From positions 480,001 through 544,000 of the forward strand of contig CAXXYH010000004.1 in the NCBI GenBank assembly GCA_963677925.2: a DNA stretch of 64,000 nt, given 5' to 3'. Positions 1-64,000 of this stretch are shown in pieces. This stretch comes from Spirochaetia bacterium. GTDB lineage: Bacteria; Spirochaetota; Spirochaetia; UBA9216. Position numbers and translations under genes: made by a program. The notes under the pieces are model-generated. The model saw only the letters and a list, made by a program, of their open reading frames with translations. It made no database searches and was not told the DNA's origin. How positions within the stretch are numbered: the stretch's first letter is position 1; each line of letters begins with the position of its first letter.

Positions 1-659
1 GTGCAGAGCCTGGTTTCCGGGTCAAGGATGTAGGCGTAGCCGCCTTCAGTGTATTTATAATTAGAGATAATCTTCTGAAGGTCCGATGCATCAAGTACTG
101 TCTGCAGCTCTTCCGGTTTCACTCCTATCTGGATAAAACCCTTACCGCCTTCACGGGCAACACCAATATACTGAAAAAGAACATTATCGATGGCCCTTCT
201 CTGGGGTTCCTGTGCTATTTCAAGGTCCGGATCCTGCAGCAGCCTCATAAAGGGGCGGCTCTGATCTCCGGAATTAAAATCGAACCCATAGAATCCCGGG
301 GTTGTTCCGGCATAAAGTATTCCGTTTGAATCGGCAACATGTATTTCTTCGATTCCGACCTGCTCTGCCAGTTTCATCATGGCAGCGGTTCCGGGTGTTT
401 CCGGAACGGCATCAATATAGCGGGATACACTTCGGGCTATTCTTATGAAATTCCGGTCCATTGATTCTTTCATTATGTCTGTAATGTTAAGCATTGTATT
501 TTCCTGGAACTCAATATCGTCCAGGGTACCAAGTGTTGAAACCTCCATAACATTGTCTATCTCGTCGGATATGTTGGTATACCCGATAAAAGATATGATT
601 GCTTCGGCCGCTAACAGGATTACGGCGATGGGCAAAATGAGTTTGTAAATAATTTTCAC
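1..659 (-). CDS. Membrane sensor with periplasmic Cache-like domain, probably a methyl-accepting chemotaxis protein (runs off the window edge)
   Basis: Hand translation from GTG at 659 after RBS AGGAGGAG: MKIIYKLILPIAVILLAAEAIISFIGY (TM helix)...GILYAGTTPGFYGFDFNSGDQSRPF...QEPQRRAIDNVLFQYIGVAR...GGYAYILD; frame open to position 1. Confidence 0.7.
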   Translation of the reverse strand, partial: MKIIYKLILPIAVILLAAEAIISFIGYTNISDEIDNVMEVSTLGTLDDIEFQENTMLNITDIMKESMDRNFIRIARSVSRYIDAVPETPGTAAMMKLAEQVGIEEIHVADSNGILYAGTTPGFYGFDFNSGDQSRPFMRLLQDPDLEIAQEPQRRAIDNVLFQYIGVAREGGKGFIQIGVKPEELQTVLDASDLQKIISNYKYTEGGYAYILDPETRLC

Positions 660-741
660 GCAATCTCCTCCTGTTTCTTATATCGACTTCAGGCTAGTGC
701 AGGTTTATTTTTTTCAGCGTGAAATATACAACTGCCTTATA

Positions 742-770
742 TTGACAATCGTGAAACTGTAGAGTAACAT
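742..770 (+). promoter_or_regulatory. Sigma70-type promoter of the tRNA
   Basis: TTGACA (742-747), 17 bp, TAACAT (765-770), 12 bp upstream of the tRNA. Confidence 0.7.
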
Positions 771-782
771 GTCATCCACAAT

Positions 783-866
783 GCCCAGGTGGTGAAATTG
801 GTAGACACGCTAGGTTCAGGGTCTAGTGTCCGTGCGGACATGCTGGTTCGAGTCCAGTTCTGGGCA
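783..866 (+). tRNA. tRNA-Leu (anticodon CAG)
   Basis: Acceptor stem GCCCAGG/TCTGGGC, D-loop TGGTAGAC, anticodon arm CTAGG-TTCAGGG-TCTAG, long variable arm, T-loop GTTCGAG; CCA not encoded. Confidence 0.97.
807..866 (+). repeat. attL core (3' 60 bp of tRNA-Leu)
   Basis: ACGCTAGGTTCAGG...CCAGTTCTGGGCA, identical to 36270-36329. Confidence 0.95.
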
Positions 867-868
867 GC

Positions 869-900
869 TAACTCCTTACTTTGTAAGGAGTTATTTTTTT
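869..900 (+). terminator. Intrinsic terminator supplied by the island for the reconstituted tRNA
   Basis: TAACTCCTTAC-TTT-GTAAGGAGTTA perfect 11-bp stem followed by T7. Confidence 0.85.
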
Positions 901-939
901 ATAAAATCAGTATTCTTTTAAAAGCTGATTTTTATGTAA

Positions 940-960
940 AAAAGTGCCTGAAAAGTGCCT
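940..960 (+). promoter_or_regulatory. Putative integrase arm-type binding sites
   Basis: Tandem AAAAGTGCCT at 940-949 and 951-960; related motifs at about 36029 and 36160 near the other att end. Confidence 0.5.
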
Positions 961-1019
961 CAAATTCAAAACTTCAAAATTCCTACTAATTATACATATG
1001 CAAATGATTAGGAGGAAAC

Positions 1020-2159
1020 ATGAAAAGTCCATATTGTTTAAAAAAAAGAAAGCCTCAGAATGTCTGGTATTACAAACTGCAGTATGAAGATACCTATCAT
1101 TCAACCGGAGAAAAAACGAAAGCTGGAGCTGATAAATATGTCATATCCATACTCACGGGAGAAAGATCTCAACGTGTGAATGTAACTGTAAATGAGTTTA
1201 CAAAATCGTTTTTTATCCGGGGAGAGTGTTCATGGATAGAAAATAAGGAATTAAAAGGCAAGACAATTACACCTGAAATGGAAAAGATGAGACGTGGACA
1301 TCTTTTAAATCACTTTCAACCTAAATTCGGAAAACGTAAGATTGAATCAATTACTTCATTTGAAATCGAACAATGGTTAATCAAGCTTGATTTGAGTAAT
1401 ATTACGAAGAATCACATTCTGGATACTGTAAAGATTGTCTGGGCTGAAGCAAAGAAGAGAGGAGAAATAAAAGATAATATAGTTGCAGAATTGGAAAAAT
1501 TCAGCAAGCAAACTGTTGAACGTGATCCCTTCAGTAAAGAAGAGCTGCATTTACTATTTCCAGAAAATCAAAAAGAACTAATTCGTATCTGGGGTAATGA
1601 AATGTTTGCCGGATTATTCTTACTTCTTGCTACTACAGGTTTGAGATTGGGAGAGGCTCTTGCTTTGACATGGAAAGACATAATCTATGAAAAGACATCT
1701 ACGAAATATGTTTTGGATGTGAATAAATCAGTTAAAAATGATAGAAGAATTGGAAATACCAAGAATGGAGAAAACAGAATAGCTTTTATTCTCCCTCAAC
1801 TGTATTCAATACTAGAAGAATGGAAAAAGAAAACGGATTTTAATTCAGAAGAAGATTTTATTTTTCCCAACTATGAAAACAAACCGCTTCAAAGAAAAAG
1901 ATGTCTTGTGATATTCCGTAAGGCTTTGGAACAGACAGAAATTGGTACAGAAAAGAATCTTGTACCTCATAGTTTCAGGCATACTTTTAATACCATGTAT
2001 CGTAATGTGCTTGAAGATGAAGTTCTGAGAAAATTTACAGGGCATTCAGATCAGAAAATGACCGATCATTATGATCATCAAACGGCCGAATCCACGGCTA
2101 TGTTTCTTGCGAAATATGAAGATGATCTTGAGAAGGTCTGGAATAGCATATCCGCATAA
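1020..2159 (+). CDS. int: Tyrosine recombinase / site-specific integrase
   Basis: TGLRLGE (catalytic R), HSFRH (HxxR), GH...MTDHY (catalytic Y); RBS AGGAGG; next to attL. Confidence 0.95.
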   Translation: MKSPYCLKKRKPQNVWYYKLQYEDTYHSTGEKTKAGADKYVISILTGERSQRVNVTVNEFTKSFFIRGECSWIENKELKGKTITPEMEKMRRGHLLNHFQPKFGKRKIESITSFEIEQWLIKLDLSNITKNHILDTVKIVWAEAKKRGEIKDNIVAELEKFSKQTVERDPFSKEELHLLFPENQKELIRIWGNEMFAGLFLLLATTGLRLGEALALTWKDIIYEKTSTKYVLDVNKSVKNDRRIGNTKNGENRIAFILPQLYSILEEWKKKTDFNSEEDFIFPNYENKPLQRKRCLVIFRKALEQTEIGTEKNLVPHSFRHTFNTMYRNVLEDEVLRKFTGHSDQKMTDHYDHQTAESTAMFLAKYEDDLEKVWNSISA

Positions 2160-2167
2160 ATGTCTAA

Positions 2168-2195
2168 AGACGTACAGATTGTTTTCTGTACGTCT
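2168..2195. terminator. Perfect hairpin between convergent integrase and helicase-Rep genes (terminator or origin hairpin)
   Basis: AGACGTACAGA-TTGTTT-TCTGTACGTCT, 11-bp stem, followed by a very AT-rich tract of about 170 bp. Confidence 0.55.
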
Positions 2196-2365
2196 GAGAT
2201 ATCATTATCTCTCTGTTATATATATACTCTTTTCTTAATTATTTTATAATCTACTAATTATGTATAAATATATGATAAATGCCATTATATAGTTATGTAA
2301 ATTACTATAAACCTAAAATATGTATTATATATTTGTTGTAAAACTAAAATCATAACCGATTATAA

Positions 2366-4327
2366 CTATTTATTATCCCAATTTATTTTGATCTTATTTG
2401 TTAAAATACCCTCAACTTTTTCTTCACCAACTACCTTCCCAAATAAAGATATGTACCTACCTGATAGATATTCAAATAGACCTTTTTTCATATTAAGCAG
2501 AGAATATAGGTTTGGATTTTTAGCAAATGCATATTGAGCAATAGCAGGAGTTCCACGTAATCTTACTTCAACCTTCAATGTATATTTTATATGTATTTTG
2601 TTTTCATTCTCTTTCTCTGCAGCATCATACATAACCATAGTTAGAGAATTATATTTGTTTGCATGATGGTTAATGTATGTTGACCCTTCAGTACCATCTT
2701 TCAAAGCATATGGACAGACCTTGTATTTGTTATGATTACTCTTTAAGTCCTTTAGCCTCTTTTCCTCAAAACCCTCTAATACCTTTAGTTGTTTAAGTAT
2801 TTCTTGCTTGAAAGCCTCTCTTTCCGCTTCGTTATTGAATTTGAAGGTATGCTGTAAATCAATTCTATGTATAAATATTTTCTTTATATTAACCCTGTAA
2901 TCAAAGAATTCTATTATTTTATTACGGATTAACTTTAGCATTTCATAATCATCGTATCGATTCTTCTTTAGAAAGTTCAAATCATAGAATTCAAAGAAGA
3001 ATGATTTATCTTTCTTAAATAAGCTTATCTGGTATGAGAATCCATCCTCAGTCTTTTTGCTGATAGCTTTAGGCTGATCTTCGCTATCAGTTTTATAGTT
3101 ACTGATTAGAGGTCTGAAAAATGGTAGATCCTTAAAAGCTATTTTGAATGTTATTGTGTCCATCATACTCATATTGATTTTATTCAATGTGAAATTACGG
3201 TTATCTTTTAGCTCTTTAAATTGTTTGTATGGCTGTAGTTTTTTTCTCTGATTAACAACGAGATCACAGACATCTTTGATATAGAATTTCCTTTCATCTT
3301 CACTGATAGGTGCTGTTTCATATAGGTGTAATTGCTTTTTTACATTAGAAACTGCAGTGAAAAATAAGTTCTTTTCCTCTTCATCTGCATAGAATAGATG
3401 CTTTATACCGTAGAAGAATAAAATATCGCATTCAGGTAATTTATGGATTGTGCAGATTTCTATTCTTTCAATCACCTTTTCCGGAAAAAACAGTTTAATA
3501 AGTTCATAGTCCGATTTATGACGCCCGACTAAACATAATTTATAGGTTGAAGGTATGAGTTTGACTTTCTTGACAATATCTTTTGCAACATGCAATGGCC
3601 CCTGTAAGAAGCTTACTTTTGGTTTATCCCCATTGTCAACAGTATCATCATAAAGTGACGAACTTGGGAATAATTGTCCTATGCAATGATTTAAGAATTT
3701 TATTATTCGTCCATCAGCTCTGTCATTTTTAGTCAGTTCCTCTCTGCTATATGATTCTGCGATATATTCTTCTCTAATCTTATCAAAATTATCTTCTATT
3801 ACAATTTTCCGTTTAATAGTATTAAGGAATCCGTATATTGCTGATAAAGTGCAGCCCGTTATAATTAGATCAGTCGTTTTTCTTATTGGAAGTATATGGA
3901 CAATTTCTTTCTGAAAAATAGTGAAATTTTGATATTCATTAAGGATTATTATATCAATATCCCCGATATACTTTCTTCTTTCAAAATCAGTTAATTTCTT
4001 ATATCCGGTATATAGCTTATCAAATGCTTCCGGGGGTAGATTCTCCTCTTCTTCTTCGAAATTATACTTATTTACAATATCAAGGAATTCTGGTGGTAAA
4101 AGATCATTTGTTTTTAACCCATGATAGCACAAACTTGTAACTGTATGACAAAGCACTTCGTTCGGTAATTCGTTAATCGCTTTCGTTCTTGAAGCCTTTT
4201 TAAAACTTAGATGAAGTATATTGAGATTAGAAGTCTCCTGTAATCTATTACTGATGATCTCAAATATTTGCCAATTTATTCCGGTTCCATTTTTTCCATG
4301 AACTTCTAATAGGTTTCTAACTATCAT
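2366..4327 (-). CDS. Fusion of a degenerate UvrD/PcrA-like SF1 helicase (N-term) and a Rep_trans-like replication initiator/relaxase domain (C-term)
   Basis: SF1A motifs in order but eroded: HGKNGTGIN, ILHLSFKKA, HTVTSLC, IILNEYQN, ITGCTLSAIYGF, LTKNDR, CTIHKLPE, EEKNLFFTAVSNVK. C-term: MDTITF, HRIDLQHT, STYIN, VMYDA, LKVEVRL. ATG at 4327 follows a G-run RBS and overlaps the end of the xis-like gene. Confidence 0.65.
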   Translation of the reverse strand: MIVRNLLEVHGKNGTGINWQIFEIISNRLQETSNLNILHLSFKKASRTKAINELPNEVLCHTVTSLCYHGLKTNDLLPPEFLDIVNKYNFEEEEENLPPEAFDKLYTGYKKLTDFERRKYIGDIDIIILNEYQNFTIFQKEIVHILPIRKTTDLIITGCTLSAIYGFLNTIKRKIVIEDNFDKIREEYIAESYSREELTKNDRADGRIIKFLNHCIGQLFPSSSLYDDTVDNGDKPKVSFLQGPLHVAKDIVKKVKLIPSTYKLCLVGRHKSDYELIKLFFPEKVIERIEICTIHKLPECDILFFYGIKHLFYADEEEKNLFFTAVSNVKKQLHLYETAPISEDERKFYIKDVCDLVVNQRKKLQPYKQFKELKDNRNFTLNKINMSMMDTITFKIAFKDLPFFRPLISNYKTDSEDQPKAISKKTEDGFSYQISLFKKDKSFFFEFYDLNFLKKNRYDDYEMLKLIRNKIIEFFDYRVNIKKIFIHRIDLQHTFKFNNEAEREAFKQEILKQLKVLEGFEEKRLKDLKSNHNKYKVCPYALKDGTEGSTYINHHANKYNSLTMVMYDAAEKENENKIHIKYTLKVEVRLRGTPAIAQYAFAKNPNLYSLLNMKKGLFEYLSGRYISLFGKVVGEEKVEGILTNKIKINWDNK

Positions 4328-4592
4328 AAGACCCCCCGTTTTGAAGGTCCTCATCTGTCTGTAACAACCAATTTAATACTGTATCTCGTCTCCACCTTTT
4401 ATTTCGACCACCAATATTGCCATCGCTTTTTCCGTTATTAGGTTGGAGATATGTACGATTACAAGCTGTTTTGTAACATATTCCCTTGGCTTCACAAGCC
4501 TCTTTAAGCGATAACCAAGCTTTTTTGGGCAGGATGTCTGCTAAAAAGCCATTTTCATTGTTTTGTTCATTTTGATTTTTAATTTTTTCCAT
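4317..4592 (-). CDS. Excisionase/AlpA-like winged-HTH DNA-binding protein
   Basis: WLSLKEACEAKGICYKT...GGRNKRWRRDTVLNWL; small, basic, near the integrase and convergent with it. Confidence 0.7.
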   Translation of the reverse strand: MEKIKNQNEQNNENGFLADILPKKAWLSLKEACEAKGICYKTACNRTYLQPNNGKSDGNIGGRNKRWRRDTVLNWLLQTDEDLQNGGSYDS

Positions 4593-4772
4593 TTATAGCC
4601 TCTTTATGTTTTTGATATTTAATTAGTAAAGGTTCATGAGTGGTCTGGAGTTGATTGGCATTTAGGGGCATATGAGTGAATAGGAAAATATTTAATTATT
4701 CTGTAAGGAAATAATCTCAAATAATGAAAAGATTGCTTGATCAATTTCCATTCATGTCCCCATAATGGGGAT

Positions 4773-5594
4773 ATGAAAAAATCATATAAAATTAAGGATA
4801 AGAGAGAATCTGGAATTTATCTATATGAGCGCTTGTATGAATATGACCCAGAAACTAAAAGGACTAAGCATGGAAAGAAGAGATACATTGGGAAGCTTGA
4901 TGAGAACGGTGAGATTATCAAGAAAGATACTTTGTTAAGTGTTCGGAAGTATCGATTTAATGATTTCATAGGTATAGACGAGAAATTTCCATTGTTAGAT
5001 AAAATACTTTTAAATATTGATATTGATATGACCCATATATCATCAAGTCATCCTATACCCGATAGTACAGTTTATGACTATGTTCTGGAACAACCCTCAA
5101 AAGTAGGGAAATACTATATCGCTATTCATTGGGATAATGGTTTTAAGAATTTTACGATTTCTGCAACTGAAGTTTATAAAGCATCTAATGCGACAGTAAC
5201 CATCAAGAATTCTACAAGACAGAATACTCCAACCAAAAAATTATGGTATATTAAGAATTTTAATAGTTCTTCAATAGAAGATATTTTTAATCGAACGGAT
5301 AATCACAGATTAGGTAGTAATGGACTATTAAAAGCTCCCTATGCAAAAGACACTGATATTCAAGAAATCGGTAAAATGTATAAACTATTATTGTTTCTTG
5401 TAGAATCATTTAAACTGAAAACGCAATGTGCAGAAGTTGGTTTCAGAGAAGCCCTTGATGAACTTTCCATCTTTCTCTGGTATTATCTAAAAAATCATCA
5501 AATAGATTCCTTATTTGATGATATTAGTTATATTTCTAATTGTTGTATCTGTATTTTCCCCGAAAGAGAAGAGATAAGGAAAATGCAGTATTAA
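4773..5594 (+). CDS. Hypothetical protein with an N-terminal segment resembling IS4/IS1634-type transposase N-termini
   Basis: GIYLYERLYEYDPETKRTKHGKKRYIGKLDENG; no DDE core recognised; ATG 4773 follows GGGG (ORF track starts at 4737). Confidence 0.5.
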   Translation: MKKSYKIKDKRESGIYLYERLYEYDPETKRTKHGKKRYIGKLDENGEIIKKDTLLSVRKYRFNDFIGIDEKFPLLDKILLNIDIDMTHISSSHPIPDSTVYDYVLEQPSKVGKYYIAIHWDNGFKNFTISATEVYKASNATVTIKNSTRQNTPTKKLWYIKNFNSSSIEDIFNRTDNHRLGSNGLLKAPYAKDTDIQEIGKMYKLLLFLVESFKLKTQCAEVGFREALDELSIFLWYYLKNHQIDSLFDDISYISNCCICIFPEREEIRKMQY

Positions 5595-5650
5595 ATTGAT
5601 GAATTAAAAAAGCTTGTGAAGATATTCTCAATACTAATTGTGTTTAATTA

Positions 5651-5989
5651 TTATTTTGCTGCAAGAATACTAACACTCCAGCCTTTTTTGTCTGCAACAT
5701 TAAGTTTATAATGGGATCCATCTTTTAGGTAGACTTTAAGGCATTTTAATATTGGTAATATCATTAATAACATTGAGTAATGGCCTATAGTAACATCCGC
5801 AATATTTGATATTGGTATTTCAAGTGTTTTTCTTTTAACATGATTCTCATGAATTATTCTCTGATTAGTAAGGTATAGATGACCTCCTTTAGCTCCAGTG
5901 ATAAACTTGATAGGACCTCCTCCACTACGACGAATCAGTTCTTCATTTTCATTTAATTTGGTTTTTGGAAGTTTGATTTTTGTGTTCAT
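5651..5989 (-). CDS. Small PH/GRAM-like domain protein
   Basis: LNENEELI...GGHLYLTNQRIIHE...LEIPISNIADV; RBS GGAG. Confidence 0.7.
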   Translation of the reverse strand: MNTKIKLPKTKLNENEELIRRSGGGPIKFITGAKGGHLYLTNQRIIHENHVKRKTLEIPISNIADVTIGHYSMLLMILPILKCLKVYLKDGSHYKLNVADKKGWSVSILAAK

Positions 5990-6007
5990 TTTTGATCTCC
6001 ATTAATA

Positions 6008-6055
6008 GCTGCAAATATGCAGCAATTAAATAATATAATAATCTGCTGCATATTT
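6008..6055. promoter_or_regulatory. Operator-like inverted repeats in the divergent promoter
   Basis: AAATATGCAGCA (6013-6024) / TGCTGCATATTT (6044-6055) perfect 12-bp IR around TATAAT (6034-6039); third half-site GCTGCA at 6008. Confidence 0.65.
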
Positions 6056-6060
6056 CAAGC

Positions 6061-6273
6061 ATGGATATAGGGAAAGCCATAGTTAGTATTCGAAAATCAA
6101 AAAAGATATCACAGAATAAAATAGCAACATTAACAAATCTAAATAGGGGTTATATCTATCGCTTAGAAAATGATCATATCAGTCCAAGTATAAATACATT
6201 AGAGATCATAGCTGAAGCAATGAATATTAAAGTTTCGGATATAATTATTTATGCTGAAACATGTAATGGATAA
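6061..6273 (+). CDS. XRE/Cro-family HTH transcriptional regulator
   Basis: IRKSKKISQNKIATLTNLNRGYIYRLENDHISPSINTLEIIAEAM. Confidence 0.9.
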   Translation: MDIGKAIVSIRKSKKISQNKIATLTNLNRGYIYRLENDHISPSINTLEIIAEAMNIKVSDIIIYAETCNG

Positions 6274-6409
6274 ATATCAATTATTGCTGCTTTATTCACG
6301 TTTTTAAAACTTGAAATTGAATTCCAGAGAGATTAAATTATAAATATAGACGTGATTTGTTAACCGGATTGCAGGCGTCTTAAAATATAATGCTAAAAGG
6401 AACCTAATA

Positions 6410-6853
6410 ATGAATAATTCAAATAAAGAACGGCTTCCCTCATATGAATGTATGTTTTGTAAAAGAACATTGAAACAAGTCGGTGGCCAAAGAATTATCT
6501 CACAGCACAATTTGAAAATCTGCTTATCTAATAGATTTCTTGGAGGTGGTAATCCTGATAATTTTGATGTTTCAATAAAAATAGAAGAAGATTTGTACAT
6601 AAATTTTCGTGGTCCAAAAGATGAATGGAATAATAATATTAAAGAGTATATAAAAAAAGAATTTTTAAATGATCTACTACCATGGTTCTGTCAGGAGTGT
6701 GGGAAAAGAATGTGTCAAGATTGTGGCTCTCCGACTCAATATTTAGGTGGTTGTGATATTCTAAATGATAACGGTTCTTCTTCACATTCTGGAATATTTG
6801 GAATACCTTCGGGATGTATTAATCCTAAATGTAAGAAGCATCTTAAATCATGA
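6410..6853 (+). CDS. Cys-rich putative zinc-binding hypothetical protein
   Basis: CMFC...CQECGKRMCQDC...GCINPKC; RBS AAGGA. Confidence 0.65.
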   Translation: MNNSNKERLPSYECMFCKRTLKQVGGQRIISQHNLKICLSNRFLGGGNPDNFDVSIKIEEDLYINFRGPKDEWNNNIKEYIKKEFLNDLLPWFCQECGKRMCQDCGSPTQYLGGCDILNDNGSSSHSGIFGIPSGCINPKCKKHLKS

Positions 6854-7323
6854 TATTTCAATGCAATTTTTAGATGAATAAGTGAGTAATATTCATCATT
6901 GTATATTAACTTTATACTTATTTCTTTTCTATTCTCATGCATTGAGGCGCCCTGAGGAGGGATTTCGTTTTGTTCAAAGGATTCAAACTTGGATTGATCC
7001 GAAGTAATTTCATTTAAAATTTCACGATCAATTATAAAAGAATTAAGAATAGCAATTCTCCGAATTTCCTTTACTGTGGTATTAATTTTATGGATTGCTG
7101 AAGCATAGGAGCGCCAATCACCATCTTCTATGCAAGAAATAAGTAATTGTGATTCCTCTTCAATCTCAATCGGCATTTTGAAAATAGTTTTATAGGCTTT
7201 ATAACTGTCATCAAAAACAACTGAAAACCGTCTCATCCTATCTTTTATAATATAGAAATATTGCCACATAAATTGCTCTGAGGGGATTAAATTTAAATTT
7301 CTGGAATTGTTTTTATACCGCAT
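6736..7323 (-). CDS. Hypothetical protein, possibly a remnant
   Basis: 195-aa ORF; last 118 bp overlap the convergent Cys-rich gene; no motif recognised. Confidence 0.35.
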   Translation of the reverse strand: MRYKNNSRNLNLIPSEQFMWQYFYIIKDRMRRFSVVFDDSYKAYKTIFKMPIEIEEESQLLISCIEDGDWRSYASAIHKINTTVKEIRRIAILNSFIIDREILNEITSDQSKFESFEQNEIPPQGASMHENRKEISIKLIYNDEYYSLIHLKIALKYHDLRCFLHLGLIHPEGIPNIPECEEEPLSFRISQPPKY

Positions 7324-7466
7324 AACGGATTGAAGATGAACAACAAAATATCACTTATATTGTACTCCCATTTGAAAGCTGAGAGCTTGGACCGGATTCT
7401 TGTGATACTGTTGGATATGCCTTTTGGTGTTTTGGGGATGGTCATTTCCATCTTGTATTCATTCAT
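7293..7466 (-). pseudogene. Short ORF, probably a truncated gene start
   Basis: RBS AGGAG then MNEYKMEMTIPKTPKGISNSITRIRSKLSAFKWEYNIS...; stops after 57 aa and overlaps the next ORF in another frame. Confidence 0.35.
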
Positions 7467-7692
7467 ATATGGCTCCTGTCTATGAAATGATGAAATTTTA
7501 CGTCATTACAGATTGAGGAGTAACCCTGGGTGTTCTACCAGTAGGATTGAATAGGAAAAAATTACCACATTCCAGCTTGTCATGAGGTGTAATGTAACTC
7601 TGAAAGATTTAATACATGACTTTTTGCTTATTTTACCCGATAATAGCAGCATAAACTGACAATTTTGGAAAAAGGATTCTGATAAAAATATA

Positions 7693-8925
7693 ATGATGAT
7701 AAATCGAGATGCTGGTGATAAATTTAAAGGTCTAACACTTCAAAAAGTACGAGCTGTGTATTCTGTTCTAAAAGCCCTTAACACATCTCAGAAAAAAGTC
7801 GACCTGATTTATTTTGCGATTGAAGCAGATGACGACATACAAATTGTAGAAAGTACAGAAGGAAAACTCAATCTAACCTTTGAGCAAAACAAAGATCTCC
7901 AGAGTAAAGGTGTGCTTACAATAAACAGTACTGATGTATATAAGAGCCTTATCAACTTTATTGACATTTGGATTCGACAGCGTGAAAGTGACTCGATAAA
8001 ATTCGTTTTTTATACAACATGTAATATTGGAAAAGAACAAACTTCCAAAGTCATTACTGAGTTAGAACTATCACTACCCGAAGAACCGGTTATCAATATA
8101 ATAAAGAGCTCAGAAATCGATGACGGGTTTCTTGAAGACTTTTTTGTTCCATATATGAGTGAGGTTTATCGTAAAGCATACGAATCACATGACAAGTCAT
8201 ATATAGGAATTATTTCCGAATGGGATTTGGAAAAGTGGAAATCTTTTTTGAATCGAATTGAATGGGTGTTTCTTGGCCGTTCTGTTGATAAAATTGATGA
8301 AGAAATTATCTCTGAGATAACAAAGTGTGATTTCTATAATGTATCCTTGGTAGGAAAAGAAAAAGCTATTAGTGCTCGTATAGAGCAGGAACTGGAACGA
8401 CGTATGGCAAATGATGACTATGTTTCACGATTCTTGCATTTATCGGATATTAAGCTAATCTTCAAAGAAGCAGAATCAGATGACATTGATTTTGATGATA
8501 TTACTGGCGAAATCTTAGACCAGATAGATGTTACGGATACAAGAGATGTTCAGCAAAAAATCAATTCGGTTTGCCCCTCTGCAAGTGGTAGAGTTCTTAA
8601 CCATTATAAAATATTAGCCAGTGAAGCTTTACTCGTAGAACGATCTCAGAAATTTCCACACCCTTTTAAAAGTCAAAAGTACCAGATTTATACTGCTGTA
8701 CAGGATTACATCATTCGTAATTCAGAGGATTTACTGGAATTGAATGAGAAAGCTCTTATAGGTGTTCTTGATTCTATGTGTGACTTGGCCATCCAGAGGG
8801 TTAAGGTTGATAAGGCAGACTTCCGGTATCCAGTAAATGATGATCAATCAATAAGAAATATGGTCTTTGGGCTTTTAGACCAATGTTACATAGCATTTGA
8901 TGGGGAGGTTAGTATTGAATCCTAA
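7693..8925 (+). CDS. lmuA: Lamassu/ABC-3C effector: Cap4-like PD-(D/E)xK endonuclease plus ABC-3C C-terminal domain
   Basis: DAGDKFKGLTLQ...IEADDDI...FEQNK nuclease pattern; C-terminal GLLDQCYIAF; first gene of an overlapping three-gene operon. Confidence 0.75.
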   Translation: MMINRDAGDKFKGLTLQKVRAVYSVLKALNTSQKKVDLIYFAIEADDDIQIVESTEGKLNLTFEQNKDLQSKGVLTINSTDVYKSLINFIDIWIRQRESDSIKFVFYTTCNIGKEQTSKVITELELSLPEEPVINIIKSSEIDDGFLEDFFVPYMSEVYRKAYESHDKSYIGIISEWDLEKWKSFLNRIEWVFLGRSVDKIDEEIISEITKCDFYNVSLVGKEKAISARIEQELERRMANDDYVSRFLHLSDIKLIFKEAESDDIDFDDITGEILDQIDVTDTRDVQQKINSVCPSASGRVLNHYKILASEALLVERSQKFPHPFKSQKYQIYTAVQDYIIRNSEDLLELNEKALIGVLDSMCDLAIQRVKVDKADFRYPVNDDQSIRNMVFGLLDQCYIAFDGEVSIES

Positions 8926-9430
8926 AAAGCGAATGATGTTCATTGCATCTGAGGATTACTATTTTATCACTTATTCAATTCTACTAATTCTCAAGCATCT
9001 TGATTGTTATACTGAAGAGAAAGCCTTGGCTGATAAGCAAAAATTAAATATGCTCTCAGAATTAGTATCAGACAGAAAATTACTAATCATTCTTGAGCGA
9101 TCTAAAAACCTACAAATTATTATTTCTCGGCCGGATATTAATTACCTTGAAGGTGCGTATGATGTAGTCCAAACGAGGACCGCATTGATAAATAGAGTTC
9201 TTTTTATATTAAATCATCATGACTATATAAGGTTTGGAGAAAAACAGAACGTTTATTTGAATGTAGAAAAAATTGACCATTCGTTCTTTGATGATGACGT
9301 TTTCCAGGATGAAATTGAGAATATAAGGAGAATAAAAAAGCTTTTTTCGCGTGTTAGAACAATGAGGTATGAGAGCCTTAAAGAAAGCGTGTTCTTAAGT
9401 AATGGAGTATTAGCATGGCCGGCCTTATAA
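8915..9430 (+). CDS. lmuC: Lamassu/ABC-3C middle component
   Basis: About 170-aa helical protein overlapping both neighbours; TTG at 8915 after GGAGG (ORF track starts at 8897). Confidence 0.7.
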   Translation: MNPKKRMMFIASEDYYFITYSILLILKHLDCYTEEKALADKQKLNMLSELVSDRKLLIILERSKNLQIIISRPDINYLEGAYDVVQTRTALINRVLFILNHHDYIRFGEKQNVYLNVEKIDHSFFDDDVFQDEIENIRRIKKLFSRVRTMRYESLKESVFLSNGVLAWPAL

Positions 9431-11340
9431 TAAAGAACGTTATCTATGAAGGTGAAAATTATCGGTTTAAATCACCTGATTTGACAACAGGATTAAATAT
9501 AATCGAAGGTCCTAATGGAACTGGAAAAACCACATTTATTCAGCTTATCTACTTTGCATTGGGTGGGAAAGTAAAACGATTTGATGATAATAATGAGGAT
9601 TTTCATAAAGAGATTATAGAGGACAAGAATAATCGAGTCAAACTTATCATTGATATAGATTTAACTGAATACACATTGATTCGAGACTTTAGTAAGAATG
9701 AAGTCATGGTTGTTTATAGTGATGGAGAAATAGAAGTATTTCCAATTACACGAAGGCAAAACAGAATCTTTTCAGATTGGTTATTGGATAAGCTAAATAT
9801 TAAAAATTTCGAACTTTACCAGGGTAGTTATCATGGAGTTATCAACATTACAGATTTGATGAGATTGGTGTACTATGACCAGACGTCTAAGACTGATAAC
9901 ATTTATAAAGATATTGATAATGATAGTTTTGTGACTAACTCTACTGAATTTAGAAAAGCAATATTTGAAATTTTAATTGGGGGTAATTATCAAGAATATT
10001 ACTCTTTATATTCAAAATTCAAGAAACTTGAAAAGAACCTTTCAGAAGAACGTGTTGCATTAAAACAATATAAGAATTTCTTAAGTGAAGTAAGTGAAGG
10101 TCGTGAACAGAAGAACTCCACAGCGCTTAAGAAAGAGATAGATGAACTTAATAAACAGAAAGAGAAATTATTAATACACCGTGAAAGGATTTCCTCAGAA
10201 AATGTATCAAAACAAGATGCTCAAGAACAATATGATGAACTTAAAACTGAACTTTCAACTTTGCGTATAGAGATTGATAATAATTATGAAGAAATGATTT
10301 CACTCAGTAATAAGAAAAAAACATTTTTAGAAGCTATAGGTGAATTTGAGCAAGAAATTAAAAAGATAAAGAAAATAATCCACACGAATGAAACGATTGG
10401 TCTATTTGAACCTGATATATGTCCAATATGTTTACGAGAAGTATCAAGGGATGCTGATCACTGTATATGTGGAAAAGAAATTAAAGAAGATGAGTATGAA
10501 AGATTTTTCTATGATACAAGAGAGTATAAAGAATTACTAAAAGAAAAGAAGCGCAACATTCTTACCCTTCACGAAAGTATTGATATTATCAATCAGGATT
10601 TAACAAGATATAAAACTCATTATGATGCTTTATTAGAAACAGAAAACAACCTGAAAGGGGATTTGAAATCCTTTGTAGATAAGATTAGAAATACAGATAT
10701 TGTTAATGAAATCAGTAAGATTGATTCCAATGTATTTGTAATTAATTCTCAAGTCTCAAATCTAACTAACTATTATAAGTTTGAACAAAAAAGACAGAAG
10801 AAAGAAAAAGATGTTGATAGTGCTCAAAAAAAGTATGACAAGGTTAAACGTAGTTTAGATAAAGCCCTAATTGAAGCACAGGAAGATTTGGAGTTGAAGG
10901 TACAAGAATTCAATAAGATTTATGAGGATTTGATGGTTGCAAATGTTGATTTATGTCGAACTGTCCGATTAAGCACCAGCTATCAACCAATTATTAATAA
11001 TGGCGAAGCTATGCCCGCAAGTATCAATGTTCATAAGAGGTTTTTGTTTTTTTCAACTTTGCTGTCTTTATCATTAAATCATGATATACCCTTTCCTCGG
11101 ATTTTATTAATAGATACACCACAAAATCTTGGTATTGATCCCGAGCACCTTAATGAGCTTATTACGTCACTCTATACGATCCTCACTACAGGTAAGAAAA
11201 CAGGTCAGGTGATTATGACGACAGGCCGAGGGCGATATCCTGACAGCTTAAGTGAACTTAGTCTGTTAAAGTTGAGTGAAGAAAATCGTTTATTAAAAAG
11301 TTCCGAACCAGTAGAACCCGACGAAAAAAATGGAGATTAA
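9415..11340 (+). CDS. lmuB: Lamassu/ABC-3C SMC/Rad50-like ATPase
   Basis: Walker A GPNGTGKT, Q-loop YYDQ, long coiled coils, central CPIC zinc hook (plus HCICG), Walker B ILLIDTP. Confidence 0.85.
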   Translation: MAGLIIKNVIYEGENYRFKSPDLTTGLNIIEGPNGTGKTTFIQLIYFALGGKVKRFDDNNEDFHKEIIEDKNNRVKLIIDIDLTEYTLIRDFSKNEVMVVYSDGEIEVFPITRRQNRIFSDWLLDKLNIKNFELYQGSYHGVINITDLMRLVYYDQTSKTDNIYKDIDNDSFVTNSTEFRKAIFEILIGGNYQEYYSLYSKFKKLEKNLSEERVALKQYKNFLSEVSEGREQKNSTALKKEIDELNKQKEKLLIHRERISSENVSKQDAQEQYDELKTELSTLRIEIDNNYEEMISLSNKKKTFLEAIGEFEQEIKKIKKIIHTNETIGLFEPDICPICLREVSRDADHCICGKEIKEDEYERFFYDTREYKELLKEKKRNILTLHESIDIINQDLTRYKTHYDALLETENNLKGDLKSFVDKIRNTDIVNEISKIDSNVFVINSQVSNLTNYYKFEQKRQKKEKDVDSAQKKYDKVKRSLDKALIEAQEDLELKVQEFNKIYEDLMVANVDLCRTVRLSTSYQPIINNGEAMPASINVHKRFLFFSTLLSLSLNHDIPFPRILLIDTPQNLGIDPEHLNELITSLYTILTTGKKTGQVIMTTGRGRYPDSLSELSLLKLSEENRLLKSSEPVEPDEKNGD

Positions 11341-11640
11341 TTTTCACATTCATAAAAATAACTAAATCTGCTAAGTCGACAAACAGTTCTAACGGAAGAC
11401 TGTAGACTGATATTGGAACAGGATGGCAATCAATATATGTATAACATAATTGATATTATGCTATATGAAAGCTTAGGTTTTATGTCGTACATATAGATAC
11501 TTTTTTCTAATCAAAATACAGAAAAATTTTGTCATTTGAGTTCATAGAGAAAAAACTACACAACAAGGAAGGGCTACCAAATTTAATTGTAGAAATATTT
11601 CTCAATTCAATTTCAAAGACATAGAGTGTAGTTATACAAA

Positions 11641-12138
11641 TTATTTAATATTGACTTTATATTTTTTTGTATCACTATCAAGTAATAAAAATTGTTCTTC
11701 GATATTGTCTTCTATTAGCTTTATACCATTTGAAATTTCATTGATGCTAATTGGAAAGATGAATTCAAACTGGTTGTCCTTCAGCATGTACTGTTGTTTG
11801 CCATTGGTGGAGATAGTTCCCAGATATGAAAAACGGGAAGTATCGTAGATTGTGACTGCCTGCTGTGGTACGAGTTCTTTGGTTTCTGCTGGTTGTAAAT
11901 TGACTACCTTATAAAACATCTTCTCCAAATAACTTGTAGAGATCTCTTTTTTTGGGGATATCTCTGTTGTTTTGGGTTCAATTTTGGAAGATATTAATTG
12001 AGAGGTAGTGACATTTTCAGTTTTTGTTGAATTGATAAATACCTCTGATGGAAAGATAAACAGAAATACAAGATATACAGCCGCCAACACAATCGCAGCA
12101 ATTAGGATTGTTTTTATTATAATTGTAAACCTTTTCAT
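11641..12138 (-). CDS. Bitopic membrane protein, candidate GspC/PilP-like T2SS component
   Basis: N-terminal TM, low-complexity linker, beta-rich C-term FSYLGTISTNGKQQYMLKD; last gene of the gsp operon (4-bp overlap). Confidence 0.5.
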   Translation of the reverse strand: MKRFTIIIKTILIAAIVLAAVYLVFLFIFPSEVFINSTKTENVTTSQLISSKIEPKTTEISPKKEISTSYLEKMFYKVVNLQPAETKELVPQQAVTIYDTSRFSYLGTISTNGKQQYMLKDNQFEFIFPISINEISNGIKLIEDNIEEQFLLLDSDTKKYKVNIK

Positions 12139-13226
12139 TCAAGTTCCTCTTCATAACGGATATTGCTGATTATCTGTATGATTCTTTGGCCCGAATTGCT
12201 TTCAGAACTGCTGCCCCCTGGGCGGTATGAAAGCTTTATGTCGGGAATTTCTGCGATGATGATTTCGTGCCTCTGATTATTAGTTCTTATTGTTATCTTC
12301 CAGAACCAGGTTTTTGTTCCAAGATAATCGAAGATGATATGGGGTTCATCCTTAACTGAAAAAATGGATTCAAGCTCACTTGTGTCCATTTCGCTTCCGG
12401 TTCTTCGCTGGATAATCGTGTTATAGGTCCTGTCAGGATAGGGCAGGGGATTATCCCCGAAATCATAGGATAGTATTTCTTTAAGAAGTTCCTCCGGGAT
12501 GAAATGGATGTTCATGACAGATCCCGCACAAATGAATGGATATAGTTTCCTTGTCGATGTCCCGAGTATGCTTTCAATCTCGTTGTTCGGGATGACGGTA
12601 TCGTTAATCCTTGCCGTTTGTATTTTCCGTCTGAAGGATTCGGCTTCGAAGTCCCTGCCGGTTCTTGCCTCAAAAAGCCCGGTAAGCGCAAGCTCGTCTG
12701 CAATGTTGATGTTCATGTAGCTGTGGATTGTGATGAAGTCTTCAAGCCCTTTGTCGGAGAAGTATTCCTCCGACAGTATTTGCGGATTTGATATCAGACC
12801 GAGATCATGTCGTAACTGTTCAATCTCAGCCATCGTATGGCTGTCTTTAAAGATAAGTTTACCGATGCCGGTTTCATCCGTAAGCTCATCACGAAAGAAG
12901 TTTGGATTGAACCTGCTTGAAATATCGTTAAGCTCAATTGAAAGCTCTTCTGTAATTAGTGAGCCGACGGTTTCCCATACCGGATCTGTTGGTGAATCGG
13001 ACCCGGGGGTATCATCGTAAAGAAGGCTTTCAATAATATCTTCAGTGATGTCCCGGATGAGCTTCTCCGTTTCGGTATCGGGAAGCCGGGTGACACTCCT
13101 TTTCGAGGATGCAATGAGGTATGACAGTCCGATAAAAAGGATTGAAAGAAAGATTATCAGCATGAACGCGTATGGGGTGGCAAAGCCTTCCCGGAATGAA
13201 TCAGCAGGCCTTCTATTCATTATCAT
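12135..13226 (-). CDS. gspK: T2SS minor pseudopilin, GspK-like
   Basis: REG/FATPYAFMLIIFLSIL prepilin-like N-term lacking E5; IELNDISSRFNPN and MNINIAD motifs; about 360 aa. Confidence 0.7.
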   Translation of the reverse strand: MIMNRRPADSFREGFATPYAFMLIIFLSILFIGLSYLIASSKRSVTRLPDTETEKLIRDITEDIIESLLYDDTPGSDSPTDPVWETVGSLITEELSIELNDISSRFNPNFFRDELTDETGIGKLIFKDSHTMAEIEQLRHDLGLISNPQILSEEYFSDKGLEDFITIHSYMNINIADELALTGLFEARTGRDFEAESFRRKIQTARINDTVIPNNEIESILGTSTRKLYPFICAGSVMNIHFIPEELLKEILSYDFGDNPLPYPDRTYNTIIQRRTGSEMDTSELESIFSVKDEPHIIFDYLGTKTWFWKITIRTNNQRHEIIIAEIPDIKLSYRPGGSSSESNSGQRIIQIISNIRYEEELE

Positions 13227-13728
13227 CCCCGTACCGAAGGGAATGGCTTCCAAAAAGAAGCTTGTACTCGTATGCATTACCGTGGGCATCAAAGAAGACG
13301 ATATTTATCCCAGCAGTTATTTCATCGACCATGACCGGTTCAAACTGTCCGTTTTTCAGGTTTTTATAAACGATCTGCAGCTCATCATTTCTTTCAACGG
13401 ATAATCCATCTTCACCGAATGAAAGCCTTAGAAACGAATCCCTGTTACCGTTTAGATAAGGGAGTTCAAGCAGTTTATTACTGCTGCCTGATTCAGGGTA
13501 CTCTTCCCAGAAGGGGATCTGAATCTCATTGAATGAGTCTTTTAAAAGCATGCCCGCCTGCATGGATTCGCGCAGGAAGATCTGCTTCTCTCTGACAGCA
13601 TTGAAACTTGAAAAAAGCTTCTGGCCGCCTATGAACAGCAGGAGCGAACCAAGCGATAGAATAAACACTGCAATAACGGTTTCTGTAAGGGTAAAGCCTT
13701 CTTCAAGCCGGGAGTACTTATTCATCAT
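13213..13728 (-). CDS. T2SS minor pseudopilin (GspJ-like)
   Basis: EEG/FTLTETVIAVFILSL class III signal peptide. Confidence 0.75.
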   Translation of the reverse strand: MMNKYSRLEEGFTLTETVIAVFILSLGSLLLFIGGQKLFSSFNAVREKQIFLRESMQAGMLLKDSFNEIQIPFWEEYPESGSSNKLLELPYLNGNRDSFLRLSFGEDGLSVERNDELQIVYKNLKNGQFEPVMVDEITAGINIVFFDAHGNAYEYKLLFGSHSLRYGDDNE

Positions 13729-13963
13729 AGTAAATAAACTTCTCCGTATCGATGAGTTCATTGTTTGCCGCAAGGTACTCAAGGTATGCCGCTTCCTGCC
13801 TGACTGATAAGCGGATTATCGATGAATACAGACCCGCGAACGAGATGATGAAGGCCGAAATTATTAAAACGGCGATGAGGGAATCAAGCAGGATGTAGCC
13901 ATGTGTAAGGCTATTGTGAAGGTTCTTTTTCTTCAATTTTCTGTTCCAGTTTCGTAATGGCAT
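13718..13963 (-). CDS. Short minor pseudopilin (GspI-like)
   Basis: THG/YILLDSLIAVLIISAFII class III-like signal with Asp at +5. Confidence 0.6.
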   Translation of the reverse strand: MPLRNWNRKLKKKNLHNSLTHGYILLDSLIAVLIISAFIISFAGLYSSIIRLSVRQEAAYLEYLAANNELIDTEKFIYYDE

Positions 13964-14480
13964 CGATCGAATATCCAGATTTTCTCAAAACTGCAATATA
14001 TTCCTTGCTTTCGGAATATCTGCCCTCATAGTAGCTGCACACAGCAGCCAGGTAGTATAGCACTGGATCATCTTCATCTATCTTGAAAGCCCTGGAAAGC
14101 AGCTTCTCAGCTTTTTCATAATCACGTTTTTTGATATTTGATTCAATCTCATTCCTGAAATAGGCCATCGATGACATCTTAAGGTACAGCACCTGTTTGG
14201 GATCGAAAAAATCAATCTCAGTTTCTATTGTTTCGAAACCCGGCTTTGTGATGCTTATCTGGTATTGCCCCTCTTTCAGCTCCGGGATTATGAACCTCCC
14301 ATCTATGTCAGTTGTGTATTCCTTATCGGAGTCGACCGTCACTGTTGCTCCGGCGATGGGGCTGCTGTAATTGTCGAATATGATTCCGGCAAGATTGGCC
14401 GGGAAGAAGTTTTCCGGTGTTGATGCACAGCCTGAAAAGATTAGCGCCAATACGGAAAAGATAATGTATCTCTTTTTCAT
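13911..14480 (-). CDS. Lipoprotein with carboxypeptidase-regulatory-like beta-sandwich and TPR repeat
   Basis: Lipobox FSGC; GIIFD..SSPIAGATVTV...TTDIDGRF...GQYQISITKPGF; TPR DYEKAEKLLSRAFKID..DPVLYYLAA. Confidence 0.8.
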   Translation of the reverse strand: MKKRYIIFSVLALIFSGCASTPENFFPANLAGIIFDNYSSPIAGATVTVDSDKEYTTDIDGRFIIPELKEGQYQISITKPGFETIETEIDFFDPKQVLYLKMSSMAYFRNEIESNIKKRDYEKAEKLLSRAFKIDEDDPVLYYLAAVCSYYEGRYSESKEYIAVLRKSGYSIDAITKLEQKIEEKEPSQ

Positions 14481-15007
14481 GGGTTTTCCTTAGTAAAAGA
14501 TTGAACGGTTACAAAATTGATCATCAAAGACAGGTTGTAGATGTTCTTTGCAGAATTATAGCTTAATGAAACTTGGTCGACATCGATCTTCTTTTTATAA
14601 TTGTACAGGAACTGAAGGTATTCGAGGATGGACCTGATTTCGCCATCGGCCGAAATATTGATGCGCTTTGGATCTGATGATTCGTTTGTGCTGTAATTGC
14701 TTACCGTAACTCGCCTGTTCTTTGCAGCATCGATAACAAGATCGCAGAACTCGTAAAACTTGATCTCATCCTCCGAGAAGAGGGAGGATGCAAGCTTATC
14801 ATAGTTCTGCTGAGACTGCTCGTGTTCTTTTGATAGATCTATATACCCGGTTTGTACCGATGCAAGACTGATATTTTCATTGCCGAGCCTTGATAATTTT
14901 TCCTTATTGCTGTTTATGCTGTTAAGGTTCCAGCTGATAAAGAGTATTATGGGAACGAGCAGGGTGAGCATCAGAATCTTCAACATGAGCAGTCTTTGTC
15001 TATCCAT
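14477..15007 (-). CDS. GspM/PilO-like inner-membrane platform protein
   Basis: TM, coiled coil, ferredoxin-like C-term (INISADGEIRSILEYLQFLY..KKKIDVDQVSL); follows the GspL-like gene. Confidence 0.65.
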   Translation of the reverse strand: MDRQRLLMLKILMLTLLVPIILFISWNLNSINSNKEKLSRLGNENISLASVQTGYIDLSKEHEQSQQNYDKLASSLFSEDEIKFYEFCDLVIDAAKNRRVTVSNYSTNESSDPKRINISADGEIRSILEYLQFLYNYKKKIDVDQVSLSYNSAKNIYNLSLMINFVTVQSFTKENP

Positions 15008-15968
15008 TGAACCGCCCCGATAGTGAGAAACGAAACCCCTCATCATCGTCCTGAATCCTCTGAATGCTTACATCGGAGAACATACCGTTTTTCGAAAGGC
15101 TGTCCGAAACATCGATTGGATTTCTGCTGACAGCTTCCATAGAGAAGGATTTGTTCTGTACCGATATCCTTCTAATCTTGATATCGCCCCCGACAATACT
15201 GTACAGCTCTGTTAAAAGTACATACGGACTGTTTATTTCTTCAGACTCAAATGCATCAATGCTGGATGTGATTTTTGAGATCTCTTTTTCAAGCTCGGTG
15301 TTCTGGGCCTGATACTGGACAATGCGGTTTTGCATTGAGATTCGTTTTGAAACCTCCGTATCTAAAAGTGCCGAGTACTTAAAACTGATGCCGCCAGCCA
15401 GCAGAAGCAGGCTTCCGGCAAGAATATAGAACTCAATGAAGCTGAACGCCCTGCTGTTTCTGATTCTTTTAAAACGGTGGAAATCTGTGAACCGGGGAGT
15501 TTTTAAAATCAGACTTTGATCTAATTGCAGCGGGCTGTCCTCGGGCTTATCCAGGAATATCCATCTTGTGTTGATATCCGGAACTGATAATTCGGAAGCC
15601 CTCAGATCGCTCAACTGGGAACGCTGCGGTATTCCATCTTTTATGAAGATCCTCTCGATAAGTTTTCCATGGGAAATACAGAGGCATTCAATTTCATCAA
15701 GTTTTCCCGAAAGCCCCGGAAGTATGAATGCCGGAATCACCGGTTTTCTTTTTCCAAAATCAGCCGAAGCCGCCTTTGTGATAAAAACGATTACAGCGGT
15801 ATTGGTTCCGAATATCCGGTAGATATATTCATATGCACCGTTGTTTCCAGGATATATGGAATGAATCTTTGAGTCTACGTAATCATCAAGAGATTGAGTT
15901 TCCTTGTCTTTGGGTATATCCAGAAAGCGGACATCGTAATGCTCCCTGGATAAGATATAATCAGACAT
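15000..15968 (-). CDS. GspL/PilN-like inner-membrane platform protein
   Basis: Cytoplasmic N-domain, single TM, coiled coil, PilN-like C-term (LLTELYSIVGGDIKIRRISVQNKSFSMEAVS...FSDV). Confidence 0.7.
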   Translation of the reverse strand: MSDYILSREHYDVRFLDIPKDKETQSLDDYVDSKIHSIYPGNNGAYEYIYRIFGTNTAVIVFITKAASADFGKRKPVIPAFILPGLSGKLDEIECLCISHGKLIERIFIKDGIPQRSQLSDLRASELSVPDINTRWIFLDKPEDSPLQLDQSLILKTPRFTDFHRFKRIRNSRAFSFIEFYILAGSLLLLAGGISFKYSALLDTEVSKRISMQNRIVQYQAQNTELEKEISKITSSIDAFESEEINSPYVLLTELYSIVGGDIKIRRISVQNKSFSMEAVSRNPIDVSDSLSKNGMFSDVSIQRIQDDDEGFRFSLSGRFNG

Positions 15969-16408
15969 CAGTTATCCCAGGAGGTAATATCCTTGTTCAG
16001 ATCTTCCCCGCCTTCAAGCCCGTCGGCTCCAAATGATCTTATCCCGAAGGGCAGTCCATTCGGGCCGGGAACCGTGTACTCAAACTCGTTTCCCCACGGA
16101 TCTGCAGGCACTTCCTTTTCAAGGTAGGGGCCGTTCCAGTCCTCGGGAACCGGTGAGATATTCGTCTTCTTCCACAGGGCATCGAGGCCCTGATCCTGTG
16201 AAGGAAACTGCTTGTTGTCAAAGAAGTAGGAGTTAAGTGCCAGACTCAGGTTTTCGATCTGGGTCCTGGCCGTAACTACCTTTGCCTTGTCTATGTATTT
16301 GAAGGCCATAAATCCTACAGAGCTTGTGAGTATTAAAACGATTGCAATGACAATCAATGTTTCAACGAAAGTCCAGCCTTCTTCAAGTTTCTTCTTTATC
16401 TCTTTCAT
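15968..16408 (-). CDS. gspG: T2SS major pseudopilin GspG
   Basis: EEG/WTFVETLIV; ALNSYFFDNKQFPSQDQGLDAL; WNGPYL; DPWGNEF; SFGADGLEGG. Confidence 0.95.
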   Translation of the reverse strand: MKEIKKKLEEGWTFVETLIVIAIVLILTSSVGFMAFKYIDKAKVVTARTQIENLSLALNSYFFDNKQFPSQDQGLDALWKKTNISPVPEDWNGPYLEKEVPADPWGNEFEYTVPGPNGLPFGIRSFGADGLEGGEDLNKDITSWDN

Positions 16409-16423
16409 AAAATCTCCAAATTT

Positions 16424-17476
16424 CTATGCTATCGTACCGAAGAGCGAAAACAGCGGCACAATAAAATTGAGGATGAGGTATATAATTATCGCTCCCACAA
16501 GGATGGTGAGCAGAGGTTCGATTACTCCAAGCAGTCTGGTCGTAAGGTTTTCAATCTCGGATTCGTAGTAGATTCTAAGCTGGGCGAATACAAGCTCCGT
16601 CTGTCCCGTATTCTCCCCGATGCCAGTCCACTGTATCATCCGCGAAGGAATTTCCTTATGGACCGAGAATGCCTTGTGAAGGCCTCGGCCAGAAACGAGA
16701 TCTCGGTTTACCGATGTGAATATCTCCTTAAGCCTTGCGTTGCTGCAAACCTCCTTTGCCTCAAGGACAGCGGAGGATAACGGGATGCCGTGCTTTGTGA
16801 GGGTTTCAACCGCAAAGGTAAAATTGAATATGTCTATTGTCTTAACAATATCAGAGACAAAAGGAAGCCTCAGTATCAGTTTATCCGTTGCCGATTTTAC
16901 ACGCTCAGCTCTCCGTCTGATAACCGCGGTTGCTGCAAACAGCAGGATTAGAAGGATCAACCCAAGGCCAGTAAGCTTTAGCCCGGTTATTCTTGCCTGA
17001 AAGGATTCGAGCTGAGAACCATTTCCAGCAATCTCGCTAAACAGCTCCTCTATCTTTGGGATTCCGAAGAGCATCAGAAAGAAGAGCCCTGTAAAAAGCA
17101 TTACAAGCACCATCAACGGATAGATGGAAGCGTTTATGAACTTGTCACGGACCTTTTTATTCCTTTCAAGGTAGGTCTTAAGTGTAGGCAGGATTGTGGA
17201 TAATGAGCCTATCCGATCGCCGATGTTTACAAGCCCGCTGTACAATGGCGGAAGGCTGTAATTGCCCTTTTCGAAGAGGCTTGAAAGTGAGTTTCCCTTC
17301 TTTAGTCCCTGTTGGAGGTACTCAGTCAGTTCCCTAAGCCTCTTCCCTGATGTGAAGCTGTTAATCATCTGAATCGAGTTGTATACCGAAAGCCCCGAGT
17401 TAAGCAGAAGCGAGAGGTTTGAAGTGAAATCAAGCAGCTCGCGTGTTTTAAGGCGTTTTGCTTTATTATTACTCAT
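16424..17476 (-). CDS. gspF: T2SS inner-membrane platform protein GspF
   Basis: Two T2SSF repeats: LLLNSGL, ASIYPL, GENTG, IEPLLTI. Confidence 0.93.
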   Translation of the reverse strand: MSNNKAKRLKTRELLDFTSNLSLLLNSGLSVYNSIQMINSFTSGKRLRELTEYLQQGLKKGNSLSSLFEKGNYSLPPLYSGLVNIGDRIGSLSTILPTLKTYLERNKKVRDKFINASIYPLMVLVMLFTGLFFLMLFGIPKIEELFSEIAGNGSQLESFQARITGLKLTGLGLILLILLFAATAVIRRRAERVKSATDKLILRLPFVSDIVKTIDIFNFTFAVETLTKHGIPLSSAVLEAKEVCSNARLKEIFTSVNRDLVSGRGLHKAFSVHKEIPSRMIQWTGIGENTGQTELVFAQLRIYYESEIENLTTRLLGVIEPLLTILVGAIIIYLILNFIVPLFSLFGTIA

Positions 17477-18942
17477 ATCACCCTCTCTATTTCAGATAAG
17501 TCGGTGATGCCTTCCATGGTTTTTTGAAGCCCGTTTTTAAAAAGTACTGAAAACTCTTCTTTTTCAAGTTGTGCAGAAAGGGTGTTGTTGGGCGAGTTTC
17601 TGACTATCAGCTCTTCGAGCTCTGGTGATGTTACAAAGCATTCTGCAACCGTAGTTCGTCCCGAATAACCTGTATAGTTACATTTGAGGCAGCCCTGATG
17701 GTGAAAGCTTGAATCGGTCTCGAGTCCGTATTTTGCATAGATGGACCTTTGGGCGTTTGAGAGTTTCTTTTCTGTTTTACAATCAGGGCAGAGAACCCTG
17801 ACCAGCCTCTGGGCAACCGCGCCCCGAAGAACCGCCGCAAGCAGGTATGATTCGACCCCCATATTGATGAGCCTGTGAACGGATGATACTGAATCATTGG
17901 TATGAAGTGATGAAAGAACAAGATGTCCCGTTAGGGCGGCCCGGACAGCAAGTTGTGCGGTATCGGAATCTCTTATTTCTCCGACCATAATGATATTCGG
18001 ATCCTGCCTTAGAACACGGCGAAGAAGTGAATGGAACGTAAGTCCTATTTCATCATTCGTCTGAATCTGGTTGATCCCATCTATTCTGTATTCGACAGGA
18101 TCTTCAATTGTCACGATCTTGTTTGACTTATGATCAAGGTTTCTGATTATGGCATTCAGGCTTGTGGTTTTTCCCGAACCCGTAGGTCCGGTAAACAGAA
18201 CAAGACCATGCGGCTGATTATACAGATGGGTAATACTGGCTTTCACGGAATCGGAAAAACCAAGATCCTCAATCCCGAGAAGCGAGCCCTTCCTGTTGAA
18301 AAGCCGGAGTACTATTGATTCACCTCCGGTAATAGGAACGATGGAAAGCCGCATGTCAAGTTCTACACCGGCAATGCCAACCGAAATACGGCCGTCCTGC
18401 GGCAGCCTTCTTTCCATAATATTGAGGTCTGCCATAATCTTGATTCGGCTTGATACAGGTGAAAAGTATGATGCATCGTATTCCATTACCGGCACTAGCA
18501 CACCGTCAATACGGTAGCGTATAGTAAGTTTGTCTGAACGGCCTTCGATATGAATATCCGATACTTTTTTCTGGATGGCCTCGATGAAGATCGAGTTGAC
18601 TAGGTTGATTATAGGCGCGTCATCTGCAAAGGTGTCGATCTCTATATGGTTGTTTACGCCCGCAGAAGATTCGTAGCCCGAAGCCCCTGATAACGCCCTT
18701 CCGAGGTAAATTGTAAAATCCTCCGGTTCAATCTCTACAAACTCGACCTTTCCTCGATGAAAATCTTCTATCTCATCGATCAGTTCCCGGCTATACGGTT
18801 GGCATATACCGATTATCGATAGTCCTTCGTTGTTTACTCCGAGCTGAAGCACCTTGTTTTTCTCCATGAACTTAATGGCATATTGTTCATGAAGCGGGGG
18901 AAGAGGCTCAAATTCCTTTATGGATGACTTTCTGATATTCAT
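17473..18942 (-). CDS. gspE: T2SS secretion ATPase GspE
   Basis: SDIHIE, RLPQDGR, GPTGSGKTT, TIEDPVEY, LRQDPNIIMVGEIRD, TGHLVLSSLH, CPDC/CLKC. Confidence 0.96.
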   Translation of the reverse strand: MNIRKSSIKEFEPLPPLHEQYAIKFMEKNKVLQLGVNNEGLSIIGICQPYSRELIDEIEDFHRGKVEFVEIEPEDFTIYLGRALSGASGYESSAGVNNHIEIDTFADDAPIINLVNSIFIEAIQKKVSDIHIEGRSDKLTIRYRIDGVLVPVMEYDASYFSPVSSRIKIMADLNIMERRLPQDGRISVGIAGVELDMRLSIVPITGGESIVLRLFNRKGSLLGIEDLGFSDSVKASITHLYNQPHGLVLFTGPTGSGKTTSLNAIIRNLDHKSNKIVTIEDPVEYRIDGINQIQTNDEIGLTFHSLLRRVLRQDPNIIMVGEIRDSDTAQLAVRAALTGHLVLSSLHTNDSVSSVHRLINMGVESYLLAAVLRGAVAQRLVRVLCPDCKTEKKLSNAQRSIYAKYGLETDSSFHHQGCLKCNYTGYSGRTTVAECFVTSPELEELIVRNSPNNTLSAQLEKEEFSVLFKNGLQKTMEGITDLSEIERVI

Positions 18943-18944
18943 GA

Positions 18945-21116
18945 TTACGGGAAAAACTCTTCTGACAATCTTAATATTTCATCCTCCGGTGACAGCTGCG
19001 AATCGCCGGAAGCCTCTTCAACAAGGTAGGGAACAAGATAAACAACAAATTCGGTATTTTCTTCAGTATTACTGATTTTTCTGAACAGAAAACCAATCAG
19101 TGGAATATCACCGAGAATTGGAACCTTGGATACTGATTCGGTCACTTCCTTCTGCATCAGTCCGCCGATCACTATGGGTTTTCCTGATGGAGTCCGAAGG
19201 TGGGTATTAATTATTCTTTCTGTTGTAGGAGGCAGCTCGTCTTCACTACTTTCACTGTCACTTTCCTTGGAAATAGTCGATTCGACCTCCATTGTGATCA
19301 TGTTGTCTCCAGAAACCCAGCCGGTTATCTCCATGAACAGACCTGTTGAAATCTCGCTTGTAACGCCGGTATAGGTGATATCACCATTTTCATCGACTTC
19401 AGGTTCACGGTAGCGATATGTTGAACTGTTCTGGAAACTTACTGTTTGCCCCGAAAGCCCATGCAATGTAGTATCGGCCATTACCTCAGCTGTGCTGTTG
19501 CTTAAGGCGGTATTCAGCTCGATTGCAAACAGGTATCCGAATGTGGAGAGAATATCGAAATCAAGCGAGAGTAGATTTCCTATGGTTCCAAGGAAAGATG
19601 ATTCGCTATTGTCATCAGATGCTGAGTTTGATACGCTGATGTCGAAATCGAGTCCTTTGCTTTTCTGATACTGGATTATCATAAGCTTGTATCTAAGCTG
19701 TGGGGCTGGTACGTCGATTTCGGCAACAAGTTTTTTAAGATATTCAAGCCTCGAAATACTGCCAATAAAGTAAACGGATGATAGGCTACCTGTATCTTTA
19801 AAATCGTCTGATGTAAACGGCGGCGGTGGATTCCCCAGAAAATCCTCGGCTTTAAGGTATTTGAATGTCAGTACGTGTGATTCCCTTGGGACATCCATTG
19901 CAGCAAGCAGGCTTTCAACTTCGGTTTGCTGTTCGGCAGAGTAAAATCCCAGAAACGAATGTGCGTCTTTCAATACTATGGGTTGAGGAGCCTTAAGCCT
20001 CTGCGGGAATGCTTCAATCGCAGTCGACGGCTCAATGAAATCGAGTGTGAATGTGTAGTATTTTTTATCAGTCTGGGGTCTGTCTATGGCCTTCAGATAA
20101 TCTTTAAGCGGTCTGAGTTCTTCAAGACTTCCGCTTAAAATCAGCGAATTCCTGTCCTTATCAATTTTATAAAAACTGCTGGAACTTAAAAGGTTAGGCA
20201 GAAGAGACGGAACATCTTCGGCGGATATATAGTAGAGGGTATAGTATTCAGAAAGCTTGTACTGTTTCAGGATGTCCTGCCGGTTGATGTCGAAAAGGTA
20301 ATATATGCCGTTGTTTACGGTATAATCACCGCTGGTCTGGACAAGAAGAAGACGAAGAAGTTCGTCAAAACTTTTATCTGTGTATGCAATGTCTTTCAAT
20401 GAGGCCGAAGATTTAAAAAGCAGAACGTATTCCTTGTCAGCCTTCTTGAATAGTTCGTCGATGACCGAAAGCAGATCTCCGCGTTCGATATTAAGGTTGT
20501 AGTTGTTTTCACCGGCAATTTTTATGGAGTCCTTTTCAGCTTTTCCTGTTCCAGTGTTCTGTGGTGTTAGTTCTCGTTTTATATAATAGTAATCATTATC
20601 AATAAATAGGGAATATTCAGGAAATCTGGCTGTAATCATTGACAGAAAGTTTTCCGGGGTTATTCCCATACTATTGAGGGTTAACCTGTCAGAGGGTAGG
20701 GGATCGAAGAGAATGGTCTTTCCGATAACCTTGGATGTTTCTTGCAGAATATTGAAAAGACCGGCATCATTGGTTTTTATTGAAAAGAGTCCGTTTTCGG
20801 GATTTAAAAAGGCATCGATTCTCGATATTGAATAGATCCGCTCACCCGTTTTTTTGTAGAAAAACCCATATTTTTTACTGAGACTGTCCATAGCTTCTTC
20901 AAATGTAGTATTTGAAAAACGGTAAGTGACTGTTCCAGTTACTGTTTCATCTGGAAGTATTGAATTTCCGGTTGCAGAACCAAGTGCTATTAGCACATCT
21001 GAGAGAGGTTTGTTTCTGAATTCAATATCATTAATCGGCTGTTGCGCTGAAACTGAAAAAATCAAAAAAAAGAAAAAAAATACTAATAAAATGCTGATAA
21101 GCCGGGATTTTTGCAT
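18945..21116 (-). CDS. gspD: T2SS secretin GspD
   Basis: Signal peptide, STN/N-domains, C-terminal secretin signature GKPIVIGGL...SKVPILGDIPLIGFLF...EFVVYLVP. Confidence 0.92.
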   Translation of the reverse strand: MQKSRLISILLVFFFFFLIFSVSAQQPINDIEFRNKPLSDVLIALGSATGNSILPDETVTGTVTYRFSNTTFEEAMDSLSKKYGFFYKKTGERIYSISRIDAFLNPENGLFSIKTNDAGLFNILQETSKVIGKTILFDPLPSDRLTLNSMGITPENFLSMITARFPEYSLFIDNDYYYIKRELTPQNTGTGKAEKDSIKIAGENNYNLNIERGDLLSVIDELFKKADKEYVLLFKSSASLKDIAYTDKSFDELLRLLLVQTSGDYTVNNGIYYLFDINRQDILKQYKLSEYYTLYYISAEDVPSLLPNLLSSSSFYKIDKDRNSLILSGSLEELRPLKDYLKAIDRPQTDKKYYTFTLDFIEPSTAIEAFPQRLKAPQPIVLKDAHSFLGFYSAEQQTEVESLLAAMDVPRESHVLTFKYLKAEDFLGNPPPPFTSDDFKDTGSLSSVYFIGSISRLEYLKKLVAEIDVPAPQLRYKLMIIQYQKSKGLDFDISVSNSASDDNSESSFLGTIGNLLSLDFDILSTFGYLFAIELNTALSNSTAEVMADTTLHGLSGQTVSFQNSSTYRYREPEVDENGDITYTGVTSEISTGLFMEITGWVSGDNMITMEVESTISKESDSESSEDELPPTTERIINTHLRTPSGKPIVIGGLMQKEVTESVSKVPILGDIPLIGFLFRKISNTEENTEFVVYLVPYLVEEASGDSQLSPEDEILRLSEEFFP

Positions 21117-21331
21117 TTATAGATTTACCTTGTTAAATTAGTCTACAAATTATTTTATAGGTAGTCTCTTTGTCTGTCAATTTCTATGGAAATAAAAGGA
21201 ATTATTAAAATATTCAAAATCAAGATTTTTGAGAAAATTATTGATCGAAGGTAAAACATGTGCTAATGTTCTGAGCAAATTCATTAATAATAAAGTTAAT
21301 TTAAAATAGAAAGGAAAAAAATGACATCTTC

Positions 21332-21760
21332 TTATCTACCATTTAGTAGAAAGAGTATAATCGCACCAATAGTCATAAAAGGTGCAAAAGGTATTTTTAA
21401 TTTTTTAATCTCAAAATTTAATACTACTTTTAGAGTTATCAGATACAAAATCGCGATTATACTTGCTGAAGTAATTGCAAATAACCAATTCCAGATTCCT
21501 AATAACACTGAGACAGATGCGGAAAGTATGGCATCTCCAAGACCCATTCCTCCTTTTGTAAGCAATCGAATAAAGAATAAGAATAAGAAACCTACAAAAA
21601 TACGAATTAAAATTTGTAACAAATTTGAATTGTTAATCCAAGAATTAATACTCACAAGTATAAGTATTGCACAGTTTAGGGCAATTGGGATTTTGAGTGA
21701 TTTAAGATCGAAAATTGCAACGATAATTAGGAGTAATATTACTATTGTCGATAATGTCAT
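21332..21760 (-). CDS. gspO: Prepilin peptidase, family A24 (short form without N-terminal methyltransferase domain)
   Basis: AIFDLKSLKIP and GGMGLGDA catalytic aspartates; KIPFAPFM. Confidence 0.88.
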   Translation of the reverse strand: MTLSTIVILLLIIVAIFDLKSLKIPIALNCAILILVSINSWINNSNLLQILIRIFVGFLFLFFIRLLTKGGMGLGDAILSASVSVLLGIWNWLFAITSASIIAILYLITLKVVLNFEIKKLKIPFAPFMTIGAIILFLLNGR

Positions 21761-21862
21761 AATTTAATTTCCAAATATGTGGAATATATTGAATTATTTA
21801 AAATTATTAAAGTCTTGTTTTAAATGTTTATAAAATTATTGATTTTAAAAATGGAGATTTAA

Positions 21863-24800
21863 ATGAAGAAAATTATATTACTATTTATTTTTGTACTATC
21901 AACTATATCAGGAATCTATGCCGGTATATTTTATGAAACTCGTAATTATGATTTCACAATTTCTCATAGTAAAAATTCATGTATTTCAGGTACTTCCAAC
22001 TCACCAACTAATGCATGGGTACGATTAACTCTCTCTTCAACTGCAGTAGAAGTAGATGGATATGATGTAGGAACAGCTTTTACAATAACTGTTGATGGAA
22101 AGTCAACTCTAGAATCCATAAATTGGGAGGGTGGTAGTAAAATAATTGATATAATTATTCCAAAAGGGAAATATGTTAACATAAAAGCTAAAACAACTTA
22201 CTTCAGTAATCAGTATTTGACTTTACGTCCAACTGCTAATGTGACAGCAGCTTTTAAAAAAGAATTAGTAGATGACAATAGACCCAAAGATGGTGCAGAA
22301 ATACAAATCCCTGGCGGTTCTATTTATAATAAAACTGATTTTTATATATCTGCTGAGGCTGTAGATATAGGAACATCCTTATACTATTACTTCCCATACA
22401 AGTCTTCTGGATTCGAGGAAAAATCTGGAATAGGAAAATATATTTTTAATGTAGAAAAATATATTAGTGATACTCAATCTATTATGATATTGGAAAATAT
22501 TGAGGAGGTTATGAAGAAGGTAGATCACCTATCTATACTAAATGATGATTTAATAGGAAGTGGGAAATATAAAATAAGTGGAGTTGTCTACGATGCTTAT
22601 GGGAATGGACCAACACCTTTGAATTCTAAGACTGTACTCATTGACGCGGATGCCCCCTCTGCTCCTGAATTGATTTCCGTAAGCTATGATGGCGGTACAG
22701 ATTCTGAGGATGTCGTTCTTTCAGACCTAGGTAGCGAAAAGAATATTGGTTTCTATAGATCTCCTTTATATTTAAGTGCTTCTATTCCAACAGATAATCC
22801 TAATGACGCAGATTGTAGAAGTGGGATTGATTCTTATTCACAAACAATGAGAATAAATGAGACAGAATATGAAAAAGTATCAGTAGTGAATTTTTCTACA
22901 GCAGAAGAAGGTGGAAAATATGATGCAAGTGCCTATTATTTTGATAATGTAGGAAATAAAGGTGAGGAAGCTACTTTTAGTTTCTACATTGATAATAAAT
23001 CCCCTGATTCTCCAGAATTTCAAACTACTCCCAATTGTATTCCTGGTCCAAATGATAAAAGCTTAATCTTTGTCCCTGTAGATAATCAGGGATATTTAGC
23101 ATGGGAACCTTCTGTGGATGGTACTGAGGAATGGCAAAGTGGAACGGATGAATACTCTTATAAACTTGAAATGATTGATTCATCAGGTGACCCTGCTTTT
23201 TCTGCATTCATAGTGGAAGATTCAGCAGAGGAAAGTAAGATTGGGATTAATTCAGATGGATTATATCAGACTATACCAGATGAGCTTTCTATGGGCTCTT
23301 ATACACTGACTCTTAACGTCTCAGATAAAGTTGGGAATCAAATTGATATAAACACTAATAAATTTACTGTAAATGTTTCTTATGCTCCTAAACCAGTTGA
23401 TATTAATACAATAAATCTTGTTGATCAGGGAGATGGAGAATTTTCTCTTGAGTGGAATTATGACGACAATGATGGAGCTGAAGGTTATTATTTTGATGTA
23501 AAGGTCTATAAAACAAGTTCTCCAAAGGATTCTTATGAAATCTGGAATTATGATGATGATACAACTCCTATTACATGGGGTGAAGGAATAACTTACAGTT
23601 GTTCCTTACCTGTAGATGAGCTTCGAACCAAGGTTAATTATACAGCACGTGTATATGTCATGAACGCTGATGGTTTTCCAATGTATACAGATTTAGTCTT
23701 TAACCTTCCAAATAAACCAGCCCAGCTAACTTCAGATATGTTTGAAATACCAGAGAATATGCAAATGTTCGGCAAAGGTTTTCCCGATTTTCAACTTAAC
23801 AGTATTGATGAGACTGTTCTGCAAGATGATGAAGGGGATTTATTAGGTTTAAAATTGTTCTATAAAAACCAAGTCTCAAGTATTTTCAAAGAAATAAATG
23901 CCGGTGTTTTAGGGGATAGCCCAGTACTAGAAATTAATGCTGATACGGATGGAACCCCCGAATTAAGTACTGGTGTATATGACTATTATATAAATGTGGT
24001 TGAATACTATGAAGATTGGGATGGGGAGCTAAAATCCTGGAATGAATTTGAAAGATGGCCGATAGCTGTTAATAATTCATTTGTCGTGGATGGAAATGCT
24101 CCGAAAGGAACTCTTCTTGCGATGAGTAAGACAGATAACTATCTAACAATAAAGGCTACATCACTTAGTGATGGAAGTGGAGATACAGTCTCAGGTGTGT
24201 CTGAAATTGTTTTGTGGAATGATGGAACGGGATATACAGGTGAAATAGTTGATTATAATTCTACTACTTTCGCTACTAACGTTGCTTCAGGTAAAGGGAT
24301 AAGAGTTGCTATAGCCGATGGAGATGAAATTACAATTGAAGGCTGGCCGTTTGAAACAGAAGATGGTCGAGTAACAGCCAGTATGGTTGTAATAGATGAT
24401 GTTGGTAATGAATCTGAAACGGTAAAGATTATTGAAGAAGGCACTAATCAAGCTCCAAGCATTGATGTTTATGTATCTGAAAAGACATTACGAGTTGGCG
24501 AAGTATGGGAATGCCCGGATAGTCCAGCTTTTTATGATGCTATCGATGGTGAAGGAGATGATCTCTCTTGGTATTGGGATTTCGGAGATGGGACAAGTAG
24601 TGAGGAAGAATATCCAATAAAGACATATACAGAAAGAGGGGAATATACTGTAGTCCTTACAGTTAGTGACTGGTGGGAGCAAAGTGATTCTGCCGAGTTC
24701 ACTTTTTATGCTGAAAATACAACTGAAGGTACACTTTTAATAAGCGAGAACTGGAGTGGCGAGCACACGCTAACCGGGGAGGTAGTAATTCCGACCGGGT

Positions 24801-25285
24801 TAAGTTTGACTATTACTGAAGGTACGACAGTCATAACACCTCAGAATACCGGGATTGTAGTATCTGCTGGTGCAAGCCTAACTATTAGCGGAAGTGCAGA
24901 TAATAAAGTGAATATTGGTCCAGTACTGACAGTTGAGCCATATCCCTTTTGGAATGGTTTAGTTATAAATGGAATGTCGAATATTACCTTTACAAACTTG
25001 AAAAATGGAGTAAGAGCTATCGCCGCAGGTCCTGGTTCTACAGTTACTCTAGATGATTGTAATTTCATTGACAACAAAATCGGTCTGCACATTGTCGGGA
25101 CGTCAGTAATCCTGTCAGGAGAAAATAGTTTTATCGGTAATTTATGGTATGGCATCAAGGAAGATTCAGTTATAGAACATCCGGATCTTAGTGGATGTCT
25201 ATTTAATGATAATAAAAATGATTACTACCATCAAGACTTACTGATCCTAAATGGTGATGATCTTATTGAATATATTGGAAATTAA
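21863..25285 (+). CDS. Large secreted acidic protein with Ig/Fn3-like repeats, PKD domain and C-terminal right-handed beta-helix
   Basis: Sec signal MKKIILLFIFVLSTISGIYA; repeated D.(V/Y)GN..., IDxxAP Ig motifs; PKD WYWDFGDG...GEYTVVLTVSD; ENWSGEHTLTGEVVIPTGLSLTI beta-helix. Confidence 0.8.
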   Translation: MKKIILLFIFVLSTISGIYAGIFYETRNYDFTISHSKNSCISGTSNSPTNAWVRLTLSSTAVEVDGYDVGTAFTITVDGKSTLESINWEGGSKIIDIIIPKGKYVNIKAKTTYFSNQYLTLRPTANVTAAFKKELVDDNRPKDGAEIQIPGGSIYNKTDFYISAEAVDIGTSLYYYFPYKSSGFEEKSGIGKYIFNVEKYISDTQSIMILENIEEVMKKVDHLSILNDDLIGSGKYKISGVVYDAYGNGPTPLNSKTVLIDADAPSAPELISVSYDGGTDSEDVVLSDLGSEKNIGFYRSPLYLSASIPTDNPNDADCRSGIDSYSQTMRINETEYEKVSVVNFSTAEEGGKYDASAYYFDNVGNKGEEATFSFYIDNKSPDSPEFQTTPNCIPGPNDKSLIFVPVDNQGYLAWEPSVDGTEEWQSGTDEYSYKLEMIDSSGDPAFSAFIVEDSAEESKIGINSDGLYQTIPDELSMGSYTLTLNVSDKVGNQIDINTNKFTVNVSYAPKPVDINTINLVDQGDGEFSLEWNYDDNDGAEGYYFDVKVYKTSSPKDSYEIWNYDDDTTPITWGEGITYSCSLPVDELRTKVNYTARVYVMNADGFPMYTDLVFNLPNKPAQLTSDMFEIPENMQMFGKGFPDFQLNSIDETVLQDDEGDLLGLKLFYKNQVSSIFKEINAGVLGDSPVLEINADTDGTPELSTGVYDYYINVVEYYEDWDGELKSWNEFERWPIAVNNSFVVDGNAPKGTLLAMSKTDNYLTIKATSLSDGSGDTVSGVSEIVLWNDGTGYTGEIVDYNSTTFATNVASGKGIRVAIADGDEITIEGWPFETEDGRVTASMVVIDDVGNESETVKIIEEGTNQAPSIDVYVSEKTLRVGEVWECPDSPAFYDAIDGEGDDLSWYWDFGDGTSSEEEYPIKTYTERGEYTVVLTVSDWWEQSDSAEFTFYAENTTEGTLLISENWSGEHTLTGEVVIPTGLSLTITEGTTVITPQNTGIVVSAGASLTISGSADNKVNIGPVLTVEPYPFWNGLVINGMSNITFTNLKNGVRAIAAGPGSTVTLDDCNFIDNKIGLHIVGTSVILSGENSFIGNLWYGIKEDSVIEHPDLSGCLFNDNKNDYYHQDLLILNGDDLIEYIGN

Positions 25286-25290
25286 AAAAG

Positions 25291-28200
25291 GTGAGAGTAA
25301 AAATGAAAATGACAAGAAAAATATCAATTATTATAGTTTTATTATTTATATCACTGTTTAATGTCCATGCTTCGGCAGGAAATCTTGAGTTGAGTATAAT
25401 TGGATCCTCCAATAATACTGATGTGTTGAATCCTGCTGAATATGCAGCAGATGATAATATACTGACTTATTGGGCGCTTGACCCTGAAGAAACTGATGGC
25501 TGGTTTGAAGTCAGCCTGGATGAATTATCATGTATTTATGCAATAGAGCTTTCCGGAACACTTGATACCGAAAATGTTATCAACTTTGAATACGATTCAG
25601 ATGGAATCTGGAAAAGTTTTATCAATACTGAACTTACTTCTATTGGCTCAAGTGGCGAATATATTGATCTATCTGGTTATAAAATAGTAACCGATAAAAT
25701 CAGGGTTTATCTGCAAGGTGAAGATACGAGTTATAGTTTCATTGAAGAGTTTAGTATTTTTGGTGAAAGTTATTCTGACACATATCATAAATTGGGGATT
25801 AGTAATGTTAGCGGAGAGGAAAACATTTTTTACCCGTTATCAAATCTTACGGATGAGAATACAAAAACTTACTGGGAGACTGAAAGTATAGGTACCTGGA
25901 TAGTAAGTATACTTCAGGGGGCTAAAAACTGGATAACTGACTGTTTTGAGACTGGTAACTTTAATTTTAGAAAAAGAAGCAATTTATGGGAAGATGAAAA
26001 CGGGGCAGTTATAAGTTTAGCGGAAACTTCGACAATCTATCGAATAAAAGCTTATCTTTCGCAAGATTATTCAGGAAAGATAATACTCAATAAATTGGAT
26101 GATGATGAGTGGACTGAAATTTCAGTAATAGAAGAAGGAACTGAACCGGGCTGGTATATTATTGATTTACCCGATGGGCTTAATACTGATTCTATTCAAA
26201 TAATATCTGAGGATACGGACTGGTGGTCATTGCTCTTGGGTCTCGATACCGCAGAAATTACAGGACTTTGTGAAATAGAGTTCTGGGGAAAATCAGATTT
26301 ACCTTCGAGTAAAGAGCTAACGTTTTATACTGAAGATACTAACATAGTTGAAGGATTAAACAGTGTTTTTTCTACCTCTGAATCAGAAAAGTATGAAGTG
26401 GAACTTGTTGTTGATGCAGACGCAGGTGATTTTACATGTATCGAACTAAATGGTACTCAAGTACAAATCCCTTTTATTCAGGAAATCGAGGGAGCTTTTT
26501 ATTATCAGAGCATAATTGATAACGATTTACTCTGGAACGGAGACAACTTCTTAAGATTAGAATCCTCTGATTATCACCTACTAAGTGGTTCGATAGTTGG
26601 TCTTTCTAAAGATGGAAGCCTTTCTTTCAGCGATGGCATAAAAGATTATTTTACAGCAGATTCAACCGGATATAATGAGATAGAATTTGATTCAGAAATT
26701 TCACTTGAAGAAGTCCTATTGACAACTAATGATGTTTCCAATGAAAGAGTTTATTACAGATCAGAAAATCAATGGTTTGAATTGGCCTGGAGTGGAGTAA
26801 CTGAGCATTCAGAAATATATTCAATTTTTCTTTCAGAATCAGGAAATAATACTAATCTGGTGGCTGATTGTATACGAATTGAAGGCTTGACATCAGGAGC
26901 GCAATACGGGGTTACTGTTAAAGGCAGTAGAATATCAGATAGTGCACCGCAGATTCAGATGTACTGGCCAAAAAATGGTGAAGTTATTGAACAAAGCGGA
27001 CTGGGTACAATGTTCGCGGTAGGTTATGTTGATGATGAGAATGCTGTTATCACTGTTAATGATGAAGAGGCACAGAATATCGGTAACCTTTTCTGGATTT
27101 CAAATATGCCTGGTGATGTTATCACAGATGGAGAATATGCACTTCATATAGCTGCAACAGATTCAGAGGGAAGGACAACTGAGAAAACAATATACTGGTC
27201 TAATATTGACAGTAATGTCTACAATTGTGATCTCGGTGAAGATATTATTTATACTCTTGATGACAGTATCACAGTAGAAGGGGGTACAAATCCTTCTGCG
27301 ACTGTTTATATAAATGATGAAATAGTTGACGGCAGTAGCCAGCGATATTCCAAAGATATTGAACTTGCTCCGGGACTTAATATTATTACGATTAAATTTG
27401 TTCATCGGACACAGGGGGTATTCGCACTTCTTCAAAGACGTATTTTTCTTGTCACAACAGAACCCGTTCTTGAAATTAGCCAGCCTAACGATATTGATTA
27501 TACCTCAGCACAGCAAATTGATGTGTCAGGAACTTTGTCAGTATCTGGAGCCTACGAAATTGAATGCGAAGGTTATGAAGTGCAAGACGATGGAACTTTG
27601 TTTACTGTTCCTTCAGTGACTCTTGTAAGTGGAGCCTACAATGATATTAAAGTAACTTTAACCGATCAGTTTGGAAGAACATCAACCGATAGCGTCTCTG
27701 TTTTCTGCGATATAAATGCTCCGGTGTTAACAGGTATAACACCAGAAAGCGGGTCAATATTATCTGAGAGTGTAAATACTTTTGTAATCACAACCTCAGA
27801 TGAAAGTGAGCTTTCAGTTTTTATGGATGGACTGGTAGTCCCTGGAGGAAGCGGAATATTTGAAAAGACTATTTCGCTTTTAGATGGGTTTTATTCTCTT
27901 TCTCTGGTTTTAAAAGATAAGGCTGGAAATACTACACAGGTTTATCTTGATTACACAGTGGATACTGTACCTCCGGTTGATTTTACAGTCGATGTAACCC
28001 CTGCAGGTTGGACCTCTGATAATCAGCCTATAATCAGTTTTGAAACAACAGATGCCACTTCCGGTGTTGATTGTTATGAGTTGTCAATTGATGAAGGCAG
28101 TTTCTATGTAATTGAAAGTCCATACCAGCTGCCAGTTCAGAGTGAAGGTGAGCATACAATTGCTGTGAGAGCTGTAGATAACGCAGGACATATGACATAT

Positions 28201-31200
28201 TCATATGCAGAAACAAAAACAGATACAATTCCGCCTGATATTTTGACAGATATTGAGATTGTCCCAGGCAATGGTCAACTTGTCTTAAAATGGGAAGATG
28301 GAAATGATGATGTAATTGCATATGAAATCGTGCGTACTCCTGCCTGGGATTTAGATGAACAAATCAGAGTTGATCGAGCAGATGAGATACAGGAGTATCT
28401 TGATACAGAAGTTATAGACGGGAATACATATTCATATATTATCAGATCTGTAGATAGAGCGGAGAATAAAGGTGTATTTTCAACTGCAAATAGCGTGATA
28501 CCTGGTATTGAGACTGAATTATTAATTGAAGATGGTATTACAAAGGTAGAGTATGAGACGGCTACTTTATATTTAAAGAAGGAAGGATTACCAGGGGATG
28601 CTGTTAGTGTAAGAATTGCTGAAGCAGATCCAGAGTGGCAAACTGAAGCTGATGAAGATTTTGAACATGATTTTGTTGGTGCAGTATATAATTTTTCACT
28701 TCTTGACAGTAATGGAGAAGATGTTTCATCCGGAGATGTTTTTTCTCAACCATACATTGGAATAATTGACTATAATCCCGAATTACTTCCAGAAGGCTTT
28801 AATGAACAAAACTTAAGTGTATATACTTTTGATGGACGATGGGGTCGCTGGGAACGCATTGAGGATTGCTCAGTAGTTCCTGAGAATAATCAGATTGTAT
28901 TTACTTCAATGCATTTTTCAATGTATGCACCAGTAGCAACTTCAGTTCAGGATCTATCACCTGAGGAAATTGCTGATGCAGGATATTCTCCATTTGGCAC
29001 TTATGTTAACCATGAAGGGTTTACTGTAAGTCCACAAGGAGGAAATGCTCACACAAGTATGACCGAACTTGTGCTAACCGGGCCAAGTGGTTTTGATTTT
29101 GAATTAAAACGATATTATGATTTGACCGTTGCCAAAATGGATACCAGAGCAGATATTCCTTCATGGGCAATAAAATATTTAGAAAACCAGGGTGATTATG
29201 CATACTCTATGGGTAAAGGTTGGAGGTTGAACCTTCCGTATATTAAAAATGCATCTTCACAACAGTATCTTGTGATGCCGGATGGAAGTATGTATGGATT
29301 TGAATCCCTTGAATTAGAAGATTCATCAATAATCTCTACTAATAGAACACTTTATCTTGAAGGTCATACCGGAGAACATTTTAGTTTGATGGTTAAGCAA
29401 TCAAAAAAGGAAGAAGAAGTATATTTTATTGGAGCAGAAGGTGTTGTTGAACATACATGGACTTCGCTTTATTACATCCTGACTTTAAATGATGGTACAA
29501 GATATGTAATGGATTCAAAAGGAAGAACAAAGAAGATATTGAGCCCTGAAAGTATTGAACAAACAGGCTTTCTGGGATTCCTAAATCTTAGTTCTGGATT
29601 TGAAGTTAATATAAGTTATGTAGACGATGGATATGAAATTTCACAGATTGAAGATTCAATTGGCAGGAAGATCAATTTTGAATACGCTGGGATAAGTGAT
29701 TCACTCGCAGTCCCATATATCACAAAAATTAGTTTAGATTCAAATGATCCTTATGGAAGAAGTATTAGTTATACCCAAAATGATGGTTATTTAACTTCAT
29801 GTACAGATGTAGGTGGAAGAACTTGGACATACAGCTATGATAATGCGTATTATCTCGGAGGTGCATCAAATCCGATACCTTTTAATCTTACCGATGCTCT
29901 TGATGATTATTCAGATGATTCGGAACTTAATGATTTAATCGATAAATTATCAGAACCAACTTCAAATTATACTTATAAACCACTATATGCTATAGAAGGC
30001 TCTGGTAAAGGACGTATTGAAGTAACTTATGACACAGATAGTCAAAGTTTGGATGGTGAAGATTATTTAAAGGTAGTTACAAGACAAGTTGCTGTATTCA
30101 ACGATCATGCAGCGGGAAGTGATGAAAGCGTCCGAGCAACTTGGTATGATTACAATTTTACTTACAATGATGATATTGAAGGGTATTATCTTTCTAAAAC
30201 TATAGTAAATGAATTAAATGATAACAGGTACACAGTTTATAATTATGAATACAGAAAACTTGTAGAAACATATTGGAATGAAACAGATGACGGAGAGATT
30301 GATGAAGTAACTGTTTATGCATCAGAGGATGCAGGAAATAGAATAAGTAGTACTATATTTTATGAGAAGATAAATAATGACATAGACAACCTTAGTCTTT
30401 TGAAAGATAAAAGCATAGAATATCTTGCAGACACTGATATTAATCCTTCTGCTGAAACTATAAAGCATGGTAGTGGCAGTGATTACCTAACTATGAGCTA
30501 TAGCTATGATGGATGGGGTAACAAGGAAACAGTCACAGAAGAAAATCACTCTAGTGGAAGAATACGGAAAAATATTACATATAGAACATTCTCAAGTGGA
30601 AATCAGGTGGTTGGGGCTTCTTTTAAAGACTATTCAAATAGCGGTTTAACTAATGGTAGTATCCCAGCGAGAATAAAGAGTCTTATTATCAAAGAGGAAA
30701 TTGACAATTATTCACCGAGTATTGTCTCAAATGGAACGGCTTCGAATGATGTTGGAACAGCAAAGAAGGAATATATATATTACTCTTATAACGACGATGG
30801 AAGGATAACTGGCAAAGCGATCTGGGATTCTTCAAATAATAAGTGGCAAAAAACTGACTATGTTTGGAATTCTGTTGGTGATATGACTCAGGTAACTAAT
30901 CCTGATGGGCATATAATCGCATATACTTATGATGATGACCATTATCTGTCTGGTAAAACAGAGAAAGCAATTAAGGATGTAGATGGAAATTCATCTGATC
31001 TTATTTGGCTATATGATTATGATTGGACGGGATGGAAAGTTAGTGAAACTGACCCAAAGAATCAAGTAATCACACTGACATATGACAAACTTGGAAGAAT
31101 TACTAGTAAGAGTGAACCAGGTGATGCAGGTGGGATCTATAAAACCTCTGTAAGTTATAATGATAGTCTCGGAAGTTTAAGTTCTGTTATGACTGACACA

Positions 31201-39070: not shown

Positions 39071-39121
39071 ATTTATCTCCTTAATGGATAATCTACAACT
39101 GACAGTTATTACGCGGTATCG

Positions 39122-39156
39122 TACAAGTGTATGAATTTGCTCTTAGTACATATGTA
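39122..39156. promoter_or_regulatory. Two TACAnnTGTA palindromic boxes upstream of the lipoprotein/S41 operon
   Basis: TACAAGTGTA 39122-39131, TACATATGTA 39147-39156. Confidence 0.55.
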
Positions 39157-39232
39157 GGATAGAGAATGAAATATGAGGATAGGGCTTAAATAGTTATAGA
39201 GGATGGAAAATGTATATTTAGAACTTGTGTCT

Positions 39233-40129
39233 CTATGCCCTTGTCATTTTTGCTACAAGTTCGACCCTGTTCCGTACTTCCGCTTTCTCGAATAATCGGG
39301 ACATATGAGTTCTGACAGTTACCGGAGATATAAAGAGAACTTCACCGATTTCCTTATTAGTCATTCCTTTCATCAATTCAACCAGGACTTCAGTCTCTCT
39401 CTGGGTGAATCCGTAATTTTCTATTATTTCTTTATCTGGAAACCTGTTATCCGGAAGATGACCAACCCTGGCAAGATAATTCAGTAGAGTTATTATGGAA
39501 ATGAGGCTCCAGAGTGAAAGAAAAAGAAAATCCAGCGATATGGCCTGTTTATTCCGAAAGCCCAGATAAAACCAGATTAGATAGAAAATCAGGGATGCCA
39601 GGCTGAAGATAACAGTAATGCGCCCCAGTCCTTTCAAAAGTTTTTGCAGGGAATAATGCCACCCGTCTTTACTGCCGTTGAGTAAAGCAGACCCGACATA
39701 AAAAATATAGGCGGAAATAAAAACCATAAAAGGCAGATATAGAGCCTCAGCCCGGTCCGGATTAACCATGTAGAGTATTGTCCTTGAGACCTGAACCAGA
39801 ATTACTGTTAGAGTTGGATAAAAGGCTTTGTGAAAATTCATCCCTTTTAAATCCAGTAGCAGCAGAAATAAGAAAAAATAAAGAGCAAGTACAACTGTAA
39901 AACTAAGGAAGAGACTAACCCATTTCTGGAATAAAAAAGAATGTTCAGTAATCAGGTTGAAGGCCCAGACCATACTTCTCAGAAGGCTGAAAAGCAGAAC
40001 TATAAAAACAAACAGGAAGTTTTTCAGAACACTGTTTCCCAGGCATTTATAAAAAATCCCCAGGCTCACGGCCCCGCCGCAACCGAGGGAAAATAAAAGC
40101 AGATAAATAAGCAATACGCCTGTAGTCAT
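39233..40129 (-). CDS. Membrane-embedded LuxR-family transcriptional regulator
   Basis: About 7 hydrophobic helices, then FTQRETEVLVELMKGMTNKEIGEVLFISPVTVRTHMSRLFEK. Confidence 0.9.
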   Translation of the reverse strand: MTTGVLLIYLLLFSLGCGGAVSLGIFYKCLGNSVLKNFLFVFIVLLFSLLRSMVWAFNLITEHSFLFQKWVSLFLSFTVVLALYFFLFLLLLDLKGMNFHKAFYPTLTVILVQVSRTILYMVNPDRAEALYLPFMVFISAYIFYVGSALLNGSKDGWHYSLQKLLKGLGRITVIFSLASLIFYLIWFYLGFRNKQAISLDFLFLSLWSLISIITLLNYLARVGHLPDNRFPDKEIIENYGFTQRETEVLVELMKGMTNKEIGEVLFISPVTVRTHMSRLFEKAEVRNRVELVAKMTRA

Positions 40130-40220
40130 ATCAGAGCAAATTTATTGCATATGTGTTCCGGTGTCAATTATTAAATTATCAAATATGAAATCATAGTTTT
40201 CGCCAATGAAAGAGATGAAA

Positions 40221-40238
40221 ATGCTACAGATGTAGCAT
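40221..40238. promoter_or_regulatory. Palindromic operator containing TACAnnTGTA
   Basis: ATGCTACA-GA-TGTAGCAT. Confidence 0.55.
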
Positions 40239-40298
40239 AGGCAGCAGGGAATTTCATTAATAAGATTGCAGGAAAACAAATAAGAAGGAGAAAACCTT

Positions 40299-41066
40299 AT
40301 GAAAATGAAACATGCTTTAATTGCAGCTGGATGGGGGATTTTGGGACTGGGTATGATTGCTGCCGTAAATTTTGTACCAATGGCAAGTATGAAAACGGCA
40401 GAGATGGAATCCTATTTATTTTACGGAATCCCATGTTTTGCTGAACCTGATGACAAAGAGGCTTCTATGGTTATTACAAGAAAAATTGCCGAAAAAGCTG
40501 AACCAGTCACTAAAAGACTTGGTGAATCCATTACAAAGGATATTTCAGTTATTGTCTATCCTGATGCAAAGACATTACATGTTAAAACCTTTGGTCTTGC
40601 CGGCCTGTTTTTACCGGATTGGTATATAGGTAAAAATACGAATGATCTTGTCCTTATCATCTCTCCCAATAATGCAACCCCTGAACGTGATAGAGAATTT
40701 ATAATTGATGCGGGTGTGCATGAATATATCCATCTGCTTACTGACCGGCGGAATAAAGCGATGGATTTATGGCTCAAAGAGGGATTTGCTTTATATCTAG
40801 CCGGACAGAAACTGGATCATGAGAATATTATAAATCTTATGGGGCTTTCTTATAAAGAATTTCAGGCTGACAATTCCCTCAAATTTTCAAGAGCGGGGGG
40901 ATATACACTGGCTTATGTTCTGATGGAATATTTAATAGAAGAATATGGATGGGAGAAAACGCTTGTATTTCTGCAACCCGGCAGTAATTTTAAAAGTGTT
41001 ATTGGTTGTGATAAAAAGGAATTTCTGATGCAATGGAAAGTGTGGATGTCTGAACGATATTCTTGA
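40299..41066 (+). CDS. Exported zinc metallopeptidase (gluzincin / peptidase MA-like)
   Basis: N-terminal hydrophobic segment; HEYIH...WLKEGFALY. Confidence 0.82.
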   Translation: MKMKHALIAAGWGILGLGMIAAVNFVPMASMKTAEMESYLFYGIPCFAEPDDKEASMVITRKIAEKAEPVTKRLGESITKDISVIVYPDAKTLHVKTFGLAGLFLPDWYIGKNTNDLVLIISPNNATPERDREFIIDAGVHEYIHLLTDRRNKAMDLWLKEGFALYLAGQKLDHENIINLMGLSYKEFQADNSLKFSRAGGYTLAYVLMEYLIEEYGWEKTLVFLQPGSNFKSVIGCDKKEFLMQWKVWMSERYS

Positions 41067-41222
41067 GGTTAAAGCGGTCTGCTTTTTTTATATAAAGGGC
41101 TTCAACTTCAAAATTCCCATTTATCTTTTGACTTTCAATTTTAATTTTACTTATGATGGGAGGTCCGGATCCAGTGAATAAAATTCCTGCTGAATTAACC
41201 CTGTATGCAAAGTGGACTGTTT

Positions 41223-42113
41223 TTATTCCAACTCCAGGGTCAGGTGGTTGCAGTAACAGACAGATTTAATTCTTTTTATAAAATCTTCCTTATTAAAACC
41301 ATCGCCTGCTTTTACATTCAGGATCATTACTTTGCTGTTTTCCGAAGTCCGCCATATGTGCAGATCGTTGACAGTCGCATCTGACTCTCCGGCAATTTTT
41401 TGAATCTGTTCATTATCATTTGATGCAGGATGATAATCTACAAGAAGCTTGCCTGAAGAAACCAGTAAATCGTATGCCCATTTCAAAATTACAACAGCTC
41501 CGAGTATTGCTACCACGGCATCCGGCCATGTCTGTCCGAAAAAACGTCCTACGAGAAGTGCAATTATCGCAAGCACCGAAGTCATTGCATCCGTAATGAC
41601 ATGTATATATGCCGATCTGAGATTATGGTCGTGATGATGGTGCCCATGATCATGTCCATGATGGTCATGTCCGCCTGACGACAGCAGGGCTGCACTTATC
41701 AGATTCACGATTAATCCAATAACCGCGACAAGCAATGCCTGATTGAAGATTATTGTCACCGGGTTCAGAAGTCTGTGGATAGCTTCATAGACCATATAGA
41801 CTGCGGTAATACCGAGGATTATGGCATTTGTGTATCCGCCTAAAACACCAACTTTTCCTGAAGAAAAGGCAAAATTGGGATTGTCTGCATGTTTACCTGC
41901 AATTATATAGGCAATCAAAGTAACTATCAGAGCGAAGGTATGAGTTCCCATATGAATACCGTCGGCAAGCAGTGCCATGGAGCCGGTTAGCAGCCCATAT
42001 CCAATTTCAGCAACCATTGTTATAAGAGTTATCGATACTACAATGGCTGTCTTTTTCATATTTGAATGATTATGATTGTGAATATTATGCTGATTGCATA
42101 TTCGATGCGTCAT
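41223..42113 (-). CDS. dmeF: CDF family Co/Ni/Zn efflux transporter, DmeF-like
   Basis: GSMALLADGIHMGTH, His-rich loop, HNLRSAYIHVITDA. Confidence 0.9.
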   Translation of the reverse strand: MTHRICNQHNIHNHNHSNMKKTAIVVSITLITMVAEIGYGLLTGSMALLADGIHMGTHTFALIVTLIAYIIAGKHADNPNFAFSSGKVGVLGGYTNAIILGITAVYMVYEAIHRLLNPVTIIFNQALLVAVIGLIVNLISAALLSSGGHDHHGHDHGHHHHDHNLRSAYIHVITDAMTSVLAIIALLVGRFFGQTWPDAVVAILGAVVILKWAYDLLVSSGKLLVDYHPASNDNEQIQKIAGESDATVNDLHIWRTSENSKVMILNVKAGDGFNKEDFIKRIKSVCYCNHLTLELE

Positions 42114-42120
42114 ATTGTCC

Positions 42121-42531
42121 TCACATTATTTCCTGGATTATGTTCATATTGCAGAAGAAAGATTCAGCTGTTTCCTCACCCAGGGTGTTTATAATTTCCT
42201 CAATCAGCTGTCCATGAAGAAGATGGTGATTGTCATATTCGTTTTGTCCGGATTTTGTAAGTTTCACAAAATATGAACGTTTATCATCCGGATCTTTTTC
42301 TTTTTCCAGATACTCTTTGGTAACCAGGCGATGTACCATCACTGTCAGAGTCCCGGTGGTTACACCAAGCTTTTCTGAAAGCTCCTTCATTCGAAGTTCT
42401 CCATTGTTTCCGACTACCTCAAGCAGATGCATCTGTGGGAGCGAAATTTTTCTATCAGCAACAACTCCATTTTCCCAGGATGACATCCGCTCAAAAAATT
42501 CAACCAGAATGTTTGAATACTGTTCTTTCAT
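42121..42531 (-). CDS. MarR-family regulator
   Basis: MKELSEKLGVTTGTLTVMVHRL...DPDDKRSYFVKLT; C-terminal HHLLH. Confidence 0.92.
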   Translation of the reverse strand: MKEQYSNILVEFFERMSSWENGVVADRKISLPQMHLLEVVGNNGELRMKELSEKLGVTTGTLTVMVHRLVTKEYLEKEKDPDDKRSYFVKLTKSGQNEYDNHHLLHGQLIEEIINTLGEETAESFFCNMNIIQEIM

Positions 42532-42540
42532 TTAATTTAC

Positions 42541-42580
42541 CTTGACTATCAAGATAAATTAAATTAGTTTGATTGTCAAG
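42541..42580. promoter_or_regulatory. Putative MarR autoregulatory operators
   Basis: CTTGACTATCAAG (42541-42553) and TTTGATTGTCAAG (42568-42580), both TTGA-N3-TCAA. Confidence 0.6.
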
Positions 42581-42689
42581 ATATTAATCGAGTTAAAATA
42601 TTTGTTATTTCTCGCTAAAAAAAAATTGCACTCAATACTCTGCTTTACTAAGATTTAGTTATGAACAGAAATCAAACAAGGCGGGTAAT

Positions 42690-44909
42690 ATGAAACTGTC
42701 TATTAAAGTAAAAATGATTTTTTTCATCTTATTTATCTCGGTAATTATATTCTGCTTCATAGGCTTTACTTTTCTCAGAACCAGAGCAAATACAATTTCA
42801 TTCGAAAGACTTGTCAAAATATCTGATGATTATGCAGTATTAAGGGATGTTGAAGCAGAAGTAATAAATATGTGGCAGCTTATTACTGATGCCAGTCTTA
42901 CACAAAGCCAGGATGTTATAGATATTGAGGTGGCAGAAGCTAAGGTTGTTTTAAAAGATAAGCTGAATGAGCTGAAAAGCAGCCTGTCTGAATTTTCAAA
43001 TGATATTGCCGCCATAGAATTTGCAATAGAAAACTTCTGGAAAATCGGTTTGAACATGAAAAACGCCTATATGCAGTCTAAAACTGAGGGTGATAAAGTG
43101 ATGAAAGAATTTGATTCGGCAGCCACCAGGATGCTTGACGCCCTGGATAATTTGACAAACCCTCTGTATGAATATCGAAGTGAAGCAACAGAATCATACC
43201 ACAGGGCAGTCCTGAATATGAATACAATTATCAGTATAGCAGGACTCATTGGGGCAGTATTAGTAATTTTTATCGGTCTGATAATAACAAGGGGGCTAAT
43301 TAAAGAGTTACGTATAACTACTGAATCTTTTTCTGCGCTGGCTTCAAGCGAGGGAGATTTGACTTATGAACTGCAGACTAAAAGTAATGATGAGTTTGCC
43401 GAAATGTCGACTCAGTTTAATAATTTTATTGCCAAGGTTCGAAATATGCTGATTTCGATTTCGGATATTATTTATAAAAATGATAAGCTTGGAACGCATT
43501 TATCTACGGCAGCAAAAAACTCTGCAACCTCGGTATTGGCGATTACCAACAGAATAGACGATGTAAGAGAAAACAGTGAAAAACTTGATTCGTCTATACA
43601 AATTGCTTCTGCAGCAATAGAGCAGATTAAGCAGTCAATTTCCAGTTTGAATAAACAGGTAACCCAGCAGTTTACTGCGATAGAGCGTTCCAGCTCTTCA
43701 ACAGAACAGATAATGGCGTCGGTGACTAATGTTGCCAATATTACAAAAAGCCGGCTTTCATCGATGCAGGGAATAGTGGATTTAATTTCAACAGGTGTTA
43801 ATCAGGTGCTTTCTACCAACCAGATTATTAAGGATATACAGAAGAATGCTGATGACATGCTTGAGATGATCGACATTATCAATAATATCTCGAATCAGAC
43901 AAATTTGCTTGCCATGAATGCTTCGATTGAGGCTGCCCATGCCGGAGATGCAGGAAGAGGCTTTTCAGTCGTTGCTGATGAAATCAGAAAACTGGCCGAG
44001 AATACGGGCGAGAACGCAAACAGAATAGAGGCAAGCCTTGTTTCGACAACCAATAAGGTTGTTGAAGCAACAAAGGCCGGAGAGGAAAGTGAAAAAGCTT
44101 TACTGGTTATTAATGCTGAAGTCAATCAGTTTTCTCAGGCTCTAAATGAGGTTTCGGTTTCAATGAATGAACTGTCGCTTGCCAGTAAGGAAATCCTGCA
44201 GTCGGTAGAAACCCTTATGGATACAAGCAATATTGTCCGTACTGCATCTGAGGAAATGTCGACCGGTGCAACTGAATCACTTTCATCCATTATTGTCATT
44301 AAGGATGTTTCAGCAGAAAATCTTAAAAGCATTTCAGATGTTTCTGAAGAGGCTGAAAAACTGTCTTCCGCGGCATTGCAGGTGGCCGCATTCAGTAATC
44401 AGAATAAATACAACAATACATTCTCCAGCAGCGAGCTCTCAAAATTAAAGACCGGTCAGGTAATCGATCCAGATTCAAATGTAAGTGTTGGAATTGACTG
44501 GACGGATATACTGTCCATTGGTGTTGATCAAATGGATGATGAGCATAAGGAATTGTTCGTAAGGATCAATAAACTGCTCGTTGCCCTGGTGGAGGGTTCA
44601 AATAATTACGATCTGTCTGAAATTGTCGGTTTTATCAACGAATATATTGATTTCCATTTTCGCGATGAAGAAAAACTGCTGGAGTCGGTTAATTATCCGC
44701 AGCTTACTGAACATAAAAAACTGCATGCAATATATGAAGCCGAATTTGACCAGATAGAAAAGCGGCTGAAGTCCGGGGAATTCGATGTCATGATGCTTAT
44801 AGAAATTCAGGAAAAGGTCGTAAACTGGCTGCTCGATCATATTGCTAAGGTTGACAGGAAATATGGCGAATATATCAATTCTCTAGGGAAAAATGACCTC
44901 ACTGTCTGA
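42690..44909 (+). CDS. Methyl-accepting chemotaxis protein with C-terminal bacteriohemerythrin domain
   Basis: 2 TM, HAMP, QTNLLAMNASIEAAHAGDAGRGFSVVADEIRKLAE; hemerythrin ligands DDEHKEL, HFRDEE, HKKLH, WLLDHIAKVD. Confidence 0.93.
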   Translation: MKLSIKVKMIFFILFISVIIFCFIGFTFLRTRANTISFERLVKISDDYAVLRDVEAEVINMWQLITDASLTQSQDVIDIEVAEAKVVLKDKLNELKSSLSEFSNDIAAIEFAIENFWKIGLNMKNAYMQSKTEGDKVMKEFDSAATRMLDALDNLTNPLYEYRSEATESYHRAVLNMNTIISIAGLIGAVLVIFIGLIITRGLIKELRITTESFSALASSEGDLTYELQTKSNDEFAEMSTQFNNFIAKVRNMLISISDIIYKNDKLGTHLSTAAKNSATSVLAITNRIDDVRENSEKLDSSIQIASAAIEQIKQSISSLNKQVTQQFTAIERSSSSTEQIMASVTNVANITKSRLSSMQGIVDLISTGVNQVLSTNQIIKDIQKNADDMLEMIDIINNISNQTNLLAMNASIEAAHAGDAGRGFSVVADEIRKLAENTGENANRIEASLVSTTNKVVEATKAGEESEKALLVINAEVNQFSQALNEVSVSMNELSLASKEILQSVETLMDTSNIVRTASEEMSTGATESLSSIIVIKDVSAENLKSISDVSEEAEKLSSAALQVAAFSNQNKYNNTFSSSELSKLKTGQVIDPDSNVSVGIDWTDILSIGVDQMDDEHKELFVRINKLLVALVEGSNNYDLSEIVGFINEYIDFHFRDEEKLLESVNYPQLTEHKKLHAIYEAEFDQIEKRLKSGEFDVMMLIEIQEKVVNWLLDHIAKVDRKYGEYINSLGKNDLTV

Positions 44910-45157
44910 GTCATTATTACATTAAATTTTCAGCATCAGATCCCTTTTTATAGGGTTTCTGGTGCTTTTTTTTAGCCTAATCCGGTGAAAAAATATCAAC
45001 TCAGTAAGAAGTACTAGAATAGTACTAGTATTATTTTAAAATTCAGTTAAATATAATAAAATTCCCGCCTTGAAAATCATGCTCCAGCCGTATGTAAATA
45101 AATGAAAAATGGGGCCATAATTACAATCGAAGTTTGAATATAGAAAAGGTGGAACAG

Positions 45158-46342
45158 ATGCAGAATTTAAAAAAGAGACCCAAATGGAATAAGCTTCAGT
45201 CTTTTTCCGAAGAAACCTGGAAAAGCAATGATATTTATTCATCAAAGGAATTCAAAGAACTTATCAACTATGAGAGGGTTAGGGCTGATCGGAACGGTTC
45301 CGTTTTTTCAATCCTGTTATTCACCTCAGATATTCTATATTCAAGCAAAAAGAAGGTCGATTTCTTTATTGATGAAGTTAAGGACCTGGTAAGGGTTATT
45401 GACCATATAGGCTGGTATGATAAGAAGCATGTTGCTATTCTTCTGCCGGATACAGCCGAAAAAGGTGCAGAGATTCTTGGTAAAAAGATTCTGAACCAGA
45501 TTCCCTTCCTGCATTTGGAAAATAACAGTTTCGATATCTACAATTATCCTGATAAATGGCTCAAAAACAAGGATATGGATGTTGTTGAAAATGCAGTCGG
45601 ATGCCTGGGAAAGAAAATTGATGTAAGTGCCTGTACTGAAGATATGTTCACAATGAAAATGCCTGTATGGAAAAGAATGCTGGATATTACAGTATCTGCT
45701 GCAATGCTTCTTGTTCTGTCACCGATATTGATTTTTACCGGATTGTTTATAAAGATCATCTCTCCGGGACCTGTTTTCTTTACACAGACAAGAATTGGTT
45801 TTAAGGGAAAACCCTTTACTTTTTATAAATTCCGCTCCATGAAGTATGATAATAACCAGAGTTTTCATGGAAAGCATGCGCAAAGCTTCATTAAAAGCGG
45901 TGATGTTCCGATGGAAAAGCTTGATAATAAGGATCCACGTATTATTCCCGGAGGTCAGTTTTTAAGAAAAGCCTGTATAGATGAGCTTCCGCAGCTTATT
46001 AATGTTCTGCTTGGTGATATGAGTCTTGTCGGACCAAGACCCTGTATTCCTTATGAAGCTGATGAATACCTCAGATGGCATACACATCGTTTTGATACTG
46101 TGCCCGGAATGACAGGCCTGTGGCAGGTAAGTGGAAAGAACAAACTGACATTTAAAGAGATGATTCGTCTTGATATAAATTATTCAAAGAATATGAGTCT
46201 CTGGAATGATATCAGAATAATTTTTAGAACTCCTATTGTTATTATTGGAATGTTTACTGAGACTGTCAGTAAGAAACTCAAGACTAAACAGGATGCTTCG
46301 TCTTTGGGTTCTCTGAATATGGCCCAGAGGAAAGTTCTGTAA
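45158..46342 (+). CDS. Bacterial sugar transferase (initiating phosphoglycosyl transferase) with N-terminal degenerate GGDEF-like domain
   Basis: KRMLDI, FYKFRSM, DPRI, IDELPQLINVLLGDMSLVGPRP, PGMTGLWQVSG; N-term ERVRADR..FSILLF...VRVIDHIGWY...AILLPDT. Confidence 0.88.
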   Translation: MQNLKKRPKWNKLQSFSEETWKSNDIYSSKEFKELINYERVRADRNGSVFSILLFTSDILYSSKKKVDFFIDEVKDLVRVIDHIGWYDKKHVAILLPDTAEKGAEILGKKILNQIPFLHLENNSFDIYNYPDKWLKNKDMDVVENAVGCLGKKIDVSACTEDMFTMKMPVWKRMLDITVSAAMLLVLSPILIFTGLFIKIISPGPVFFTQTRIGFKGKPFTFYKFRSMKYDNNQSFHGKHAQSFIKSGDVPMEKLDNKDPRIIPGGQFLRKACIDELPQLINVLLGDMSLVGPRPCIPYEADEYLRWHTHRFDTVPGMTGLWQVSGKNKLTFKEMIRLDINYSKNMSLWNDIRIIFRTPIVIIGMFTETVSKKLKTKQDASSLGSLNMAQRKVL

Positions 46343-46392
46343 AAAATACATTTAGGACATATCGCCTATAAGGAGCCCTTATAGGGCGGAAG

Positions 46393-46429
46393 AAAAGGCA
46401 GGTTTGCATTGCAGACTTGTCTTTTTTTT
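46393..46429 (+). terminator. Intrinsic terminator
   Basis: GGCAGGTTTGC-ATT-GCAGACTTGTC followed by T8. Confidence 0.7.
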
Positions 46430-46585
46430 GTAAAAAGTAGATGTGAATCTTATGTATACTAATTACGGGCATATTTACATAAATAATCATTCCAGTTAAT
46501 ATTTTTAATCATGAAAGCCTAATTTTCTTTTTTACAATTTCGACTACCCCGTTAATAGAATAAATAATTGTAACAGGAGAAAATT

Positions 46586-47428
46586 ATGTTTGATAAACTT
46601 GTCAAAATAAATAATAAACCAAAACCATTTGAATTTTATACCGCTGAAGAGCTGTGGGATGATAACTACAGATCAACACAGATGCTTCAGTATCATCTGA
46701 ATGAGACAGTTGATGTTTCTTCCCGCAATCATCAATTTATTGTTGAATCGGCTGACTGGATCATTGAACATTTCAGGCTGGGAAAATCGTCCGGAATTGC
46801 AGACTTTGGATGCGGTCCGGGCTTATATTCGAAACGTCTTGCTGAAAAGGGACTTAAAGTTACCGGAATTGATTTTTCAAGGAATTCAATTAAATATGCA
46901 AGGGCAGAGGCTGAACTTAATAATCTGAATGTGAATTACATTAATATGAACTATCTTGATTTTAGCAGCAGTGACAGATTTGATCTTATTATAATGATTA
47001 TGTGTGATTACTGTGCTTTAAGTCCAATACAAAGAAGGGCATTACTGAAAATATTTCATTCCCATCTAAATGAAGGCGGCTCAATATTCCTTGATGTTTA
47101 TTCTTTGAATGCATTTGATAAGCGGGAAGAATCTGCCTTGTATGAAAAAAATCAGCTTTTTCAATTCTGGTCTGCTGATGATTATTTTGCCTTTGTAAAT
47201 ATTTTTAAATATGATGATGAAAAAGTCTGTCTTGATAAATTTACAATCTATGAAGAAAGTAAAAGCTACACTGTCTACAACTGGCTTCAATATTATAGTG
47301 TTAGTAGCCTGGAGGAAGAATTTAAAGAGGCTGGATTTTCATTAACTGATGTTTTAGGAAACGTTGCTGGTGCAGAATATTCTGAAAAAGGCGATGAATT
47401 TGCAGTTATAGCGGAAAAGCTGATTTAA
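46586..47428 (+). CDS. Class I SAM-dependent methyltransferase
   Basis: IADFGCGPG, VTGIDFS, FDLI, LNEGG. Confidence 0.9.
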   Translation: MFDKLVKINNKPKPFEFYTAEELWDDNYRSTQMLQYHLNETVDVSSRNHQFIVESADWIIEHFRLGKSSGIADFGCGPGLYSKRLAEKGLKVTGIDFSRNSIKYARAEAELNNLNVNYINMNYLDFSSSDRFDLIIMIMCDYCALSPIQRRALLKIFHSHLNEGGSIFLDVYSLNAFDKREESALYEKNQLFQFWSADDYFAFVNIFKYDDEKVCLDKFTIYEESKSYTVYNWLQYYSVSSLEEEFKEAGFSLTDVLGNVAGAEYSEKGDEFAVIAEKLI

Positions 47429-47480
47429 AATCTTTGTGCAGTATTCATGAATAGAGCATATAATATATGCGGAGGTTCTA

Positions 47481-49325
47481 ATGGATATTGGAAAAACTCT
47501 ATGTAGCAGGGACAGTTTCAGCGAGATAGTTATTGGAAACACGGCTCTCGTAAGGGCTATGATAGAATCCGGCGTGGAGCTTGTATCGGCATATCCCGGG
47601 TCTCCGACGCCGGAGATCGCTGATGCTGTTCAGGCAGTAAGAAGGCATGAAGATATTTTTTATTTTGAGTATTCGGTAAATGAAAAAGTCGCTTCCGAAC
47701 TCGCATTCGGTGCTTCAATCAGCGGCAGCCTGTCGGTGGTCTTTTTTAAAAGTGTTGGCTTAAATGTAGCCGCTGATTCCTTCGTTCAGTTTTCGCTTAT
47801 GGATTTATCCGGAGGTCTTGTAATTGTTCTTGGTGATGATCCGGGTGCCAATTCCTCACAGAACGAGCAGGATAACAGACACTTTGCCAGAATGACAAAT
47901 ACGCCTGTATTTGAGCCTGCTGACCCGCAGCAGGTCTATGAAATGTTTTTAAAGGCGGCAGAGCTGTCAGTAAAACATAAACACCCTGTAATTCTTCGAA
48001 TGACTACCCATGTATGTCACGCCAAGGCCAGGGTAAATTTTGGAACCAGAGTCGAGCGTGAAAAGAAAAGCTGGCATTTTGATCCGGAACCCGGAGAATA
48101 TATTCCGCTTACAAAATCTGTTGCAGCTATGAAGAAAAGAGCCCTGCTTAAATTGGAAAAATTCCGTTTGTGGAATGACGGCTCCGGGTTTAACCGGCTT
48201 ACCGATAACGGGTCAGATAGGGGCATCATCACATGCGGGCTGCCGTCACTTTCTCTGGATGACGCTTTATCCGGGGTTGATAATCCTCCGGATATTCTTG
48301 TTCTTGGTTCTCCATGGCCTTTGCCGCTTAAGCTGATTACTGAATTCTGTGCCGGACATGATGAGGTGCTGATTCTGGAAGAACTGGATCCTTTTATTGA
48401 AAATGAAATTAAGGCTGCGGCTTTTGATGCCGGACTGAAATGTTCAATACTAGGAAAGAAGGAGCCTGAAGATTTTATAGGTGAGTTAAGACCTGAAGCA
48501 GTACGAAGCTTTCTAAGCCGGAAATGGCCTGACCTGATGGGGGAAGATCCTCCTGTTGCTGATACCCATATACTGCCGCGCCCGGCTCAGATGTGTCCCG
48601 GCTGCGGTCACCGAAGTGCTTTTCATGCAATCGTAAAGGCTTTAAAGCCTGAGGACACAACTGTTGCAGATATAGGCTGTCATACTCTTGGATATATGGA
48701 ACCGTATAGAATGGGGCAGGCGCTTCTAAGTATGGGACATTCCAATGGAACCGGGGCCGGCCTTTCAGTGTTTAAGCCTGAGGGCCGTGTTATAACCTTT
48801 CTGGGAGATTCAACATTCTTTCATGCCGGCCTGCCCGGTATTATCAACGCGGTTTTCAACAGGCATAAGATTACACTGATAGTCATGGTTAACGGTACCA
48901 CCGCAATGACCGGGCATCAGGATCATGCCGGAACAGGCGGAATAGCGATTCGTCCGGTACTGGAAGCCCTGGGAGTAGGCTTTATTGAAGAAGTTGATAC
49001 CTACAAACAGAACGAACTTTCACAGGCGGTAAAAAGGGCGGTATCATTTGACGGCTTCAGCGTTGTAATAGCTAAGCATCCCTGTATGCTGAAATTCACA
49101 AGAGAACAGAGAAAACGCGGAAAAGAGTCTATAATGAGGGCTGAAATTGACCAGAAGGTTTGCCGGAGTATTAAAACCTGTATCGCAGATTTTGCGTGCC
49201 CTTCATTCACTATTGATCAGGCAGACGGAAGCATCAGTGTAAATCCGGAGCTTTGTATAGGGGACGGATCCTGTGTGCAGACATGTTCCGCCGGTGCCGT
49301 GTCAATCGGGAGAAAACAGAAATGA
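47481..49325 (+). CDS. iorA: Indolepyruvate:ferredoxin oxidoreductase alpha subunit
   Basis: YPGSPTPEI, VNEKVA, KSVGLNVAAD, SSQNEQD, CPGCGHR, GDSTFFH (TPP), C-terminal Fe-S cysteines. Confidence 0.92.
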   Translation: MDIGKTLCSRDSFSEIVIGNTALVRAMIESGVELVSAYPGSPTPEIADAVQAVRRHEDIFYFEYSVNEKVASELAFGASISGSLSVVFFKSVGLNVAADSFVQFSLMDLSGGLVIVLGDDPGANSSQNEQDNRHFARMTNTPVFEPADPQQVYEMFLKAAELSVKHKHPVILRMTTHVCHAKARVNFGTRVEREKKSWHFDPEPGEYIPLTKSVAAMKKRALLKLEKFRLWNDGSGFNRLTDNGSDRGIITCGLPSLSLDDALSGVDNPPDILVLGSPWPLPLKLITEFCAGHDEVLILEELDPFIENEIKAAAFDAGLKCSILGKKEPEDFIGELRPEAVRSFLSRKWPDLMGEDPPVADTHILPRPAQMCPGCGHRSAFHAIVKALKPEDTTVADIGCHTLGYMEPYRMGQALLSMGHSNGTGAGLSVFKPEGRVITFLGDSTFFHAGLPGIINAVFNRHKITLIVMVNGTTAMTGHQDHAGTGGIAIRPVLEALGVGFIEEVDTYKQNELSQAVKRAVSFDGFSVVIAKHPCMLKFTREQRKRGKESIMRAEIDQKVCRSIKTCIADFACPSFTIDQADGSISVNPELCIGDGSCVQTCSAGAVSIGRKQK

Positions 49326-49894
49326 AATTAAACATATATCTTAATGGAGTCGGCGGTCAGGGAATAGGGCTGTTAAGCGAGCTTTTGATTAGGGCATATG
49401 ATGATGCCGGATTTCAGGTGAAGGGTGTTGATACTCACGGGCTTGCCCAGCGAGGAGGTTCGGTGGAATCTCATCTTCGTGTAGGTTACCCTTCCGGAAG
49501 CCCTCTGATAGAACCCGGCAGGGCCGATATTGTCCTGTCTCTTGAGCGGACTGAAGCATACAGAGCCCTGTTTGAAATGCTTAAAAACGGCGGGAAACTT
49601 GCCTACTACGATACACTGTGGCAGAGCCTGTCCGTCCGTCTTGAAAAAGAAAAAGCTCCCGATTCGGAGATGATTGAAGCTTCTGCCCTAAAAAAGAAGG
49701 TCTCAGTTCTAAGGGTTCTGAACTCTGCTCTGCCTGATGTCAGGATGCAGAATGTTATGCTTCTTTCAAAGGCTGTCGAACAGGGCAAGTTACCGGGGCT
49801 TACAGCTGATAATCTGCGAAGCGGTCTGAATCAGCTTTTTTCAGGTGACCTGCTTAAAAAGAATCTGGATTTGGTGGAATCCGTCCTTGGATAA
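49322..49894 (+). CDS. iorB: Indolepyruvate:ferredoxin oxidoreductase beta subunit
   Basis: GVGGQGI, HGLAQRGGSVESHLR; ATGA overlap with iorA. Confidence 0.9.
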   Translation: MKLNIYLNGVGGQGIGLLSELLIRAYDDAGFQVKGVDTHGLAQRGGSVESHLRVGYPSGSPLIEPGRADIVLSLERTEAYRALFEMLKNGGKLAYYDTLWQSLSVRLEKEKAPDSEMIEASALKKKVSVLRVLNSALPDVRMQNVMLLSKAVEQGKLPGLTADNLRSGLNQLFSGDLLKKNLDLVESVLG

Positions 49895-50009
49895 AACTTG
49901 ATTAAAATTGTATAGAAAGTGTAAGTGTTGTATGCTCCGATTAGTTGCATTTCTCAAAAATTACATTAAAATTAATGATAAATAAAATCAGACAGAATGA
50001 AGTATAATT

Positions 50010-52043
50010 ATGAATAATTGGCTGGAACCTTCGATTTTCTCAACATTTTTTGCCTCTTTAATATTAATAATTGCCTACGGGTATGTATTTTTTAAGGAAA
50101 AAAAAAGAGAGTTAAAATATTTTTTATTTGCATGGATAATATATGCCCTAAGATTTATATGTAATCTGCTTCAGATAGAAACGAATCTTACATTTTTAAG
50201 TTATTTTGGACTAATCGCTACCCTGCTCAGCTCTGCCTTTCTGTTTATTGCCGCAAGAACTTTCTTCTCACAAAAGCCGCAGAAAGCTCTGAATTATATC
50301 TTTTTTTTCAGTCCTGTAGTTGTCCTTGTCCTGTGGATCATTAATGTAGATATTTTTATTGTTACTGCCGCAGCATTCTTTATATCCGGAACTATTTATA
50401 TTTTGGTAGGAATTAATTTTCTTAAAAATAAATCAGGGATTCTGTCAACTGAAATTTTTATTGCGCTCGTATTTATGCTATGGGGTCTGCATAAATTTGA
50501 TTATCCCTTTCTTTACGATTCCATAGCCTTTGCTCCAATTGGTTTTCTTTTAGGTTTTCTATTCTCGATAATAAGCGCTTTGAGTATATTAATGCTGTTT
50601 TATGAATACCGTATAAAAGCATTTAATGAAAAAGTAAGTGAATTGCAGTCAGCAAATGAAGCTATTGAAAATAGTAATGTATTATTATTGGATACAAAGA
50701 AGAAACTCCAGCTGAAACTCGATTATATTCTATCTCCGGATCTGGATGAACAGGATTTAATTAATATCACAGATATAATAGATATAGATTTGCTTCAGGA
50801 AATACAGAACTCGTTTTCAAATGCTACCGGAGTTACAGCGATAATTACAGATATAAACGGGGTTTCGGTAACTAAGCCTAGTAATTTCAATGAAATGTGC
50901 AAGATTATCAGACAGACTAAGAAAGGGTTATCGCATTGTATTGAATTTGCAAAATCTATGGGATTGGAATCGGCAGAGAATTTATCAACAAATTACAGGG
51001 CCTGTACAGGCTGCGGATTTGTTGAAGCATCGGCTCCAATATTTGTCGGCAACAAACATTTAGCCAACTGGATAATCGGCCAGACTTCATTCAGTGATAT
51101 TAATGAAGAAAAAATTAAGAGTTATGCAGAAGAGATTGATGTAAATTCTGATATATTACTTGCTGAATTTCGAAAAGTTGAACTTATACCTTATGAACAA
51201 TTTAAAAAGAGGGTTGATCTGTTATGGCTTTTCTCCAAAACTTTAAGCAGCTATGCTTATCATAATATTAAACTGACCCGGAAACTTGTAGAAGAAAGAA
51301 AAATTAAGGAAGAACTTGCTGCCGCGAAAGCCGTTGCTGAAGAAAACAGCCGACTAAAAAGCGCATTTCTGGCAAATGTAAGTCATGAAATCAGAACTCC
51401 GCTTAATGGAGTTTTAGGTTTTGCAGAATTTCTTAAGTATGATAAATATAGCGAAGAAGATCGAAAGAGATTTTTCAACCTGATGGATGAAAGCGGAAAG
51501 CGATTAATGAAAACAATTGATGATATTATTGATATCTCTATTATAAATTCCGGAAAAATGGATTTCAGTATTGATTCTGTTTCTATAAGCAGTTTATTAA
51601 ACGATGTATTATCTGCTTATGAACAGGAAATTAATTCAAAGGGAATTGATTTTAAATATGTTAATCCGGGAGATTATAATATTCTTACAGATGAGGAGAA
51701 GCTGAAAAAAATTCTTTCCAATGTTTTGGATAATGCTGTAAAATTTACAGAACAGGGTAGAATTGAGCTTAATGTGATGGATAAAGATGAAGATTTAGAA
51801 TTCACTTTCTTCGATACAGGAATTGGAATATCCAAAGATAAATTTAAATCAATTTATAACAGTTTTGAGCAGGTCGATATTGATTATTCGAGAAGATATG
51901 AGGGGCTCGGGTTGGGTTTATCCATAGCTAAATCTTATCTGGATTTAATGGGCGGCTCAATCCGTGTCGATTCAAAAGCCGCCGGTAAAGGAAAAAACTC
52001 TCCGGGCTGGACTCGTTTTACTATACTTATTCCAAAAGCATAA
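50010..52043 (+). CDS. Membrane sensor histidine kinase with PocR domain
   Basis: About 7 TM; PocR (IQNSFSNATG...C..IR..C..C..G...APIFV); FLANVSHEIRTPLNG, NVLDNAVKFT, DTGIGI, GLGLGL. Confidence 0.9.
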   Translation: MNNWLEPSIFSTFFASLILIIAYGYVFFKEKKRELKYFLFAWIIYALRFICNLLQIETNLTFLSYFGLIATLLSSAFLFIAARTFFSQKPQKALNYIFFFSPVVVLVLWIINVDIFIVTAAAFFISGTIYILVGINFLKNKSGILSTEIFIALVFMLWGLHKFDYPFLYDSIAFAPIGFLLGFLFSIISALSILMLFYEYRIKAFNEKVSELQSANEAIENSNVLLLDTKKKLQLKLDYILSPDLDEQDLINITDIIDIDLLQEIQNSFSNATGVTAIITDINGVSVTKPSNFNEMCKIIRQTKKGLSHCIEFAKSMGLESAENLSTNYRACTGCGFVEASAPIFVGNKHLANWIIGQTSFSDINEEKIKSYAEEIDVNSDILLAEFRKVELIPYEQFKKRVDLLWLFSKTLSSYAYHNIKLTRKLVEERKIKEELAAAKAVAEENSRLKSAFLANVSHEIRTPLNGVLGFAEFLKYDKYSEEDRKRFFNLMDESGKRLMKTIDDIIDISIINSGKMDFSIDSVSISSLLNDVLSAYEQEINSKGIDFKYVNPGDYNILTDEEKLKKILSNVLDNAVKFTEQGRIELNVMDKDEDLEFTFFDTGIGISKDKFKSIYNSFEQVDIDYSRRYEGLGLGLSIAKSYLDLMGGSIRVDSKAAGKGKNSPGWTRFTILIPKA

Positions 52044-52067
52044 TTATTCAGATACCTAAAAATAGGG

Positions 52068-52313
52068 TCATACTCTATGGTTTAGTATTTCCAAAGCTTC
52101 TTCAGGTACCGCAGCTTTTATAAACCGGATTGTTTCCGAAATTTTATTGTTTATATATTTTAGATTACCGATATGACTCCAATCAGCATCATCGACTAAA
52201 ACATATTCATGTCTGATGGCTGTTACTTCTTCCAGAGCTTTCAGATATTCTTTTAATTTATAATATTCTTTTAAATAGGCCGATGTAACATCACACTGGT
52301 ACTCATCATCCAT
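52068..52313 (-). CDS. Small hypothetical protein
   Basis: 81-aa ORF with GGAG RBS. Confidence 0.55.
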   Translation of the reverse strand: MDDEYQCDVTSAYLKEYYKLKEYLKALEEVTAIRHEYVLVDDADWSHIGNLKYINNKISETIRFIKAAVPEEALEILNHRV

Positions 52314-52326
52314 TGCTGCACTCCAT

Positions 52327-52350
52327 AGTTAGACTTTTAAAAGTCTAACT
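52327..52350. promoter_or_regulatory. Perfect 24-bp palindrome, operator-like
   Basis: AGTTAGACTTTT|AAAAGTCTAACT. Confidence 0.6.
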
Positions 52351-52640
52351 GATTGATAATATTCATGCAATAAAAGAAATTGGTATATGCATTACAGTTT
52401 TGTAATGATAAAATGATTCATTAACAGACTTGCCTTCCTTTACTATATTTTCTACCATTAGATTAGAAAGTTAAATATGTTACGCTTACCTTTCAGCAGA
52501 GTTAAATTCGAAATACTACTCCCGCAGCTATTTATGCTTCAATTTGACTGACAGAACTTTTTACTCCAATTTGCAGCTGTAATTATTTAGTTGATTTTTC
52601 TATATATAGATATTACTATGTTAAATAGGAGTGCCTAATT

Positions 52641-55600
52641 ATGAAAAAAAATCTAGGGGGGCTGGGAAAACTAACTGAACTAAGTATCAACAAGTACAGG
52701 CTTATTTATCTTTTTATAATCATCACAATTTTCATCGGGCTGTATATGTATAATGAGCTGCCCAGAGAGTCTAAACCGGAAATAGTTTTTCCTACCGTAA
52801 AAGTTTCTGTAAACTATTCAGGCGCAAGTCCGAAGGATGTCGAACAGCTTGTAACGAATAAGCTGGAGGCTGTACTTCTGAACTTGCCGGATCTTGAGTT
52901 TATTACATCATCTTCACTTGCAGGAAGGAGTGAAATTCAGCTGGACTTTTATCCTGAAAGTAATCTTGATGAGAATTTTGACAATGTTTCGCAGGCTGTA
53001 AATTCAATACTTAAGGATTTGCCTGATGAAGCTGAACTTCCTTCAGTACGTGTTTCCACTACTGCCAACCGGGCATTTCTTGTCTTGAGCATTAGCGGAG
53101 ATGTTGGAGCGGAAAACCTGAGAGACACTGCTCTTCTGCTTGAACGGCGGCTGTTATCGCTTGATGGTGTCAAGGAAGTCCGTCTGTCCGGCCTATATAA
53201 TGAAAGAGTAGATATCTTCTATTCGCCGGCTAAACTTGCCGAGTATGGTCTCAGTTCGGATGATATCCTTCAGGCTATAAGATTAAACCATAAGGATACG
53301 CCGGCCGGTGAAGCGGTGTTTGACGGTATGCAGTATTATGTCAGGGTCCTGGGCGCTTACAACACTGCTGATGAAATCAGCCGGATGCAGATTCAGCTGC
53401 CTGACGGGAGTACGCGATTTCTTAAGGACCTTGCTTTGGTTGAAGTTAGTCCCGTTTCAAGCGGAACTGTTTCAAGGATGGCTGTCGGTCTGGGTACTCC
53501 TGATGTTAAAATGCTTCCTTCAATCACTTTATCGCTCTACAGAGACGGAGGTACGGACATTGTCGGTCCGAGTCTGGATTCAAAAACAATTATCAACGAG
53601 CTTTCATCTTCAGGGAGTTTCGAAGGGATAGATGTTCAGATTATTCAGGATGATGCGGAGATAGTTAAACGAGATCTTTCCGATGTTCTGGAAAATGCTC
53701 TTTCCGGGCTTCTGATTGTCGTCATCATTTTGTACTTATTTCTTGGTTTAAGAGAAGCTTTAATTACCAGTCTGATTATTCCTTTCTCAATGTTTATCAG
53801 TTTTATTGCCATGGATTTAACCGGGATGACTTTCAATACTATGACCCTGCTTGCAATGATCATTGCTCTAGGGCTTCTGGTTGATAATGGTATTGTTATC
53901 GTTGAAAGTATTGTGGAAAAGCGGAGTCAGGGGATGAAACCGGTTCAGGCTGTAAAAGCCGGTGCGATAGAGGTTGCTCCGTCAATTTTTGCGGCAACAC
54001 TTACAACGATGGCGGCATTCATTCCCCTTGCAATGATGGACGGGCGAATCGGAATGATTATCAGTGTCATTCCGCTTACTGTAATATTTATAATCGGAAG
54101 TTCATTGTTTATTGCACTGACCATTACTCCTGCGCTGAGCGCAAGATGGCTGAAATATAAAAAAGGTACCAAAGCCGGTGGGGCTGTAAGCGGTTTTTCC
54201 TGGAAAAAAGAGATCTTTACCGGTCTCCTGGTTTCAGTCCTCTTTAGTCTTGCATTTATGACAGATCGTAAACCGGGTCTTCTTTCTCTGGTTACTGGAC
54301 TTCTAATGCTGGCATTCATGGTCTTTAAAAGCTATACAAAATATAAAAAAATAAATGCCTTCGAAAAGATCGCCATGCTGTATAAAAAGCTTCTTACCGC
54401 ACTTTTATCAAAGCGGTTGTGGAGAGGACTGCTACCTGGAATTATGTTTGCGATGCTTCTTTTTGTTTTCTGGGGAATCGGATCGGGTCTGATAAAAATA
54501 GAACTGTTCCCCATCAAGGATGAAACAGCACTTTACGCAGTCATTACTGCGCCGGAATACAGCACCCTTGAAAATACTGACAGGCTCACGAGGCTGGCTG
54601 AGGAGAAACTGCTTGATATTGACGGTGTAGCCAACATGTACAGCGAGGTAGGCTTGACTTCAACCCGTGATGCCCAGATTGTGATGAACCTTCTGCCGCC
54701 GGGGGAACGCAAGTGGACAACCCAGAAGAAAATTCCGGAACTGATGAACCTTTTATCGTCAATTCCAGGGGCTAAGATTACTGTTGGAACCCAGGCCGGC
54801 GGAAAAACCGCTAACAGCCCGGTACAGATTAAAGTGGCCGGGGAAGATTTTGATGAGCTGAAATCGGCCGCAGAAATCATTGCTTCTGAACTTGCCTCCG
54901 TGAATGGTGTCCGCGGTGTTCTAACAGACTGGGAAAAGGGTTTTCCGGAAATACAGATAATGCCCTCCGGTATTTATGCTGCTGAAACCGGAGCCGATGC
55001 GACTCTGATAGGAACACAGGTAAAATCGTTTTTAAGCGGTCAGAGCGCCGGGACTTTAATTACCAGAGAAGGTGATCAGGAAATTGTAGTTTCTGCGGAT
55101 CCGCTGCTTCTTGATTCAGTTGATGATCTGAGTAAAATTCTTATTCCGTTTAAAAATGGAGATTTCCTCCCCATAACCTCTGTCGCTGATATCGCGGTAT
55201 CTCAGGGTTATGGAACTATCCGGCACAGTCAGGGTGCAAGAACTGTAACAGTAATGGCTCAGATGCTTCCCGAGGCGAATATCAGGGAGATTGTTCAGGA
55301 ATTTGAATCTATTCGAAATGGAGGCAGTTCACTTCCGGAAGGAGTTTCCTTTTCATGGGTCGGTGATGCTGCTGATCTGGATTCCTCATTCGGTAGTATG
55401 CTGATAAATTTTATAATTGCCCTGATTGTAGTATTTCTTATTCTGGCTATTCAGTTTAATTCATTCAGTCAATCGATGGTAATTCTCTTTTCTGTACCAA
55501 TGTCTATAATCGGAGTCTTTGCGGGGCTCTCTTTGACCGGGAATAATTTTGGTCTGTATGCATTTATGGGTGTTATCGCCCTGGTTGGAATAGTCGTGAA

Positions 55601-55928
55601 TGATGCTATTGTTCTTGTTGATACTGTAAACAGGCTTAGAACAAAGGGTGAAAAGATTATTAATGCATTAACCGAAGCGGGAAAATCACGATTCGCACCG
55701 GTCCTCGCAACCAGCCTGACAACAATAGGCGGAATGCTTCCCCTTGCCTTCAAAGACCAGAATTTTGCACAGCTCAGTATATCGCTAATATCTGGCCTGA
55801 TTGCTTCGACAGTTCTGACTCTTCTTATACTGCCGCTGACCTTTTTCACTGTCGATCAGATAAAGTTGAAAATTCAGAAGATAGTTCCTGTATTTGTTGA
55901 TGAATCGGAGGATGAGACAAATGAATAA
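52641..55928 (+). CDS. RND efflux permease (AcrB/CusA family)
   Basis: GASPKDVEQLVTNKLE, GLLVDNGIVIVE, GIVVNDAIVLVD, SRFAPVLATSLTT. Confidence 0.95.
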   Translation: MKKNLGGLGKLTELSINKYRLIYLFIIITIFIGLYMYNELPRESKPEIVFPTVKVSVNYSGASPKDVEQLVTNKLEAVLLNLPDLEFITSSSLAGRSEIQLDFYPESNLDENFDNVSQAVNSILKDLPDEAELPSVRVSTTANRAFLVLSISGDVGAENLRDTALLLERRLLSLDGVKEVRLSGLYNERVDIFYSPAKLAEYGLSSDDILQAIRLNHKDTPAGEAVFDGMQYYVRVLGAYNTADEISRMQIQLPDGSTRFLKDLALVEVSPVSSGTVSRMAVGLGTPDVKMLPSITLSLYRDGGTDIVGPSLDSKTIINELSSSGSFEGIDVQIIQDDAEIVKRDLSDVLENALSGLLIVVIILYLFLGLREALITSLIIPFSMFISFIAMDLTGMTFNTMTLLAMIIALGLLVDNGIVIVESIVEKRSQGMKPVQAVKAGAIEVAPSIFAATLTTMAAFIPLAMMDGRIGMIISVIPLTVIFIIGSSLFIALTITPALSARWLKYKKGTKAGGAVSGFSWKKEIFTGLLVSVLFSLAFMTDRKPGLLSLVTGLLMLAFMVFKSYTKYKKINAFEKIAMLYKKLLTALLSKRLWRGLLPGIMFAMLLFVFWGIGSGLIKIELFPIKDETALYAVITAPEYSTLENTDRLTRLAEEKLLDIDGVANMYSEVGLTSTRDAQIVMNLLPPGERKWTTQKKIPELMNLLSSIPGAKITVGTQAGGKTANSPVQIKVAGEDFDELKSAAEIIASELASVNGVRGVLTDWEKGFPEIQIMPSGIYAAETGADATLIGTQVKSFLSGQSAGTLITREGDQEIVVSADPLLLDSVDDLSKILIPFKNGDFLPITSVADIAVSQGYGTIRHSQGARTVTVMAQMLPEANIREIVQEFESIRNGGSSLPEGVSFSWVGDAADLDSSFGSMLINFIIALIVVFLILAIQFNSFSQSMVILFSVPMSIIGVFAGLSLTGNNFGLYAFMGVIALVGIVVNDAIVLVDTVNRLRTKGEKIINALTEAGKSRFAPVLATSLTTIGGMLPLAFKDQNFAQLSISLISGLIASTVLTLLILPLTFFTVDQIKLKIQKIVPVFVDESEDETNE

Positions 55929-57282
55929 AAATATAAAAAATCTTTCAGTTTTAATACTGATATTATCAATTTCAATAATTGCGCTCAGCTGCAGTGATGC
56001 TGAGGTATCAAGTTCGGCAGGTCCGGCACCCAGTGAACCAGCAGTTCTGAACACTGCTCAATCAAAATCCATGGAAGCCGATCTCACAGTGCCTCCTCCC
56101 GGTAGCCAGGCGACCCAGGAAAAATGGGACACTTTTACGGATGAAAAGAAGCAGGAATCCTGGGATAAATACATAGAATCCCTCAGCGCAGAGACCGATA
56201 CGCGAACTGATAGCGAATCAGAACCTGCAGTAAAGTCGGTATCTACAGAAAAGGCTGTTTCAGTCGTTACTGCACTTTTAAAAGACAGCCCTATGGAGGT
56301 CTATTACTACGGAATAGGCGAAGTTGAGGCAGGTAAAGTTGTGAAAGTTTTTCCGGCTGTTTCGGGTACTGCCGAAACTTTGTATGTCACCGAGGGTGAG
56401 TATGTAGATTCCGGAGATCTTCTTTTTGCACTTGACAGCCGTGAATGGGTAAAGGACCTTGAGCGGGCCGAGGAAAAGTGGAATGCTGAGCTTGAGCTGG
56501 CTCAGATCAGGCTTAACGAGGCAAGTCAGGATTTGGACAGGACGAGAACCTTTTACGAGAGAGATCTCGTCACAAGACAGGAGCTTGAAAAAACGGAACA
56601 AAGTGTTTCAGAAGCCCAGGTTAATCTTGAGAAGATACAGATCTCCAGAAAGACCGAACTCGAATCCCTGCAGGAAAACTATAAATCCCGCCTCGGTACA
56701 AGCCCGGGTCGGGGCTATGTTTCCAGCATCAGTTTCAGCGAGGGCGAGGCAGTAAACTCAGCCGATTTTGTTGAGATAGTTAATCTTGAAGAGGTTCAGC
56801 TTGTGATTGAAGTCCCCGAGAATATCATACCAAGAATAACAAGGGGATCTGCTGTCTTTGCCAAAACGCCCTCATCATCAAAGTATGGTATGGAAGGCCG
56901 GGTCAGCGGGTACAGTATTCTACCCGGTAACAACAGGACATACAAAGTAACCGCAAGCCTGGTAAATAAAAATCAGAGGCTTTTCCCTGGAATGCTAATG
57001 GAAGCTCAAATACAGGTCTCACAGCTTCAGACCCGATTCATTGTTCCGCGTGTTTCGGTAATAACTGAAGGAACTGATTCATTTATCTATATTATCGAAA
57101 ATAATATAAGTGTGAGGGTTCCCGTTGAGCCCGGTACCGGCCGTCAGGGATTTATTCAGGTTGAGGGCGATTTGTATCTTGATGCGCAGCTTGTTATAGA
57201 GGGACAGAGTTATCTGAAACCGGGAACTCCTGTAAATATTGTTGATACACAGACTTATCTGCCAGACAGAACGGAACTCTAG
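55921..57282 (+). CDS. RND periplasmic adaptor (membrane fusion protein), lipoprotein
   Basis: Lipobox ALSC; lipoyl halves VSGTAETLYVTEGEYV / SPGRGYV; hairpin; LFPGM. Confidence 0.9.
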   Translation: MNKNIKNLSVLILILSISIIALSCSDAEVSSSAGPAPSEPAVLNTAQSKSMEADLTVPPPGSQATQEKWDTFTDEKKQESWDKYIESLSAETDTRTDSESEPAVKSVSTEKAVSVVTALLKDSPMEVYYYGIGEVEAGKVVKVFPAVSGTAETLYVTEGEYVDSGDLLFALDSREWVKDLERAEEKWNAELELAQIRLNEASQDLDRTRTFYERDLVTRQELEKTEQSVSEAQVNLEKIQISRKTELESLQENYKSRLGTSPGRGYVSSISFSEGEAVNSADFVEIVNLEEVQLVIEVPENIIPRITRGSAVFAKTPSSSKYGMEGRVSGYSILPGNNRTYKVTASLVNKNQRLFPGMLMEAQIQVSQLQTRFIVPRVSVITEGTDSFIYIIENNISVRVPVEPGTGRQGFIQVEGDLYLDAQLVIEGQSYLKPGTPVNIVDTQTYLPDRTEL

Positions 57283-57291
57283 GAGTTTGAT

Positions 57292-58665
57292 ATGGGTAAA
57301 AATAAATTAATATTATTGTTAATTATTCCGGTAATGCTGTTGTGGATACAGCCTCTGTTTTCCCAGGCTGATCCAGCCGAAGTTTTAAAATTCACTGATA
57401 TACTTGGTGATAGTAAAATCTCAGCGGATTACAGACTAGCTGTTGAAGAATATGAAAAAAGTATTCTGGAAATGGAATTATATCGTCATCCCGGAGATTT
57501 CGGATTTAATGCTACCCCCGGGGTAAAGTTTCAATGGACTGATCCTGAAACGCCACTCCAGACCGATATAAACATAAATGCAGGAATCTCCTGGTTTCTT
57601 GGCCGCAATGAGGTTAGTGAAGAAAAATACCAGGCGGCTGTAAGGTCTGTTGAAACGGCAAGGCTTGGGATGGAGTCGGCTCTGAATGATACCGTTGTAA
57701 TTTTCTATAAACTGTATTCAGGCTTATGGCTTCTGCAGCAGGAATATTTAATTCTTGATAATGAACAATCTCTTGCAAGGGAACGTTATTCGGGTGCTTA
57801 CCGGATGTATCTGGAAGGCAGTATTTCAACCAGCGAACTTGAAGATGCGGAGGAAGAGCTTCGGCTTGCTGAAGAATCACTGCAGGAGAATTCACTTGAC
57901 CAGCGGCTTACGTGGTTTTCTCTGCAGCAGTACCGGGGGAAGGTCGTAAATGATCAGAATATGACAATCCCGGTGCTCGATGAGTTCTGGTTTAACACTC
58001 CAGATGTTGATAAACCGTCGCTTCTCAGCGAAATTGCCTCTGCGGTAAATTATGATGTAATGAAACTGCAGAATGCTCTTGTTTCAATGGAAGAAACCGC
58101 AGCCCGTCTGAAAAAGGTAAATACAGGACTAAGTTTTAAACCCTATTTCGGATACGATGACTATCTTGCTACTCTTACTTATGCTATGGATAATAATACA
58201 ATGGCGCTTAATACTGCAGTTCCGATTCTTAGTTTAAACAGTACCGGTTCACAGGATTCTCAGAAAAAATGGAACGCAGGAATATCACTTATTTTTGATA
58301 TTGATTCGGGCAAATCTGATAATTTGGAATTAAAGGTTCTTGATAAGGAAATTCTTCAGCAGGAGATCCTCTTAAAAAAACAAATTGATAAATCAGATCT
58401 TGAACTTAGAACTCTTTATCAGCAGCAGCTGCAGGCCAGGCAGGCGCTGCAGCTGGCCGAGACGGCATACCAGAGACAGGTCCGGCTCAGAGATGCGGTC
58501 TCTGTACGGGTTGATTCGGGAACGGCACTTAGAATTGATTTACTCTCGGCGGAAACATCTCTTCAGCGAAGCTTCTGGAAAGTCAGCAGTGCAAGGGTTG
58601 CTGTACAGCAGGCTTATCTGAATTATAAACTACTGGAAGGAAATCTGAACGGAATCTGGCAGTGA
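57292..58665 (+). CDS. TolC-family outer-membrane channel
   Basis: Signal peptide; MYLEGSISTSELEDAE and DSGTALRIDLLSAE repeats; third gene of the RND operon. Confidence 0.82.
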   Translation: MGKNKLILLLIIPVMLLWIQPLFSQADPAEVLKFTDILGDSKISADYRLAVEEYEKSILEMELYRHPGDFGFNATPGVKFQWTDPETPLQTDININAGISWFLGRNEVSEEKYQAAVRSVETARLGMESALNDTVVIFYKLYSGLWLLQQEYLILDNEQSLARERYSGAYRMYLEGSISTSELEDAEEELRLAEESLQENSLDQRLTWFSLQQYRGKVVNDQNMTIPVLDEFWFNTPDVDKPSLLSEIASAVNYDVMKLQNALVSMEETAARLKKVNTGLSFKPYFGYDDYLATLTYAMDNNTMALNTAVPILSLNSTGSQDSQKKWNAGISLIFDIDSGKSDNLELKVLDKEILQQEILLKKQIDKSDLELRTLYQQQLQARQALQLAETAYQRQVRLRDAVSVRVDSGTALRIDLLSAETSLQRSFWKVSSARVAVQQAYLNYKLLEGNLNGIWQ

Positions 58666-58692
58666 TTCTGTTGTAGGAAAGGATGATATATT

Positions 58693-58733
58693 AAAAAGGG
58701 CTGAACGGGATTTATTCTCAGTCAGCCTTTTTT
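58693..58733. terminator. Bidirectional terminator-like hairpin
   Basis: AAAAAGGGCTGA...TCAGCCTTTTTT between convergent operons. Confidence 0.6.
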
Positions 58734-58753
58734 ATAATATTCAGTCTCTGTTC

Positions 58754-59491
58754 TTATTCTCCAGCAGCCAAAAGTTCAGGGTACATCATCTGAAGATCTC
58801 TGAGTTTCGGCAGATCCCAGTAAACGATATAAGGATAGTCAGGGTTCAGCCTGAGGAAATCCTGGTGATAATCCTCCGCTTTATAGAATGCTTTCAGCGG
58901 AGATACTTCCGTAACGATTTTATCACTGTATGTTCCCTCCATTTCAAGCTTATCGATAAATTCCTCTGTCATGGTTTTCTGACTCTGATTAAGATAGAAA
59001 ACTGCTGAGCGGTACTGTGTCCCGTGATCAGGTCCCTGAAAATTCAGCTCCGTCGGATTATGAGCTACGGTGAAAAAGACTTCAAGAAGTGTTTTGTAAT
59101 CGATCTGCTTCGGGTCATAGATTATCTGCACAGCCTCTGCATGCCCGGTGGTGCCGCTGCCTACAACATAATACTGTGCGGTATCCGCTTCACCGCCGGA
59201 ATACCCCGATTCAACATCGAGAACTCCCTGCAGCTGTTCAAATACAGCCTCTACGCCCCAGAAGCAGCCGCCCGCAAATACTGCGGTCTCTACGGCTTCC
59301 GCTTTGTATCCGTCAATTCCGGGAAGCGGACCGCGGATTTTAAGCATTTGATTCTGATTATTTTCCATACCGCCGGAGGTCACTGCAGCATTTCCGGCCA
59401 TTTCTCTTTCTCCCTGTGCTGAAAGAGGTAATATAAACACAATCAATATTAACGTTGAAATAGAAAAAAATATTTTACTCCGGTTTGTCAT
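58754..59491 (-). CDS. msrA: Exported peptide-methionine (S)-S-oxide reductase
   Basis: GGCFWG, GHAEAV, GTQYRSA, AEDYHQ; N-terminal signal peptide. Confidence 0.95.
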   Translation of the reverse strand: MTNRSKIFFSISTLILIVFILPLSAQGEREMAGNAAVTSGGMENNQNQMLKIRGPLPGIDGYKAEAVETAVFAGGCFWGVEAVFEQLQGVLDVESGYSGGEADTAQYYVVGSGTTGHAEAVQIIYDPKQIDYKTLLEVFFTVAHNPTELNFQGPDHGTQYRSAVFYLNQSQKTMTEEFIDKLEMEGTYSDKIVTEVSPLKAFYKAEDYHQDFLRLNPDYPYIVYWDLPKLRDLQMMYPELLAAGE

Positions 59492-59504
59492 AATAGCCCT
59501 CCTG

Positions 59505-60119
59505 TTATTTCTCAAAGAGATAAAGATATTCTGCGTAGCCTTCCTCCTCCATTCTGCTTAGCGGAATGAACCTGAGTGAGGCTGAATTAATACAGTACCT
59601 CATTCCTGTCGGGGCAGGTCCATCATTGAAAAGGTGGCCCAGGTGTGAATCGGCATAAAAGCTTCTTACCTCTGTGCGGCTCATCCCGTAGGATGTATCT
59701 GAAAGCTCGATAATATTTCCTTCGCTAAGAGGTCTGGTAAAACTCGGCCATCCGGTTCCGGAATCATACTTGTCGGTTGAACTGAACAGAGGCTCGCCTG
59801 ATACAATATCAACATACAGACCCTCCTCATGATTATCCCAGTATTCATTGCTGAAGGGTCTTTCAGTATCTTCATGCTGGGTAACGCTGAACTGCAGCGG
59901 AGTCAGCTTCTCCATCAGTTCATCTTCAGACGGCTTCATGTAATCGCCGCTGCCCATATCGGGCGGCATAAGAGCCCTGGTCTCCTTCTCCATAGCATCC
60001 ATCTCATTATCCATGTTATCCATTTCTTTTGTTCCTGAGGCAAATAGTTGAAATACCGATAGAATTGCCAGGGAAAATACCGCTAAGAACAGTATTCGTC
60101 TTTTAATTATATTTTTCAT
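59505..60119 (-). CDS. msrB: Exported peptide-methionine (R)-S-oxide reductase
   Basis: [24 protein letters not shown]; signal peptide. Confidence 0.95.
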
Positions 60120-60132
60120 TTGCAGCCTCCTG

Positions 60133-61827
60133 CTATCCGAAGGTAAAGGCATAAAACCTTATCTTTCCTTCTGTAACCAATCTCAATACATGCGGCCCCG
60201 CTTCGGTTAATTCAGCCAGATGATAAAGCCGGCTTTTATCGGGGTAAATGACTCCGGATTCGCTGTCCGTTGTTCCTGCCGCAGGTATTCCGTCTATTAA
60301 TACTTTTACACTTGAATTTTCAGAAACGGGTTCTATAACCAGATATACATTTCCGGCATTAAAGCCCAGTTCAAGGGAGCCGTTTGCTTCTGTTTCAATA
60401 AAGTCCTTTCGTATAACCCATCTTCCCTGAAGATTCCATTCTCCGTTTCCGGGTACTGATGAGAAACTGTATGAAGCTGCTGAATCATTTAGCTTTGTAC
60501 TTTCGGAGAGAAAACCGGAAGCCCTCCGGTAGCCCAGATAGAGTTCAGGCGTGCTGCTTTCAACTTCTATCTGTTTTACTGTTGCTGAGCGGGTTGTTGT
60601 TTTATGACCGGCTTCCCGGAGCAGCTCCCGTATTACCTGTTCAGAAGTTTCGTATTCACCCTCGCCGAAGTGGAAGTATCTGATATTTCCTTCCGCATCT
60701 ATAAAATAGTGAGCCGGCCAGTAGCGGTTGCTGTAAGCCCGCCACTGACCGAAGCTGTTGTCCTGGACAACCGGCCAGAGGACTTCCAGATCGCTGATTG
60801 CCTGCTGCAGATTTCCAGCATCGCGCTCGAATGCGAACTCCGGGGAATGAACACCGATAATCACAAGCCCCTCATCCGCATAGGCTTCATGCCATGCTCT
60901 GAGATAGGGCAGTGTCCTGACGCAATTTACACAGCTGTAAGTCCAGAAATCTATAAGCACAACCCTGCCTTTCAGGCCGGCCATTGTCAGTGGTTCTTCA
61001 GTATTGAACCATCGTCCGTCAGTGATTATTTCCGGTGCGGGTCCGTAGTTTTCAAGCTTTCCGTTACTGGGCTCGTTATCTATGCTTAATTCCGTCCGCT
61101 TATTAAGGGCTTCGCTTACAAGTCTGCTGTTCTCAATTGAAGTCAGACCGCTTCCATAATTTGGAAATGCAGTGAGCACTGCAGACTGAAACTTTCTGTC
61201 CAGGCCGAAGCCGACTGAGAGCCCGGCAATAATCATTATCGCGCCGAAGACCCTCTGAATTAATGCGGTTCGCGAAGACAGTTTAGGAAATCGGGTCAGA
61301 ATTTTTCGCCCGCCGAGCATCACTGCCAGCATCGGCAGCGCGGTGCCAAGTGAATATGCAGTAATTATTAAGACGGCCCCTCCGTCAACCTGCTGACTGA
61401 CTGCAAGACTGATAACGGAAGCCATTATAGGTCCGACGCAGGGTGTCCACAGCAGTCCGAGGCTGGCCCCGGTGAGAAGACCTCCGCCGAAGCCGTTTTT
61501 AGGAGAACCTTTTTTTCTGCTGACTAATCTTGAGGCAAGGATCTCAAACTGCTGCTGCAGAAAGGGTATAAACAGAATCAGGCCGAAAACTACAATGATA
61601 ATTACGGCGGTAAGTCTTAGGGTATCCGGCGGGATCTTAAGGTTCTGGACGAGTGTTGAAAGAATGAGTGTAAAAAGGCTGAAACTGAAAACAAATCCGG
61701 TTACAACGCCAAGGGGTTTTCTTTTTCCGCCTAGGCTTCCGGAAAGTATTATCGGCAGCACCGGCAGTATGCATGGTGAAAGTATTGTGACTATTCCGGA
61801 GAGGAAGGCGAAAAAAGCAAGTATCAT
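60133..61827 (-). CDS. dipZ: DipZ-like CcdA plus thioredoxin-domain fusion
   Basis: SPCILPVLP and WTPCVGP (CcdA); [21 protein letters not shown]; C-term FYAFTFG. Confidence 0.9.
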
Positions 61828-61829
61828 TT

Positions 61830-62285
61830 CTACATCTCCTCTTTAATGATTTTTGACAGAAGCTCTTCTGTGCCTCCTCCGTTCCATTTAATGAGGGCAT
61901 TTCCTTCGGCATCAATCTGAACAAATGTATGCTGATATGTTACGCCGTATTTTTTTTGAAGATCAGCAGAATGATCGTAATCAACCAGAACCAGATTAAC
62001 CCCATTCAGTTTTTCTGCGTTAGCTGTAAAATCTTCACGGGCCTCCCTGCATGTCGGACACCAGCTTGCGTTGAAAAAAAGAACAGTCGGCATCTTCTCT
62101 GCAAGCATCATTGCCTGCTCGGAGTCCCTGAATTCGATAAAGGGAGCGGAGACCATTTCGTCCATGCTGTCAGCGGCCATCATCATTGAGCCTTCTGTTT
62201 CAGGGGCTTCTTCAGCATTTCCTGATGAGAAAGCAGGCATAGATATTGAAATCAGTAATAAGACAAGTATTGTAAACACTTTCAT
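61830..62285 (-). CDS. Exported thioredoxin-family protein
   Basis: Signal peptide; WCPTC; YGVTYQHTFV. Confidence 0.9.
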   Translation of the reverse strand: MKVFTILVLLLISISMPAFSSGNAEEAPETEGSMMMAADSMDEMVSAPFIEFRDSEQAMMLAEKMPTVLFFNASWCPTCREAREDFTANAEKLNGVNLVLVDYDHSADLQKKYGVTYQHTFVQIDAEGNALIKWNGGGTEELLSKIIKEEM

Positions 62286-62320
62286 TTGTTTACCTCCTGC
62301 ATATAAATGTAGGGGTCAAA

Positions 62321-62343
62321 TATCACAAAACTGTCACGGAAAT
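62321..62343 (-). promoter_or_regulatory. Putative OmpR-type tandem direct-repeat site upstream of the trx-dipZ-msrB-msrA operon
   Basis: TCAC half-sites at 62323 and 62334 (11-bp spacing). Confidence 0.45.
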
Positions 62344-62360
62344 TAAAACTATTTATAAAA

Positions 62361-63812
62361 TCAAAGGGGCAGGCATATTGTAAATACAGCTCCGCCAGCG
62401 GAACTTTCTGCGGTTATTGTTCCGCCATGAAGATCCACCACCTCTTTTGCAATTGCAAGACCGAGGCCTGTACCGCCGCTTTCCCGGTTTCTGCTTTTAT
62501 CAGCACTGTAGAAACGTTCAAAAACATGGGGCAGATCTTCATCTGAAATTCCTGAACCTGTATCAGCTATAGAGACAATCTGACTGGATTCTGTCCGGCT
62601 GATGATGATGGATACCCTTCCCGTTCGGGGAGTATGGGAAACGGCATTTTCAATAATATTTGTAAGGGCACGTTCAATCAGTCCGATATCTGCCGTTACA
62701 GGAGAAAGGTCATCTGCTCTGCTGTATTCAATTTCAACACCGGCCCGGTCTGAGCGTGGCTTCAATTTTAGAATAATGTCCTGCATCAGTTCGGCTAGAT
62801 TGAACCGGTCCTTCTGCAGTTCTGTCTGCCGTGATTCAAGCCTGGCCAGATCAAAGAGCTCCTCAACCAGTTTCTGAAATCCAGCCACATTTTTCAGGCT
62901 GATTCGAAGAAATTCCTTCTGATCCTCAGTGCTGAGGTTTTCCTGTTTAAGCATGATGGTTTCAAGATGGCCGCGGATTGATGTGAGAGGACTTCTGAGA
63001 TCATGTGAAATATTTGCAATCATTTCCCTTCGCTGGTTCTCTGATTCCTGAAGCTGCATCAATCCTTCCTCGACGGATTCCGCCATTTCATTGAAGGCGC
63101 GTCCGAGGTTTGCAAGTTCGTCGTTTCCCTGAATCTCTACACGGTATTTGAAGTTTCCGGTCTTGAACGCTCTTGCGCCTTCGCCAAGTTTTCTGATTCG
63201 CCGGGTAAGCAGAAAAAATAGTGTTAATCCGAGAACCGCTGTAATTATCAGTGCTATGGCGAATGTGGAGATTCCGGATTTGATGTAATAATTGCTGCTG
63301 GACATCGCCAGTGATCTCTCGTAGCTCTGTCCTCTGAGTATTACATATACCCATCCTTCGGAATTTCCGATTTTCAGCCCGGCCGCAGAAAAAGGTTTTA
63401 ATGAATCTTCCGTTCTCGGATCTTCGCCGAGAACAATCTCATATCCGTTGCTTGCCGCGAATTTCCTGAGGGGCTCGAGGTTAATTCTTTCATGCAGAAC
63501 TCTGTCTGTTGATCCTGTAAAATAGGATAAAATATAGCCGTGTTCATCAAGCAGATATATCTCCACCATTGGATTGAGTACCATCATGTAATGAATGGCG
63601 TCTTTGATATTATTTTCAGAGAATGATTCTGCTACAAGAGGTTCCAGTTCCAGAGCAATACTTGCAGCATACTCCCGGTTAAGCAGCTGTTCAACTTCAT
63701 TTAGAAGATGACCGGATGCCCTGAAAGCAATCATCAGACTGCTGATTCCAAGAAGAAGTATCAGCAAAAGAAAGAGCAGGGACACTCTTGCATAAAACGA
63801 ACGTAAAATCAT
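62361..63812 (-). CDS. HAMP sensor histidine kinase
   Basis: 2 TM, HAMP, ANISHDLRSPL, NIIENAV, DTGSGI, GTGLGL. Confidence 0.95.
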   Translation of the reverse strand: MILRSFYARVSLLFLLLILLLGISSLMIAFRASGHLLNEVEQLLNREYAASIALELEPLVAESFSENNIKDAIHYMMVLNPMVEIYLLDEHGYILSYFTGSTDRVLHERINLEPLRKFAASNGYEIVLGEDPRTEDSLKPFSAAGLKIGNSEGWVYVILRGQSYERSLAMSSSNYYIKSGISTFAIALIITAVLGLTLFFLLTRRIRKLGEGARAFKTGNFKYRVEIQGNDELANLGRAFNEMAESVEEGLMQLQESENQRREMIANISHDLRSPLTSIRGHLETIMLKQENLSTEDQKEFLRISLKNVAGFQKLVEELFDLARLESRQTELQKDRFNLAELMQDIILKLKPRSDRAGVEIEYSRADDLSPVTADIGLIERALTNIIENAVSHTPRTGRVSIIISRTESSQIVSIADTGSGISDEDLPHVFERFYSADKSRNRESGGTGLGLAIAKEVVDLHGGTITAESSAGGAVFTICLPL

Positions 63813-64000
63813 TTTTCAAACTCCGGAGCTTCCGCGAAGCGGTAACCGATACCCCATACCGTCAGAAGGTAGCGGGGATTAGCGGGATCTGATTCAATCT
63901 TGTTTCTAAGCCGGTTAATATGAGTATTTACAGTATGTTCATATCCCTCAAAATTATATTCCCAGACCAGATCAAGAAGGTCCGCCCGGCTGTATGCTCT
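63809..64000 (-). CDS. OmpR-family response regulator, C-terminal part (runs off the window edge)
   Basis: Hand translation: YSRADLLDLVWEYNFEGYEHTVNTHINRLRNKIESDPANPRYLLTVWGIGYRF; ATGA overlap with the kinase. Confidence 0.92.
   Translation of the reverse strand, partial: RAYSRADLLDLVWEYNFEGYEHTVNTHINRLRNKIESDPANPRYLLTVWGIGYRFAEAPEFEK

Follow-up and report, generated by a model that had tools for sequence, protein, structure and literature searches.

Rep_trans initiators, such as RepC/RepD and the MOB_T relaxases, are textbook nickases that need a recruited host helicase of the UvrD family. Pseudo-helicases and pseudo-ATPases that are retained as scaffolds are a general concept. In the part of the literature consulted, RepC/RepD-type initiators are described as pairing functionally with host PcrA, and MOB_T relaxases as depending on the UvrD-family helicase PcrA together with the processivity factor HelP. 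No fusion of a Rep_trans enzyme to a helicase was found in the literature searched, some of which was covered in excerpt, and the helicase fusions described there were of the HUH type only. Here, we describe a gene that appears to encode such a fusion.

The gene lies in the window, a stretch of 64,000 nucleotides from a Spirochaetia bacterium (Table 1). The earlier note had claimed an intact frame, and the ORF indeed translated to 653 aa plus a stop. The frame upstream of 4327 is open to an alternative ATG at 4354, which would give 662 aa. In the database copy and both close homologues, translation starts at or near the ATG at 4327. The surrounding DNA has a G+C content of 30–32%, so that a chance origin of the 1.96-kb open frame is excluded. 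The protein matched no Pfam family at E ≤ 1 and had no match in NCBIfam or PADLOC. Just two PHROGs matches were found above E = 0.1, and both were noise (E of at least 0.2). A tblastn search of plasmid and phage collections with the protein gave no match. The full-length predicted model had a pLDDT of 87.8 and a pTM of 0.85.

Table 1. Features of the helicase-Rep locus, in window coordinates
Feature	Position	Strand	Basis or remark
tRNA-Leu (anticodon CAG), integration target	782..868	+	ARAGORN
Variable low-GC (0.30–0.33) module	867..11445		Composition; comparison with G001; holds the genes between 867 and 11445
Tyrosine integrase, 379 aa	1020..2159	+	Pfam Phage_integrase 1.3e-24; PHROG integrase 2.9e-46
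Perfect 11-bp stem, 6-nt loop	2168..2195		Repeat search; DNA fold
Helicase-Rep ORF	2366..4327	-	653 aa + stop, frame intact
Rep_trans-like nickase domain (putative)	residues 376–653, 2369..3202	-	Model, structural matches, motifs
UvrD/PcrA-like SF1A domain, predicted ATPase-dead pseudo-helicase	residues 1–360, 3248..4327	-	Motifs, family profile, model
91-aa gene	4317..4592	-	11-nt overlap with the helicase-Rep start, directly upstream
HTH_3 (Cro/CI-type) regulator	6061..6273	+	Pfam HTH_3 8.4e-12; PHROG transcriptional regulators
Lamassu-like cargo operon, three genes (410, 177, 641 aa)	7693..11340	+	PADLOC LmuB
Distal copy of the tRNA-Leu 3' segment, attR-like, 60 nt	36270..36329	+	Repeat search

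The predicted model of the C-terminal domain (pLDDT 85.8, pTM 0.86) was compared with solved structures. The Foldseek search of the PDB was led by 4cij_A (E = 1.1e-4) and 4cwc_A (E = 4.2e-4), with a prob of 0.97–0.99 and a TM of about 0.32. VIA-align gave 4cij_A a Z of 8.9 (218 aligned, rmsd 4.8), which is moderate on a scale where unrelated best matches commonly reach 7–8, and 4cwc_A a Z of 7.9. RepSTK1 and RepDE were the top two in both of these independent searches. TBP followed in VIA-align with a Z of 6.0, as expected because the Rep_trans fold is TBP-like (PMC13107129, in the part consulted). When BFVD was searched with the C-terminal model, inovirus initiators were the best matches, from E = 1.7e-7. 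Rank 4 was A0A345MNV4, which the consulted part of PMC13107129 names as an inovirus Rep_trans initiator, and rank 6 was an inovirus 'Replication-associated protein G2P'. The ESM Atlas neighbours of the domain included Phage_CRI (14% of members) and Rep_trans (32%). The C-domain profile found no Rep among PDB sequences and gave one chance-level match (E = 0.098). PF02486 and PF05144 each had 0 matches in the genome that carries the gene. We therefore class the protein as Rep_trans-like, not as a PF02486 member.

The domain was aligned with eight Rep_trans ORFs by hhalign. All five motif blocks aligned in order. The score was 20.9, compared with 13.1 ± 2.3 (maximum 19.5) for column shuffles, and 0 of 60 shuffles reached 20.9; the profile–profile significance was weak (P = 0.045, probability 1.2%). 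The region of D390 and D490 aligned to DWLxF and TRxDxA, Y567 to the tyrosine of RIYDK, and K585/E587 to RvE. The order of motifs is thus that of Rep_trans: Asp, RxD, (T/S)xY, catalytic Tyr, and KxE. The aligned residues fit the five motifs defined in PMC5714925, and they align to the metal ligands D46, D142, and E214 and the nucleophile Y191 of Carr et al. (PMC4797284). D390, D490, and E587 are the putative metal ligands and Y567 the putative nucleophile; Y551 is within the (T/S)xY motif. The Rep_trans-like strings listed by the earlier note were all present in the protein, namely D390, H-R488-I-D490-L, S-T-Y551, Y567-D, and K585-V-E587-V-R-L.

Conservation was counted over 47 full-length family members. 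D390, Y551, Y567, and K585 were conserved in all 47, E587 in 46, D490 in 44, and R488 in 31. All five putative active-site residues were kept in 43/47 members, including the query protein. Some positions depart from the Rep_trans motifs. For motif II (T/SxY/ExG), position 549 is Thr or Ser in 43 of the 47 members, and the last position is N553 (45/47), not Gly. For motif III (YxKxxE), Y567 sits at a strand end in the model, but the lysine is at +5 (K572, 46/47), not +2. For motif IV (W/LxRxE), K585 is a Lys in place of Arg, and E587 is the putative third metal ligand. In the model, motifs I and II are separated by an insertion made up of a long helix and a disordered loop. These results supported the assignment of the C-terminal ~280 aa to a strongly diverged Rep_trans (TBP-like) fold. 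Such a fold had been expected beforehand, and it was borne out by the best solved matches and the collinear catalytic motifs.

The N-terminal domain has the SF1A motifs in altered form. Walker A (residues 14–18) reads GTGIN, where the family has GxGK[T/S]. Motif II, or Walker B (residues 130–133), reads NEYQ instead of DExQ, and motif III (residues 158–162) reads GCTLS instead of GDxxQ. In motif V, the TIHxxKGxEAD of the family is replaced by TIHKL--PECD, with a gap of two residues, and motif VI (residues 327–329) reads SNV instead of SRA. Thus, the Walker A Lys/Thr, the Walker B Asp, the motif III Gln, and the motif VI Arg are all replaced; every change that the earlier note had listed in Walker A, Walker B, and motifs III, V, and VI is present. 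Most relatives keep these residues. The Walker A Lys (position 17) is found in 40/47 members, with a gap in four and Ile in the three sequences of the query clade alone. The motif II Asp (position 130) is found in 43/47, with Asn confined to the query clade, and the motif II Glu is changed to Gly in both close homologues. The motif III Gln (position 162) is present in 40/47 and the motif VI Arg (position 328) in 43/47. All four ATPase residues (K, D, Q, R) are present in 35 members, and four further members lack only an aligned N-terminus. The query and its two close homologues are the only 3 of the 47 that have lost all four.

The helicase identity of the query, which has no Pfam match of its own, rests on its relatives and its fold. 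PF00580 (UvrD-helicase) was matched by 40 of the 47 full-length relatives and PF13361 by 32. The family profile matched PcrA in the PDB (1pjr, E = 7.6e-41) and also GajB (E = 2e-20), and a profile of the close homologues had 0 matches among PDB sequences. The structural matches of the full-length model were UvrD (2is4_B, 2.7e-12), PcrA (1qhg, 1e-11), and Rep (1uaa, 4e-11), in line with the UvrD fold anticipated for this half of the protein. As judged from the motifs and the model, a UvrD/PcrA/Rep-type SF1A fold whose ATPase residues have been replaced makes up the N-terminal ~360 aa.

The two-domain family is rare and unannotated, with 70 representatives among 1.84 billion. Two close homologues are 74–76% identical to the query, and the remaining family is at 32% identity or less. 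The C-domain profile matched 2 of 401 genomes in a sample of the phylum and 1 of 11 in the order, the query's own genome being included in both counts. A full-length profile over 40 relatives found only housekeeping UvrD-type proteins among the matches listed, and the host genome carries UvrD-like ORFs of its own. The majority of the family are singletons, found on Logan contigs of 2.6–5.6 kb that could be small circular replicons or mere fragments. A helicase-only match on a giant-virus contig was unrelated to the family.

Both close homologues share the dead motifs, so the loss is not decay in one genome. The rest of the family is canonical, with K, D, Q, and R in 35/47, and the pseudo-helicase is thus a small derived clade. 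The idea of a conserved pseudoenzyme, as opposed to recent decay, therefore held for the query and its two close homologues and did not extend to the wider family, which keeps canonical motifs. Likewise, the proposal of a Rosetta-stone fusion stood in that two folds are fused, but it is the canonical family, not the dead clade, that deserves the name.

The gene is located in a variable module next to a tRNA-Leu gene. In a genome of the same genus (G001), positions 867..11445 correspond to different DNA, and synteny is back at about 11446. A genome of the same genus has an OLD-family nuclease at the same site, and the helicase-Rep gene is absent from a neighbouring same-genus genome. The 3' part of the tRNA-Leu gene (807–866) is repeated perfectly, in direct orientation over 60 nt, at 36270–36329, 35.4 kb from the tRNA. 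These 35.4 kb between the 60-bp repeats are also present in a same-genus genome, where they are without the helicase-Rep gene. A search of the window for the tRNA-Leu 3' end at up to three mismatches gave these two occurrences only, and the 10.6-kb module has no att repeat where it ends on the right, at the synteny break near 11445. The contig depth of the island was 12.7, compared with 11.5–13.1 for the flanks, with no joints; these values come from the only full holder among sequencing runs, a contig assembly that is possibly of the source sample, and are uninformative on excision or expression. No RNA run was among the holders listed. The stem at 2168–2195 sits in an AT-rich 206-bp spacer between the integrase and helicase-Rep stops. 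Folding 2155–2370 as DNA left the stem in place in the centroid (z = -3.1). It may act as a terminator, or else as the hairpin of an origin or nick site. A search for an origin found no iterons and no convincing nick-site hairpin beyond this stem.

The small gene directly upstream accompanies three family members. Its 91-aa product is 45% identical (E = 9e-25) to the product of the ORF that immediately precedes P0075 in L039 and 69% identical to P0078, which is presumably on the contig of P0003 (both 1,778,337 bases). It had no Pfam match, and its profile gave only matches of E > 0.1 in the PDB. Its ESM Atlas neighbours were HTH regulator, Tn916-Xis, and HTH_17 clusters (0.93–0.94), a lead only, by which it might be an Xis or HTH_17-type DNA-binding protein. 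Further along, a 17-nt inverted repeat (6008–6024 / 6044–6060) lies immediately upstream of the HTH_3 gene, and a divergent 112-aa ORF is nearby at 5651–5989. The last gene of the cargo operon, 9415–11340, is LmuB (PADLOC 2.2e-53); the other two cargo genes had no PADLOC match. A tyrosine integrase adjoins a family member in two of three contexts, the window and G247. In the third, L039, no integrase was found within 12.4 kb. The G247 context has a Type ISP R-M system and GmrSD, and that of L039 a 1226-aa unknown protein. Defence genes are present or possible in all three contexts.

We consider it reasonably probable that the gene is the DNA-processing initiator of an integrase-bearing tRNA-Leu island, an SF1A helicase fused to a Rep_trans-like transesterase. 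Most likely, the protein nicks DNA to start rolling-circle replication of the island or its transfer. In the proposed mechanism, excision would be carried out by the integrase, possibly helped by the 91-aa protein, and the C-domain would bind an origin on the circle. D390, D490, and E587 would hold a metal, and Y567 would attack one strand and become linked to its 5' end. The freed 3'-OH would prime rolling-circle synthesis, or the strand would be transferred. In canonical members, the fused motor would unwind from the nick, an analogue in cis of PcrA, which acts in trans for RepC/RepD. In the query clade, the motor would be unable to bind or hydrolyse ATP, and a host helicase of UvrD/Rep/PcrA type would probably have to do the unwinding. 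The retained dead fold could then clamp DNA, partner the nickase structurally, or act as a helicase adaptor.

Alternatively, the island could be an integrative mobilizable element and the protein its MOB_T-like relaxase, which would nick an oriT and let the strand leave via the conjugation pore of a helper, with the 91-aa protein as relaxosome accessory or Xis. MOB_T relaxases are Rep_trans proteins of ICEs and IMEs, and several such IMEs sit at tRNA-Leu (PMC5704250, PMC12857230). The combination of integrase, Xis-like protein, and nickase resembles the Tn916 and ICESt3 modules, Tn916-Xis clusters are among the neighbours of the 91-aa protein, and it is common for one such enzyme to work in replication as well as in transfer (PMC5714925). 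However, VirB4 (PF03135) and a VirD4-type coupling protein (PF02534) were not found in the 99.6%-complete genome (TcpA/FtsK-type proteins were outside the search), and a coupling protein is absent from the island. Moreover, MOB_T is described mainly from Bacillota (PMC12857230), and the host here has a secretin-bearing T2SS. We consider a MOB_T-like relaxase unlikely.

The cargo could also suggest a role in defence or competition, as an immunity protein of nuclease-helicase type: its Rep_trans-like domain would nick rolling-circle phages or plasmids that invade the cell, and in the query clade the dead UvrD fold would bind DNA or titrate the host helicase on which the invaders depend. All three contexts hold defence genes or large cargo of unknown type (LmuB; Type ISP R-M and GmrSD; the 1226-aa protein). 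UvrD-like helicases are part of defence systems, the family profile also matches GajB, and the OLD-family nuclease occupies the same site in a same-genus genome. Yet an invariant Tyr with Asp/Asp/Glu marks a reversible transesterase rather than a nuclease that degrades DNA, and PADLOC was blank for the helicase-Rep protein. The coupled Xis-like gene and the adjoining integrase suit the element's own DNA-processing module, and defence genes are ordinary cargo of such islands. A defence function is in our view improbable. A narrower version is more speculative still: the protein would be a weapon against rival rolling-circle elements, a dominant-negative initiator beside Lamassu that nicks the origins of inovirus-like phages or RCR plasmids, with the dead fold as a roadblock or helicase titrator.

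The rate of change of the two domains was compared. The N-domain is open in three lineages at 70–75% identity, compared with 80–85% for the C-domain, and has no stops. Within this domain, I164 does not vary, and most sequences retain Y165 and F167. The N/C branch-length ratio was 1.54 on the stem of the query clade and 1.80 inside the clade, compared with 1.01 for all other branches, an acceleration that would be modest and far below that of unconstrained sequence. At three of the four key positions, the same substitutions (I, N, N) occur across the query clade. Judged by these sequence comparisons, the dead helicase domain probably remains under constraint. That the protein is a functionless, decaying relic in a fixed island, its helicase half on the way to loss, is very doubtful. 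In favour of a relic, the key ATPase residues are all gone, the N-domain has evolved 1.5–1.8 times faster, measured against the C-domain, than in other family members, the excised form was not seen (contig-level data only), and the gene is missing from the neighbouring genome. Against a relic, all three lineages have an uninterrupted frame although their N-domains differ at 25–30% of positions, the I, N, and N substitutions are shared, and the C-domain catalytic set is untouched.

In a more moderate form of the speculative reading, the canonical family would be an undescribed self-unwinding Rep_trans-type replicase of integrated elements, and the dead clade a test by nature of what happens when unwinding is returned to the host. 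Relatives with a working-looking helicase and a nickase have the partnership known from plasmids written into a single protein. The geometry of the nickase–helicase pair is still studied indirectly, and a natural fusion gives a fixed geometry to model or crystallise. Members with live-looking and dead motors both exist and hence form a ready experimental pair. Like archaeal Rep-Arvir before it, the family is a branch of the Rep_trans superfamily that sequence alone does not reveal, and it brings integrated islands within the range of that superfamily. It may further identify the gene that replicates or mobilises a class of small defence-carrying islands, a gene now hidden as 'hypothetical' or 'ATP-binding'.

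Among known systems, the pT181-family Rep_trans initiators (RepC/RepD/RepDE, RepSTK1) share their fold with the C-domain and are its best solved matches. They also share the motif order, with Asp, RxD, (T/S)xY, the catalytic Tyr, and basic-x-Glu on beta-strands, and, in the sources as consulted, the pairing of a nickase with a UvrD/PcrA-type helicase. The differences are that the helicase here is covalently fused N-terminal to the nickase, not recruited, and is dead in the query clade; that the query is beyond the reach of PF02486, with a shifted motif III Lys and an insert between motifs I and II; and that the gene resides in an integrated island instead of a small plasmid. The MOB_T enzymes (RelSt3/OrfJ of ICESt3, NicK of ICEBs1, and Orf20 of Tn916) are likewise Rep_trans-type enzymes in elements that bear an integrase and Xis. 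Their accessory domain is an HTH (PMC12857230), whereas that of the query family is a helicase; a T4SS or coupling protein (PF03135, PF02534) was not found here, and the host is outside the Bacillota-type setting.

Inovirus initiators (gpII/G2P, Phage_CRI) are the best BFVD structural matches of the C-domain. As with the query, the Rep_trans kinship of archaeal Rep-Arvir is visible mainly through structure and conserved Tyr and acidic residues, according to the part of PMC13107129 consulted. That part describes no helicase domain for either inovirus initiators or Rep-Arvir, and PF05144 is without a match in the query genome.

HUH nickases are also fused to helicases in Helitron RepHel and in the Rep proteins of CRESS viruses and parvoviruses. 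A tyrosine nickase and a helicase in one polypeptide, joined for rolling-circle replication or for transfer, are likewise found in MOB_F TraI/TrwC, some MOB_Q relaxases, and the Rep_2-helicase proteins of streptococcal IMEs (PMC5704250, PMC12857230). The nickase folds are unrelated, HUH in those proteins and TBP-like Rep_trans here. HUH fusions mostly carry an SF1B or SF3 helicase at the C-terminus, whereas the helicase of the query family is N-terminal and SF1A. As in scaffold pseudo-ATPases, a RecA-like fold appears constrained after losing Walker A, Walker B, and the arginine finger. What sets this case apart from other pseudo-helicases is that the fusion partner still has every catalytic residue and that there are relatives, open to direct comparison, whose motor looks live.

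The helicase-Rep gene translated without interruption. An alternative ATG at 4354 lies in the same open frame and would give 662 aa; the database copy of the query and both close homologues start at or near 4327. These homologues, P0002 (76% identity) and P0003 (74%), have the same length as the query and were the sole relatives that a word-indexed search retrieved from 5.8 billion clusters. When 1.84 billion representatives were searched exhaustively with phmmer, 70 proteins matched at E ≤ 1e-3 (17 at E ≤ 1e-30), mostly 610–760 aa and aligned over their entire length, indicating that the helicase plus Rep-like architecture is a rare family. Searched by itself, the query matched no Pfam, NCBIfam or PADLOC model, and its PHROGs matches were noise. 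Ten family members were looked up: nine were singletons and one belonged to a three-member cluster, their contigs were mostly short, and the only name among them was "ATP-binding domain-containing protein". Eight of the ten sit on Logan contigs of 2.6–5.6 kb, which could be fragments or entire small replicons. P0075, a member on a metagenome contig, is labelled "hypothetical protein" by JGI. Of 401 genomes sampled from the phylum, 2 were positive with the C-domain profile, the host's own counted, and of 11 from the host's order 1 was, again the host.

The UvrD fold proposed in the earlier note for the N-terminal half was confirmed. The family profile matched PcrA (1pjr, E = 7.6e-41), UvrD and Rep in the PDB, and the full-length AlphaFold model of the query (pLDDT 87.8, pTM 0.85) had UvrD, PcrA and Rep as its best Foldseek matches (E = 2.7e-12 to 4e-11). 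Pfam detected UvrD-helicase in 40, AAA_19 in 39 and UvrD_C in 32 of 47 full-length members, and the helicase core is compact (~360 aa). Compared column by column, 35/47 members contained the Walker A Lys, motif II Asp, motif III Gln and motif VI Arg; four of the other 12 lacked only the aligned N-terminus. P0038, P0040 and P0043 have DDFE in motif II and Arg for the motif III Gln, P0020 carries Glu in place of the motif II Asp, and P0061 lost both the motif III Gln and the motif VI Arg. P0061 keeps GKT but has DGYH, GNKYA and SCA. All four key residues were lost in the query, P0002 and P0003 (the query clade). In these three the Walker A Lys/Thr are replaced by I and N, the motif II Asp by N, the motif III Gln by S, H or R and the motif VI Arg by N, and motif V has a two-residue deletion. 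The motif substitutions listed earlier for the query were all real and common to both close homologues. An SF1 helicase needs its Walker A lysine and its arginine finger for ATP-driven translocation, and loss of both should rule out such translocation by the query-clade helicase. The altered motifs in P0061 and in P0038, P0040 and P0043 suggested that the motor may have degenerated more than once in the family.

The C-terminal half (residues 365–653) was modeled from a 58-row alignment (pLDDT 85.8, pTM 0.86). Foldseek against the PDB placed Rep_trans initiators at the top, RepSTK1 (4cij, E = 1.1e-4, prob 0.99) followed by RepDE (4cwc, 4cwe) and then TATA-binding proteins (TBPs), in line with the Rep_trans-like domain predicted earlier. 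An independent all-against-all VIA-align comparison gave the same order (4cij_A, Z 8.9, 218 residues aligned, rmsd 4.8; 4cwc_A, Z 7.9; TBP, Z 6.0). The TBP matches were expected because the Rep_trans fold is TBP-like (PMC13107129). BFVD agreed with both PDB searches: its best matches (E = 1.7e-7 to 1e-5) included A0A345MNV4, described as an inovirus initiator with a PF02486 domain (PMC13107129), and a separate inovirus "Replication-associated protein G2P". Among ESM Atlas neighbours of the C-domain, Phage_CRI was found in 14% of members and Rep_trans in 32%. Since these structural scores are moderate and VIA-align Z values of 7–8 can be chance level, catalytic detail was examined.

The RepDE active site contains the metal ligands D46, D142 and E214 and the nucleophile Y191 (Carr et al., PMC4797284), and the Rep_trans motifs are N' (Asp), I (RxD), II (T/SxY/ExG), III (YxKxxE) and IV (W/LxRxE) (PMC5714925). 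The family motifs ran in this order on predicted strands: D390 (47/47 members) at N'; R488-x-D490 (31/47 and 44/47) at I; (T/S)549-x-Y551-x-N553 (43/47, 47/47 and 45/47) at II; Y567 (47/47) and then K572 (46/47) at III; and K585-x-E587 (47/47 and 46/47) at IV. Spacings were similar to those of Rep_trans, save an inserted long helix and disordered loop. D390, D490, Y551, Y567 and E587 were all kept in 43/47 members, the three dead helicases among them, and the catalytic set is apparently complete. A profile–profile alignment with eight Rep_trans ORFs from genomes of the host's phylum put five blocks in register (DSI–DWL, RIDL–TRIDL, TxY–TxY, Y-D–RIYDK and KxE–RxE). Its score was weak (20.9, P = 0.045), yet none of 60 column-shuffled controls reached it (mean 13.1, sd 2.3, maximum 19.5), nor did the reversed control (11.5). 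PF02486 and PF05144 had no match to the query protein in the Pfam search of protein and genome, and in motif III the lysine does not stand where YxKxxE has it. We therefore call the domain Rep_trans-like; it appears to be a diverged branch of the superfamily, not a PF02486 member. Canonical PF02486 Rep_trans ORFs (322–447 aa; loci L016–L023) occurred in 6 of 201 sampled phylum genomes (G222, G153, G186, G146, G088 and G048), five of them from one family (5/23 genomes).

On the best reading, the query processes DNA as the initiator of rolling-circle replication of an integrated element, and possibly also serves the element's transfer. A rival explanation is a helper-dependent relaxase. Two Pfam families (PF03135 and PF02534) detected no conjugation genes in the host genome. 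The window DNA searched yielded no origin or nick site; the sole candidate is a perfect hairpin that may simply be a terminator. Contig-level data, the only kind that exists, contained no excised or amplified form of the island.

Features around the helicase-Rep gene
Feature	Position in window	Strand	Remarks
tRNA-Leu	782–868		before the integrase
60-nt repeat (tRNA-Leu 3' end)	807–866; 36270–36329		perfect; 35.4 kb between copies
Tyrosine integrase	1020–2159		end 200 bp from helicase-Rep gene
Hairpin	2168–2195		11 bp
Helicase-Rep gene	2366–4327	-	653 codons
91-aa ORF			upstream of helicase-Rep gene, overlaps its start by 11 nt
Divergent pair	5651–6273		112-aa ORF (weak GRAM/Vps36-like matches) and HTH_3 regulator
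17-nt inverted repeat	6008–6024 / 6044–6060		between the divergent pair; operator-like look
Cro/CI-type (HTH_3) regulator	6061–6273		70 aa
Lamassu-like operon	7693–11340	+	three genes (410, 177 and 641 aa)
T2SS with secretin	about 12.1–21.1 kb		
RHS-repeat protein	25291–35328	+	3345 aa; F5/8 type C, Big_13 and RHS core domains
154-aa ORF	35348–35812	+	no family; after RHS protein

The 91-aa ORF was 45% identical (E = 9e-25) to the ORF that is likewise coupled to the P0075 gene on its upstream side, despite only ~25% identity between the two large proteins. It was 69% identical to P0078, which is encoded on a contig equal in length to that of P0003, presumably one and the same. It had no Pfam match; its ESM Atlas neighbours were HTH regulator, Tn916-Xis and HTH_17 clusters (0.93–0.94), so a Xis/HTH-like nature is a lead, not a test. 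On the P0075 contig, no integrase lay within 12.4 kb, and the P0075 gene is followed by a gene for a 1226-aa protein of no known family. Just one other genome in the phylum sample was positive; there, a canonical 633-aa member is encoded divergently beside a tyrosine integrase and adjoins Type ISP R-M, GmrSD and IS elements.

G+C around the helicase-Rep gene is 30–33%, against 43–47% further along the window. This low-GC module contains several further ORFs without a known family. The last gene of its Lamassu-like operon is a clear LmuB (PADLOC, 2.2e-53); the first two had no PADLOC, Pfam or PHROG match, so the operon is possibly a variant Lamassu system whose effector escaped recognition. The perfect repeat of the tRNA-Leu 3' end encloses this module, the T2SS, large surface proteins (PKD/Big domains) and the RHS protein. 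A large RHS gene followed by a small ORF is how interbacterial toxins and their immunity genes are usually arranged.

The tRNA and the repeat are also present, spaced about equally far apart, in a genome of the same genus, which from window position 11446 onward is 91% identical. A third repeat copy, 85% identical, lies 4.3 kb further on there. In place of 867–11445 this genome carries 10.8 kb with an OLD-family nuclease, GNAT-PIN, IS copies, an ABC transporter and a MerR regulator, and neither an integrase nor a helicase-Rep gene. At this locus (L038, G001:C7:563600-575200) the nuclease is AAA_15+TOPRIM, the GNAT-PIN protein has 706 aa, and an ASCH protein, two rve transposase genes, an ABC-2 transporter and a MerR/GyrI-like regulator are found. 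This comparison indicated that the helicase-Rep module, which has no att repeat of its own, is the variable portion, nearest the tRNA, of a larger island bounded by the repeats. The slot after tRNA-Leu behaves as a defence and cargo hotspot. A second rival to the initiator reading takes the query as a defence effector.

The third rival takes it as a relic. Within the query clade, identity was 70–75% in the N-domain and 80–85% in the C-domain. Separate FastTree trees of the two halves gave N/C branch-length ratios of 1.01 for the rest of the family, 1.54 for the clade stem and 1.80 within the clade, indicating that the N-domain rate rose only ~1.8-fold after motif loss. The N-domain frame is still open in three lineages of the clade. 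Motif III keeps I164 in all of the 12 closest members, and Y165 and F167 in most; in PcrA, the aromatic residues of this motif touch ssDNA. From the modest acceleration, open frames and motif III retention, we read the dead helicase half as kept for a non-catalytic role.

Under the initiator reading, the family is best seen as a putative Rep_trans-like nickase fused in one chain with the helicase that is normally recruited. In the query clade, the motor would be a fossil retained for a non-catalytic purpose, and unwinding would be left to the host's own UvrD-like helicases, which were among the matches listed in a full-length profile search of its genome. Literature on Rep_trans and UvrD-family helicases, covered mostly by title, yielded no Rep_trans–helicase fusion. 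MOB_T relaxases are described with a fused HTH domain (PMC12857230), whereas the query family has a fused helicase domain. Nickase–helicase fusions are described for the HUH enzymes MOB_F, MOB_Q and Rep_2-helicase (PMC5704250, PMC12857230); in these the helicase is joined to an HUH nickase, whereas in the query family it is joined to a Rep_trans-like domain.
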